DNA from: Dehalococcoidia bacterium
GTDB taxonomy: Bacteria > Chloroflexota > Dehalococcoidia > UBA2247 > RBG-13-53-26
Direction of reading: 5' to 3'
Assembly (NCBI GenBank): GCA_016932645.1
Contig: JAFGCL010000033.1
Location: 1 to 42,986 of the forward strand
DNA: 42,986 bases
Position numbers and translations under genes: made by a program
In this document: in pieces, positions 1-42,986 of the stretch
Layout: the number at the start of each line of letters is the position of its first letter
Numbering within the stretch: position 1 is the first letter of the stretch
The notes under the pieces: model-generated
Databases searched by the model: none
What the model was told of the DNA's origin: nothing
What the model saw: the letters and a program-made list of their open reading frames with translations, nothing else

Positions 1-2
1 GA

Positions 3-102
3 CAGGGGTCGGAGTTCTGACTGTCACAGCAGGCGGGACTGTGCCGGAATTCCACCGGACTTGCTGCCGTATTGAGCCCTCGCTCTCGCTCGGGCACCCC
101 TG
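3..102 (-). promoter_or_regulatory. Cobalamin (B12) riboswitch aptamer, short class-II-like form. The regulated gene lies beyond the left edge.
   Basis: The minus strand reads GGTGGAATTCCGGCACAGTCCCGCCTGCTGTGACAGTCAGAACTCCGACC. This matches the conserved GGTG.AA.TCC / CCCGC.CTGT core and the AGTCAGAA..CC B12 box. The closing helix pairs CAGGGGT (102-96) with ACCCCTG (9-3). Confidence 0.55.
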
Positions 103-125
103 CATAGGGTATTTCTGACAGAATC

Positions 126-154
126 AATATATCATCTGGTATGCTAAAAGGCAA
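126..154 (-). promoter_or_regulatory. Sigma70-like promoter for the riboswitch leader
   Basis: Minus strand: TTGCCT (154-149), 17-nt spacer, TATATT (131-126), about 25 nt upstream of the aptamer. Confidence 0.35.
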
Positions 155-299
155 ATCCCTGCAAGCATCAGGTCAGAGACAGTCTCCTTGTGCAGAATGG
201 CCGGTAGCTATTGCCGCGACGCCGCCCTCGGCGCAGAAACCCTGGCTGGTTTCAATCGCAGCCCGTATCATCTTCTGCGCTTCCCATGGAAAGCTGTTC

Positions 300-1193
300 T
301 TATTGTGGAGGCCCGATGGTTGCATGAACGATCTCAGCAAATGGACAGACCTGCCTCTTCGAGTTCTGGCCTTTGAAGCAAAGCTCTGTGAGATTGCTGG
401 CAGTGACGCGCTTCACTTGTGAGAAACCTCTCGCTGCCAGGAAGGTCTCGATCTCCGACCCTTCTATCCCGAACCTGATTGGTTCTCCAAGTCGCTCGCA
501 CCGAGTCTGAAGCGCCTTGGCCCACTTGTCCTTCGACCCGGGATCCACTGCCGACGCATGGAGGTAATCGAAGATGATAGAACTGCCGGGGCTGGAATTC
601 GCCACTACCAATGACAGAGTCCTGTCTACGGCCTCTGCAGTCAGGTAGGGCGTTACCCCTTCCCAGATGAAAAGGGTCTTCAAGTCTCTTCTGTAGCCCG
701 CTGCCAGCAACTTCTCGTCAAGCCTGTCTTTCTCGAAGTCAACTGGGACAAGAGTCACCCAAGTCGGCCATTCCTTAAGCACCGTCTTGAGCCTGGCCGC
801 TTTCGTCTTCTGCGTATTCGGGTGATCGACTTCGAATACCTTGACTTTGCTGAATGCCTTCAGTCTATAGGCCCTGGAGTCAAAACCGGCCCCCAATATT
901 ACGACCTGCTCAACACCGTCTTTGATGCAGGCTTGAGAGTAGTCGTCTATGTACCTGGTCCGGGCAACCCCTTCGGCTCTCGTTCCACCCGGGTCCTTGC
1001 GGACCGACCAGATCCAGAGGCTTCGCTGGAACTTGTTCTTCAGGGAAAGCCGGTACCTGCGCTGTAGATTCTCATCGAGGAACACGACAGCCAGCGGGTC
1101 GTAGCAGACCCTTCTTTCCGGAGTCATGAGCGACTCTACGGCTCTGATACCAGCCTGCTGCACTGCTGTCCTGCTTGCACTGCCTTCTATCAT
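300..1193 (-). CDS. Class I SAM-dependent methyltransferase (leucine carboxyl / mycobacterial O-methyltransferase-like family)
   Basis: 297-aa ORF. It has the VVILGAGFDSRAYR SAM-binding motif and the FIWEGVTPYLT motif typical of the TIGR00027/LCMT family. Confidence 0.8.
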   Translation of the reverse strand: MIEGSASRTAVQQAGIRAVESLMTPERRVCYDPLAVVFLDENLQRRYRLSLKNKFQRSLWIWSVRKDPGGTRAEGVARTRYIDDYSQACIKDGVEQVVILGAGFDSRAYRLKAFSKVKVFEVDHPNTQKTKAARLKTVLKEWPTWVTLVPVDFEKDRLDEKLLAAGYRRDLKTLFIWEGVTPYLTAEAVDRTLSLVVANSSPGSSIIFDYLHASAVDPGSKDKWAKALQTRCERLGEPIRFGIEGSEIETFLAARGFSQVKRVTASNLTELCFKGQNSKRQVCPFAEIVHATIGPPQ

Positions 1194-1407
1194 AAAAGCA
1201 CCTCAGAATCCTTCCGTACGGTACCACTGCGAGACTGGTTCTTCCTGGACTCTGCCCGTCTCAGGTTTGCGCAGGGATAATACAGGCTGGCATCAGGCAC
1301 TGTCAACCGCAGGCATGGTTGGGTAATACTGGTCGGTACAGAGCCCAGTCTAGCAACCGAACGTTTTGCGAGGCCGAAGCAGTAGCGTTGCTTACCACCC
1401 CCTGACG

Positions 1408-1437
1408 TTGTTTTATTCATTGAATTGATAGTATACT
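1408..1437 (+). promoter_or_regulatory. Candidate promoter of the thiC leader
   Basis: TTGTTT (1408-1413), 18-nt spacer, TATACT (1432-1437), just upstream of the TPP aptamer. Confidence 0.35.
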
Positions 1438-1452
1438 GAGACAGAATGATCT

Positions 1453-1545
1453 AGCCGCAGGGGAGCTCAGAGGCTGAGAGCCCGTCAAGTAGCGGGCAAC
1501 CCTTTGAACCTGACCTCGGTAATGCGAGCGTAGGGAGGCGGTTCC
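1453..1545 (+). promoter_or_regulatory. TPP (THI-box) riboswitch
   Basis: Contains GGGGAGC..CTGAGAG..AACCCTTTGAACCTGACCTCGGTAATGCGAGCGTAGGGAGG, a close match to the THI element consensus. It lies directly upstream of thiC. Confidence 0.9.
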
Positions 1546-1549
1546 AGCA

Positions 1550-1589
1550 GCCAAGAACCGTTGACTGAGGCTCTTGGCTTTTTGTTTTT
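1550..1589 (+). terminator. Intrinsic terminator serving as the riboswitch expression platform
   Basis: Stem GCCAAGA (1550-1556) pairs with TCTTGGC (1572-1578), followed by TTTTTGTTTTT, 13 nt before the thiC ATG. Confidence 0.7.
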
Positions 1590-1601
1590 GGAGTAGAGAG
1601 A

Positions 1602-2903
1602 ATGACGCAGTTGCAGATAGCCAGACAAGGAGTGGTGTCGCCACAGATGAAGCTCGTGGCTGAGAAGGAAGGGCTGGACGCCGAGGTCGTGCGCCAGGGA
1701 ATAGCCGACGGCACTATTGTGATCCCTGCAAATCCCGGTCACCGCAATCTGCAGCCCTGCGGCATAGGCAAGGGTCTCTCTACCAAGGTCAACGCCAACG
1801 TGGGTACCTCTTCGGACTTCCCTTCTCTGGAAAACGAACTGGAGAAGGTGCGCGTCGTCATGGAATATAAGTCCGACGCAGTGATGGACCTCAGCACCGG
1901 GGGTGACATCAATAATATCCGGCGGCACATCATCGAATTCTGCCCACTTCCGCTGGGCACCGTGCCCATCTATCAGGCGGCCATTCAGGCGGTCGAAAGG
2001 CGCGGCGCTATCGTCAACATGACTGCCGATGACATCTTCGCTGCCATCGAACAGCAGGCTGAGGACGGCGTGGATTTCATGACTGTGCATTGCGGAGTCA
2101 CGCAGAGATCCATCGAGCACCTTCGGCAGCAGGCACGGCTGACCAACGTGGTGTCTAGGGGTGGCGCCTTCCTGCTGGGCTGGATTCTTCATAACGAGAG
2201 CGAGAACCCGCTTTACGACCGCTACGATCGCCTGCTGGAAATAGCACGGCGATACGATATAACGCTCAGCTTGGGAGATGGCATGCGCCCCGGCAGCCTG
2301 TCTGACGCTACCGACCGTTGTCAGATCCAGGAACTGCTCATTCTCGGGGAACTGGTGGAGCGTGCCTGGAACGCGGGCGTTCAGGTTATGGTCGAAGGGC
2401 CAGGCCACATCCCACTGGACCAGGTAGTCACCAACGTGCAACTCCAGAAGCGTGTCTGCCGGGGTGCCCCGTTCTACGTGCTGGGGCCGCTGGTGACTGA
2501 CGTGGGCGCCGGCTACGACCACATCTCTGCCGCCATAGGTGGCGCGGTGGCCGCTGCAGCCGGTGCTGATTTTCTCTGCTACGTCACACCTTCAGAACAC
2601 CTTTCTTTGCCCACGCCGGAGGAAGTCAAGGAGGGTATCATCGGCGCCAGGATAGCCGCCCACGCAGCAGATATCGTGAAAGGCGTTAAGGGAGCGGCTG
2701 AGTGGGACCGCAGAATGTCACTGGCGCGTCGAAATCTCGACTGGGACGAGCAGATCAGGCTTTCCATGGATCCGGCCAAGGGTCGGCGGCTCCATGACCG
2801 GTTCGCCGGCAAGGCCGGAACTTGCAGCATGTGCGGGCCATACTGCGCTATGGCCCTAGTAGAGAAGTACCTTGGCATATCTCTGGAGAAGTGCCCCCAC
2901 TGA
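1602..2903 (+). CDS. thiC: Phosphomethylpyrimidine synthase ThiC (radical SAM, short form)
   Basis: 433 aa with typical ThiC sequence throughout, including the C-terminal [10 protein letters not shown] cluster motif. A TPP riboswitch lies upstream. Confidence 0.95.
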
Positions 2904-2922
2904 GTCTCACTCCCGATAAGCC

Positions 2923-4158
2923 ATGAAAGCCGGTATCGTCTCCATTGGCACTGAGCTCCTGCTGGGAGAGGTAGTAGACACCAATGCCTCATACATCGCC
3001 TCCCAATTGCCGCTGCTCGGGCTTGAACTTCAGTCAGTCATAGCCGTTCCCGATCGCATGGACAGTCTGGTGGAGGCCTTTCAACAGGCGTGGCAGCGCT
3101 TCGATGTGGTGATTGCCACCGGCGGACTTGGCCCGACCCAGGATGACTTGACCCGCGAGGCCATTGCCCAGTTGCTGGGCGAGGAAATGACTGTTTCCCC
3201 CGAGCTCGAGAGTGACGTCCGAGCCATATTCGCCGCTATGGGACGAGACATGTCGCCAAGCAATATCAAGCAGGCGACGCTAATCCCTTCGGCCCAGGCC
3301 ATCCCGAACCCGCGGGGCACGGCGCCGGGGTGGTGGGTCGAGAAGAATGGAAAGCTCATGGTGGCCATGCCGGGCCCCCCTGCAGAGATGCAGCGCATGT
3401 GGGAGGTAGAGGTGATGCCAAGGCTCCGGGCAAGAATTCCGGGCGATGTGGTTCTGCTGCGAACCCTCAAGTGCTTTGGCCTGTCTGAAGCAGAGGTGGG
3501 AGAGAAGGCTGGCCGAGTGTTTGGCATGGGCAACCCCATCTTGGGCGTGTACGCCAAACCAGATGGCATTCACCTAAGGCTGATGGCCATGGCGTCTGAC
3601 CAGGAGAAGGCAACGGCCCTGATTGCCGAAGCCGAGAACAGGCTGCGCAGCACTCTGACAGACCATCTGTGGGGTACGGATTCTGATACGCTGGAGAACA
3701 CCGTGGGCCAACTCCTGTCCACCAGACACCTCACTCTGGCCACCATGGAATCATGCACTGGAGGACTGCTGGCCAGCACTGTGACCGATGTTCCCGGAAG
3801 CTCCGCCTACTTCAAAGGCGGATTTGTGGCCTACACCAACGATATGAAAGCTTCTCTGGGCGTGGATGCCGGACTCATCAAAGAGCATGGCGCGGTAAGT
3901 CGCGAGGCAGCTGAGGCCATGGCGCAAGCTGCGCGGCGACAGCTCGGGGCGGACATCGGGCTGGCGGTCACAGGCGTAGCCGGCCCAGATACATTGGAGG
4001 GAAAACCTCCTGGTCTGGTCTACATAGGGATCGCTGACGGCAAGAGCGCTCGATCAGTTGAAGGCCGATTCCCACCCCGCAGAGTGGATGTGAAGCGGCG
4101 GGCTGCTGTCTACGCGCTGTTCGTACTCAGGGAGAAACTGATCTCATCACCAAGTTGA
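2923..4158 (+). CDS. cinA: CinA family protein (MoCF-binding domain plus nicotinamide-nucleotide amidohydrolase PncC domain)
   Basis: 411 aa. N-terminus MKAGIVSIGTELLLGEVVDTN, and C-terminal CinA domain TMESCTGGLLAS...VAVTGVAGP. Confidence 0.9.
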   Translation: MKAGIVSIGTELLLGEVVDTNASYIASQLPLLGLELQSVIAVPDRMDSLVEAFQQAWQRFDVVIATGGLGPTQDDLTREAIAQLLGEEMTVSPELESDVRAIFAAMGRDMSPSNIKQATLIPSAQAIPNPRGTAPGWWVEKNGKLMVAMPGPPAEMQRMWEVEVMPRLRARIPGDVVLLRTLKCFGLSEAEVGEKAGRVFGMGNPILGVYAKPDGIHLRLMAMASDQEKATALIAEAENRLRSTLTDHLWGTDSDTLENTVGQLLSTRHLTLATMESCTGGLLASTVTDVPGSSAYFKGGFVAYTNDMKASLGVDAGLIKEHGAVSREAAEAMAQAARRQLGADIGLAVTGVAGPDTLEGKPPGLVYIGIADGKSARSVEGRFPPRRVDVKRRAAVYALFVLREKLISSPS

Positions 4159-4165
4159 CGGCGGG

Positions 4166-5101
4166 CTAACCTTCGGGCGGCAGAAATTCGTCCCAGGTCT
4201 CCCTGTCTCTCCTGGCAGACACCAACCGCAGCAGGATCACAGCACCAACCAAGCCTATCAGTCCGACTATCAACCACAGCCACCAGCGGGATGACTGTTC
4301 CGCAAACCTAGCCGTCACCGTCAGTGGTACATCAACATAAACGGTGACTGACTTCTTCGAGCCGGACAAGTCTCCTTCCCAGTAATCAAACCGGTAGCCC
4401 TTCGCGGCCTTGGCAGTGATGGTCACTTCCTTGCCCACGGCATAGCCGTTGGATGATTCCGGTTCCAGGACGACCGAGCCTCCTATGGTCGGGCTGCAAT
4501 AGACGGCGACGGTGGGGTTAAAAATGGCTACAATCGACCTGTTATCGTTGACGAGAACGGTCCTGGGGTTGTCAGTGCCGGCCAGATCACCCGTCCAGTG
4601 GCTGAAAACGTAGCCCGTCCCAGCCTTGGCGTACACAGATACGTTGTCATTGACGAGATAGCCGCCCGGGGGATGGGCTTCCGAGAACTCTATCGAGCCC
4701 CCACCGCTGGGTTCAATAGCAGCAGCCAAGGAGTAGCGAAGGTCAGACTGCACGAAGTTGGCAGTGATATGGCGATTGTTGTCGGGGTCATCTCCCATTG
4801 CGAAGGTTACCATGGTCTGGCTGGGGTCGGCGATCACATCTACTTCCCCAGTCCAGCCAACAAACACATAGCCGGTCACCGGCGTGGCGGTCAGAGTGAT
4901 GAGCGCAGTGGCGAGATACCTCGTGGCCACTGGAGAGACTGTGACTGTCCCGCCAGCCTCTGGAGTACTGACGACCGTCAGTACTTCGCACGCTCAGGCT
5001 GCGTGCGTTCTGGGTGGGATTGCCACCGGAGCCACCAAGGCGGTGGCTGCCAATAGGATCGCCAGCAGCCAGAAGGGCCGAACAGCAAGCCTGTGCCTCA
5101 C
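4166..5101 (-). CDS. Exported, C-terminally membrane-anchored protein with three InlB-B-like repeats, interrupted by one in-frame TGA (4996-4994). Candidate selenoprotein or pseudogene.
   Basis: GTG 5101 opens a signal peptide (MRHRLAVRPFWLLAILLAATALVAPVAIPP..HAA). The same frame continues past the TGA into repeats with the G[YF]xFxxW[TE]G motif and a WWL-TM-RL anchor. The ORF track reports only 4166..4930, which begins mid-repeat. Confidence 0.6.
4964..4985 (-). other. SECIS-like mRNA hairpin downstream of the in-frame UGA
   Basis: mRNA AGUACUGAC-GGUC-GUCAGUACU forms a perfect 9-bp stem with a GGUC tetraloop. The stem starts 8 nt after the UGA. Confidence 0.45.
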
Positions 5102-5139
5102 CTTGTTCTCTCCTCAAGGGCCGCGGCGCTGCTGCTCCC

Positions 5140-7050
5140 TTAATCTACAGGATATCTCCCGCGTTGAACCACCAAGACCCAGAACAAACGGATGAGGATC
5201 AAGGCGATGATCACCAACACGAGTATGAGTGGTATCAGCCACCAGGAGAACCCTCCCTTGGGTACGCCCACCGCAAACATGGTGCCTGCCAAGTCACTGG
5301 GGGCCGGTTTGCTCTTCAGAGTCAACTTCGCCCAGACGAAGTCGCCATCTTTGTCAACACCCGTCTTGGAACACTTCTTCCACCTTTGTCCGTCCCACCA
5401 GAACAGTCGCAGCGACCCCTCTTTCACCACTGCCACTTCTTCGGCAGTGTAGTACACTACTATCTCGACTTCGTCAATCGCCACGGTGCTGGAGAAAAGA
5501 ACGTCGATCCACCTTCCCTCTTCGTCATCAATATCTTTCTGACCCAGGGTCTTGTATCGAAACTCGCCCACCGGATTCTCAGCGAACTCAGCCACAGAGG
5601 CAAACGCCCTGCCGATCCCCTCTTTCGTCACAACGGTGGAGGTCTCGTTGCGGCTATTGAGGATGAAAGGCCCCGCTTGGGCGGCGACTGTCTTGACGCG
5701 CATCGGCTGCTTCGCCAGCCAAGGGTCAAACAGAATCGTATCTCCCACAGCGGGTCCTTGACCACCGGTATTGGATACATGCGACGGGCCCGTGTCCGTG
5801 CCCCACCAGTTTTCAATGGCACTGACCTTCTCAGTGCTCTGGCTGTACACCTGGGAACCGGCTGCCACAGCAGGATCGGTTCCGGGATCAACCGTTATCG
5901 TGTTGAAGCGAAGCTGATTGCCTGATGCAGTCGAGCTTAGGAAGACGGCAGAGCCTTCGGTCGCACTGTTGCCATGAAGCTTGTTCCCGCTCAGATAGTT
6001 CTCCGATCCATCGATGTACATGCCGATCACATTGTACTTGCACTCGTTCTCCAGAAGGATGTTGCTCGTGCTGTCTTCCGAGACATAGATGCCGTAGTTG
6101 TTGTCGAGGATTACGTTCCCGGAGATTACACAGCCACTGGCGTCCTCGAGCCGTACACCAGCCCCGCCGGTGTCAACGGCCCCCTCGATAGTGAACCCTG
6201 AGAGTGTCACGCAACCGGCCGTTATCTTGAACACATCTTCTGTGGCATATGGCGTCAGAAACGCCCGTACAATCGTCTTGTCAGGCCCTGCCACCGCCTT
6301 GATAGTCACGCTCTTGGCCACGGTCACGTTTTCGTCATACGTGCCCTCGTGTACCGATATCCTCCATCCATCAAACACCGAGTCAACGGCTTCCTGTATC
6401 GTCCCGTAGTCATAGCCTTCGCCTTTGCCAACGCTTGCTTCGCGGACAATGTAGGCGCGGATCAGGAAGTCTCCGGCTGGTCGCTTCATCCCCTCACTGA
6501 CCAGTCCATAGGGAGTCTTCCCATTCCACGACTCACCCGTCCTTTGATGGTCATGGAACACAGTAACTTTGAGACTATCCGCCGCCTCCACAAAGATCCA
6601 GAACTTTGTCGGGACCACAAGATCTCCGACCGGAATCTCATACCATTTCTCTGCCGTGACCTCACAGAGTATCTTTGGTATCAAGAGTTCGTTTGGTGCA
6701 AAACCGCCGGCCTTCGTGTCCATGATGTGGACTACCACCGTACCTTTGCCCCCGCCGGCATAGAAACGAACTTTACTCAGGATTGATGAGGCCACTCCCT
6801 GGGGGAGGGAGAAGAGCACCCCTTGAAAAGTCTGGCATTGCTGGCAACCCGATAGTTGGTGCGTCCACATCTGTCCATACGGGTCGCCATCATCGTACGC
6901 GAGTTCCCCGGTATCGCCAGTCCCCGAACAATCCACAATCTCTGCCACAGCCTGATGTGAATCGAGCAGCAACGGCGCAAGTGAGGATATTATCAGGAGC
7001 ATCGTCAGGACAGAAATGACGGTAGTCTTCAGCATCCTGCTCGACAACAT
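5140..7050 (-). CDS. Surface protein with a right-handed parallel beta-helix (NosD/pectin-lyase-like) domain, a signal peptide and a C-terminal TM anchor
   Basis: 636 aa. It has an N-terminal hydrophobic signal, TIQEAVDSV..G..ISVHEGTYDENVTV plus repeated GN.I..N..GIY beta-helix turns, and a C-terminal SWWLIPLILVLVIIALILIRL anchor. Confidence 0.8.
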   Translation of the reverse strand: MLSSRMLKTTVISVLTMLLIISSLAPLLLDSHQAVAEIVDCSGTGDTGELAYDDGDPYGQMWTHQLSGCQQCQTFQGVLFSLPQGVASSILSKVRFYAGGGKGTVVVHIMDTKAGGFAPNELLIPKILCEVTAEKWYEIPVGDLVVPTKFWIFVEAADSLKVTVFHDHQRTGESWNGKTPYGLVSEGMKRPAGDFLIRAYIVREASVGKGEGYDYGTIQEAVDSVFDGWRISVHEGTYDENVTVAKSVTIKAVAGPDKTIVRAFLTPYATEDVFKITAGCVTLSGFTIEGAVDTGGAGVRLEDASGCVISGNVILDNNYGIYVSEDSTSNILLENECKYNVIGMYIDGSENYLSGNKLHGNSATEGSAVFLSSTASGNQLRFNTITVDPGTDPAVAAGSQVYSQSTEKVSAIENWWGTDTGPSHVSNTGGQGPAVGDTILFDPWLAKQPMRVKTVAAQAGPFILNSRNETSTVVTKEGIGRAFASVAEFAENPVGEFRYKTLGQKDIDDEEGRWIDVLFSSTVAIDEVEIVVYYTAEEVAVVKEGSLRLFWWDGQRWKKCSKTGVDKDGDFVWAKLTLKSKPAPSDLAGTMFAVGVPKGGFSWWLIPLILVLVIIALILIRLFWVLVVQRGRYPVD

Positions 7051-7057
7051 GCGAAAT

Positions 7058-7067
7058 CCCCCCCCCC
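7058..7067 (-). repeat. G10 homopolymer (C10 on the plus strand) forming the SD region of the beta-helix surface protein gene
   Basis: mRNA reads caaGGGGGGGGGGauuucgcAUG. The tract ends 7 nt before the start codon at 7050. Confidence 0.9.
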
Positions 7068-7297
7068 TTGTAGGTCGGATTCCTCCATGCGGAACGACCC
7101 GTCATGGCTGCCACAATATACCACTCAATGCACAGAAGCACAAGTCATTTCCGGTCATTAGAGATGTGATCAGCCCTTGCCACCGATGTTGCCATGATGT
7201 CAGCAGTAGTGCTGCCCGTGTACTGCCACCGGTAGGCGGGTTTGTAGGAACGTGGCTGGTTTCGATTGTGAACCGAGCCGTTGCGTGCGGGTGACAA

Positions 7298-7326
7298 TAT
7301 TCCCCCATCGCAGAGGGGGGTCACTC
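7298..7326. repeat. Partial REP-like G/C hairpin (TATTCCCCC-loop-GGGGGG) at the 3' end of the OST gene
   Basis: TATTCCCCCatcgcagaGGGGGGtcactc shares its 5' arm and architecture with the elements at 25419 and 30496. It overlaps the OST stop codon. Confidence 0.4.
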
Positions 7327-9177
7327 CAATGCCAGGATAACTACGGGGGGTTTTTCGATATCGCTAGCGGGGTATACCCGTCTCAGACCGCCACCGAACT
7401 CGGTTTGGCCACCTAAACTCCGGGCGTACAGCGAGTCCCTTAGCTCAGGAGGGATACTGATTTGATCACCGTAAGCCTTCTCAAGAGCCTCCCAACTTAT
7501 CACCGGTAGGATCTTGATCTCGATGTCTGAGAAGATAAGGTAGTGCGCCCCGTACTTCTGCATGATCTCAACTGCCTCAGCGTCGTCTGTCGCGCAGTAG
7601 ACGCGGGCGACATCCCTGTCGGTGCTTGCCCAATGCACGCCATTATCCACCACAGGTACCCGGTGTCCCAGGTCAAGTATCCAGTATCCGTAGTCCCACC
7701 AGCTCATTACCTTGATATCGCTGTCCTCTGGAGTATTCTCTCGCAACCATGTCAAGGCTTCTTCCCATTCAGGAGTGACGGCCATTATCCTGGAGAACGA
7801 CCCCACGTGCCGGGATGTCAATGCCGAACCAAGGATGGTGCCAGCTATCAGGAGTACCGCAAGCATCGCTCTCAGATACCTGAGAACACTGCGCGAGTCA
7901 GCGATCCCGGCTGCCACCTCTCTCAGCGAGAAGCGGCGAGCACCTCCTAGGTCAAGCATAGCTCCCAACCCGATGCCACACAAAACGCAGAAAGCAGGAG
8001 CGGCAAAGTTGAAAAGCCTTCGGGCGAACAAACCACCGGCAAAAAGTACCACACACCAGCTCAGCCACAAGACGTCCGGTGGCCGCCGTCTTCTGATCGT
8101 GACATATATGCCCACCAGGAGAGGCACCAACAGAAACTGCCACGTGACGATGTCGCTGGGGCCAATCCCCCGCAGCTCCCCGATGTACTGGGCCCCCTCA
8201 GCGGGGTGGAAGGCTTCGAGCCAGGCGTTGTATATCGCTTCGTACCCCGGCTGGAAGATGCCGACCACGGCACTGACAGCCAGAGCTAACACGAGAGGCC
8301 TATAGCTCGACTTTTCGATGGATGGTATCATGCCCTTAGCGCCTTGTTTCACCAGTGCAATCGGCAGGTTCAGAGGGTCGGTCTCGGCGTTGAAGGCGGA
8401 CACCAACCGTGTCCACAAGCTGGCCAATATCTCACCAACCACATAAGCCATTAAGATAGCCAATAGGATCAGAGATCCCAAGAAGCCCCATTCGACATAC
8501 AGCAACGCCTCAAACAACAGCACGGACGCCCCACGTACTACCCAGCCGAGGTCCAGTCCGCTCCTTTTCAGGTGGAGATCCTTCATGAGATAGAAGGCGC
8601 AAACCCCCATGATTACCAGCAGCCAACTGAGGCCATCACGGTCAATATAGCCCGCAGCGCCGAAGAACACGGTCAGAACAGCAGCAGCAAAAGCAAATGC
8701 CGACAGGTGAGCAACGACGCGCCCGTACATCTTCGAAACCACTAGCCAAAGAACAATGATGGTAACCACTGCTATGATCGGCGGGAGTACCTTGGCCACA
8801 AATGCCACGGCATCTTGGGATGCCACTCCGCTCACGAAAGCAATCACCCTGGCCAGTAGACCCACAGGGTATGCCAATCCACTGTGCATCCAGTACGGGA
8901 GAACCACATTAAACTGGGTTGGGTACTGGAACTTGTCACCCGAGGCCACCAAGTCGGCCATAAAATGGAAAAAGTAGGAGTCAGTACTGATGATGTAGTA
9001 GTGGTCCGTCTCCAGAAGATGCAGGCAGCGATAGGCGAAGGCCAGTCCGCATATTAGGGCCAGCAGAACCCAATGAAACCACCGACGGGAAGTGCATGCC
9101 AGGAACGCCGACCAGAAGCCGGATGCGGTCCCGGTGGACCCTTCCGTTCTCTGCCCCTTCTCAGTTTGGTCAGTCAT
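7321..9177 (-). CDS. STT3/AglB/PglB-family oligosaccharyltransferase (GT-C fold, N-glycosylation)
   Basis: 618 aa. It has a polytopic N-terminal membrane domain, then ALTWLRENTPEDSDIKVMSWWDYGYWILDLGHRVPVVDNG, which carries the hallmark WWDYG motif. Confidence 0.8.
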   Translation of the reverse strand: MTDQTEKGQRTEGSTGTASGFWSAFLACTSRRWFHWVLLALICGLAFAYRCLHLLETDHYYIISTDSYFFHFMADLVASGDKFQYPTQFNVVLPYWMHSGLAYPVGLLARVIAFVSGVASQDAVAFVAKVLPPIIAVVTIIVLWLVVSKMYGRVVAHLSAFAFAAAVLTVFFGAAGYIDRDGLSWLLVIMGVCAFYLMKDLHLKRSGLDLGWVVRGASVLLFEALLYVEWGFLGSLILLAILMAYVVGEILASLWTRLVSAFNAETDPLNLPIALVKQGAKGMIPSIEKSSYRPLVLALAVSAVVGIFQPGYEAIYNAWLEAFHPAEGAQYIGELRGIGPSDIVTWQFLLVPLLVGIYVTIRRRRPPDVLWLSWCVVLFAGGLFARRLFNFAAPAFCVLCGIGLGAMLDLGGARRFSLREVAAGIADSRSVLRYLRAMLAVLLIAGTILGSALTSRHVGSFSRIMAVTPEWEEALTWLRENTPEDSDIKVMSWWDYGYWILDLGHRVPVVDNGVHWASTDRDVARVYCATDDAEAVEIMQKYGAHYLIFSDIEIKILPVISWEALEKAYGDQISIPPELRDSLYARSLGGQTEFGGGLRRVYPASDIEKPPVVILALE

Positions 9178-9407
9178 GTTGCAGAGTGAACCCGGTCACC
9201 ACGTCCTGCTGCTCGCGAACCTCGCTCCGCAATCTCAGTTACTGAGAGCATTCTACTGGAGTCAAGCTCGCAAAAAACCTCTGGCACCAAAGCCCGCCCT
9301 GGACTCTGACGTGCCATTGTGGACCCCCCTGATGCAGGTCAAATGAGTTGTGTTTCGCTGGCACGTTATGTTATAGTCTCGACTCAGTTGTGTCAAGGAG
9401 GTCCATC

Positions 9408-9698
9408 ATGACCATGAAACCCGGCTGTGGCTGCTTCCTGCTGCTTCTCGCTATCGCCAACCTTGTGCTTCTGATCTCTTCGATAGCCGCCGCTGTCAAA
9501 GGCAATCTGACGGTGCTCACGGGTATTGCCATGACAGTGCTTTTTGCTGCAAATGTTGCCGCTGCTGGAATGCTCGGGTTGGCTGCAATGCGAGGTGTGT
9601 CGTTCGGTCGGAAGTCTGCGGCGCAGGATGCGGATGAGTCAGCCGTGGATGAGTCGACGTCCGTTACCGAAGAGGGCACAGACGACAGTGCGGACTAG
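9408..9698 (+). CDS. Small membrane protein (2 TM) with an acidic C-terminal tail
   Basis: AAGGAGG lies 6 nt before ATG 9408. Sequence: MTMKPGCGCFLLLLAIANLVLLISS..., two hydrophobic helices, then a D/E/S-rich tail. Confidence 0.55.
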   Translation: MTMKPGCGCFLLLLAIANLVLLISSIAAAVKGNLTVLTGIAMTVLFAANVAAAGMLGLAAMRGVSFGRKSAAQDADESAVDESTSVTEEGTDDSAD

Positions 9699-9876
9699 CC
9701 AGGAGAGTTGGCGGACATGGATGGCACGCAGTCTATGAAAGACTCACGCTGGACTCCACGAAGGCTCCTCGGCAGAACGGCAACGAGCGTGTCGTCTGCC
9801 TGTTCCTTCAGATTCGCACCTCCTGAGATCATTCGCCCCGTCAGTACCAGGTTGATTCCAAATCCCCTTCAACCAC

Positions 9877-9905
9877 TTGACAACGCTCCCAACCTGTGGT
9901 ATTAC
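9877..9905 (+). promoter_or_regulatory. Candidate extended -10 promoter giving a leader of about 220 nt for the first small paralog
   Basis: TTGACA (9877-9882), 17-nt spacer ending in TGg, TATTAC (9900-9905). Confidence 0.4.
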
Positions 9906-10131
9906 TATGACTGCTTCCAAGCAGCAGAGTTGGAACCGAGTAGCAGAGTTTATCGCGCAGTAGATGTGGTGGACACATCTATAGCGATGAAGAGTCTTCG
10001 GTAGGATGAAAGGAGGTGTGGCCTAGGAACGACTGCGAGACAGGTTCAGTCGGTTCAGAGTTCAGTCACAAGTGTACGCGAGTTTTGAACTAAGATAACG
10101 GCGCAAAGTAAGAAAGGGGGGTGACTAACAA

Positions 10132-10389
10132 ATGACACCATTTATCTCGACAATTATTGCCAGAGTACTTGCAATCACTGACTACTTCTTGGCGCAGTGG
10201 GTAGACGTAGCTGCAGTTTCCAACGCTTCACCGAATGGCTGCTGGGAATTCGACGTTCAGAACGCCACCCTTAATGCCTGCGGCCAGGAATTCATCGCAA
10301 ACCTGACCGATGTCGTCGAGGGCGTCATTGCTCTCGTCCCGAGCCTTCTGGGCGGCCTTTTCGCATTCGGCACTCCCGAAGCCGTGTAG
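10132..10389 (+). CDS. Small sequon-rich protein, paralog 1 (unknown family)
   Basis: Strong SD GAAAGGGGGGTGA before the ATG. 85 aa with an N-terminal amphipathic helix ending in AQWV, then NAS, NAT and NLT sequons. A terminator follows. Confidence 0.65.
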   Translation: MTPFISTIIARVLAITDYFLAQWVDVAAVSNASPNGCWEFDVQNATLNACGQEFIANLTDVVEGVIALVPSLLGGLFAFGTPEAV

Positions 10390-10466
10390 TAGTAGTAGTA
10401 ACGGTCCGAGGAGAAGCCCCGTTAGGCAGGTGCCCGATTTCATCCTACTAGGGGACTCAGAATTCT

Positions 10467-10503
10467 AGAAGGGGAGCTTTACGAAGCTCCCCTTCTCATT
10501 TTG
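10467..10503 (+). terminator. Intrinsic terminator after paralog 1
   Basis: GAAGGGGAGCTT-tacg-AAGCTCCCCTTC forms a 12-bp stem, followed by TCATTTT. Confidence 0.85.
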
Positions 10504-11608
10504 GCGGGCCCCGCATTTCCTGGCTTCATGCAGTGAATGTTCACACAACGGCATATCCCCTAGAGGAGAAGCGTTATCCGTCTTACGTTCCGTCATTGCC
10601 TCGATTCTCCGTGTCTTGACCAGCAAGAAGCTACTCGACCACGCGGACCCTGATGGATGAGGGCATCATCCCAACCTCCAGCGTCCATGCCGCTGCTCTG
10701 CGTAAACGGGAGGTCTAAAGTCAAACATCTGTTGCTGGTCGGCAAATGCCATACCGGTATAGTAGACTCGCGGGGGTCGGACCCAAAATAGTGGCAGGGG
10801 TTCCACAACTCCCGCGGCTGCAGAGAAGCAGCGGCATGTCGCACGTCCCGGCTGGAGTTCTCCTCGACAAGCCTCCATTAGAGCAACATGAATAGAATGC
10901 TGCTATGAGTCGCTCCGTCGGTCGGCAGAACCGAGCGCACTTCCGGCTCTGCAGCGCGCCAAACCGGACTATCCCCGAAATCCTCATACAGGGGCGCCTA
11001 TCAGCATGGACCAATGCCATCGGTCACGCACACCTCATCGAGTGGCTCCACATGCTTGCAGGGCAACACACTCCATGACTGACAGTCCAAAGAACCAACG
11101 TTCTCGCGCATATCTTAGAGGCAATGCAGGCAAAGCCCGAGTCACCTGTAGAAGGGACGAGTGGCACTGAGATAATCGACAATATCATAGATCGCTGACA
11201 AATAGGCTTGACTATGAGGGTCAGGCATGTTAGATTGCGAAGTGAATTCAACATCAACCCAGAGAGGTAGAGCCTAAAGAGTCAGATGCAGCACTGTCTT
11301 GGGGAGACCCGTGGAGGTTGCAGAGAACCCACGGATTTGGTCTGTTCGGGTGACCAAAAGTCTCTTCAAGGCCAAGAGGGAGCACAGGCATCCGGCCGGA
11401 TGTCGCCAAGAGCAGAACTGCCGACCCGCGTGCAGAGGAGAGAGCGGGAAGGGCAGTGGAACCATGATTGGACACCACGTCCTTTCTCTGACCGAAGCCT
11501 TAACTGTTTTCTAAGCATTCTGTAATGGAGGCTTAAGGTTGCCTTGGTAGACTGGAGGAGCTTGGTAGAGGGGCCACCGCCGACAGCGGAGAATGCTTGA
11601 GGTAGATG

Positions 11609-11842
11609 ATGGACAACTTTGGGGTCGTTGTCGCACGTATCGTAGCTGAACTGACAATGCTAACTGAGGCCACATTGGCCAAGTGGGTCAACATCACCTC
11701 GGTTGATGGCAACATAACCAACATCACATTGACACCACTTGGTAACTCCTTCGCCGATGCGTGGAGTAAGTTCATCGTATCGTACGCTTGGGCAATGGAT
11801 CAGATGCTGCGCACCCTCTGGGGTACCACCTCTGGAGGATAA
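11609..11842 (+). CDS. Small sequon-rich protein, paralog 2
   Basis: GAGG lies 6 nt before the second ATG. Sequence MDNFGVVVARIVAELTMLTEATLAKWVNITSVDGNITNITL aligns with paralogs 1 and 3 and carries three NIT sequons. Confidence 0.6.
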   Translation: MDNFGVVVARIVAELTMLTEATLAKWVNITSVDGNITNITLTPLGNSFADAWSKFIVSYAWAMDQMLRTLWGTTSGG

Positions 11843-11862
11843 GTCAGGGAAAGGCAGACCCG

Positions 11863-12087
11863 GTGACCATATACGACGCAATAGTCAGCATGATGGCAGA
11901 AGCCTTAGCGTTGGGCAACGCAGTGCTGGCACATTGGGTCAGCATGCCGGAAAACGCCACTGGCCCACTCGATCCCAACATTACTCTCACAGAGACCGGT
12001 ACTGACCTGGTGCAGTACTTGCAGTCGTCGGCTGTACAAGCAGGCGACATCGTTTGTGTGGTATTGGATGCCCTCTTCTCACTGTAG
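11863..12087 (+). CDS. Small sequon-rich protein, paralog 3 (start moved to the GTG that aligns with paralog 2)
   Basis: GGGAAAGG lies upstream of GTG 11863. Sequence VTIYDAIVSMMAEALALGNAVLAHWVSMPENATGPLDPNITLTETG aligns residue-for-residue with paralog 2. Confidence 0.55.
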   Translation: MTIYDAIVSMMAEALALGNAVLAHWVSMPENATGPLDPNITLTETGTDLVQYLQSSAVQAGDIVCVVLDALFSL

Positions 12088-12179
12088 GGCATGCCATAGG
12101 CTTCCCGTGATGGACACGCAAGTTTGATCGCAGAAGGAGGACTGACAGGCTCGACAAACCAAAGTTCTTTGATGCGATC

Positions 12180-12899
12180 ATGAGGACCATGCGAGATCAT
12201 CTGATGGCAAAGCATGAAGAAAAGAGAACCCTTGGATCCAGAAGATGCGTTGCCCTTCTTCTGGTCGTTCTCCTTGTCATCTCCACGACCCTGCTGGTTG
12301 CCCCGACAAGAGCAGTGGCGGAACCTGCCACTATCACCCTCAATGGATGGGGCTGGTGCGTTGCCTACAGGGAGATTGGGAACGTTAGTCTGGTTCTTGA
12401 TGGGAGTACCATACCAAGAGAAAGCACAGACAACGTACAGGATCTGTATCTGACGGGTACACTGACGTTTAACCTCGATGATAGGACCGACGAGTTCGAG
12501 TTGGAGTTGAGAGGAACCAGGATAAGATCTCTTTTCTTCCTGAAGCAGGTGTCAGGTGGGGACATCCCGCTCATAGCCGAGTTCGAAGGAACATGGTTGA
12601 GCGAGACAGACTATGTAGCCTGCGAGGGGCGCATAGCGGTAACCGCCCCTAACCACGTAGCCAAGCCGTACTTCTTTGTACTCCGTACGGAAGATGCCGA
12701 GATGCCTTCACGGTTGACCGGCGACTGGGTGGCAAACGTGGATTTCATGGTTGGGAAGCTGACATCAGCTTTTGACTCCATAGCGGATAGGCTCGCAACC
12801 GGGGGATTGGTGATTAAGGACAACCTGGGCGACTTGCTTACCAACATAGCCGTCATTGTCAGGGAAGTGAGAAACTTGGGAATACCCTATTTTGCCTGA
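12180..12899 (+). CDS. Secreted hypothetical protein
   Basis: 239 aa with signal peptide RRCVALLLVVLLVISTTLLVAPTRAVA-EP. No recognisable domain. The start may instead be ATG 12204. Confidence 0.6.
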   Translation: MRTMRDHLMAKHEEKRTLGSRRCVALLLVVLLVISTTLLVAPTRAVAEPATITLNGWGWCVAYREIGNVSLVLDGSTIPRESTDNVQDLYLTGTLTFNLDDRTDEFELELRGTRIRSLFFLKQVSGGDIPLIAEFEGTWLSETDYVACEGRIAVTAPNHVAKPYFFVLRTEDAEMPSRLTGDWVANVDFMVGKLTSAFDSIADRLATGGLVIKDNLGDLLTNIAVIVREVRNLGIPYFA

Positions 12900-12942
12900 G
12901 ACTGGAACTGAGATTGTATCACACTAGAGGTGACGCAGCGCC

Positions 12943-14097
12943 ATGATGGAAATGATAATCGTCACGATAGCCATTATCGTGCTGCCTATAGCCCTGTTCT
13001 TCGGCATCGTGGGTTTGGCCATCTTCATCTGGTGTTGGAACCGCATTGGCCGCTACTTCATAAACTTCGGCAGATGGCTGGGGAGTTGGCGCAATTTCAT
13101 CCCCTTGTCCATCCTCGGAGTCCTGTCTTTCATATTGATCTTGGTCGTCTTGCCTATTATCGGGCTCTCAAGGACGGTTCTTGCCGTTCTACTTGTTCTG
13201 TTCTTGTTGGCGACCATCGTCATCTTCATGTTTGCCATTGTCGCATGGATCATTAGATTCTGCCAGTGGTTCTGGCCTCCATACAGGAGATTGGTTTGGA
13301 GTGCAATCTCTTCGATGTGGGGATCCTTGCCACAGAGAAGCGGCAAGAGTAGGAGAAGAGCCCCCAAGCCGTCAGCCGGGCCACCGTCTTCGAGGCAGCC
13401 CATAACCGGTACGCAGAAGCCTTCCGAACGCTCCTGGCTGGCTTCATTCTGGGCCTTGATGCTAGGCAAGACTCCAGCGCCCGCGAAGTCAGGTGCAGCA
13501 ACAAAGCCAGGTACCGCCAACATCCAGCCCCCTCCTGGGGAGGCTGCCCCGACCAAGCGCTCATGGTTTGGCTCATTCTGGGCATTGATGATGGGAAAGC
13601 CTCAGCCAACGAGACGCCAGGCTAGACCGACGAGCGTTCAGACAACCGAACAGACTCTCGGCCCATCAGGAACCTTGGCCACAGCCCGCGGACCCGAATC
13701 CGGCGCTTTCGCAGCTCCGCCGACGAAGAAGGTGAAGCCCTCCAGGCACTCATGGTTTGGCTCATTCTGGGCGTTGATGCTGGGAAGCCCCTCGAAGTCC
13801 ACCAAGCCAAAGCCTAGACCTGCAAAGACCCCGACAACCGACCAGACATCCGTCACTCCGGACAACGCAGCAGCAACAGCCAATACCGGAGCCACCACTA
13901 CTGTCGCCGAGACCGCAACCGGTTCCGAATCCGTCAAAGCGGAGCCTGCGAAGCAGGGGACTTTCGGACGGATTTGGACCAGCGTGATTCGCGGAGTGAC
14001 CGTTGCGGCAGGACTGGTTATCCTCGGAGTGCTATGGGTAGGACGCAAGATTGGTGAGGGCATCGAATGGATCCGCATACGGCTCAATCTCGACTAA
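12943..14097 (+). CDS. Polytopic membrane protein with a P/T/A/K-rich linker carrying three SW[FL]xSFWALM[LM]G repeats and a C-terminal TM helix
   Basis: 384 aa with SD AGAGGTGA upstream. It has 3-4 N-terminal TM helices. The repeats lie at about 13429, 13558 and 13747, and the last two DNA copies are nearly identical. Confidence 0.7.
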   Translation: MMEMIIVTIAIIVLPIALFFGIVGLAIFIWCWNRIGRYFINFGRWLGSWRNFIPLSILGVLSFILILVVLPIIGLSRTVLAVLLVLFLLATIVIFMFAIVAWIIRFCQWFWPPYRRLVWSAISSMWGSLPQRSGKSRRRAPKPSAGPPSSRQPITGTQKPSERSWLASFWALMLGKTPAPAKSGAATKPGTANIQPPPGEAAPTKRSWFGSFWALMMGKPQPTRRQARPTSVQTTEQTLGPSGTLATARGPESGAFAAPPTKKVKPSRHSWFGSFWALMLGSPSKSTKPKPRPAKTPTTDQTSVTPDNAAATANTGATTTVAETATGSESVKAEPAKQGTFGRIWTSVIRGVTVAAGLVILGVLWVGRKIGEGIEWIRIRLNLD

Positions 14098-14185
14098 TCG
14101 AGGGATTCGAGAGGAGAATCGATTTCATAGTCAACCGTGACTCGTCAGACGTGATAGGTGCGGACCGCGAGGTGAGAATCGTCAG

Positions 14186-15193
14186 ATGACAGTCAGAGCA
14201 TCATTCAATAGCCGAGTCATGCAACTCGGTGTGAAGGGTACCGGGGTCTCCACAGGGGATGGCATCGGCAGAAGCATCAGCGCGATCTACGAGCCGATAC
14301 AGAGCCAGATGCTCGACTTCGAAATGGAACTAGACAGGGTGATCGAGGATTCCCCGACTGACTTGGCGGACAAACTGGCTCACGCACTGAAAGGAGGTGG
14401 CAAGAGACTCCGCCCGGCTCTAGTTCTCCTCTCAGGGAGTCTGTACCCCGGAAGAGCCGAACCTCTCCTATCGATGGCGCTAGGATACGAACTATTGCAT
14501 ACGGCGACGCTTGTTCACGACGATACCATCGACAATGCCATGACTCGTCGGGGCATGCTCACGGTGAACAGGCTTTGGGGCAACTCGAACGCAGTCCTTC
14601 TGGGTGACTACCTCTGCGGCTGTTCCGCCTATATGACAGCGCGCACTGGCAGCCTCCACGCCATGGAGATATTCTCCCGGGCTCTGTCTGACATCTGTGG
14701 TGGGGCCATCGCTGAGCATGTCGCCGGGCCTAAGAACAGCCGAGAAGAGTACTTCGCGACGATCAAGCGGAAGACCGCCTCGCTGTTTTGCGCTGCCACT
14801 GAGTCTGGTGCAGTACTGAGCAAAGCACCCAAGAGAGCCATCCATGCACTGAGAACCTATGGCTACAATCTCGGCATGGCTTTCCAGACAGTAGACGATA
14901 TTCACGACTTTGCCAGTGACATCTCTCGGGGCAGCGTCACGTTGCCGGCGATACTTGTGCTAGAGCAGTCCCAGAATCGCTGGGTTGCAGAAGTGCTGGA
15001 CAAGGACCCTCCGACAGGCTTGGATCTCCTCATAGAGATGGTGGAGGATTCGTGTGTACTCGACGATTGCTACCGAACAGCGCAAGGCTTCTGCGCTCAA
15101 GCGTGCTCGGCACTCGAAGTACTACCACATTCTTCCATCCGTGACTCGCTGAGAGACCTGGTTGAATACATCGTGGACCGCAACCCAACCTAG
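14186..15193 (+). CDS. Polyprenyl diphosphate synthase (long-chain trans-IPPS, HepT/IspB-like)
   Basis: Carries both Asp-rich motifs, LVHDDTIDN and FQTVDDIHDF, plus GGGKRLRPAL. Confidence 0.85.
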   Translation: MTVRASFNSRVMQLGVKGTGVSTGDGIGRSISAIYEPIQSQMLDFEMELDRVIEDSPTDLADKLAHALKGGGKRLRPALVLLSGSLYPGRAEPLLSMALGYELLHTATLVHDDTIDNAMTRRGMLTVNRLWGNSNAVLLGDYLCGCSAYMTARTGSLHAMEIFSRALSDICGGAIAEHVAGPKNSREEYFATIKRKTASLFCAATESGAVLSKAPKRAIHALRTYGYNLGMAFQTVDDIHDFASDISRGSVTLPAILVLEQSQNRWVAEVLDKDPPTGLDLLIEMVEDSCVLDDCYRTAQGFCAQACSALEVLPHSSIRDSLRDLVEYIVDRNPT

Positions 15194-15477
15194 GTGCAGA
15201 TGAACCACCGGGCCGGGTCCGCCGCCTACGCCCAACTTGTTAATCTGCCCAGTCGATGGATGGGGCGCATTCCTCAGATCAGACACGACAACCTTCCACC
15301 CTCCCTGTGTTCCTGGTACGGTCCGTATGGACATCACCATATCAAGAACACTGGCAGACGGCATTCTCTGAAGGAGTACGGGGAGATCCGCAACCGGTTA
15401 GGTTTGCGGGCAGCCTGTGGAGCCACCAAGAACGCCTAGATCAGCTTTGTGCCTGACTGAAACCACGGACCGCGGAT

Positions 15478-15861
15478 CTATTCACCAGGGCCAGCGAGTA
15501 GACCCACAAGAATTGGATACCAAGGTCCGACACACTCGTAAGAGAAGTGCTGCCCGTTGTAGTTCCAGTCGGGTGGTCCCCCATTGGTCTGGAAGGTTTC
15601 AAAGGAATCGCTTGTGTCCACAGGAGACGGTACGGCAGCGACATCCTCCGTGGTACTCTGCGCCGTACGCGCCAGTGCGACCCATGACGGGCGCGGACAA
15701 GCCGAATAGACAGCCATTCCAACCACAATCAATGCACACACCAGGGCGATCACAACTGGCAAGCGCGCTCTTGGGAAGAGACCCGGCCCTGTCAACCGGG
15801 CCAAATCATGCCCCTCGTACCCGAAGTATTCCAGGTGCCTGATGGCTTCTTCTGCCTTCAC
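15478..15861 (-). CDS. Hypothetical single-pass membrane protein
   Basis: 127-aa ORF with a GTG start and one hydrophobic helix (LPVVIALVCALIVVGMAVY). No recognisable homology. Confidence 0.3.
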   Translation of the reverse strand: MKAEEAIRHLEYFGYEGHDLARLTGPGLFPRARLPVVIALVCALIVVGMAVYSACPRPSWVALARTAQSTTEDVAAVPSPVDTSDSFETFQTNGGPPDWNYNGQHFSYECVGPWYPILVGLLAGPGE

Positions 15862-16268
15862 CGCCCCTCCCTCTCTCCCCCCTTTTATCCCTCATTGGAA
15901 GACCGTGCGGCAAAAAGCCCGACGACTAACCTATAGCCCGTAGAATAGTGCGCGTGTCATGATTTGTCAATAATATCCCCGATTTGTGCCGGCCTCTCGT
16001 GCTCGAGCCAAGCAGACGTGTCATGACTCGCCAATTCCCTCTAAGCCCACTTCTGGTTCTCCCTCCCTGGCGTGCAGTCGCCAATGGAAAAAGAAACGCC
16101 AGTCAGATCAGACCGTTGGGAGTGGAAGGCCGCAGCATGATGAACTGCTAGTCGGAATGCGTACGATGCCGCAAATCCCGCGTGAGCTTTAGCATGCAAC
16201 TGGCCTGTTGCCCGCCTTGGCAGCCTTTGCTAAACTACTTCTTACTGAAGAGAATGTGAGGTGAAGCC

Positions 16269-16421
16269 ATGGGCAGAAAGGACTACGGAGGCAGAGAGGC
16301 CAGGAAACCCAAGAAGGACGCCAAGAAACAGATTGTGTCTGAGGTGCTCACACAACCGGTGACCGTGCAGGTGATTAAGACGAAGGGCAAGAAGGAGCCG
16401 CCTCCAGAGGAGGGGGGATAA
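16269..16421 (+). CDS. Small, highly basic protein (50 aa), hypothetical
   Basis: GAGGTGA lies 6 nt before the ATG. Sequence: MGRKDYGGREARKPKKDAKKQIVSEVLTQPVTVQVIKTKGKKEPPPEEGG. Not in the ORF track because it is under 60 aa. It is in the same frame as the downstream radical SAM gene. Confidence 0.4.
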   Translation: MGRKDYGGREARKPKKDAKKQIVSEVLTQPVTVQVIKTKGKKEPPPEEGG

Positions 16422-16571
16422 GGACGGGCGGCCTATCTGCGGCTTGACGCCGAGGCTGAAATCCGCGAAAGGACAGAATCTGCCAGAAAGATTCTCACAG
16501 ATTGCGAACTCTGCCCTAGGCGCTGTCACGTCAACCGGCTGAAGGGTGAACAGGGCCAGTGTCACACCGGC

Positions 16572-17357
16572 GTGAGGGCGGTCGTTTCCAGCTACGGGCC
16601 TCACTTCGGTGAGGAATTACCCCTCGTCGGGACAGGCGGTTCTGGAACGGTATTCTTCGCCCACTGCAACCTTCATTGCGTTTTCTGCCAGAACTACTCC
16701 ATAAGCCAGATCGGCGATGGCAGCGAGGTAAGCGATCGGGACCTGGCGTACATGATGCTTTCACTCCAACAGAGAGGATGCCACAATATCAACCTAGTCA
16801 CCCCCACGCACGTTATACCCCAGATTCTGGGGGCTCTGGAACTGGCCATCACCGGCGGGCTACATGTTCCCCTCGTGTACAACTGCGGAGGGTATGAATC
16901 AGTGGACACGCTGAAGCTCCTTGACGGGATCGTGGACGTGTACATGCCGGACATGAAGTATGCCGACAGCCTGATCGCCCGGGAGTACTCAGGCATTGAC
17001 GACTACGCTGAAGTCAACAGGGCTGCTGTGAAGGAAATGCATCGACAGGTCGGGGACCTGGAGATCGATGATCAAGGCGTGGCCATCAGAGGCCTTCTAG
17101 TGCGCCACCTCGTTCTCCCTGAAGGACTTGGGGGAACAGACGAGATCGCCGGGTACCTCGCCAAAGAAGTGTCGTTGAATACCTACTTAAACATCATGGC
17201 CCAATACCATCCTTGCCACAGGGCCCACGAGTTCCCACCGTTGAGCCGGTCCGTCACAAAAGAGGAATACCTGGAAGCTGTCACGCTGGCGCTGCAGCAT
17301 GGATTGACCCGTCTGGACCAAGTTCAATATCCGCGAACGGCGAGGGCGTTTCGGTGA
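16572..17357 (+). CDS. Radical SAM protein, PflX family (COG1313, PFL-activase-like). The true N-terminus is probably upstream, near 16437.
   Basis: Contains the CNLHCVFCQN CX3CX2C motif. The family-typical CELCPRRCHVNRLKGEQGQC segment is encoded in frame upstream of GTG 16572, with no ATG/GTG/TTG available. Confidence 0.8.
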   Translation: MRAVVSSYGPHFGEELPLVGTGGSGTVFFAHCNLHCVFCQNYSISQIGDGSEVSDRDLAYMMLSLQQRGCHNINLVTPTHVIPQILGALELAITGGLHVPLVYNCGGYESVDTLKLLDGIVDVYMPDMKYADSLIAREYSGIDDYAEVNRAAVKEMHRQVGDLEIDDQGVAIRGLLVRHLVLPEGLGGTDEIAGYLAKEVSLNTYLNIMAQYHPCHRAHEFPPLSRSVTKEEYLEAVTLALQHGLTRLDQVQYPRTARAFR

Positions 17358-17358
17358 G

Positions 17359-17655
17359 ATGAGCAAGGAAGATCCGACATTGGCCTCGTTCCACGCCCTG
17401 GTCACGGGCATCGTGCAGGGGGTGTACTTCCGCGCCTTCGTGGAGAGTCGCGCCCGGGCACTGGGGCTGACCGGTTACGTGCGCAACGTCACCCAATCCG
17501 GGGCCGTGGAGGTTGAGGCCGAGGGCGACAAGACGAGGCTGGAGCAGCTGATCGGGCACCTGCGCCAGGGCCCGCGGGCAGCCAAGGTGGACAAGGTGGA
17601 TGTGCATTGGGGAACCTACTCCGGACGTTTCTCCGGATTTGACATCACGCGCTAG
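17359..17655 (+). CDS. acyP: Acylphosphatase
   Basis: 98 aa with VTGIVQGVYFRAFV...GYVRN...VEVEAEG, typical of AcyP. The ATG lies 1 nt after the upstream stop. Confidence 0.85.
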   Translation: MSKEDPTLASFHALVTGIVQGVYFRAFVESRARALGLTGYVRNVTQSGAVEVEAEGDKTRLEQLIGHLRQGPRAAKVDKVDVHWGTYSGRFSGFDITR

Positions 17656-17662
17656 CGTCCGC

Positions 17663-18583
17663 TCAGTCCAGGAGCAATCCGAGGAGAATCCCCACACCGG
17701 TCAGCAGCGTAGTGAGAAGTATGACCAGTATGTTCGAGCCGAGGGAAGGCATGAGCTTCTCTATGTCGTCGTAGTTCTTCAGGGCCCCCATGACCGTCTT
17801 CACTGCCAATGGCAGAGTGAGCAGTCCGATCAAGGCCGTTAGCGGCAGGACGCCCACTCCAACCGACACAGCCAAGCTGACGTAGGTGGCCAGCATCAGG
17901 ACAGCGTACACCCTGGCGCTGATCTGCCGGCCAAAGGCTATGGGGATGTGACGGCGCGAAGCCACCTTGTCGGCCTCCACATCGGGGAACTGGTTCAACA
18001 ATAGCAGATTCGACACCAGGAATCCCGGCACCAGGGAAGCCAGCCCAGCGGTCACCGAGTACTGACCAGTCTGGGCGAAGTACGAGCCGACTACCATCAC
18101 TGGTCCGAAGCCAAAGCCCGGCGCAATGGCACAGAGCAACGGATTCTTGGTGATGTGCGTTGTGTAGAGATAGACCACCAGCATGCCTGCAATGCCCAGC
18201 GGCAGTATCTGCCAACCCCATTCGACTACGAAGTAGATGCCAATCGCGCCAACCCCAACAAGACTGGCCAGACCGAGCACATATACTTGCTGCGCCTTGA
18301 GTAGCCCTGCGGGCAGCATGCCGCTGCCGCCGCTGAATGGCGTTCTGTTGGTAGCAAGGTCGATCCCGCTCCGGTAGTCAAAGTAGTCATTCAGCACGTT
18401 CACGCTAATATGCGCCAGCAGCGCCCCCACAAAAGTGAGGATAACGTGGAGAGGTTGAAGATGAAAGCCATCGTATGCCGCTGCTCCCACTCCCACCAGC
18501 ACGCAGATCGGCGTGAGAATCAGGAATTGCGGCCTAGTCTCCAAGAACCAAGTCTTGAGGCTCCCTGCAGAAGCTGTCGCCAC
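17663..18583 (-). CDS. menA: UbiA-family prenyltransferase, MenA-like (1,4-dihydroxy-2-naphthoate polyprenyltransferase)
   Basis: 306 aa with about 8 TM helices. It has the NDYFDYRSGID motif and an RPQFL N-terminus. Confidence 0.7.
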   Translation of the reverse strand: MATASAGSLKTWFLETRPQFLILTPICVLVGVGAAAYDGFHLQPLHVILTFVGALLAHISVNVLNDYFDYRSGIDLATNRTPFSGGSGMLPAGLLKAQQVYVLGLASLVGVGAIGIYFVVEWGWQILPLGIAGMLVVYLYTTHITKNPLLCAIAPGFGFGPVMVVGSYFAQTGQYSVTAGLASLVPGFLVSNLLLLNQFPDVEADKVASRRHIPIAFGRQISARVYAVLMLATYVSLAVSVGVGVLPLTALIGLLTLPLAVKTVMGALKNYDDIEKLMPSLGSNILVILLTTLLTGVGILLGLLLD

Positions 18584-18628
18584 TGTCTAACCTCCGTGAT
18601 AATATGAGAGCATCTCGTCTGGGCCGTA

Positions 18629-19495
18629 TCACAACCCGGCAGCGTCAATTATATCCGATGTCCTCTTCTCCTGGCCAATCGCTATGATGTGGACCCCCTG
18701 ACAGAGACCCTTCACCCCGGTGATAGTCCTGACAGCGATCTCCACGCCCTTTGCCGCCTTATCTGAGGCCTTGTCCATCTCATCAATGAGGTTCTCGGGA
18801 ACGCGTATTCCAGCCGCCTTCTCGTTCATGTAGCGCCCCATCGCCGCCGAGCGCAACACCACTATCCCGGCCAGGACGGGCACCTTCAGGTGCCGCACCA
18901 TAGACATGAAGTCAGCGAACTTCCTGGCATCATAGATCGCCTGAGTCTGGAAGAACTGCGCCCCGGCTTCCACCTTCTTCTCCATCTTCATGATCTGCGG
19001 CTCGATGAAATCAGCCTCGGGACTGACGCAAGCGCCAACGAAGAAGCGGGGCGCTCCATTCAGTTCCTTTCCGGCGAGATCATGTCCGTTCTCCAGCTCG
19101 CGAGCCGTCTCGATCAGTGAGACCGAGTCCAGGTCAAACACTGGCTTCGCTTGGGGATGGTCGCCCAAGGTGACATAATCCCCGGTCAGGCAGAGGACAT
19201 TCTCGATCCCCAGCGCGTAGGCACTGAGAAGATCCGACTGGAGAGCGATACGGTTCCGGTCGCGGCAGGTAATCTGAAACACGGGCTCCATGCCCCATTG
19301 GTTCAGTAGACAGCAGCCAGCCAGTGAACCCAGCCGCATCACCGAGCTCTGCTGATCAGTAACGTTCACCGCATCGACCTTGCCGCGCACCCGCTCAGCG
19401 CTGCGTTTCATCTCTGTGACGTCGACTCCCTTCGGGGGGCCCACCTCGCAAGTAATCACGAATCTTCCGGCGGCAAGCTTCTCTCTTAGATTCAC
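18629..19495 (-). CDS. metF: Methylenetetrahydrofolate reductase MetF (acetogen/anaerobe type)
   Basis: 288 aa with FVITCEVGPPKG...VNVTDQQ...QITCRDRNR. Its GTG start overlaps the metV TGA (GTGA). Confidence 0.85.
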   Translation of the reverse strand: MNLREKLAAGRFVITCEVGPPKGVDVTEMKRSAERVRGKVDAVNVTDQQSSVMRLGSLAGCCLLNQWGMEPVFQITCRDRNRIALQSDLLSAYALGIENVLCLTGDYVTLGDHPQAKPVFDLDSVSLIETARELENGHDLAGKELNGAPRFFVGACVSPEADFIEPQIMKMEKKVEAGAQFFQTQAIYDARKFADFMSMVRHLKVPVLAGIVVLRSAAMGRYMNEKAAGIRVPENLIDEMDKASDKAAKGVEIAVRTITGVKGLCQGVHIIAIGQEKRTSDIIDAAGL

Positions 19496-20157
19496 TTCAG
19501 ATCACCGTCCTTGCCGTCAAGGAGGTAGACGCCAGGCTGGGTGCTGGCGCTGAAGTTCCTAAGAGAGCGGCGCTTTCTCAGATTGTCCAGCTTCCCCTGC
19601 TGGCTCAGCCGCTCGTAGATGACTTCCCACGCGCAGTCTCTGGCGGACGACACTTCGCACTTGCCATTCTTTGCCCCACCGCACGGGCCATTGAGCAGAC
19701 CCTTGGGGCAGGCAGTGATCGGGCAGATTCCCCCCGTCCACCCCAAGACGCATTCCCCACACTGCACACAGACCTCAGAGAACACCCCGGGCGACATCTC
19801 CTGCCCCATGAACAGCGTGTCCAGAGCGGGATACACGGGTTTGTCGGTGTAGAGAGCCAGGGTCTGCACACCATAGGCGCAGGCCATCACCAGGATGCAG
19901 TCGGCCTCGTCGATCGCCTTAACGTTCTCCGACACTGCCTCACGATCCTGAGCGTCGCAAACGGTGGGGATCACGACCGAACCGGTGATCGTCTTGCCGA
20001 GGTCCACCAGACGTCTCGCCATCTCCAGCACTTCATCCTTGCCCCCTGTGTGGCACATCGTGGCACACGTGCCACAGCCAACCAGAAAGACACTGGACTC
20101 CTTCTCCAGCAGTCTCTCGATCTCCGCCAACCCCTTCTGTTTGGTAATCGCCTTCAA
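19492..20157 (-). CDS. metV: MetV, MTHFR-associated zinc/Fe-S protein (MTHFR_C domain)
   Basis: 221 aa with the Cys-rich VCVQCGECVLGWTGGICPITACPKGLLNGPCGG segment typical of MetV. Confidence 0.75.
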   Translation of the reverse strand: MKAITKQKGLAEIERLLEKESSVFLVGCGTCATMCHTGGKDEVLEMARRLVDLGKTITGSVVIPTVCDAQDREAVSENVKAIDEADCILVMACAYGVQTLALYTDKPVYPALDTLFMGQEMSPGVFSEVCVQCGECVLGWTGGICPITACPKGLLNGPCGGAKNGKCEVSSARDCAWEVIYERLSQQGKLDNLRKRRSLRNFSASTQPGVYLLDGKDGDLK

Positions 20158-20182
20158 ACCGAAACCGCCTCGCTCTCCATTG

Positions 20183-21412
20183 CTAGGAAGAAATGTGAGC
20201 CTCGTATTCGTGACGGAAGTACCGCAGACTGTCCATCACTGGATAGGGAGCGGCCTGCCCCAGCCCGCACGACGAGGTCAGCATCATGGCCGCGGACAGA
20301 TCCTCCAAAGCCTTCAAATCCTTTCTCCGTCCCTTTCCGTCGACTATCCTGGCCAGAGTCTCTGCCATCGACTGCGTCCCCTCGCGGCACGGGGCGCACT
20401 TGCCACAAGACTCCTCGGCAAAGAACTCCATCGTCTGCCGCATGATATCCACCACGTCTCTGCTCTTGTCAAAGACGATGACGGGCCCGGCGCCCAGCAC
20501 ACTCTCGTACGAGAGCGCAACATCCATCTTGTCGGCAGGCACAATCCTGCCCGACGCACCGCCGACCTGAACCATCTTGACATCTCCAGCCGAGGCAAGC
20601 CCTTCCACCAACTCCCTCAGCGAACTACCCATCTCCAATTCGTACACCCCAGGGCGCTCAACGTCGCCACAGACTGAGAACACCTTCGTTCCCTTGCTCT
20701 CTTCGGTACCCATCCCGCAAAACCGATTCGCTCCGTTGGCCACAACCCACGGTATGTTCATCAGGGTCTCGACGTTGTTGATCACTGTCGGAAAGCCCAG
20801 CAGCCCTTGCGACGGCGGAAATGGGGGTCTGGCCCGCGGTTCGCCCCTACGCCCTTCTAATGATTCCATCAGCGCCGTCTCTTCGCCGCACACATATCCG
20901 CCGCTGCCCAGCCGCAATTCGATACCAAACCTATGTCCGCCGATACCAAGAAACCCCTCCTTCTCTGCTTCAGCGATCGCTCCGATCAGAAAGGGTGCGA
21001 GATGAGCGTACTCCGAGCGCAAATACAGGTACGCCTTGTTGGCCCCGACAGCATACCCCGCGATGGCAATGCCTTCTATCAACGTGAACGGATCCTTTTC
21101 CAGAATGTACCTGTCCTTGAAGGCTCCGACCTCACCCTCTGACGCATTGCAGATGACGTACTTCATCTGGCTGGGTGACTGCGCTGTCTGCTCCCACTTC
21201 AGCCCCGTGGGGAAACCACCGCCCCCCCTGCCCCGCAGCCCCGATCGCCTCACCTCACCCACCACCTGCGCCGGAGTCATGCCGGACTGCACACGGCGCA
21301 GGGCCTTGAATCCACCCCGTGCCAGGTACGATTTGACATCTTGCGGGTCAATCACCCCGCAGTTCCTCAGCACCAGCAACTTCTGTGGCAATGAACTTAC
21401 CTCGTCTCCCAA
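20183..21412 (-). CDS. nuoF: NuoF/HoxF-like NAD(H)-binding FMN Fe-S flavoprotein
   Basis: 409 aa with the GRGGGGFPTGLKW FMN site and the ESCGKCAPCREG [4Fe-4S] motif. Confidence 0.9.
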   Translation of the reverse strand: MGDEVSSLPQKLLVLRNCGVIDPQDVKSYLARGGFKALRRVQSGMTPAQVVGEVRRSGLRGRGGGGFPTGLKWEQTAQSPSQMKYVICNASEGEVGAFKDRYILEKDPFTLIEGIAIAGYAVGANKAYLYLRSEYAHLAPFLIGAIAEAEKEGFLGIGGHRFGIELRLGSGGYVCGEETALMESLEGRRGEPRARPPFPPSQGLLGFPTVINNVETLMNIPWVVANGANRFCGMGTEESKGTKVFSVCGDVERPGVYELEMGSSLRELVEGLASAGDVKMVQVGGASGRIVPADKMDVALSYESVLGAGPVIVFDKSRDVVDIMRQTMEFFAEESCGKCAPCREGTQSMAETLARIVDGKGRRKDLKALEDLSAAMMLTSSCGLGQAAPYPVMDSLRYFRHEYEAHISS

Positions 21413-21413
21413 T

Positions 21414-21848
21414 CTACCGGTATCCCGCCAGTATCTCCGTCACTCTCTCGGCAGTGAGATCGCCGAAGACCTCGTCATCTATCATCATAGCCGGGGCCCT
21501 GTCACAAGCGCCAATGCAGTTCACCAGCTCCAGCGAGAACAGGCCATCCTGGCTGGTCTGCCCCGGTCCAATACCCAGTTCCCTTTCTACCGCGTGAATG
21601 ATCGACCCGTTGTGCTTGAGATAGCACGGCACGCTCTTGCACACCCTGATGACGTGTTTCCCGTGGGGCCTCAGCGGCAGACCCCGGTAGAAAGTCGCCG
21701 CACTGTAGACATCCACCACCGGAAGACCCAGTGCATCCGCCAAACCGATCAGAGCGTGCTCCGGAATATAGCCGTACACTTCGCGGGTGCGCTCCAGGAG
21801 AAGCAACAGGCTGCTATCCAGCCTAGCGTCGTTGGTGCTTGAAGCCAT
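21414..21848 (-). CDS. nuoE: NuoE/HoxE-like thioredoxin-fold [2Fe-2S] ferredoxin
   Basis: 144 aa with CKSVPC (CX4C) and CIGACDRAPAMMID (CX3C). Confidence 0.9.
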   Translation of the reverse strand: MASSTNDARLDSSLLLLLERTREVYGYIPEHALIGLADALGLPVVDVYSAATFYRGLPLRPHGKHVIRVCKSVPCYLKHNGSIIHAVERELGIGPGQTSQDGLFSLELVNCIGACDRAPAMMIDDEVFGDLTAERVTEILAGYR

Positions 21849-21857
21849 ATAGCGGTA

Positions 21858-22640
21858 TCAACCCCCTGGCTCTCCCTCATGCGGGGAAGAGAATGTATGC
21901 GACTGAGGGACACCCTTAGATTCGCCGGTCCGCCTCAGGCGGACACCGTCACGGCAATCCCTGTAGGAGCGCCTCTCCACATCCTCACGTTTCGCCAATG
22001 CCCCCACCGGGCACACGGATATGCACACATCACAAGACTGGCAGACCTCGGCATCGAGCGGTTGGTCACGGCCGGCTATCACCTTGGAGCCGAAGCCCTG
22101 ATAGCCCATGGCCAGGATATCCGCTTTCTTGATCTCGTGACAGGCCCGGACGCATCTGCGGCACAGTATGCACTTGGTGAGGTCGCGGACAACGTGCGGG
22201 CCGGCATCCTCCGATGGATAGTAGTGCCGCTTCATCCTGAAGCGCGGCATGGTGATTCCCAGGTCACCAGCTATCTGCCGGAGTTCGCAGTCGTTGCCCT
22301 TGTCACAGACCAGGCAAACGTCGGGATGGCTGGCCAGCATAAGTTCGACCAGGGTCCTGCGAGTCTCGATCACCTTAGGCGAATGCGTCTGGATGACCAT
22401 CCCCGGCGCAATCCGAGTCTGGCACGCTGGCATCAGCGTTCTGCATCCCTCAACCTCAACGACGCATATCCGGCAAACGCCGATGGGAGTCAAGTCAGGA
22501 TGATAGCAGAGAGTAGGGATGTCCACGCGGTTCTGCCGCGCCAGTTCCAGGATGGTCATGCCGAGGCTGCCATGGACCTTGGCCCCGTTCAGAATCACCT
22601 CTATCTTCACGCGGGATCCTTGTTCTGGGAATTTCCCCAC
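21858..22640 (-). CDS. HoxU / NuoG-N-terminal-like Fe-S subunit ([2Fe-2S] plus [4Fe-4S] clusters, no molybdopterin domain)
   Basis: 260 aa with ILNG...LCYHPDLTPIGVCRICVVEVEG, HPDVCLVCDKGNDCELR, CILCRRCVRAC and CQSCDVCISVCPVGAL. Confidence 0.85.
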   Translation of the reverse strand: MGKFPEQGSRVKIEVILNGAKVHGSLGMTILELARQNRVDIPTLCYHPDLTPIGVCRICVVEVEGCRTLMPACQTRIAPGMVIQTHSPKVIETRRTLVELMLASHPDVCLVCDKGNDCELRQIAGDLGITMPRFRMKRHYYPSEDAGPHVVRDLTKCILCRRCVRACHEIKKADILAMGYQGFGSKVIAGRDQPLDAEVCQSCDVCISVCPVGALAKREDVERRSYRDCRDGVRLRRTGESKGVPQSHTFSSPHEGEPGG

Positions 22641-22713
22641 CTCTAGTGAGATTCAGGGATTCAGCCACACATGGCCGGAGCGGCAAGACCTCATAATCGA
22701 AGCGCCGAACCTG

Positions 22714-22977
22714 TCAGAGCACGATGGAAAGAACAATCAAGAGGACCACGAGCGCTGCCGCCACTATGACGATATTGCGCAGGTCCTTGCCGAGATGTGG
22801 GTTGGCCAGCACCGGCTGCTTAACGGGTGGTGGAGCCTTAGCAACGGAAGGTGCTTTCTGGATGGCCACCTGCCTCGACGGACCTACAGCCTGGCCCGGC
22901 TGCTGGCTCACGAAGCCCGGCCTGGAAGCACCCTGACGATGATGTGGTCTTCTGCCCCGACGGCGGTCCTTAGGCAT
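22714..22977 (-). CDS. Small tail-anchored membrane protein, hypothetical
   Basis: [10 protein letters not shown]..., a basic/Pro-rich N-terminus followed by the C-terminal helix IVIVAAALVVLLIVLSIVL. It overlaps the recX 3' end by a few nt. Confidence 0.4.
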   Translation of the reverse strand: MPKDRRRGRRPHHRQGASRPGFVSQQPGQAVGPSRQVAIQKAPSVAKAPPPVKQPVLANPHLGKDLRNIVIVAAALVVLLIVLSIVL

Positions 22978-23455
22978 CCTTGACATTCTCCCGCCACAGT
23001 CTAGTCACTGTGTGTTCAGTCACCTCATAGCTGAACCCGCGCCGTCTCAGAACGGCGCTTAGCTTCGTTCGAAAGTCATCACGATCCGCTCTTCCCAACC
23101 TGGCGGCCTTCTTCTGCGCCGTCCTGTACGCAGCCGCTTCCTCGTCCACACCAGCCAGTGCTTCGTCCACCACTTCCGGACCAACGCCCTTCTGCTTCAG
23201 CTCGCTCCGCAGCGCAGCGCGACTTCGGGGGCTCGAAGACTCACGGCTCTCCCTCCAGAAACGCGCAAAAGCCAGGTCATCCACCAACCCCTTCGTCTTC
23301 AGTGTCGACAGTGTGCTCACTATGGTCTGGCGGCCGAATCCTTTCCTCTCCAACCAGACTCTCATCTCGAACTCGCTGCGCGGCCGATAGCTCAAGTAAC
23401 GGTACGCCACATCAAGGGGCGATTGCTGCTGGGAAGCAGACTTCGGAGTCATCAC
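22970..23455 (-). CDS. recX: RecA regulator RecX
   Basis: 161 aa with [21 protein letters not shown] and three-helix repeats. Its start overlaps the recA stop (GTGATGA). Confidence 0.85.
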
Positions 23456-24483
23456 GCTTCGCCGCCCTCGTCATCCCCGGTGGGTAGCAGGCCACCCACG
23501 GACATAGCCTTGGCCCTGATCTGGCTCTCTACCTGCTCTGCAATGTCCCCATGTTCCTTAAGGAAAGCCTTGGTGTTCTCCCGCCCCTGCCCCAGGCGCG
23601 TGTCGCCGAACGAGAAGAAGGCACCGGACTTCTTGATAATGCCCATGGCAACCCCCAGATCGACAATGTCGCCTTCCCGGCTTATCCCATGAGCAAACAT
23701 GATGTCGAACTCCGCGGTCCGGAACGGAGGGGCCACCTTGTTCTTCACCACCTTGGCCTTCACTCGATTTCCCACCACATCGGTTCCGGATTTGATGGCA
23801 TCCTTCCGCCTCAGTTCAATCCTCACCGAGCTGTAGAACTTGAGGGCCCGGCCGCCTGGAGTCACTTCAGGGTTCCCAAAGAAGACACCCACCTTCTCCC
23901 GTAGTTGGTTGATGAATATAGCTGCCGTGTTTGACTTGCTTATGGCAGACGTCAGCTTCCGGAGCGCCTGCGACATCAGCCGCGCCTGGAGACCCACCTG
24001 GGCGTCACCCATGTCGCCCTCAATCTCGGCCCTCGGCACCAGGGCCGCCACGGTATCAAGCACGATGACGTCAATGGCGCCGCTTCTCACAAGAGCCTCG
24101 GTTATCTCCAGAGCCTGCTCCGCTGCATCCGGCTGTGATACCAGGATATCCGCGATCTTGACGCCGCAGTGACCGGCATACAGAGGATCAAAGGTATGCT
24201 CCACGTCTATGTACGCCGCCGTCCCGCCCGCCGCTTGAGCCTGGGCCACAATATGATAGGCCAGAGTGGATTTCCCAGAGGACTCCGGCCCGAAGATCTC
24301 GGTGATTCTTCCCCGCGGGATGCCGCCTATGCCCAGAGCGAGGTCAAGAGAGAGGGATCCCGTAGAGATAACGTCCACCGCCAGCATGGTGGTGGATTCG
24401 CCCAACCTCATGACAGCACCCTTGCCAAACTGCTTCTCGATCTGGTCGATGGCTATGTCCAAGGCCTTTTCTTTTTCGATCAT
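23452..24483 (-). CDS. recA: Recombinase RecA
   Basis: 343 aa with [23 protein letters not shown] and Walker [10 protein letters not shown]. Canonical bacterial RecA. Confidence 0.97.
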
Positions 24484-24542
24484 CGTGATTCCTTCCTTCT
24501 TTCTTCAGCGGCATGATAGCACAGGCCATGTATCACAACAAC

Positions 24543-25310
24543 CTAGAATGGCGGAATGGGTGCAGGAGCCCGTTTGTGAGCATTCCGGGCTATTCTCTCT
24601 TCGATCTTTCGCCTGACGGCCTCCGGGGCCTTGCCAGTGGTGAAATAGGTATCAAGCTGATCATAGGTCAAGCCCATTTCCTGTTCGTCAGTCTGCCCTG
24701 CCCAGAGCCCGGCTGAGGGTGGCTTGTCTATGATGACCTGTGGGACACCCAGATGCCGTGCCAGATCGCGCACCTGCGACTTCACCAGATTACCCAAGGG
24801 CATGACATCTACGCCGCCGTCGCCGTACTTGCTGAAGTAACCAACGCTCAGTTCGCAGCGATTGCTGGAGCCCACCACGAGGTAGCCGAGGCGATTGGCA
24901 AAGAAATAGATAGTGGCCATTCTCAGCCGGGGTTTAAGGTTGCTCTCTGCCAGTTTTCTATGCTCTCTCCCATCAGGCGGCAACACGGACATGAGGCTAT
25001 CATAGACGGAATCGAGAACCACGGTCTCCGTAGGGATGTTGAACTTCTCGGCCACCAGTCTGGCATGCTCGGTGTCATCAGGAATGCTGTGGCATGGCAG
25101 AAGCAACCCCAGTGTCGTCTCAGCAAAAGATCGTTTGCAGAGTATAGCTACTACCGAGGAATCAATGCCGCCGCTCATGCCCACCACCAACCCTTTGGCG
25201 CCCGCTTCCCCGGCCTTGTCCTTCAGCCACTCCACCAGTCTTGAGGTTAATCGCTCCATCTGAAACGCTCTTGTTGTGGTAGTATATCCTCTACTGATCG
25301 CATGCGTCAA
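24543..25310 (-). CDS. nadE: NH3-dependent NAD+ synthetase
   Basis: 255 aa with the GMSGGIDSSVVA PP-loop and a NadE-typical C-terminus. Confidence 0.9.
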   Translation of the reverse strand: MTHAISRGYTTTTRAFQMERLTSRLVEWLKDKAGEAGAKGLVVGMSGGIDSSVVAILCKRSFAETTLGLLLPCHSIPDDTEHARLVAEKFNIPTETVVLDSVYDSLMSVLPPDGREHRKLAESNLKPRLRMATIYFFANRLGYLVVGSSNRCELSVGYFSKYGDGGVDVMPLGNLVKSQVRDLARHLGVPQVIIDKPPSAGLWAGQTDEQEMGLTYDQLDTYFTTGKAPEAVRRKIEERIARNAHKRAPAPIPPF

Positions 25311-25418
25311 AATACAAGAGAGGTGCAGTCCACCTTAGGCGGCTCGGGTGTCCTTCGGAAGAGGTGCAGGAGAAGACTCCTGCCGGGGGAACTGTGGGTG
25401 TCCCCCAGCTTGTCCTTT

Positions 25419-25452
25419 TATTCCCCCGAGTTTGGGGGACTCAAGGGGGTTG
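25419..25452. repeat. REP-like G/C hairpin element, copy A
   Basis: TATTCCCCCgagtttGGGGGACTCAAGGGGGTTG. A second stem, GGGGGA..TCCCCC, lies just upstream (25385-25407). It is related to 30496-30529. Confidence 0.6.
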
Positions 25453-25453
25453 G

Positions 25454-26173
25454 TTGAGACTCCATATCGGCACCTCAGGCTGGATGTATGACCACTGGCG
25501 CGGCGAGTTCTATCCGCCTGAACTCCCGAAGACAAGGTGGTTTTCGTACTACGCCCAGCACTTCTCCACCGTGGAGTTGAACAGCAGCTTCTATCACCTG
25601 CCCAGCGAGAAGGCCTTCGGCACCTGGCGAGAGAAGGCGCCAGAGGGTTTCGTCTATGCACTGAAGGTCAGCCGCTACGTCACCCACCTCAAGAAGCTCC
25701 GGGACGTCGAGGAGCCCCTGGAGACTTTCATATCGAGGGCGCGCCTTCTCGGAGACAAGCTCGGCCCTCTGCTCTACCAGTTGCCGCCGGGGATCAAGTG
25801 TAACAAAGCTGTCCTCGAGGCTTTCCTCAAGCTGCTGCCGCGCGACCTGCAGCATGTCTTCGAGTTCCGCAACGAGTCCTGGTTCGACGACGAGGTCTAC
25901 GCCCTGCTCAGGAAGCATAACGCCGGCTTCTGCGTCTACGACTTGCCCGGCACCACCACGCCGCTGGTCGCCACCGCCGACTTCGCCTACGTCCGGTTCC
26001 ACGGCAGCACCGGGCTCTACGATAGCTGCTACACAGATGACGAACTTAAGTCGTGGGCCAAGAGGATCGCCAGGCTCGGCAAAGGGCTATCTGCAGTCTA
26101 CGTCTACTTCAACAACGACTCGCATGCGTTCGCCATCAGGAACGCGAGGCAGCTGTGGGATCTATTGGGATAG
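25454..26173 (+). CDS. DUF72 (YecE-like) family protein
   Basis: Start TTG 25454 gives MRLHIGTSGWMYDHWRGEFYP, the usual DUF72 N-terminus. The upstream extension in the ORF track is occupied by the REP-like element. Confidence 0.8.
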   Translation: MRLHIGTSGWMYDHWRGEFYPPELPKTRWFSYYAQHFSTVELNSSFYHLPSEKAFGTWREKAPEGFVYALKVSRYVTHLKKLRDVEEPLETFISRARLLGDKLGPLLYQLPPGIKCNKAVLEAFLKLLPRDLQHVFEFRNESWFDDEVYALLRKHNAGFCVYDLPGTTTPLVATADFAYVRFHGSTGLYDSCYTDDELKSWAKRIARLGKGLSAVYVYFNNDSHAFAIRNARQLWDLLG

Positions 26174-26294
26174 CCAAGTCCAGCGGCAATGGCACTGCCC
26201 CTCGTTACAGCACATGATCGTCCTTGACATGCTCCTACACTCCGCAGTACGATTCACGACGGTCACAGGACAGAAGGGAGAATCACACAACATC

Positions 26295-26828
26295 ATGAGA
26301 GAATCCACTCTGCAAGACCTAGCAAGCCACAACCGTATGGTGATGATAGAACGCAAGCATATTGACGACCACGCACTGCATGGGTATCTCCTTGCGGTCA
26401 GCTCTCATCTGATTCTTCTAAGGAATGTGTACGACTTCCAACTCGACGGCTACACGGTTCTAGGCAGACGAGACGTCACCCGCTTAGTACGCCGCGATGT
26501 TGAGCGCTTTCACGAGAGAATTGAGTCCGAGGAAAGCATAGCAGGTGACATGGCCATGCCACATTCAGTTGACATCACTGATTGGCGATCTGCATTGTCA
26601 TCCCTGCAGCGCGCCGGATGCAACATATCGCTTGAGCGCGAGCCAGAGCTAACTTACGTGTACCTCGTAGGCAAGATATTGAAGGTGAATCCAAGCAGCG
26701 TAATCATGCTTGGGTTCGATCCTCTGGCAAAGTGGCATGATGCCTCAACGAGAATCCCATACTCCAACATCACGCGCATATGCTTTGACAACCGGTACAT
26801 CTCGACGCTCTCCAGGTACACACACTAG
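26295..26828 (+). CDS. Hypothetical protein (177 aa) in a lower-GC islet
   Basis: AAGGGAG lies 12 nt before ATG 26295. The 5' part of ORF 25854.. is a frame overlap with the DUF72 gene. No recognisable domain. Confidence 0.5.
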   Translation: MRESTLQDLASHNRMVMIERKHIDDHALHGYLLAVSSHLILLRNVYDFQLDGYTVLGRRDVTRLVRRDVERFHERIESEESIAGDMAMPHSVDITDWRSALSSLQRAGCNISLEREPELTYVYLVGKILKVNPSSVIMLGFDPLAKWHDASTRIPYSNITRICFDNRYISTLSRYTH

Positions 26829-26854
26829 CCGAATCACCCGTTCACAATGTCCTT

Positions 26855-27379
26855 ATGAAGCACGCCCCAGACCTCCATCACCGCCACTCCATACGCCTGA
26901 AGGACTACGACTACGCCCAGCCGGGCGCATATTTCGTTACGGTGTGCACGCGGGATCGGGAATGTCTTCTTGGCGAGATCGCCGATGGGGAGTTGCGATT
27001 GAACCCCTTTGGTGTTGCTGTCCGTGACGAATGGTTGAGGACGGCGGAATTGCGTGAGCGTGTTGATTTGGATGTGTTCGTGGTCATGCCCAATCATTTG
27101 CACGGTATCGTCATGATCACCCAGGGTAGGGGCGTATGGCCATACGCCCCTACGGAGACATTGCGTTCGCCGTCACACACCGTCGGAGCCATCGTTCGTG
27201 GTTTCAAATCCGCATCCGCCAAACGCATCAATGAGATGCGCAATACTCCACGCATGCCTGTCTGGCAGCGGAACTACTACGAACACGTCATTAGGAACGA
27301 AGCCGAACTGAACGCCATCCGCCAGCATATCCATGGGAATCAGGCCACTTGGTCTTCGGATGAGAACTGCCACGTCTAG
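26855..27379 (+). CDS. REP-associated tyrosine transposase-like (IS200/IS605 Y1 HUH superfamily, RAYT)
   Basis: 174 aa with HRHSIRLKDYDYAQPGAYFVTVCT, the HUH motif VVMPNHLHGIV, and the catalytic Tyr region QRNYYEHVIRNE. Confidence 0.8.
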   Translation: MKHAPDLHHRHSIRLKDYDYAQPGAYFVTVCTRDRECLLGEIADGELRLNPFGVAVRDEWLRTAELRERVDLDVFVVMPNHLHGIVMITQGRGVWPYAPTETLRSPSHTVGAIVRGFKSASAKRINEMRNTPRMPVWQRNYYEHVIRNEAELNAIRQHIHGNQATWSSDENCHV

Positions 27380-27477
27380 CCTCGGAGCAGTCCCATTGCA
27401 CGCACCCTAGGGTTTACAACATATGCGGTCTCCTCAATCCGTTTCCCCACGCTTCAGTCCTGTGCTAGAATTGGGCC

Positions 27478-28218
27478 ATGGCCCAAGCCACAGACAATAC
27501 GCTGACACATACAGCGGCCGACAGAGAGGCCATCCTGCACTTGAGTGAGGCCGTCTCCACCGGCAAGAACTGGTACGTGGCCCTGCTGGAAGCCATCGGC
27601 CTCTGGGGCAGCGCCGAGGAAATCCACGACGGCCGCTATTACCGTTATCTGATCGGGGGCGAGGCCTTCGACTGGCTTACGCTGGCAGAGAGGCTCTGCC
27701 AGGAGATCGACTGCTTCGTGCCGGAGAACGAGAAGCTGGACCTGCTCTTCGCCGCCACCCCACCCATCGACCTACCCCCAGGGGACTTCCGCCAGCTCAT
27801 CGGCGAGACCAAGTACCGCGCCTACCTGAACTACCTCTATGGTGTAGTCGTCGAAGAAGCCCTGCTGTCCGTGGTCGAAGAAGAGGTGCTGAAGGAGAAC
27901 GGGCACCTCACCCTGGTCCTCGGCCAGCGCATCGAGCAGGAAGCCTACCGCCGCGTCTACGATGCCGAGATGGCCGCCCTGCTGGCGCTGTTCAGGGGTC
28001 AGAACGGCTATGCCAACGGCGACTCCATGTCGATGATGGAGAAGAAGGAGTTCACCTACTGGCTCTTCAAGTACCGGGTGGAGCACTCCGAGAAGGCCAA
28101 GGTGGCCAGCGATACCCGCAAGGCACTGGCCTGGCTGCAGCGCCAGTGGAACTCCAGCACCAGGAAGAGACCGGTGCAGACAACGGGGATAAAGCTACTG
28201 CTTGGCCGCAAGGCTTAG
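27478..28218 (+). CDS. Hypothetical protein (246 aa)
   Basis: Long ORF with coding-like composition and no recognisable motif. It converges on the pcrA 3' end. Confidence 0.55.
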   Translation: MAQATDNTLTHTAADREAILHLSEAVSTGKNWYVALLEAIGLWGSAEEIHDGRYYRYLIGGEAFDWLTLAERLCQEIDCFVPENEKLDLLFAATPPIDLPPGDFRQLIGETKYRAYLNYLYGVVVEEALLSVVEEEVLKENGHLTLVLGQRIEQEAYRRVYDAEMAALLALFRGQNGYANGDSMSMMEKKEFTYWLFKYRVEHSEKAKVASDTRKALAWLQRQWNSSTRKRPVQTTGIKLLLGRKA

Positions 28219-28222
28219 TTGC

Positions 28223-30361
28223 CTAGTCAACGCGCTTGAGCTGGGCCAGGCTCAGCAGCAGCTTCTTGATGCCTACCCCATCAAAAACCACCACGACCTC
28301 TTGATCGTCCCGCATGGGCGTGCAGCTCACCACCACGCCTCTCCCGAACTTGGCATGTTCTACATGATCGCCCGGTGAAAAGTCCTGGCCGTCTGCTCTG
28401 GGCTTTGGCGGTGCCTTTGGCTCTTCCCCAAACAGACCTTTGGTCTGGATCAGGTTCGAAGGGATGTTCTTCAGGAAACGAGAGGCCGGGTTGGCATTGG
28501 TGCCACCCATAAGGCTGCGTCGCAGGGCCCGCACCAGATAGAGACGCTTCTTGGCGCGGGTCATGCCTACATAGCACAGGCGGCGCTCCTCTTCCATCTG
28601 CGCCGGATCGTCAAATGATCTGATGTGAGGCAGCACCCCCTCCTCCATCCCTACGATGAAAACCACCGGATACTCCAGCCCTTTGGCTTGGTGCAGCGTG
28701 ATGAGGGTGACCACGTCCTTCTTCTCGTCCAGATCATCGGTGTCCGAGAACAAGCTGACGCCCTCCAGGAACAGCGTGAGGCCTTCCGGCGGCTTCAGGT
28801 CCTTGTACTCGCCCGCTATGCCGCGCAGCTCCAGGATGTTCTCCCAGCGGTCATCGCCATCCGGCAGCTCCAGCGTGTACTCCTTGTAGTCCGAGGTCTG
28901 CAGCACCGCGTCCAGCAGTTCGACCACATTCACTTCCTGGCTCTTCCGGGTGAGATCTTCGATCATGGAGTAGAAGCTTGTCAGCGCCTGTGTCGACCGC
29001 GCGCTGAACGGAGAGATGGACCTGTCTTCCGCCAGCCTCTGCAGTCCTGTGTAAAGCGGCAGCCCGAGGCCCTTCGTCCACTGCTGCAGTTCGTCGATGG
29101 TCTTCTGGCCGATGCCGCGCGGCGGCACGTTGATGATGCGGGCCAGGCTGACAGAGTCCCAGGGGTTGTAGATGAGCTTCAGATAGGCGATGACGTCTTT
29201 GATCTCGCGGCGCGAGTAGAAGCGCACTGTCCCGATCACCTGGTAGGGCATGCCATAGCGCATAAAGGCTTCTTCCAAGGCCCGCGACTGGGCGTTTGTC
29301 CGGTACATAACGGCACAGTCAAGATGCCTGGCCTCGTCCTGGTCCAGCAGGCTGGCCAACTCGCTCACCACGAACTGCGCCTCCTCCGATTCGCTGAAGG
29401 TTTCAACCACCCTGAGCGGCATGCCTTCTTCGTTGTCCGTCCACAGGGCGTTCTCTTTCCGGCCCTTGTTCACCGACACCACTTGGTGTGCTGCCTCGAG
29501 GATGTTCTTGGTGGAGCGGTAGTTCTGCTCCAGATAGACCACCTTGGCCTCAGGGTAGTCATGCTCGAAGTTCAGAATGTTGCGCAGGTCGGCGTTGCGC
29601 CACGAGTAGATGGATTGGTCGGGATCGCCCACCACGCAGATGTTGCGGTGCTTAGCAGCCATCTGCCTGGCAAGAGAGTACTGCGTGATGTTGGTGTCCT
29701 GGAACTCGTCGATCAGCAAGTGGAGATAGCGCGACTGGTACTTCGCCAGAACGTCGGGATGATGCTCAAACAGCTGATACGCCTTCATCAAGAGGTCATC
29801 GAAGTCCAGCGCCTGGCTTTGCGCCAAAAGTGTCTCATACTGCCGGTAGACCCTGGACACCACCTCCTCGAAGTAGCTGTGCGAGCGCTGTGCGTAGTCC
29901 TCCGCTGTGATGAGCTGGCTCTTAGCACTGCTGATAGCGTTCTGAAAGGTCTTCGGCGGGTACTGCTTGGGATCCAATCCCAGGTCCTGAAGGCTGCGCT
30001 TGATCAGGTTGATCTGGTCTTCGTCATCGTAGATGGCGTACTTCGAGCTCAGGCCCATCTCCTGGCCGTCGCGGCGCAGGATAGCGGCGCATGCGGCGTG
30101 GAACGTGCCCACGGACAGGTGCTCGACAGAGCCCGCCAGCAAGACCTGGAGCCGCTCTCTCATCTCCCGGGCCGCCTTGTTGGTGAAGGTCACCGCCATG
30201 ATGCGGCGCGGATTGATGCCCACGACCTTGACCAGATAGGCGATGCGGTGGGTGATGACCCGTGTCTTGCCGCTCCCTGGACCGGCCAGGATGAGGAGGG
30301 GCCCTTCGATGGTTTCGGCGGCTGCGCGCTGCGCGGGATTCAGGCCTTCCAGGATATCCAT
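28223..30361 (-). CDS. pcrA: ATP-dependent DNA helicase PcrA/UvrD (SF1)
   Basis: 712 aa with AGPGSGKTRVITHRIAYL (motif I), DEFQDTN, VGDPDQSIYSWR, TLHQAKGLEYPVVF and a C-terminal Tudor-like FGRGVVV segment. Confidence 0.95.
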   Translation of the reverse strand: MDILEGLNPAQRAAAETIEGPLLILAGPGSGKTRVITHRIAYLVKVVGINPRRIMAVTFTNKAAREMRERLQVLLAGSVEHLSVGTFHAACAAILRRDGQEMGLSSKYAIYDDEDQINLIKRSLQDLGLDPKQYPPKTFQNAISSAKSQLITAEDYAQRSHSYFEEVVSRVYRQYETLLAQSQALDFDDLLMKAYQLFEHHPDVLAKYQSRYLHLLIDEFQDTNITQYSLARQMAAKHRNICVVGDPDQSIYSWRNADLRNILNFEHDYPEAKVVYLEQNYRSTKNILEAAHQVVSVNKGRKENALWTDNEEGMPLRVVETFSESEEAQFVVSELASLLDQDEARHLDCAVMYRTNAQSRALEEAFMRYGMPYQVIGTVRFYSRREIKDVIAYLKLIYNPWDSVSLARIINVPPRGIGQKTIDELQQWTKGLGLPLYTGLQRLAEDRSISPFSARSTQALTSFYSMIEDLTRKSQEVNVVELLDAVLQTSDYKEYTLELPDGDDRWENILELRGIAGEYKDLKPPEGLTLFLEGVSLFSDTDDLDEKKDVVTLITLHQAKGLEYPVVFIVGMEEGVLPHIRSFDDPAQMEEERRLCYVGMTRAKKRLYLVRALRRSLMGGTNANPASRFLKNIPSNLIQTKGLFGEEPKAPPKPRADGQDFSPGDHVEHAKFGRGVVVSCTPMRDDQEVVVVFDGVGIKKLLLSLAQLKRVD

Positions 30362-30447
30362 AGTGAGATCAATCGCTCGTTGGCTTCATCTTGAACCGGG
30401 CAGTCGGGATCGTGCCACTTGACGGGCTAGCTTCGTATCGCCTGTGC

Positions 30448-30529
30448 CTCCCCTCGGGGCGTGCAGAGGGGCGAAGCCCCTCTGCGTTTTCCCTCTATCC
30501 CCCCAAGAGGGGGGGATCAAAGGGGGTTG
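30448..30529. repeat. Composite REP-like element, copy B (three consecutive G/C hairpins)
   Basis: CCCCtcGGGG; GCAGAGGGGC-gaa-GCCCCTCTGC (30463-30485); TATCCCCCCaagaGGGGGGGATCAAAGGGGGTTG (30496-30529). The last module matches copy A. Confidence 0.6.
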
Positions 30530-30664
30530 ATATGGAGATTGTGAACCAGTGTCGCAGAGACCCTTGCCGCCATCGGGCTTGGGAGATGCCCACAGGTTAT
30601 GCTCAGCAACAGAGAGGCAAGTCATGAGGGTCGCATCGTGGTGGCGAAACACTGGTAGCCTGGC

Positions 30665-31579
30665 CTAGCTCACTTCAATCATCTTGTCGACGGCCTTCTT
30701 GGCCCTGAGGCTGATGTCTTCAGGAACCTTCACCTCGGGTGCCAGGTACTCCAGCGACCGGAGGATGTTCTCCAATCCGATCAGCTTCATGTCGGGGCAT
30801 ATGGCCTGCTCCGAGAGCGGAATGAACATCTTGTCCGGGTTCTCCTTCCTCAGCCGGTAGATGATGCCCATCTCAGTGCCGACCACTATTTGCGCCGCCG
30901 GCGTGCTCTTGCAGTGCCGGATCATGCCGCCTGTGCTCAGCACGAAATCGGCCATCGCGCTCACCTCAGACCGGCACTCCGGGTGCACCATGACCTCGGC
31001 CCGCGGGTAGGTCCTTCTCATTCTCCCGATGTCCGCCGCCTGGATACGGGCATGAGTGGGACAATACCCCGGCCACAGGATCATCGGCTTTCCGGTCTTC
31101 GTGGATACGTAGTGCCCGAGGTAGTGGTCAGGCACGAAGATGATCTCCTTCGCCTCCAGTCTCTGGGCCAACTGCACCGCGTTGGCCGAGGTGCAGCAGA
31201 TGTCCGACTCGGCCTTGACTTCCGCCGTCGTGTTGACATAACACATCACCAGAGCGCCCGGATGCTGCTTCTTCAGATCGCGCAGGCCCTGCGCCGTGAT
31301 CATGTTCGCCATGGGACAGCCCGCCTCCAACACCGGCAACAGTACCTTCTTGTCGGGACAGAGGATGGAAGCCGTCTCCGCCATGAAGTGTACCCCGCAG
31401 AAGACAATGATGCCGGCGTCGGTCTCGGCCGCGACCTGGCTGAGCTCCAGGGAATCCCCTACGAAGTCCCCAATATCCTGGACCTCCCCCAGTTGGTAGT
31501 TGTGCACTAGGATAACGGCGCTTCTCTGCTTCTTGAGCTCCAGTATCCTGTCTCTTAGCTCCGAGCGGCTATCCTTCAT
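30665..31579 (-). CDS. nadA: Quinolinate synthase NadA
   Basis: 304 aa with ILVHNYQ...VGDSL...FCGVHFMAET, typical of NadA. Confidence 0.92.
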   Translation of the reverse strand: MKDSRSELRDRILELKKQRSAVILVHNYQLGEVQDIGDFVGDSLELSQVAAETDAGIIVFCGVHFMAETASILCPDKKVLLPVLEAGCPMANMITAQGLRDLKKQHPGALVMCYVNTTAEVKAESDICCTSANAVQLAQRLEAKEIIFVPDHYLGHYVSTKTGKPMILWPGYCPTHARIQAADIGRMRRTYPRAEVMVHPECRSEVSAMADFVLSTGGMIRHCKSTPAAQIVVGTEMGIIYRLRKENPDKMFIPLSEQAICPDMKLIGLENILRSLEYLAPEVKVPEDISLRAKKAVDKMIEVS

Positions 31580-32378
31580 CGGTCACTATCCTCCAGTCTC
31601 CGGAGTAGATGTTCATCTTCTTGCCCCGCACCATACCCACCACCGTCATGCCCATATCGTTGGCCATCCGCACCGCTACGTTGGTCGGCGACGCTATGGA
31701 GATCACGACCGGGATGTCTCTCCGAGCAGCCTTGAGCAGCATCTCCGATGATATCCGCCCGCTGAAGATCAACCCGTGATCCTTGGCCGCCACGTCCACC
31801 AGTATGCATCGCCCGATGATCTTGTCTATGGCATTGTGCCGGCCGATGTCATCCGCAAAGACCAGTATCTTCCTCTCATCGCACAGAGCAGCGCTGTGGA
31901 CGCCACGGGTCACTTCATGCAATTCCGAGCTGCATTGGAACTGCCCAACCAGAGCCAGGACATCCCTGGCCAGCATCTGGAACCGGGAATCGATCTTGAT
32001 GCCCGCCTGCGCATCAGCCAGCTTGTAGAACGACGACCCTCTTCCGGAACCGGAGGTGACTAGACGCTTACTCAGGATCGCCGCGTCAGCACCCTCGCCC
32101 GTCTTGGTCTCCACCCGCACGATGCCCTTTCGGTCATCCACCACCACGTTCTTGATCTCTTCCTTGCTCTTCAAGAAACCTTCGGAGAAGAGGTAGCCGA
32201 CCGCCAGAGGCTTAAGGTCGATGGGCGAGCACAGCATGGTGACCAGTTCCTGATTGTCCAGAACAATGGTCAGCGAAGACTCTCTGACCACCACATCCTC
32301 GACATCGGTGCGGATCCCCTCCGTGATGCGCACCAGACGGACCTGCTCCGCGGCGTTCACATTCTCCAGAACATCCAT
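31569..32378 (-). CDS. fdhD: Formate dehydrogenase accessory sulfurtransferase FdhD
   Basis: Contains PLAVGYLFSEGF, SGSGRGSS and DIGRHNAIDKIIG. Start set at ATG 32378 (269 aa), because the longer ORF-track version runs through the YHS gene. Confidence 0.85.
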   Translation of the reverse strand: MDVLENVNAAEQVRLVRITEGIRTDVEDVVVRESSLTIVLDNQELVTMLCSPIDLKPLAVGYLFSEGFLKSKEEIKNVVVDDRKGIVRVETKTGEGADAAILSKRLVTSGSGRGSSFYKLADAQAGIKIDSRFQMLARDVLALVGQFQCSSELHEVTRGVHSAALCDERKILVFADDIGRHNAIDKIIGRCILVDVAAKDHGLIFSGRISSEMLLKAARRDIPVVISIASPTNVAVRMANDMGMTVVGMVRGKKMNIYSGDWRIVTDEG

Positions 32379-32475
32379 ATCTGCTATGAGTTCACCTTGA
32401 TCAAGCCCGATTCGACTGGCCTCTCTTTTGTTCCTTTGTCTTCGCTCTTGCAGACTGCAGGAAGCACAGCACCCT

Positions 32476-32628
32476 TCAGTTCGAAGCCTTGAGATACTTG
32501 TCAGGATTCTCCAGGAATGCCTTCTTGCAGCCCGGGGCGCAGAAGTAGTAGGTCTTGCCCTTGTAGTCGGCTGTGGCAGCGGCCTTCTTCTCATCCACAT
32601 CCATATTGCACACGGGGTCTTTGGCCAT
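32476..32628 (-). CDS. YHS/TRASH-domain small metal-binding protein
   Basis: MAKDPVCNMDVDEKKAAATADYKGKTYYFCAPGCKKAFLENPDKYL with SD GAGGGGGGTGA upstream of ATG 32628. Confidence 0.75.
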   Translation of the reverse strand: MAKDPVCNMDVDEKKAAATADYKGKTYYFCAPGCKKAFLENPDKYLKASN

Positions 32629-32748
32629 CTCTATCACCCCCCTCGCGATTGGGTACGGCAATGCGGCAGATACAGAAACGGCAATCCAATTATACAAGAA
32701 AGCCTGTGGTGAAGAACGCCATCATCGGCAGGTCTACACCTTGCCGGT

Positions 32749-33903
32749 TCAAACGTGCGAAACCGCCCGCAACCTGCTGACGATGCGAGGGAAGGTCTCC
32801 ATCACTCGCTCGATCTCGGAATCCGTGTTGTGCTTGCCCAGGCTGAAACGCACCGAGCCGCGCGCCAGTTCCCCCGGCACCCCCAGGGCCGTCAAGACGT
32901 GAGAAGGTTCCATGGCTTCCGATCTGCAGGCCGAGCCGGTGGAAGCCGCAATGCCCTCCAGGTCCAGACTGACGGCCAGGGCTGCTCCTTCAACGGAGGC
33001 TACGCTAATGTTGACGTTGTTGGGAAGCCGCTGGGTGAGATGCCCGTTCAGGCGCGTCTGTGGAATCCGCTCCAGGAGACCCTTGATCAGCCTGTCCCGC
33101 AGGCGGGTGACATGTCGCGATTCCGCATCCATCTCCGCCTGGGCGATCTCGGCCGCTCTCCCCAAGCCGATGACCCCCGGAACGTTCTCCGTGCTGGCCC
33201 GCAGCCCTTGCTCCTGCCCACCCCCATGCATGAACGAGACTATCCTGGTGCCCCTGCGGACATACAGCGCCCCCACCCCCTTCGGCCCATACAGCTTGTG
33301 CGCCGCAATAGCCAGCAGGTCGACGCCGAGTTCATCCACCTTCGCCGGAATATGCCCCACCGTCTGCACGGCATCCGTGTGGAAGTATATGCTCCGCTCT
33401 CGGGCTATTTCCCCAATCTCGGCGATCGGCTGGATAGTGCCTACCTCATTATTGGCATGCATCACCGAGATCAGAATCGTCTCCGGAGTGACCGCCTTCC
33501 CCACATCTCTTGGATCAACCAGACCATCCTTGTCTACCCCGACGAGCGTCACCTTGAAGCCCTGCTTCTCCAAGTATCGGCAGGACTCCTCCACCGCGTG
33601 ATGCTCGACACTTGTGGTCACAATGTGTTTGCCCCTGTGAGAGTTGGCCAGTCCCACTCCTTTGATGGCCAGGTTGTCCGACTCAGTTCCCCCGCTGGTG
33701 AATATGATCTCGTCGCTGGCTGCGCCAATAAGGCTGGCCACTTTCTCCCTGGCCTCTGCCACCGCAGTCCTCGCCTCCTGACCGAGAGAATGCATGCTCG
33801 ATGGATTCCCGAAGCTCTTGCTGAAATGGGGCAGCATGGCCTCCACCACCCGCGGGTCCGCGGGTGTAGTGGCAGCGTGGTCCAGGTATACCTTCTCCAT
33901 CAT
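32749..33903 (-). CDS. nifS: Cysteine desulfurase (NifS/IscS class, PLP-dependent)
   Basis: 384 aa with YLDHAATTP, SVMHANNEVGTIQP, the AHKLYGPKG PLP lysine and the active-site STGSAC. Confidence 0.92.
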   Translation of the reverse strand: MMEKVYLDHAATTPADPRVVEAMLPHFSKSFGNPSSMHSLGQEARTAVAEAREKVASLIGAASDEIIFTSGGTESDNLAIKGVGLANSHRGKHIVTTSVEHHAVEESCRYLEKQGFKVTLVGVDKDGLVDPRDVGKAVTPETILISVMHANNEVGTIQPIAEIGEIARERSIYFHTDAVQTVGHIPAKVDELGVDLLAIAAHKLYGPKGVGALYVRRGTRIVSFMHGGGQEQGLRASTENVPGVIGLGRAAEIAQAEMDAESRHVTRLRDRLIKGLLERIPQTRLNGHLTQRLPNNVNISVASVEGAALAVSLDLEGIAASTGSACRSEAMEPSHVLTALGVPGELARGSVRFSLGKHNTDSEIERVMETFPRIVSRLRAVSHV

Positions 33904-34641
33904 TCAGCCTCCGGTTTCGACTAGCCTGATGTCGCCCCAAACGCCGATCCGGTCATCCTTGATAATGATCACTCCTTTTATGCCGACAACGCCCTTGGCG
34001 AAATCGATGCCCCTGGGTACGTCGTCCGCTGACTGGATGAGGTTGCCCACCGCCGTCGCTGCCGCGTCCGCCAAGGCAGCCGACGGTGAGAGAACGATGG
34101 CCGCATCGCACTTGCCCAGGCTGAGCGAATGGCCCACTGTGCCCGCCGACGTGCAGATGCCCAGCGGCGTGTCCTTCGGTTCGACCCTCACGGCCAGCTT
34201 GGCGGTGAAAGGGGACGACTCGCCGGCGTATATGCCTATTGACCTCGTCTTCTGCGTCTTCAGGAAGATGTCGCCACCGTTCTCCACTATCACCTCGCGG
34301 CTGAAGGGAAGCAGTTCCTTCCCGACGCACTCGGCTATTGCGCCCGCCACCGCCGCCATCGGTCCCACGCCGGCTTTCTCCGCCGCCGCGCCCATCGCCT
34401 TTGCAATCAACGGAGCATCTGGCCCAACAGTCAAAGGCTTCAGAGAAGTCAGGAACGCCGGCTGCCGCCGAATGTAGTCCTCCAGTGAAGCGCGGTGCTT
34501 CAGCAGCACCTTGAGCACCTTGCGGCTCAGGTTGCGCGTCGCCCGCACGTACAGATCCGACTCCTTCACTGTCACGGCGAAGGAGATCAGATCCTTATCG
34601 TGGCTCCAGTCCCGGTAGAATCTCGGCTCATAGCCGGGCAT
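33904..34641 (-). CDS. UPF0280 / COG2122 ApbE-superfamily protein
   Basis: 245 aa with YRDW....L..F.V.VKESDL.V and a ...GKCDAAIV... pattern typical of UPF0280. It abuts nifS with no gap. Confidence 0.7.
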   Translation of the reverse strand: MPGYEPRFYRDWSHDKDLISFAVTVKESDLYVRATRNLSRKVLKVLLKHRASLEDYIRRQPAFLTSLKPLTVGPDAPLIAKAMGAAAEKAGVGPMAAVAGAIAECVGKELLPFSREVIVENGGDIFLKTQKTRSIGIYAGESSPFTAKLAVRVEPKDTPLGICTSAGTVGHSLSLGKCDAAIVLSPSAALADAAATAVGNLIQSADDVPRGIDFAKGVVGIKGVIIIKDDRIGVWGDIRLVETGG

Positions 34642-34644
34642 AGC

Positions 34645-35055
34645 CTAGATACGCATCTCCATGGCCCGCGCCGGGCAGGCCCTGATACACATCCCGCAGA
34701 CCATGCACTTCTTGTCCAGGAACTTGACCTTTCGGGTGGCAGGATCCACCACAAAAGCGCCGCTGGGGCAAACGGTGACGCAGGCCCCACAGTGAGTACA
34801 GCGCGCGTCATTCCGGTAGACATCCCGGCTGAGCGGCTGTATGCTGACGCCAATATCCGCCAGGTACCGGACGCCCTTCTCGTAGTTCTCCCTGTCCCCA
34901 CTCAACTCCAGCACCAGGAGACCTTCCTCATTGGGCGACACGGAAGCCTTCAGGATGTTCAACATCAAACCGTAGTCCTTCACCAGACGGTAGACTATCG
35001 GTTGGTCCACACAGGATCGCGGGAAGTGAAGCACTATTCTCTTCGACACAGCCAT
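34645..35055 (-). CDS. NIL-domain plus 2x[4Fe-4S] ferredoxin protein (MA1822-like)
   Basis: 136 aa with an NIL domain (PIVYRLVKDYGLMLNILKASV...LLVLELSG), then CTHCGACVTVCP and CMVCGMCIRACP. Confidence 0.85.
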   Translation of the reverse strand: MAVSKRIVLHFPRSCVDQPIVYRLVKDYGLMLNILKASVSPNEEGLLVLELSGDRENYEKGVRYLADIGVSIQPLSRDVYRNDARCTHCGACVTVCPSGAFVVDPATRKVKFLDKKCMVCGMCIRACPARAMEMRI

Positions 35056-35070
35056 TTCAAGTCCCCTTTG

Positions 35071-36270
35071 CTACGAACGCTCGTCCAAAGATTTGAAGGT
35101 CATGCCGGCTTCCACACCAGGCAAGGGGGCCACCGGCTCTGTCAGCAGGAACTGCCCCTTCTGTATCCAGTCCTTCAGCAACTGGGCAATCTCCACGGCC
35201 TTGGGGTAGCTGGAGAGTGACGCCGTGGGGACTTCCTTGCCTTTCACCTCTATCTTGCCGCTCTTGAGCTGACCGTAGCTCACCTCGCCCAGGATATCCG
35301 GTTTCCTCTGCGGGTAGGCATCCGAGTAGTCGACTATCGGAGCAAAGATGTCCTCATCCTTGACCGCCGCATAGCGCAAGTTATCTTCAGACAGTATGGG
35401 AATCGGTACACCGATCCCCACAGCCAAGGTGCATCCATACCCCAGGAAGCTCATGCCTCGGAGCCATTCGGGCTTCATCTGCTTCAGGTCGCCGATCACA
35501 GCCAGCGTGCCCCCACCACGCTTTGGCACGCCGTTCTCCGTCCTGAGCGCGCCGGGGCTGTGCTGCGTACCGTGCCAGGCGACATAGCCCAAGCCACCTC
35601 CCAGGAATATCCTGGTACCAACCCCGATCGTCTTGTAGTAAGGGTCATTAAGCAGCGGCGACAACTGGCCTGCCGAGCAGTAGTTGGCATTGCCCAGGTT
35701 CGGCTTCAGTACCCCCATGTAGGTGTATATCGTCTTGTCGGAGAGATTGACGCCGACATTGTAGTTCTGGTAGGCGTTCCTCATGTTGAATAGGACGGCC
35801 TCGTTAATATTCTTCAAGCTGATCGTGGTCTCGATCTTCTTGCGCGGATAGCAGTCCGTTCCGTAGCCGGTGCCCACGAACTTAACGTTCTTGCCAGCCA
35901 CGAGCTCCTCGATGACATGGCCCCCGCCGTAGAGAAACTCGCCGGGGTAGATGCGGTTCCGCGGATCGTTGTCCGGCATGGCCGTTGCCCCCAGGAAGAA
36001 GTCCACGGCGGCAAAGCCCGTGTATACCGGCACATCGTTCAGGTAGCTGTTCCCCCCACCCAGTTTGATCCTCGGTTTGGAATGGCCCACATTGAAGTAG
36101 GCCCCGGACGAACACATTGGCCCGAACGTGGCTGTGGTCACCACGTCCACTTCACGCGTCGCCTTCTCGATGCCCCTCTTCTCGACAATCCCAATCACTT
36201 CTTCTGCCGTCGCCACGAAAGCCTGGCCCTTGCTTATCTTCTCATTGATCTCCGCTATCGTTCTGGTCAT
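35071..36270 (-). CDS. COG1900/DUF39 homocysteine biosynthesis protein (MA1821-like, without CBS domains)
   Basis: 399 aa with [21 protein letters not shown]...LNDVPVYTG...[17 protein letters not shown], typical of COG1900. Confidence 0.85.
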
Positions 36271-36932
36271 TTCTGCCTCTTTTCGTTATCCAGCGTTCTC
36301 GTTTCCAGCATGGCCTCCAGCTTCTTGATCCTCTCCTCCAACATGCCTTGCTGCTCGGCCATTGAACGCATGGCCTCGCTGACCGGATCAGGCAACCTGC
36401 CGTGGTCCAGATCAGCGACTGCCCCTCTCTTCTCTTCAACTATGCGCCCCGGCACCCCCACCACGGTGGCCCCAGCGGGCACCGACTTCACCACCACCGA
36501 GTTGGCCCCCACCCGCGCACCATCCCCCAGGGTAATAGGCCCGAGCAGAATCGCCGCGGAGCCGATGACCACGTTGTTCCCGATGGAGGGATGCCGTTTC
36601 TTCTTCTCCAGGCTTGTCCCGCCCAGGACAACCCCTTGATACATGAGAACATCATCCCCAATCTCAGTTGTCTCTCCGATAACCACGCCCATACCGTGAT
36701 CTACGAAGAACCTGCGGCCGATCGTGGCGCCCGGATGGATCTCCACTCCGGTCGCGAACCGCGCGAAATGCGAAATCAGACGGCCAAGCAGCCGCAACCG
36801 GTGACGCCAGAACCAGTTCGCCCAGCGGTAGCACCACAGTGCATGAAGCCCCGGATAGCAGGTGAGCACCTCCAGCAGGCTCCGCGCCGCTGGATCCCGG
36901 GCGAATACAGTCTTGACATCCTCACGGAGCAG
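36267..36932 (-). CDS. cysE: Serine O-acetyltransferase CysE (left-handed beta-helix). The 5' end is uncertain: first canonical start is GTG 36869, but the conserved N-terminus extends to about 36950.
   Basis: Contains [34 protein letters not shown]. Upstream in-frame [28 protein letters not shown] matches the CysE N-terminus. Only CTG 36932 or ATA 36950/36941 are available as starts. Confidence 0.85.
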
Positions 36933-36946
36933 TCTAAATATCTTCT

Positions 36947-37726
36947 CTATCCTTTCTTCACTATGGTCCGGGCCAATTCTGCAGCCCTCTTACCGGAGAT
37001 CAGCATCCCGCCGAATATAGCCCCCATACGTGGAGACCCGAGGACGGCATTGGCAGCCATGCCCGCCACGATCAGGCCGGGATACACCTCTATCGTGTTC
37101 TTCACCAGGTCCGCCTCACCCCTCTCCGCCCACATGGATTTCTCTCCCACTATCCCTCCGGTCGCTGTCTTCAGCTTCGGCCCCGTCTTCCGGACCAGGA
37201 TATGGCATACATCACTTTCGTGTCCGGTGGCATCAATAACCACCTTGGCTCTCACCGTCAGAGGGTCTACATGCATCTTGGCCATATTGACCGCAGTCCA
37301 TTGCAGCACCAGACCACTGACCCTCTTGTCACCACGGATCATCAGGTCTTCCACAGTCACCAGGTTGAATATCTTGGCGCCTGAACGTATGGCGCCCACA
37401 CAAAGCGAGGAGATCGCCTCCAGAGCGTCGGCAGTATAGTACCCGCGTTTGTACAATTTGGTACGCACTCCGAACTCGTCCAGTATATCTTTGCCTTCCT
37501 TCTGTAGAACCACCCGGTTAAACATCATGCCACCACCAGGCATCCCGCCACCGACACGGAGTTGCCTCTCGAACACCGCCGTCTTGAGTCCCGACTTCGC
37601 CAGGCAGTGTGCCGCCAGAAGACCGGACGGCCCTGCCCCCACCACCGCTACGTCGACTTCCATGGACTCCATGAATTCCTTCATGAAGCTCTCGGTGATG
37701 GCACGCGAAATGATCACTTCATCCAT
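36947..37726 (-). CDS. thi4: Thi4-family thiazole synthase (archaeal/sulfide-dependent type)
   Basis: 259 aa with [16 protein letters not shown]...[18 protein letters not shown]...VIDATGHES. Confidence 0.85.
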
Positions 37727-37762
37727 GCAACGACTCTCCTTCTACTCTTCCATTTCTTCCAT

Positions 37763-38728
37763 TCAGAACAGGCCGGCGCTCAAGTACCGCTCGCCCGAGT
37801 CCGGCAGGATGACCACGATCAGCTTGCCCTTGCTCTCTTCCCTGCCCGCTACCTGGAGCGCGGCCCAGGCGGCCGCTCCCGACGATATGCCTGCCAGAAT
37901 GCCCTCTTCCCTGGCCAGCATTCTGGCCGTCACCTTCGCGTCTTCGTCCCTCACTTGCACTACCTCATCTATCAGGTAAAGTTTGAAAACGTCCGGCAGA
38001 AAACCGGCGCCGATTCCCTGGATCCTGTGCGGGCCTGCCTTACCGCCGGACAGGACCGGCGAAGCTGCCGGCTCCACCGCTATTGCTCGAAATCCCGGCT
38101 TCCGGCCCTTGATGGCCTCAGCTACCCCGGTTATCGTGCCGCCGGTTCCCACGCCGGCTACCACCATGTCCACCCTGCCTTCCGTGTCTCTCCAAATCTC
38201 CTCCGCCGTCGTCTCGCAGTGAACCCGCGGATTGGCCGGGTTCTTGAACTGCTGCGGCATGAACGCCTTTGGCGTCTCCACCACCAGCGCCTCCGCCCTT
38301 CTGATCGCTCCCGCCATGCCATCATTGCCCGGCGTCAATACAATCTCAGCGCCTAACGCCTCCAGAAGCTGCCGTCTCTCCACAGACATCGTCTCTGGCA
38401 TGGTGATAATCAACCGATATCCCCTGGCAGCGCAGACGAAGGCCAGCCCGATGCCGGTGTTGCCGCTGGTAGGCTCCACTATGACCGACCCTTTCCTTAT
38501 TCGACCCGCTTTCTCAGCTGCATTTATCATAGCCAGACCTGTGCGGTCCTTAACGCTGGACAAGGGATTGAACGACTCCAGCTTGGCCACGACTGTGCCG
38601 TTCAGCCCACCAGCGATCCTGTTCAACCTGACCAGTGGGGTATTGCCCACCAGTTCGGTGACATCGTTGGCAATCCTGAGCCTCACAGATCCTTCCATTG
38701 TCTTGGGATTCCTGTCACGCACTGCCAC
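37763..38728 (-). CDS. cysK: Cysteine synthase (O-acetylserine sulfhydrylase) CysK/CysM
   Basis: Contains [13 protein letters not shown], the [12 protein letters not shown] lysine and GTGGTITG. The start may be ATG 38698 rather than GTG 38728. Confidence 0.9.
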
Positions 38729-38775
38729 TTCTACACACTACCCGCACATGATCTGAATCCGGCCGGCAGGATCAC

Positions 38776-39219
38776 TCAGATCGAGTACGTCTCGGATCTC
38801 GATGTGACTTTGGCCCGCTGCCGATCCACCAAATCCCTCAGAGTGAGCGATTCCAGTACTTCCATGATCGCTGCCTTAATGTCGCTCCATACATCGCGGG
38901 TCACGCACCCTTCAGAACGGGCACACAACCCGGCATTGTCTACACACTCCACCGGGGCCACTGACCCCTCCAGGACTTCAATGACCCGGCTCAGCCTGAT
39001 CTCTTCCGGCGGCTTGGCCAAGGCTATGCCGCCCTTCGCCCCACGAATGCTCCTCAGCATTCCGGCCCTTATCAGCGGCGCTACCAGATGCTCCAGGTAC
39101 TGTGGAGAGATCTCCTGCCTTCGAGCGATGTCCTTCAGGAGCACCGGCCCTCCATTACTGTGGAGGGCTATGTCCACCAGCGCCCTCACTCCGTATCGTC
39201 CCTTCGTCGATAGTCTCAT
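38776..39219 (-). CDS. Rrf2-family transcriptional regulator with three Cys ligands (IscR-like)
   Basis: MRLSTKGRYGVRALVDIA...ISPQYLEHL wHTH, followed by CVDNAGLCARSEGC (CX7CX5C). Confidence 0.9.
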   Translation of the reverse strand: MRLSTKGRYGVRALVDIALHSNGGPVLLKDIARRQEISPQYLEHLVAPLIRAGMLRSIRGAKGGIALAKPPEEIRLSRVIEVLEGSVAPVECVDNAGLCARSEGCVTRDVWSDIKAAIMEVLESLTLRDLVDRQRAKVTSRSETYSI

Positions 39220-39230
39220 TCCTTCGTTTT

Positions 39231-39278
39231 CTTGACTAAAGTAATCAAGATTATGGTATTAACGCATTCCGTTGTCAA
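39231..39278 (-). promoter_or_regulatory. Promoter plus palindromic operator candidate for the Rrf2-led sulfur operon
   Basis: Minus strand: TTGACA (39278-39273), 18 nt, ATAATC (39254-39249). This is immediately followed by the imperfect palindrome CTTGATTACTTTAGTCAAG (39249-39231), 11 nt before the ATG. Confidence 0.4.
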
Positions 39279-39324
39279 GCTGCGTAATGTTCGACGGCCC
39301 CTGGAGAACGGATGTAGGCCTCAA

Positions 39325-40239
39325 CTATGAGAGGAACACTGGGGACTGATCCGTGATGATGGGCTTCCGCACACGCATGGCGTCGCGGAGGTATCGTGGC
39401 AGGTGGAACATGCCATGATGCGTCATGCCATCGTAGAAACGTAACTCCCGGCCTACTCTGGTGGAGAGGCGGTGGTTTATTTCACCAGCCGACAGAGTCA
39501 GAGGATCCAACCCCCTCCCAGCTAGCGTGAATCCCCATAACCCACCGAAAGATGGAACAACGGCCGCGTAGGGAAACACCTCGGGGAAGACCTCACGAAG
39601 CGTGCAGTTGATGGCAGTGAAGACCGCCATATCATGCAGATTGCAGGGCCCGGACTGCACAGCGAGTACGCCACCGGGTGCCAGCCTGTCAGCGACAATC
39701 CGATAGAACTCGCGTGTGTACAGCATCCAGGAGGGTCCGCCCTCCACAGGGTCTGTAATGTCCATCACTATCGCATCAAACTCCTGTCTGGATTCACTAA
39801 GGTACTTCCGGGCGTCGAGGTGTAGTAACTCCATCCGGCCGTCATCGAAAGAACCTTGATGCAGAGAAGGCAGAAAGCGCCGGCAGACATCAACCGCTTC
39901 TTCATCGATGTCAACCATGACCGCCTTCTTTACGGAACGGTGGGCCAGCACCTCCCGAAGCGTGGCTCCTTCACCGCCACCGGCGATGAACACGCTGGAT
40001 GGCCCAGGGTGACTGATCAGCGCCGGATGAACCAGTGCCTCATGATAGATGAACTCGTCCCTCTGGCTCGATTGGAGCTTCCCATCCAGCACGAGGCAAC
40101 GCCCGAAATCACAGGTGTCGATGACCTGCATCGACTGATACCGGGTCTGGCCCGTAAACAGAGTGCCCCGGACGCGGTACTGCTGCACGAAGTTCGGGTT
40201 TATGGCGTCAGAAAACCATACACTAGGGTCATCATCCAT
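39325..40239 (-). CDS. speE: Spermidine synthase / polyamine aminopropyltransferase
   Basis: 304 aa with LVLDGKLQSSQRDEFIYHEALVHP, GGGEGATLREVL and DSTDP-like DITDPVEG. Confidence 0.9.
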   Translation of the reverse strand: MDDDPSVWFSDAINPNFVQQYRVRGTLFTGQTRYQSMQVIDTCDFGRCLVLDGKLQSSQRDEFIYHEALVHPALISHPGPSSVFIAGGGEGATLREVLAHRSVKKAVMVDIDEEAVDVCRRFLPSLHQGSFDDGRMELLHLDARKYLSESRQEFDAIVMDITDPVEGGPSWMLYTREFYRIVADRLAPGGVLAVQSGPCNLHDMAVFTAINCTLREVFPEVFPYAAVVPSFGGLWGFTLAGRGLDPLTLSAGEINHRLSTRVGRELRFYDGMTHHGMFHLPRYLRDAMRVRKPIITDQSPVFLS

Positions 40240-40242
40240 GAT

Positions 40243-40614
40243 CTACCCGACCAGTTTCCTCTCCCGTACAAACACGCCCCTCTTCACCTCCAGGAGAGAA
40301 GGGTCCCTGCTACCGAGTTGCCTTATCAGCGCGTCCGCCGCCACTTCGATCTTCACCGTGGTCCCGCATGTGAAGATATCCACCGCCGCGTAGGCATGTT
40401 CCGGCCACGTATGTAGTGAAAGGTGGGATTCAGCAATGAGAACCACACCACTCACCCCCTGTGGCGCGAAATGATGAAAGGACTTGTCGAGCACGGTAGC
40501 ACCAGATTCTTCCGCAGCAGAGACTAGAGCTTTCTCAAGGTACTTGAGGTCATCCAGAACCGCTTCGTTGCACTCTCTGAGTTCCAGCAGCAGGTGTCTT
40601 CCTAGAGCATCCAA
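40243..40614 (-). CDS. speH: S-adenosylmethionine decarboxylase proenzyme (pyruvoyl, SpeH/SpeD class 1)
   Basis: 123 aa with the GVSGVVLIAESHLSLHTWPE self-cleavage site (ES) and DIFTCG. Confidence 0.9.
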   Translation of the reverse strand: MDALGRHLLLELRECNEAVLDDLKYLEKALVSAAEESGATVLDKSFHHFAPQGVSGVVLIAESHLSLHTWPEHAYAAVDIFTCGTTVKIEVAADALIRQLGSRDPSLLEVKRGVFVRERKLVG

Positions 40615-40689
40615 TCACCTTCCCTCCTCGTTCAGATTATCGCTATTCCATGTGGACGACATGGAACGTCGATCACAGCACAAGTAGAA

Positions 40690-40718
40690 ATTGTATACGC
40701 CATCCACCGCTTTTTCAA
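40690..40718 (-). promoter_or_regulatory. Candidate promoter of speH-speE
   Basis: Minus strand: TTGAAA (40718-40713), 17 nt, TACAAT (40695-40690). Confidence 0.4.
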
Positions 40719-40833
40719 TACTCCTTTTTTGACGGGTCTTCTGGCAGCAGCCATATGCAACCGCGGAACCATGCGCAACGAACGCATGGGTTGCAAAGGC
40801 GGGGTGCCCATACTATGATGATACATCACGATC

Positions 40834-42012
40834 ATGCACCATAGACCAGACACCCCTCAGGAGCCATCCCACCCGCCAACCCCGGTCTCTCCACTCCAAC
40901 CGAACCGTGTTGGCGCCCGGCTCAGTGACCTGGCAAACGCCTTCCTCCACATACAGATGCTCTGGGTGACTATGGCCGCAGCCCTTGTCTACCTCTCGTA
41001 CATTCTGAACCTCAGCCCGGTGCTTCGCTGGATAGGCCTGGCGCTGGCCTTCCTGCCCTTCCCTTTGCGGCTGGCACGCAGCGGCATCGGGTCTCTCCGA
41101 ACACCCTTTGACCTCCCAATCGTCCTGCTCCTGACGGGTGCCGTAGTTGGCTTCTGTGTCTCTGACAATCGCACCATCAGCCTCGGTGCACTCCAGTGCA
41201 CGGTTGCCGTCACGCTCTTCTACTATTCATGGGTCAACTCTTCACGCTTGGCCAACCTCATCAAATGGGTCATCATTTCGTTCGCATTGGTCTTCATCCC
41301 GGTTTTTGTCTTCTCCATACTTGATGTGTCGCTTATCAACAGGCAACTTGACTTCACTATACGTGGCTCAGGCACGCATCATGGCCTCGCCATGTATCTT
41401 GCCATCGAGGTGGCCATCCTTCTCGGAATGGCTGCCTTTGACAGAAGCAAGAGGACCAAAGTGGTCGCCATCGCCCTCTGTCTCCTGTTCCTAGTGATAA
41501 TTGTGGTGATGACTTGGGATTCCCTTAACAGTCTCGTCCATGGCGTGAGCGTCACTGGCAGATGTCCAATATGGGAGAAGACCGCTTCGCTCTTAGCGGA
41601 CTCTCCTCTCACCGGTCTCGGACTCGGCTGCTGGGCGCTGGCACGATGGGGAACCACCGTCTTGGGCACCGATGAGATCGGTGGGATTACGCACACTCAC
41701 AACGCGTACCTCGAGCTCTACTCCAACACCGGAATACTCGGGGCACTGGCCCTCCTGGTCGCCCTCGGGATAGGCCTGATACTTTCCCTGGACATCATCA
41801 GATCTCCACGTACTCACCCCTGGTATGGATTCGGCGTCGGCGTGATCCTTGCCTGCGTAGCCACGCTCCTGGTCGCCGGAGTGGAAAGCGCCCCCATGGG
41901 GGTGCCACTGGTGGCAACCGACACCTACTATTATGTCGTCTCTCCGATTGCCTGGATGCTCTGCGGACTTCTGTTTATGTCCCATCGACTCATAACCAAG
42001 AGCCCTGGGTAG
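40834..42012 (+). CDS. O-antigen ligase / Wzy_C-domain polytopic membrane protein
   Basis: 392 aa with many TM helices and the motif THTHNAYLELYSNTGILGALALL, typical of O-antigen-ligase-like proteins. The start is uncertain (Pro-rich N-terminus). Confidence 0.7.
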   Translation: MHHRPDTPQEPSHPPTPVSPLQPNRVGARLSDLANAFLHIQMLWVTMAAALVYLSYILNLSPVLRWIGLALAFLPFPLRLARSGIGSLRTPFDLPIVLLLTGAVVGFCVSDNRTISLGALQCTVAVTLFYYSWVNSSRLANLIKWVIISFALVFIPVFVFSILDVSLINRQLDFTIRGSGTHHGLAMYLAIEVAILLGMAAFDRSKRTKVVAIALCLLFLVIIVVMTWDSLNSLVHGVSVTGRCPIWEKTASLLADSPLTGLGLGCWALARWGTTVLGTDEIGGITHTHNAYLELYSNTGILGALALLVALGIGLILSLDIIRSPRTHPWYGFGVGVILACVATLLVAGVESAPMGVPLVATDTYYYVVSPIAWMLCGLLFMSHRLITKSPG

Positions 42013-42341
42013 TGGTAAGATGACCCGCAGCAGATGCGATGAACATGCGGCAGGTGGTCGGTCTTTCCTTCTTCAGTTCGGCACAGACCGCCAGACTATT
42101 GAGAAGAGGATCCATGGTGCATCGCCGCTCTTGCTTGCCTTGCCACGAGCGCAACGCCGGTCGTCTCCACACCCGGAATGCGGCGGGAAGTTGCCAGTGT
42201 CGTGCTGAGCGTATCCCACGTCAACCCGGCAACCGCTCAGTTGAGTCAATAGCCGAAGTCCAGCCAGCAAGGTGAAGGGTGGATAGACAATACTGCTTCG
42301 CTTTCCCGGTGAACGCAGTTACTGTTGGAGACGATGCCTAG

Positions 42342-42845
42342 GTGAGCACAAACCGGAAGAAGCCGTCCCCATCCCAGGGCAGAGTAGGCCTGCCTGTGGC
42401 GATTCTGATGGGTATTGTCGTCGTTCTGTTGGTCTGGCTTCCTCTTCACGGTTGCGCTATGGGACCCACCCCATCCAGCCTCTCTACCATCAAGGACCTG
42501 AGGAACGGCGAGAAGCCCGGTTCATATGTGGCTCATGGCTTTGGCGAGATCGACGGCAACTTCTATACCAACAGCCGCGACGCCTTCGTGCTGAACTATG
42601 AGAGAGGATACCGGACTTTTGAAGTTGACTTGGTGCTCCTGCAGGATGGATCGGCCTTCTGCGCTTATGATGGGGCAGAATCGATGTACGGTTTGGACAA
42701 GCCCTTCACGGAGACAACGGCTGCTGAACTCCCGGGCAGATTGTGTCTTGGGAAGTACACCCCGCTAACCGGAAGCGATTTGCTCGATCTGATCAATGAA
42801 TACACGGACGCCTGTTTCCTTCTGGACACCAAGCGCACCGCGTAG
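42342..42845 (+). CDS. GDPD / PI-PLC-X-like phosphodiesterase family protein. It is interrupted by an in-frame TAG, and the frame continues open to the window end.
   Basis: N-terminal TM/lipobox-like segment, then VAHGFGEIDGNFYTNSRDAF..GYRTFEVDL..DG. After the TAG the frame reads NSNHAILEALVSEAREKHPSVLDRMTP..., which matches the usual continuation of this family. Confidence 0.6.
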   Translation: MSTNRKKPSPSQGRVGLPVAILMGIVVVLLVWLPLHGCAMGPTPSSLSTIKDLRNGEKPGSYVAHGFGEIDGNFYTNSRDAFVLNYERGYRTFEVDLVLLQDGSAFCAYDGAESMYGLDKPFTETTAAELPGRLCLGKYTPLTGSDLLDLINEYTDACFLLDTKRTA

Positions 42846-42986
42846 AACTCCAACCATGCTATCCTGGAAGCCCTGGTATCCGAAGCCAGAGAAAGGCATC
42901 CCTCGGTGTTGGACAGAATGACACCTCATACTTTCGGGCCTGCGGATCTGTGGGAAGTGGCGAAGATACACCGCTTCAGAGACTAC

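Follow-up and report, generated by a model that had tools for sequence, protein, structure and literature searches.

The locus at 5,101 to 4,166 on the minus strand of the window (the whole stretch of DNA that was analyzed, 42,986 nucleotides from a Dehalococcoidia bacterium) can be regarded with high confidence as one gene for a selenoprotein, in which an in-frame UGA encodes selenocysteine (Sec); Sec incorporation itself is inferred. Judged from sequence comparison, the product is very probably a previously uncatalogued, surface-anchored selenoprotein of the Chloroflexota. Conservation of the UGA, the reading frame, and a hairpin following the UGA was observed, together with conserved synteny and domain architecture and, in an orthologue-bearing genome, part of the Sec machinery. 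That Sec is really inserted, where the signal peptide is cleaved, how the protein is oriented, and what it does biochemically are inferred, and no direct evidence establishes the function.

In the proposed mechanism, which is a known one applied here by inference, translation would start at the GTG at 5101, and at the UGA (4996-4994) the GGUC-tetraloop hairpin would recruit SelB together with Sec-tRNA(Sec). Selenocysteine would then be inserted in place of termination, and translation would proceed to the TAG at 4166. The predicted product begins with a signal peptide that can be cleaved off, continues with three small B-repeat domains of the beta-sandwich type, and has a membrane helix at its C terminus. 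Once the protein has been exported and cut by signal peptidase, Sec would be found directly at the mature N terminus or no more than three residues from it. The protein would form a stalk anchored in the cytoplasmic membrane, with Sec at the tip farthest from the membrane.

Gene layout and conservation of the in-frame UGA

Positions of features of the B-repeat gene and of the gene encoded upstream of it
Feature	Position	Strand	Remarks
NosD-like beta-helix membrane protein, co-encoded	5140..7050	-	Pfam and NCBIfam; 38 nt upstream
Shine-Dalgarno-like GAGGAG	5110..5115	-	8 nt 5' of the GTG start; read from sequence
Signal peptide segment, 35 codons, MRHRLAVRPFWLLAILLAATALVAPVAIPPRTHAA	4997..5101	-	GTG start 5101-5099
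Hairpin CGCACGC-AGCCUGA-GCGUGCG, UGA in loop	4987..5007	-	Role in the element uncertain
In-frame UGA, proposed selenocysteine codon, residue 36	4994..4996	-	TGA in every homologue examined
SECIS-like hairpin AGUACUGAC-GGUC-GUCAGUACU	4964..4985	-	Perfect 9 bp; encodes V-L-T-V-V-S-T
Conserved hairpin core, 6-bp stem and GGUC loop	4982-4977/4972-4967 and 4976-4973	-	Kept in relatives
Flg_new_2 (divergent InlB B-repeat) domain 1	4748..4978	-	Pfam PF18998, read-through residues 42-118; AlphaFold2 model
Flg_new_2 domains 2 and 3	4295..4738 (approximate limits)	-	Three Pfam stretches; model strands
C-terminal membrane anchor WWLWLIVGLIGLVGAVILLRLV, then basic tail	4220..4285	-	Helix 237-268 in the AlphaFold2 model
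True stop TAG	4166..4168	-	Read from sequence

An earlier sequence-only reading had described a signal peptide opened by GTG 5101, a TGA at its end, and a frame that continues into repeats, and every one of these sequence statements was verified. Past the TGA, the open frame reads ACEVLTVVSTPE... and runs through three Flg_new_2 repeats and a membrane helix to a TAG, which is the family's own stop codon in 19 of 23 members. The read-through protein matches PF18998 in three stretches (E value of 7.8e-37; 125.5 bits against a cut-off of 23.6). The first strand of domain 1 overlaps the hairpin, domain 3 opens with a conserved Cys (YCSP; Cys in this column in 14 of 16 sequences), and the SRWWLW motif is nearly invariant in the family. 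Purine-rich motifs comparable to that of the window precede the start codons of orthologues.

About 25 distinct homologous genes with the same layout were found in Chloroflexota/Dehalococcoidia metagenomes and metagenome-assembled genomes (MAGs), including tandem paralogues, forms with two and five repeats, and a CxU subfamily, with identities down to 26 to 30%, the level of that subfamily. Carriers of the family include the MAGs VGOM01, JBFOMV01 (GCA_040961035.1), JAUCPZ01, DAIQQD01, and JAFNFZ01. In all homologues, an in-frame segment of 30 to 40 amino acids starts with a basic N-region and has an AxA-like end; between the two lies a hydrophobic core, whose maximum Kyte-Doolittle mean over 12 residues is 2.4 to 3.8. 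The UGA at 4996-4994 follows 0 to 3 residues past the predicted signal-peptidase site. The stop is always TGA, never TAA or TAG, is always in frame with the signal peptide, and occurs once per gene at one conserved site. No orthologue with another sense codon or with a missing residue at this site, either of which would have spoken against the selenoprotein proposed earlier, was present among those examined.

The idea that the TGA is a lesion (a pseudogene with a nonsense mutation, or an error in assembly or sequencing), with the palindrome a by-product of the LTVVS codons, had been left standing by the sequence-only reading; the window alone cannot exclude it, and the folding z-scores are modest. 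It now retains practically no weight. Neither a lesion nor a sequencing error can recur in about 25 distinct sequences, which come from independent samples and assemblies. In addition, purifying selection acts on both flanks of the UGA, as the abundant synonymous variation shows; frozen synonymous sites are found only in the hairpin, where compensatory changes also occur. Reassignment of UGA in the genetic code was considered as well and rejected, since TGA ends 12 of the 26 other annotated genes of the window, including thiC and cinA, the two already cited as evidence for its normal use, and family genes contain only a single UGA. Among 88 candidate pairs of ORFs in the window that are separated by a single TGA, only the B-repeat gene had a recognizable coding continuation.

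The database records themselves might suggest two cistrons, in which a 35-codon hydrophobic leader ends at the UGA and the B-repeat protein is started or reinitiated near LTVVS, with the hairpin regulating their coupling. Genes of 34 amino acids are called upstream in loci L002 and L162, and in some homologues GTG, ATG, or TTG is called directly before LTVVS. However, the codon preceding LTVVS in the window and most homologues is GTA, AAG, GAA, GAG, or CAG, none of which is a start codon, and in these cases the next start falls inside domain 1; often, no start codon at all separates the TGA from LTVVS, which in many members is preceded by AAG, GAA, or GTA. Leader and body always share the same frame, compared with the one-third of cases expected of independent ORFs, and the residues between the UGA and LTVVS, including Cys, are conserved. 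Moreover, the body would lack a signal peptide, yet its topology, with a C-terminal helix and a basic tail, requires export. Two cistrons are thus highly improbable. All 57 close database homologues are annotated as beginning at or after LTVVS (one is a 272-amino-acid hypothetical protein in GenBank), which indicates that gene callers truncated the proteins at the TGA. With every database copy cut at the UGA, a whole clade of Chloroflexota surface proteins is mis-annotated.

Sequence comparison places Sec almost always near a Cys, in the arrangements UC, UxC, UxxC, UxxxC, or CxU, and where the nearby Cys is missing, a Cys is located in the first loop of domain 1. No Cys occurs within five residues of Sec in L001 and L165a. 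Residues -3 to -1 before Sec are HAA, DAQ, TSA, SAV, REQ, DAG, and SGD, among others. A lipoprotein with a lipobox ([LVI][ASTVI][GAS] immediately before Sec) was rejected, as a lipobox does not allow the Q, V, or D seen at position -1; a lipobox occurs only in distant homologues without Sec. Cys-form homologues are known for most accepted selenoprotein families. Here, none of 78 matches in 5.8 billion proteins spans the signal peptide with a Cys in the Sec column.

The GGUC hairpin downstream of the UGA

The hairpin described in the sequence-only reading, a perfect 9-bp stem beginning 8 nt after the UGA, is present in the window, but only its inner 6 bp and loop are conserved, the outer 3 bp being peculiar to the window sequence. 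The loop begins 18 nt after the UGA, and the energy of the whole hairpin is -12.0 kcal/mol. A single copy of its 14-nt core (CTGACGGTCGTCAG) is present in the window, compared with 0.06 copies expected by chance. In total, the gene contains three perfect hairpins of at least 6 bp, which are located in the signal-peptide region, around the UGA, and at the SECIS-like element; repeats 2 and 3 have no comparable hairpin, as had been stated before.

In homologues, the GGUC tetraloop on its 6-bp stem sits 17, 20, or 23 nt past the UGA, and the core stem of the 17-nt spacing class starts 11 nt after the UGA. Stem pairing is intact in all 25 distinct sequences, and the loop is invariant. At two stem pairs, A-U has been replaced by G-C through compensatory changes, which in L084 alter two amino acids (T to A and V to A). 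Synonymous sites were compared at 45 conserved columns with four-fold or higher degeneracy in 18 orthologues. Only the four hairpin codons (L-T-V-V) use a single codon, whereas the other 41 conserved columns vary, so that synonymous freezing is confined to the hairpin (Fisher P = 6.7e-6). The covariation expected of a genuine element was found.

Published criteria for bacterial SECIS (bSECIS) elements include a loop of 3 to 9 nt, a stem of 4 to 16 bp, a G in the first two loop positions, a spacing of 16 to 37 nt from the UGA, and an energy of at most -7.5 kcal/mol (PMC13188914). The B-repeat hairpin meets them with a 4-nt loop reading GG, a stem of 6 to 9 bp, its three spacings, and energies ranging from -8.1 kcal/mol for the core to that of the window hairpin. 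A stem of 6 to 8 bp and a G about 20 nt from the UGA have also been given for bacterial SECIS elements (PMC4605307). A 71-nt region of the window folds with a z-score of -3.2, and 50-nt segments of several orthologues have folding energies no better than those of shuffled sequences. The argument for the hairpin therefore rests on conservation and not on thermodynamics. No SECIS match was obtained from Rfam, either in a gathering search of the whole window or in a permissive search of 4900-5060. A covariance model built from the hairpin found only family members in the 248 kb searched. The only element returned by the Rfam search of the whole window was a TPP riboswitch upstream of thiC.

Escherichia coli fdhF is the prototype of bacterial selenoprotein genes in which a SelB-type SECIS directly follows the UGA. 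The likeness to its SECIS element, which had been pointed out on the basis of the loop, extends to an in-frame UGA, a hairpin within the coding sequence, and an identical GGUC apical loop. This loop lies 18 nt after the UGA in fdhF (GGTC in the gene) and 17, 20, or 23 nt after it in the B-repeat family. The conserved stem of the family is a simple helix of 6 bp that lacks the bulged U of the fdhF stem. In addition, the B-repeat protein is unrelated to FdhA, and its three spacing classes differ by whole codons. An E. coli reporter fusion is realistic because the loops are identical. In the B-repeat family, an ordinary beta-strand (LTV...), the first one in a repeat domain, gave rise to the element, which shows a route to a new Sec site.

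A conserved UGA and hairpin prove only that translation must continue, and no Cys homologue links the position of the UGA to thiol or selenol chemistry. The UGA could therefore be recoded to something other than Sec, with the hairpin stimulating a suppressor or near-cognate tRNA for Trp, Cys, Arg, or Gly to read through the stop, which would yield a selenium-free, full-length surface protein. This is very unlikely. The loop sequence, stem length, and spacing of the hairpin match those of a SelB-type SECIS, no stop other than UGA is used, and a neighboring Cys is nearly always there, comparable to the UxxC and CxxU motifs of selenoproteins. Furthermore, a tRNA-Sec gene and a canonical Sec-containing FdhA share a contig with an orthologue. 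Hairpin-stimulated readthrough without Sec is not known to be an established mechanism in bacteria, which also counts against it.

A second hairpin, with the UGA in its loop, has analogues of differing sequence in L002, L004, and L162 and is absent from L001, L003, L006, L009, L011, and L084. Whether it is part of the recoding element is uncertain, and it is left unexplained.

Selenocysteine machinery and genomic neighborhood

A selenoprotein gene presupposes Sec machinery, for which the sequence-only reading had offered only weak contextual support. On contig L085/L016 of a Chloroflexi MAG (VGOM01000026.1), ARAGORN identified a tRNA-Sec gene 2.1 kb upstream of the orthologue; the tRNA gene also matches Rfam RF01852 with 77.8 bits (cut-off, 47 bits), and a gene for a Tat-FdhA with HQARI-TGA-HSPTV is located 9 kb upstream of it. 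Part of the machinery is thus present beside an orthologue in the lineage, but selA, selB, and selD were not seen in any of the sequences examined, including the roughly 15 to 20 kb around tRNA-Sec (L085 and L166). The window, which is a whole contig, contains no tRNA genes. MAGs of Dehalococcoidia rank with the bacteria richest in selenoproteins (PMC13326102). Two genes flanking the family gene in L164 were tried as known selenoproteins and rejected: ArsP_1, which is broken by assembly frameshifts, and thioredoxin_3, which has Cys.

A NosD-like gene lies directly upstream in 18 related loci. Its product has an invariant CxxC and a C-terminal anchor of WW plus a membrane helix as in the B-repeat protein, and it is likely a functional partner of the latter.

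Comparison with known selenoproteins and possible role

PF18998/Flg_new_2, PF09479, and TIGR02543 have no entry in the 2026 catalogue of 119 prokaryotic selenoprotein families (PMC13188914). No selenoprotein model of NCBIfam release 20 matches, and only the TIGR02543 repeat was returned. A literature search, which was not exhaustive, found no prior description, including any that pairs selenocysteine with B-repeat names. The proposal of a new selenoprotein candidate is supported, with Sec insertion still inferred.

Exported or metal- and redox-related selenoproteins listed in Table 1 of that catalogue include DsbA-like and DsbG-like proteins with UxxC, thiol:disulfide interchange proteins, the SO_0444 Cu/Zn efflux protein with UxC, MbdU with CU, and SaoB/SaoX (PMC13188914). 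The B-repeat family has in common with them an extracytoplasmic location and Sec with a nearby Cys (UxC, UxxC, CxU, or UC), and a redox or soft-metal role is plausible as in these catalogued proteins. In contrast to them, it has no thioredoxin fold and no transporter domain, and no Cys forms were found. Its Sec/Cys motif, with a spacing of 0 to 3 residues and variable order, lies in an N-terminal tail ahead of adhesin-like domains. By inference, the Sec/Cys tip most likely serves either selenenylsulfide redox chemistry or the binding of a soft metal, and its probable partner in this is the co-encoded NosD-like protein with the invariant CxxC.

Dehalococcoidia have an unusual wall-less envelope. 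A more far-reaching reading, which remains tentative and is more doubtful than the selenoprotein assignment, holds that this is the first selenoprotein family on a non-catalytic, adhesin-like B-repeat stalk, with an obligate Sec that has no Cys form anywhere and that is the first or near-first, surface-exposed residue of the mature protein. The N-terminal selenol, with its mobile partner Cys, might form either a reversible Se-S link or a shared soft-metal site with the NosD-like CxxC, in an archaeal-style, AglB-glycosylated envelope. If true, this would be a new extracytoplasmic selenium biochemistry and not another thioredoxin-fold oxidoreductase.

Current selenoprotein finders require Cys homologues and would therefore discard the B-repeat family, which is a concrete case of what Cys-dependent finders miss. 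This limitation is acknowledged for deep-Sep (PMC12013277).

The modeled beads-on-a-string arrangement of beta domains resembles the stalk or adhesin structures of Flg_new_2/InlB B-repeat (TIGR02543) surface proteins. A fold search against the PDB yielded no enzyme; its matches had low TM-scores and were generic stalks or adhesins of several domains. The distant homologues L025, L026, and L087 are also exported, as lipoproteins with a lipobox Cys or as ordinary secreted proteins without Sec. In the Sec clade, by contrast, the signal peptide is followed by Sec and a short tail containing Cys, and the anchor at the C terminus consists of WW plus a membrane helix.

Reading frame and homologues

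The gene under study is read on the minus strand from GTG 5101, which opens a signal peptide of 35 codons (MRHRLAVRPFWLLAILLAATALVAPVAIPPRTHAA) in which a basic N-region and hydrophobic core lead to an AxA-like end, as the sequence-only reading had described. Beyond the single in-frame TGA, the reading frame runs on for 275 more codons (ACEVLTVVSTPEAGG...) until TAG 4168-4166. The read-through product contains three Flg_new_2 stretches (divergent InlB B-repeat, PF18998; Pfam E value, 7.8e-37). An AlphaFold2 model derived from 16 orthologues (mean pLDDT, 89.4) consists of three small beta domains followed by a helix at the C terminus (237-268), and its closest PDB folds are multidomain stalk/adhesin proteins, with no enzymes among them. 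Of the 26 genes annotated in the window, 12 end in TGA, thiC and cinA among them, which indicates that the standard genetic code applies and that TGA is an ordinary stop elsewhere, as previously stated.

When the read-through product, with Cys replacing the stop, was searched against 5.8 billion proteins, 78 matches were obtained, 57 of them close (42 to 72% identity). All 57 start at or after LTVVS, hairpin-encoded residues in the first strand of B-repeat domain 1, and none covers the signal peptide. This uniform start is the output expected of gene callers if a stop lies there in every member. The DNA of the relatives was obtained by exact look-up and by a single scan of each of the metagenome and genome collections. 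The order in the LTVVS frame is a start codon with a purine-rich ribosome binding site, a signal peptide of 30 to 40 residues, a single stop, and 4 to 6 tail residues leading to LTVVS; this four-element order holds in every relative with enough upstream sequence (~25 distinct sequences). The relatives (L numbers denote loci or contigs from metagenomes and MAGs) include three-repeat orthologues (L001-L012, L015-L018, L020, and L083-L085), tandem paralogues (a pair each in L086 and L165), five-repeat forms (L162/L163, both from GCA_040961035.1, and L165b), and a two-repeat subfamily with only 26 to 30% identity (L028, L035, L043, and L045). All named genomes carrying the family are Chloroflexota or Dehalococcoidia MAGs.

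The stop between the signal peptide and LTVVS is TGA in all ~25 distinct sequences, with no Cys codon at that column, and the family gene itself ends in TAG in 19 of 23 members. An origin of the TGA by lesion or sequencing error is excluded, since the same TGA recurs across independent assemblies. Two separate cistrons, a leader and a B-repeat body, are contradicted by the constant frame that both share in all relatives examined, by the absence of any start codon from the TGA to the middle of domain 1 in many members, by the conservation of the tail from UGA to LTVVS, and by the need of the B-repeat body for a signal peptide. Coding across the TGA, as first proposed from the window alone, is thus upheld by the homologues.

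The number of B-repeats varies among members (2, 3, or 5), while the N-terminal Sec (selenocysteine) module and the C-terminal anchor are constant. In each tandem copy (L086, 1130-2700; L165, 3608-5733), a separate signal peptide, TGA, and hairpin are present. In L164 (a 713-kb contig, ERZ25039462), frameshifts occur within ArsP_1 and the family gene (2478-3559 and around 9823-10000), which makes its gene calls unreliable; they are most likely long-read assembly errors.

Features of the window and of a related contig (L085, Chloroflexi MAG)
Feature	Position	Strand	Remarks
Shine-Dalgarno-like GAGGAG	5115-5110	minus	Upstream of GTG 5101; sequence reading
In-frame TGA	4996-4994	minus	After signal peptide; sequence reading
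Hairpin AGUACUGAC-GGUC-GUCAGUACU	4985-4964	minus	Begins eight nt past the UGA
NosD-like beta-helix membrane protein	5140-7050	minus	Directly upstream of selenoprotein gene; 38-nt gap
AglB/STT3-type oligosaccharyltransferase	7321-9177	minus	Best NCBIfam match archaeosortase-A-associated OST, below cut-off
Three small paralogous ORFs, ~80 aa, N-x-S/T-rich	10132-10389, 11606-11842, 11788-12087	plus	Near oligosaccharyltransferase
TPP riboswitch (RF00059, 68.1 bits)	1449-1554	plus	Upstream of thiC (1602-2903)
MetF (methylene-THF reductase), MetV-like (DUF5981), NuoF-like flavoprotein, NuoG-N-terminal-like 2Fe-2S/4Fe-4S protein	18629-22640	minus	Consecutive
FdhD	31569-32600	minus	343 aa; Pfam domain from residue 105 only
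NifS-like class V aminotransferase, HcyBio (PF01837), hexapeptide transferase, Thi4, PALP enzyme	32749-38728	minus	Sulfur-handling run downstream of FdhD
Fdh/tRNA-Sec cluster	L085 330-3596, 5006-5932, 6985-7755, 7767-7863		Also in L016 and L166
c-di-GMP-II riboswitch (RF01786)	L085 11480-11562		Downstream of family gene

The hairpin as a SECIS-type RNA element

The 9-bp GGUC hairpin of the sequence-only reading is perfect in the window, but its outer three pairs are not conserved among the 25 distinct sequences of an ungapped alignment. The inner six pairs are intact in all 25, and the loop is invariant. Two inner pairs show compensatory double changes (G-C in 23 versus A-U in 2; A-U in 24 versus G-C in 1). 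The 14-nt core of stem and loop, CTGACGGTCGTCAG, occurs in all members with the sole variant CTGGCGGTCGCCAG in L084, where two substitutions turn an A-U pair into G-C and also alter the protein at two residues (LTVVS to LAVAS). When 18 orthologues were aligned by codon, 45 columns held a conserved amino acid for which at least four codons exist. Only one codon is used in each of the four columns within the hairpin (Leu CTG, Thr ACG, Val GTC, and Val GTC), against two to five in every one of the remaining 41 (Fisher P = 6.7e-6), so amino acid conservation and codon bias cannot account for the palindrome. No comparable hairpin was found in repeats 2 and 3, consistent with the initial description. 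Judged from these alignments, the hairpin is selected as RNA.

The bacterial SECIS (the hairpin recognised by SelB) is defined by a loop of 3 to 9 nt, a stem of 4 to 16 bp, a UGA-to-loop distance of 16 to 37 nt, and an energy of ≤-7.5 kcal/mol, with G in the first two loop positions, usually followed by G or U (PMC13188914); a stem of 6 to 8 bp and a conserved G some 20 nt away from the UGA have also been described (PMC4605307). The family element fits the published definition, with its GGUC loop, a stem of 6 to 9 bp, a spacing of 17, 20, or 23 nt, and folding energies of -8.1 (common core) and -12.0 kcal/mol (window hairpin). The spacing classes therefore differ by whole codons. The likeness to E. 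coli fdhF noted earlier is confirmed by an identical GGTC loop, which lies 18 nt past the fdhF TGA in 5,419 genomes. A covariance model of the element matched only family members in 248 kb of sequence, and no Rfam family matched it.

A second perfect 7-bp hairpin (CGCACGC-AGCCUGA-GCGUGCG; window 4987-5007, minus strand) holds the UGA within its loop. Hairpins of differing sequence occur at the matching place in L002, L004, and L162 and not in L001, L003, L006, L009, L011, or L084; they could be chance products of flanking GCN Ala codons or modulators of RF2/SelB access.

Sec machinery in the lineage and proposed selenocysteine in the protein

No tRNA was found in a scan of the window, which is the whole contig. 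In the Chloroflexi MAG contig VGOM01000026.1 (L085/L016), ARAGORN identified a tRNA-Sec with anticodon UCA 2.1 kb upstream of an orthologue (Rfam RF01852, 77.8 bits against a cut-off of 47). Upstream of it lies a Tat-exported formate dehydrogenase alpha subunit with TGA at the canonical ...HQARI-U-HSPTV, accompanied by FdhE and TatC. The L085 order is Tat-FdhA (Sec), FdhB-like and cytochrome b subunits, FdhE, TatA/B/C, and tRNA-Sec, and the ORF finder broke FdhA at its TGA (207 and 873 aa). The ~15 to 20 kb examined around the tRNA-Sec (L085/L166) showed no selA, selB, or selD. Dehalococcoidia MAGs with 49 and 46 genes are within the BSepDB top ten for selenoprotein richness (PMC13326102).

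Signal-peptidase sites are predicted 0 to 3 residues before Sec (AxA-like: HAA, ADA, TSA, ANA, AFA, TYA...), which would place Sec at or adjoining the mature N terminus, in line with the original proposal. A lipoprotein reading of the site was rejected: the residues preceding Sec form no lipobox in the family, whereas distant non-Sec homologues are lipoproteins. Cys is nearly always present near Sec, as U-A-C (window, L003, L006, L009, and L011), U-R-C (L018 and L162), U-[APS]-S-C-Y-D (most members), U-C (L007), U-D-K-C (L084), U-A-A-P-C (L165b), or C-[AG]-U (distant subfamily). Where the tail downstream of Sec lacks a Cys (L001-type U-G-E-K-L, L165a, L028, L043, and L045), the first loop of domain 1 has one (PPLC-like), and L035, without this loop Cys, has U-G-C. 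Such complementary positions point to a Sec-Cys couple without proving it. A Cys opening repeat 3 (V-Y-C-S-P; about 4496-4498, minus strand; A1 column 175) occurs in 14 of 16 orthologues and might join Sec and the tail Cys as a third redox/ligand residue.

UGA readthrough without Sec cannot be excluded; the SelB-type hairpin, the restriction of the stop to UGA, the Cys adjoining the site, and the tRNA-Sec on the contig of an orthologue make it less likely. That the UGA genuinely encodes Sec, in a selenoprotein family not described before, is highly probable, and the candidate proposed from the window is supported. None of the 119 prokaryotic selenoprotein families catalogued in 2026 is listed with a Flg_new_2/B-repeat domain (PMC13188914), NCBIfam release 20 matched only the generic repeat TIGR02543, and a full-text literature search, not exhaustive in coverage, returned no description of the family, in agreement with the earlier failure to match a known one. 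The L085 orthologue is a 272-aa hypothetical protein in GenBank (MBM4445247.1). Since no Cys-form homologue exists among the 5.8 billion proteins, homology-based finders would miss the family, a limitation for families without Cys homologues that deep-Sep explicitly concedes (PMC12013277). The recoding mechanism itself is already known; what is unusual is an exported nonenzymatic scaffold with an obligate Sec at its predicted mature N terminus.

Probable NosD-like partner and possible envelope locus

The order of the NosD-like and selenoprotein genes is kept in 18 loci, at identities as low as 28 to 37%. Close to the N terminus of the NosD-like protein lies an invariant CxxC (residues 69 and 72), and a further three of its Cys are invariant or nearly so. 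Both proteins end in a tryptophan pair and a membrane helix ('WWLIP plus membrane helix plus RLFWVL' in the NosD-like protein, resembling 'RWWLW plus membrane helix' in the selenoprotein), a common ending that may direct the sorting or anchoring of both. An AglB-type oligosaccharyltransferase adjoins the NosD-like gene in the window, L001, L084, and L162. Homologues of two of the small sequon-rich ORFs occur in L162 and of one in L084, and no ORF of at least 150 aa is present in 9177-12180. Together, the oligosaccharyltransferase and these ORFs suggest an archaeal-style N-glycosylation/envelope locus; N-x-S/T sequons are partly conserved in the selenoprotein. We infer, with none of the function shown, that the selenoprotein would be a stalk of three domains, held by its anchor in the cytoplasmic membrane, whose selenol/thiol tip may serve redox exchange or soft-metal binding and act with the CxxC beta-helix partner inside a glycosylated envelope.

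Elsewhere in the window, FdhD, which the sequence-only reading had counted as weak context, has an unexplained N-terminal extension. The genes at 18629-22640 look like an electron-bifurcating-type MTHFR module, and the TPP riboswitch-thiC arrangement is also present in L084 and L162.

Follow-up and report, generated by a model that had tools for sequence, protein, structure and literature searches.

Three small sequon-dense paralogs encoded beside an STT3/AglB-type oligosaccharyltransferase in a probable Chloroflexota bacterium are candidate N-glycosylation substrates

The analysis presented here concerns three small paralogous proteins, A, B and C, encoded divergently from an STT3/AglB-type oligosaccharyltransferase (OST) within the window, that is, the whole 42,986-nucleotide stretch of bacterial DNA that was analysed (Table 1). 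The reading that we favour, at a probability of roughly 0.45 and therefore tentatively, is that the neighbouring OST N-glycosylates A, B and C, as abundant proteins located outside the cytoplasm. Because their N-x-S/T sequons are enriched, excluded from helices and conserved with alternation of Ser and Thr, and because the link to the OST survives rearrangement, the best-supported option among those raised in an initial annotation of this DNA is that of dedicated glycosylation substrates or envelope subunits; against it stand the absence of an export signal, the roughly one third of the family that is sequon-free and the many A-type members that are not near an OST. As an undescribed family with an exposed loop full of conserved N-glycosylation motifs, A, B and C are thus the best candidates for substrates of this enzyme.

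All three ORFs were recovered where the initial annotation had placed them, and A, B and C are real, conserved genes. Homologs number 37, 28 and 23, respectively, and purifying selection acts over the whole length of each ORF (dN/dS 0.08-0.36 overall; A 0.26-0.36, B 0.11-0.22, C 0.08-0.25). The ORF of gene B is open from 11606, giving a 78-aa form, and its orthologs start at the second ATG, at 11609; residues of B are numbered here by the resulting 77-aa form, such that N35 is N36 of the longer one. The orthologs of gene C start at MTIYD. That the three are paralogs, as had been claimed, finds weak support at the level of individual sequences (BLASTP E-values of 4e-5 for A/B and 0.023 for A/C, and no match for B/C), whereas profile-profile comparison by hhalign is supportive (E-values of 6e-5, 6e-6 and 4e-7), and the three are distant paralogs. 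No further family copies or pseudogenes were found in the 1.2-kb gap between A and B when an HMM was run against the six-frame translation, which yielded three copies in the whole window.

Table 1. Features of the locus, in coordinates of the window
Feature	Coordinates	Strand	Description	Basis or conservation
Flg_new_2 repeat surface protein	4166..4930	-		homolog also adjoins the OST in a rearranged distant locus (L009)
Surface beta-helix (NosD-like) protein	5140..7050	-	signal peptide, C-terminal anchor	conserved-cluster member
STT3/AglB-type OST	7321..9177	-	618 aa, WWDYG	Pfam AglB_core-like, 1.4e-10; TIGR04154, 2e-26
TM116, small membrane protein	9408..9698	+	N-terminus MxxKPGCGC, two hydrophobic segments, acidic tail	sub-threshold holin-like Pfam match (E 0.031), the only family match
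Promoter of A	9877..9905	+	TTGACA, 17-nt spacer, TATTAC, upstream TG	conserved in 9 related loci; unique match in window
Shine-Dalgarno-like element in leader of A	10008..10018	+	GAAAGGAGGTG	conserved in orthologs
Extended Shine-Dalgarno (SD) of A	10112..10124	+	GAAAGGGGGGTGA	core AAGGGGGGT kept even in distant A-type genes
Gene A	10132..10389	+	ATG start, 85 aa, acidic hydrophobic; 2-Cys (A-type) subfamily	ORF, homologs
Intrinsic terminator after A	10467..10503	+	perfect 13-bp stem, tetraloop, CAUUUU	dG -26.9 kcal/mol, z -5.4; conserved in L003
Promoter-like site for B-C	11208..11236	+	TTGACT, 17-nt spacer, TAGATT, TG	conserved in L021 and L024
Non-coding leader upstream of B	11243..11605	+	strongly conserved block TAAnnnnTTTCTAAGCATTCTGTAATG...TTAAGGTTGCCTTGGTAGACT	~77% identical to L003
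Gene B	11609..11842	+	77 aa, Cys-less paralog; NIT x3	ORF, homologs, hhalign to A and C
Gene C	11863..12087	+	GTG start, 74-aa paralog; starts 21 nt past stop of B	ORF, homologs
sec239, 239-aa protein	12180..12899	+	classical signal peptide; after C in collinear loci having that flank	no family match
TM384, 384-aa membrane protein	12943..14097	+	three RSWFGSFWALMLGKP-type repeats	conserved-cluster member

By profile searches A, B and C belong to an undescribed protein family, in keeping with the earlier failure to recognise one: no Pfam, NCBIfam or PHROGs family matched the three proteins, none of 107 family members had a Pfam match, and a profile search against PDB sequences returned noise only. 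Scanning of sequence collections with an A-type profile led to a family of acidic proteins that falls into approximately 100 clusters at the 50% identity level; typical lengths are about 75-100 aa, and almost every member lies within 70-106 aa. Among named genomes there is one carrier, a Chloroflexota MAG. A phage or virion origin was considered and rejected, as two profiles found no relatives in IMG/VR and no PHROGs match was obtained. Structure prediction with AlphaFold gave an unusable model from a shallow A-only alignment (pLDDT 56), and a deep alignment was used instead (pLDDT 86.6 for protein A). In the resulting model helix 1 spans residues 4-20, two strands occupy residues 24-29 and 42-47, and helix 2 spans residues 49-76, such that the family fold is confidently predicted to consist of two amphipathic helices packed as a hairpin, with a beta-hairpin/loop “cap”. 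This agrees with the order of elements proposed at the outset, as does the [QKH]-W-V motif, which was indeed found to close helix 1; a Foldseek search of the PDB with the model gave a best E-value no better than 0.6. Protein A contains Cys37 and Cys50, and across the family both cysteines are present in 81 members, neither in 22 and one only in 4, at a spacing of C-x11-13-C (C-x11-13-C-G in most members); such coupling within a fixed range of spacings is as expected for a disulfide. Conservation across the family is highest at the N-terminus, and the C-terminal half is variable; in protein C the best-conserved stretch is the loop P-x-N-A-T/S-G-P-L-D-P-N-I/V-T.

The eight sequons of the three proteins (NAS31, NAT44 and NLT57 in A; NIT28, NIT35 and NIT38 in B; NAT31 and NIT39 in C) exceed what composition would provide, as had been proposed, with 3, 3 and 2 observed where shuffling gives averages of 0.58, 0.92 and 0.42. 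Their density of 2.7-3.9 per 100 aa compares with 0-0.93 in the 25 other window proteins tested and is 3-10 times that of every one of these, including the predicted surface proteins elsewhere in the cluster, which are without sequon enrichment. The accompanying claim that the sequons are positionally conserved stands in part: two positions coincide in the paralog alignment, and each subfamily keeps one (near-)invariant site, namely N44-x-T/S in A (37 of 37 close homologs), the invariant Asn of D-G-N-x-T in B and N31-A-T/S in C, while the remaining sites vary. In a set of 96 family representatives sharing no more than 50% identity, 28% of Asn residues have Ser or Thr at +2, whereas other offsets give 14.7% (p 3e-12), and when the conserved Asn column is removed the enrichment in the loop is still 32% against 15.6% (p 5e-8), with none in helix 2; these p-values overstate independence, since the sequences are related members of one family. 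The 115 family sequons comprise 80 with Thr and 35 with Ser, and N-P-S/T does not occur. By fold region, the hairpin/loop holds 4.2 sequons per 100 aa, the tail 1.5 and the helices 0.4. In Cys-less members of B/C type, 72% of loop Asn residues lie in sequons, and the sequons of A-type members are scattered across 15 columns, which points to sequon turnover; the +2 enrichment in A-type C-terminal tails reaches 44% against 10.6%, and long-form members carry extra sequons (GN[AT]TGG, VNLTP, ANWTP) together with Pro/Ser/Thr-rich tails (PPSPPTPP). The sequons of A, B, C and the family are accordingly canonical in form, being N-x-S/T with no Pro at x and lying in regions that are exposed or flexible in the predicted fold. 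The initial annotation had also drawn attention to a PglB-style D-x-N-x-T site. Single sites of this kind do occur in B (DGNIT) and C (DPNIT), but an acidic residue stands at -2 in only 9 of the 115 sequons, so the extended D/E-x-N-x-S/T motif does not describe the family, and the adjacent OST is itself STT3/AglB-like.

This OST appears intact and, judged by its sequence, closer to STT3/AglB than to PglB. Its best PDB relatives are STT3A and the C-terminal domains of AglB, with WWDYGYW aligning to STT3A and the DRD of GYIDRDG lining up with the DNE of STT3A. Its TDSYFF, IDRDG and IGELRG motifs may represent EL1 (with the first Asp), the DxD motif and EL5 (with the Glu), respectively; WWDYG, an AglB/STT3 core domain and these putative acidic-loop motifs of a GT-C membrane domain occur together in one protein. 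The enzyme had been placed about 1 kb from the trio, and its start codon proved to lie 955 nt from that of A. An OST is thus available in the same genome as its putative substrates, and in a conserved cluster: the gene order OST (minus strand), TM116, A, B, C, sec239, TM384 and polyprenyl synthase is found again in relatives with an OST that is ~60-77% identical, and the OST, TM116 and the trio are still together, in rearranged form, at 42% OST identity. In collinear loci TM116 separates the OST from the first family gene, and in rearranged loci it still adjoins the OST. The locus is syntenic with housekeeping genes. A scan of the window's genes revealed no glycan-assembly genes adjoining the cluster, which, like the lack of sequon enrichment in its other predicted surface proteins, counts against the substrate reading.

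The alternative that survives best, which we judge somewhat unlikely, is that the proteins are not glycosylated at all but have a structural role, as small proteins that self-assemble or lie at the membrane periphery, in the cytoplasm or elsewhere. N-x-T would then serve the architecture of the beta-hairpin (Asn and Thr facing the same side of a strand), and the proximity of the OST would reflect a shared “envelope” neighbourhood only. The lack of a classical signal peptide remarked on initially, which favours this alternative, was upheld: no Sec, Tat or lipoprotein signal was found in A, B or C, and the class III (prepilin) signal was also absent. Nor is there room for one upstream, as the start codons of A and B are the first available after a stop, the sole upstream extension of C (from a TTG at 11788) overlaps B, and no in-frame extension able to supply a signal peptide was identified for any of the three. 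Both helices show a heptad-like amphipathic pattern, with conserved K/R and D/E residues, in keeping with this alternative; since flanking positive charges are also absent, they are not convincing transmembrane segments, and the transmembrane reading was rejected. The wider family motif N-[AV]-[TSEA]-[LV]-[TN]-x-C-G tolerates non-sequon residues at +2, such that only 32 of the 53 representatives retaining the conserved Asn have Thr or Ser there, and 31 of 96 representatives are devoid of sequons. Loss of sequons among homologs, which had been named in advance as evidence against glycosylation, is therefore observed in part of the family and not among the close homologs of A. In addition, the A-like member of one OST cluster (L012) has lost every N-x-S/T, and many A-type members elsewhere, occurring as singletons or pairs, are 5-8 kb or more from any OST. 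However, a purely structural motif would not readily account for a +2 enrichment that outlasts deletion of the conserved column and is found only in loop and tail, over many columns, nor for the absence of Pro at the x position of any of the 115 sequons; a coupled Cys pair and Pro/Thr-rich tails would be unusual in cytoplasmic proteins, and synteny with the OST outlasts rearrangement. Two natural fusions, moreover, place a family domain behind export-type sequences. In P0096 one continuous ORF comprises a signal peptide, a beta-helix and an A-like domain, but an SD and an ATG persist at the junction and the sequence is known from a single 1.6-kb contig. P0090 has a genuine 28-aa N-terminal extension that is hydrophobic, Cys-containing and Pro/Thr-rich, with its own SD.

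The signals surrounding gene A suggest high expression, as they include a near-consensus promoter, an SD-bearing leader, a 10-nt SD conserved in the family and a strong terminator. Transcription is predicted to begin at about 9912 for A and about 11243 for B-C. The promoter implies a leader of ~220 nt, the internal Shine-Dalgarno-like element of which resembles an mRNA stabiliser of the STAB-SD type, a concept that has been described (PMC4113751), and A would on these predictions be monocistronic. No Rfam family matched the gaps, the leader of B included, the sole sub-threshold match being to COG3860 (E 0.28); covariation in the leader of B was uninformative with the 4 close sequences available. 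The very strong signals of A are easier to reconcile with a structural protein than with an enzyme subunit made in stoichiometric amounts, and they bear on a further alternative, that A, B and C assist or regulate the OST, in a role like that of the small non-catalytic subunits of the eukaryotic enzyme, rather than serve as its substrates. Small size and the tight, conserved linkage of the trio to the OST and a small transmembrane protein would fit this role, but the proteins are not membrane-spanning by sequence, A-type paralogs exist as singletons or pairs distant from any OST, and the density of sequons would go unexplained; we consider it very unlikely.

In the glycosylation model preferred here, A would be made from its own strong monocistronic unit, and B and C from a second unit that probably runs on into sec239 and TM384. 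With neither Sec nor Tat signals and with helices that are amphipathic rather than membrane-spanning, the proteins would require a non-classical export route, by which they may leave the cell to become abundant envelope or surface proteins, and the adjacent single-subunit OST could then attach N-glycans at the N-x-S/T sites of the cap and C-terminal tails. A more far-reaching version, which as a whole is decidedly unlikely, envisages an uncultured Chloroflexota-like lineage with N-glycosylation of the archaeal and eukaryotic short-sequon type, whose main clients are dedicated tiny, signal-less helix-hairpin-helix proteins that are non-classically exported and form a glycoprotein coat, the dense N-glycans of the B/C subfamilies replacing the stabilising role of the ancestral disulfide. 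Were this version correct, it would provide a new building block of the bacterial envelope and would add a lineage to those bacteria in which an STT3-type pathway functions. To our knowledge, STT3-type N-linked glycosylation in bacteria has been characterised essentially in Campylobacterota and some Desulfobacterota, with an extended sequon, and the literature searched yielded no description of an N-OST in Chloroflexota or of glycosylation in Dehalococcoidia. In the window, the gene for an AglB/STT3-like enzyme of a probable Chloroflexota bacterium is clustered, in a conserved arrangement, with genes for three small proteins in which sequons are very dense. If these are OST substrates, they would offer a compact natural acceptor module (~75 aa, 2-3 sites per loop) for the study and engineering of short-sequon bacterial glycosylation, would point to an unrecognised envelope component in Chloroflexota abundant in sediments and wetlands, and would raise the question of how signal-less proteins are delivered to an extracytoplasmic OST. 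Whatever their function, they define a new protein family, of the ~100 clusters noted above, with a confidently predicted fold.

Several known systems resemble parts of this arrangement. Glycocins such as sublancin and glycocin F are helix-loop-helix bacteriocins with disulfides and a glycosylated inter-helix loop; they receive S- or O-linked glycans in the cytoplasm from GT2 enzymes, their leaders are cleavable, their two C-x6-C disulfides are nested, and exporter and immunity genes are dedicated to them. A, B and C share with them a small two-helix hairpin with Cys residues and a loop between the helices that holds putative glycosylation sites, and the initial annotation had suggested that they might be precursors of a modified peptide, in this case a glycocin-like one with the N-terminal helix as leader. 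Their being small tandem paralogs, the most conserved part being the N-terminus and the C-terminal half variable, and the Cys pair flanking the loop are in accord with this suggestion. However, a globular fold is confidently predicted over the full length, no leader, double-glycine or other cleavage motif is present, nested C-x6-C is lacking, and neither the window nor the loci inspected (L001-L058) revealed a leader accompanied by modifying-enzyme, exporter and immunity genes; a modifying enzyme, peptidase-ABC exporter and immunity gene were missing in at least five different contexts. Together with purifying selection on the entire ORF and a locus shared with housekeeping genes, these results leave the suggestion unsupported and very improbable. 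Least probable of all is a gas-vesicle-like or other intracellular proteinaceous shell, for although GvpA, GvpJ and GvpM (PDB 8gbs, 7r1c) are similar in size (~70-85 aa), in hydrophobic acidic composition (GRAVY 0.4-0.8 in A, B and C), in predicted alpha-beta-beta-alpha order and in having several paralogs per cluster, and a 13-residue local match falls at the same helix-strand junction (xWVxV), homology to GvpA was rejected on an hhalign probability of 1.8% (query 8gbs) and on matches of Pfam Gas_vesicle (PF00741) to 0 of 107 members, both 8gbs and 7r1c were in the PDB set yet absent among the 50 Foldseek matches listed, no gvp genes were seen among the scanned ORFs of 150 aa or more in the 43-kb window, and the tight hairpin of GvpA contrasts with a long loop bearing sequons and a Cys pair of disulfide type.

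WXG100/Esx proteins, the substrates of type VII secretion in monoderm bacteria, are signal-less helical hairpins of ~100 aa encoded as adjacent paralogs, and A, B and C share with them the signal-less hairpin, the adjacent paralogs and a conserved Trp that ends helix 1. In A, B and C, in contrast, the motif is W-V-x rather than W-x-G and a beta-hairpin takes the place of the tight turn; the proteins have no Pfam match at E <= 0.1 and hence none to WXG100, and an FtsK-like T7SS ATPase domain was not found in the 37 window proteins scanned, such that neither the W-x-G turn, the Pfam match nor the ATPase of that system is represented. A further comparison is with the acceptors of single-subunit N-OSTs, among them the S-layer proteins, pilins and archaellins modified by archaeal AglB and the substrates of bacterial PglB. 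From these A, B and C differ in having no signal peptide or prepilin signal, in their length of only 74-85 aa, in being unrelated to any known substrate family and in that their glycosylation is putative. They nevertheless share with them N-x-S/T sequons that lack Pro, prefer Thr and lie in exposed loops and tails, and they are likewise encoded among surface proteins, beside a seemingly intact OST of the STT3/AglB type.

Taken together, the data suggest a reading in which A, B and C, the three small sequon-rich proteins (sequon, N-x-S/T), would be abundant extracytoplasmic N-glycoprotein substrates of the adjoining short-sequon oligosaccharyltransferase (OST), with glycans carried on an exposed hairpin cap, and we put its probability at roughly 0.45. 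The three ORFs of the initial annotation were recovered in place, and the [QKH]-W-V motif and all eight sequons that it had described are likewise there. Judged from sequence, A, B and C are real and paralogous genes: their database homologs (37, 28 and 23, respectively) are equal in length and are all metagenomic 'hypothetical proteins', dN/dS against three orthologous loci is 0.08-0.36, and the paralogy already proposed, marginal in pairwise BLASTP, is borne out by profile-profile comparison of the subfamilies across the helix-1/loop region (E 6e-5, 6e-6 and 4e-7).

Positions of the features discussed, in window coordinates
Feature	Position	Strand	Description
OST	7321-9177	-	STT3/AglB-type
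TM116	9408-9698		small TM protein
A promoter	9877-9905	+	near-consensus TTGACA-17-TATTAC with TG; conserved in nine loci
A	10132-10389	+	ATG start, 85 aa
A stop region	10387-10401	+	TAG TAG TAG TAG TAA, in frame
A terminator to B promoter-like site	10504-11200		~700 bp
B-C promoter-like site	11208-11236	+	separate from that of A
B leader	11243-11605	+	non-coding, ~365 nt
B	ORF from 11606	+	second ATG, 11609, is the start in orthologs; 77 aa
C	11863-12087	+	GTG start, 74 aa
TM384	12943-14097		membrane repeat protein, 384 aa
IS200-like Y1 transposase fragment	26855-27379
Wzy_C (O-antigen ligase-like) membrane protein	40834-42012

When 1.84 billion representative proteins were screened with a profile built from the three subfamilies, 101 clusters matched at E <= 1e-3, 96 of them proteins of 48-110 aa. 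The consensus begins M-P-x-[LI]-x-x-I-I-A-[KR]-x-L-A-L-x-[DE]-x-x-L-x-x-[WF]-V-x-V and continues ... C ... N-[AV]-[TS]-[LV]-[TN]-x-C-G-x-x-[LF]-V into a second amphipathic helix. No library searched had this family: Pfam, NCBIfam, PHROGs and PDB sequences gave no match, and IMG/VR no relative. AlphaFold, run on a 107-sequence alignment, gave a confident model (pLDDT 86.6) with a helix at 4-20, strands at 24-29 and 42-47 and a helix at 49-76, for which Foldseek returned nothing significant in the PDB. Two cysteines spaced C-x11-13-C are coupled (both in 81 sequences, neither in 22, one only in 4), which is the pattern expected of a putative disulfide; B and C belong to a Cys-less branch. A tandem-repeat protein of 572 aa (P0099) gave ten family-profile matches through a repeat containing GNVTLNQAGTDL, whose motif N-x-T-L-x3-G-T-D-L also occurs in the loop of C.

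Sequon density per 100 aa is 3.5, 3.9 and 2.7 in A, B and C, as against 0-0.93 in 25 other window proteins, predicted surface proteins included, and the excess noted initially held on shuffling (3, 3 and 2 observed, 0.58, 0.92 and 0.42 expected). Positional conservation, also proposed there, stood in part: within each subfamily a single sequon, alternating between S and T, is (near-)invariant, namely Q-N-[AV]-[TS] in A (37/37), D-G-N-x-T in B and P-x-N-A-[TS] in C, whereas the remaining sites are gained and lost, the extra A-type sequons being dispersed across 15 alignment columns. Across 96 family representatives, S/T occupies N+2 in 28% of cases versus 14.7% at other offsets (p 3e-12), and with the single conserved Asn column removed the loop enrichment is still 32% versus 15.6% (p 5e-8), with none in helix 2, both p-values being optimistic as the sequences are related. 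Density is 4.2 per 100 aa in the hairpin/loop, 1.5 in C-terminal tails and 0.4 in helices; sequons hold 41% of hairpin/loop Asn, and 72% of loop Asn in Cys-less members. A-type tails are likewise enriched (44% versus 10.6%), and long-form members have additional sites (GN[AT]TGG, VNLTP and ANWTP) as well as tails rich in Pro, Ser and Thr. Among 115 family sequons, Pro never occupies x, Thr outnumbers Ser 80:35, and only 9 are acidic at -2. The main rival, which we consider possible but unlikely, is that these small proteins self-assemble and are not glycosylated, N-x-T being in part a structural motif; beside the pattern just described must be set the 31 of 96 representatives that are sequon-free, and the conserved Asn, which is kept in 53 representatives and followed by S/T at +2 in only 32 of these.

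The window is bacterial (RecA, RecX, PcrA/UvrD, CinA and Wood-Ljungdahl-type MTHFR/MetV genes), and as the one named genome found with the family is a Chloroflexota MAG, the window too is probably from Chloroflexota. The OST (618 aa) is of the STT3/AglB type (Pfam AglB_core-like, TIGR04154); among solved structures it comes closest to STT3A and the C-terminal domains of AglB, with WWDYGYW aligned, and PglB is absent from the matches. The order OST(-), small TM protein, A, B, C, secreted 239-aa protein, TM384, polyprenyl synthase is repeated in collinear relatives given enough flank (OST ~60-77% identical), and in a distant lineage (42%), where the order is rearranged, the trio still lies with the OST, the TM protein and a surface protein of the Flg_new_2 type. 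Two loci are exceptions: in L023 the 3 kb flanking A on the upstream side hold no OST, and L012 carries a transposase in place of the OST side and an A-like gene without any N-x-S/T. The L012 transposase (locus at 207-2109) is of the DDE type, and the adjoining A-like gene has two N-x-C motifs (NVC, NAC). That A, B and C are accessory subunits of the OST is improbable; the shared gene order would suit such a role, but A-type genes elsewhere stand alone or in pairs, in one case on either side of a cold-shock gene, with no OST within 5-8 kb. Such paralog pairs (L001, L038, L039, L042, L043, L048), ~0.5-0.7 kb apart, combine a long form with a Pro-rich tail and a short form; in L001 (161-1378) the cold-shock-domain gene lies between them, and no OST is close to them. 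TM116, a companion of the first family gene and of the OST, begins with a conserved MxxKPGCGC and ends in an acidic tail, its only family match being a sub-threshold holin-like Pfam (E 0.031), to which we give no weight as a clue to export. TM384, a conserved cluster member with no family match, has three amphipathic RSWFGSFWALMLGKP-type repeats with Pro/Ser/Thr-rich spacers between them. The Wzy_C protein is the sole other glycan-related gene among scanned window ORFs of at least 150 aa.

Export is the point at which the evidence divides. The starts of A and B are the first start codons past an upstream stop, the sole possible N-terminal extension of C runs into B, and C orthologs start at MTIYD, so that none of the three can hide a signal peptide. 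Against export would count the missing Sec, Tat or lipoprotein signal in A, B and C and the helices, which have heptad-like hydrophobic faces (K/R conserved at position 11, D/E at position 17) and no flanking positive charges. In favour of an extracytoplasmic site may be counted the coupled cysteines, the pattern of sequons, tails rich in Pro and Thr, the very acidic composition, with Lys and Arg scarce, and two natural fusions. One, P0096 (L054, 227-1483), joins a signal peptide, a beta-helix domain and an A-like domain in one continuous ORF, although a Shine-Dalgarno (SD) sequence and ATG remain at the junction and the contig is short and solitary. The other, P0090 (L058, 53-373), is longer at the N-terminus by 28 aa, MITGFLPVILVHAC-DPPPTPPPDPVTTS. 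This extension is genuine, has an SD of its own and lacks an internal Met; it is hydrophobic, Cys-containing and Pro/Thr-rich, and resembles a lipoprotein-type anchor.

The expression signals would fit abundant structural proteins. The ~220-nt leader of A contains a conserved SD-like GAAAGGAGGTG, which may recall STAB-SD stabilisers (PMC4113751), and the core of its extended SD, GAAAGGGGGGTGA, is retained as far out as distant members of the family; 3' of A lies a terminator hairpin with a perfect 13-bp stem (dG -26.9, z -5.4). At the A stop codon, followed by three further in-frame TAGs and a TAA, a double TAG recurs in several orthologs and is absent from others. The B leader, present also in L003, L021 and L024, is as conserved as coding sequence (77%) and has no Rfam match; ~70-110 nt before the start lies a strongly conserved AT-rich block with TAAnCATTnTG-like repeats of roughly 11-nt period. 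The stretch between the A terminator and the B promoter-like site holds no conserved ORF or family remnant and is poorly conserved relative to the orthologous locus; on other contigs, too, family genes lie behind unusually long intergenic regions (300-1100 nt).

Precursors of RiPP or glycocin-like peptides, a very doubtful alternative, would suit the small size of most members, but the confidently predicted fold counts against them. A gas-vesicle-like shell, the least probable reading, was checked and is unsupported, the Pfam and Foldseek searches offering nothing in its favour. The system is best described as an OST together with its putative acceptor proteins, a known kind of pairing.
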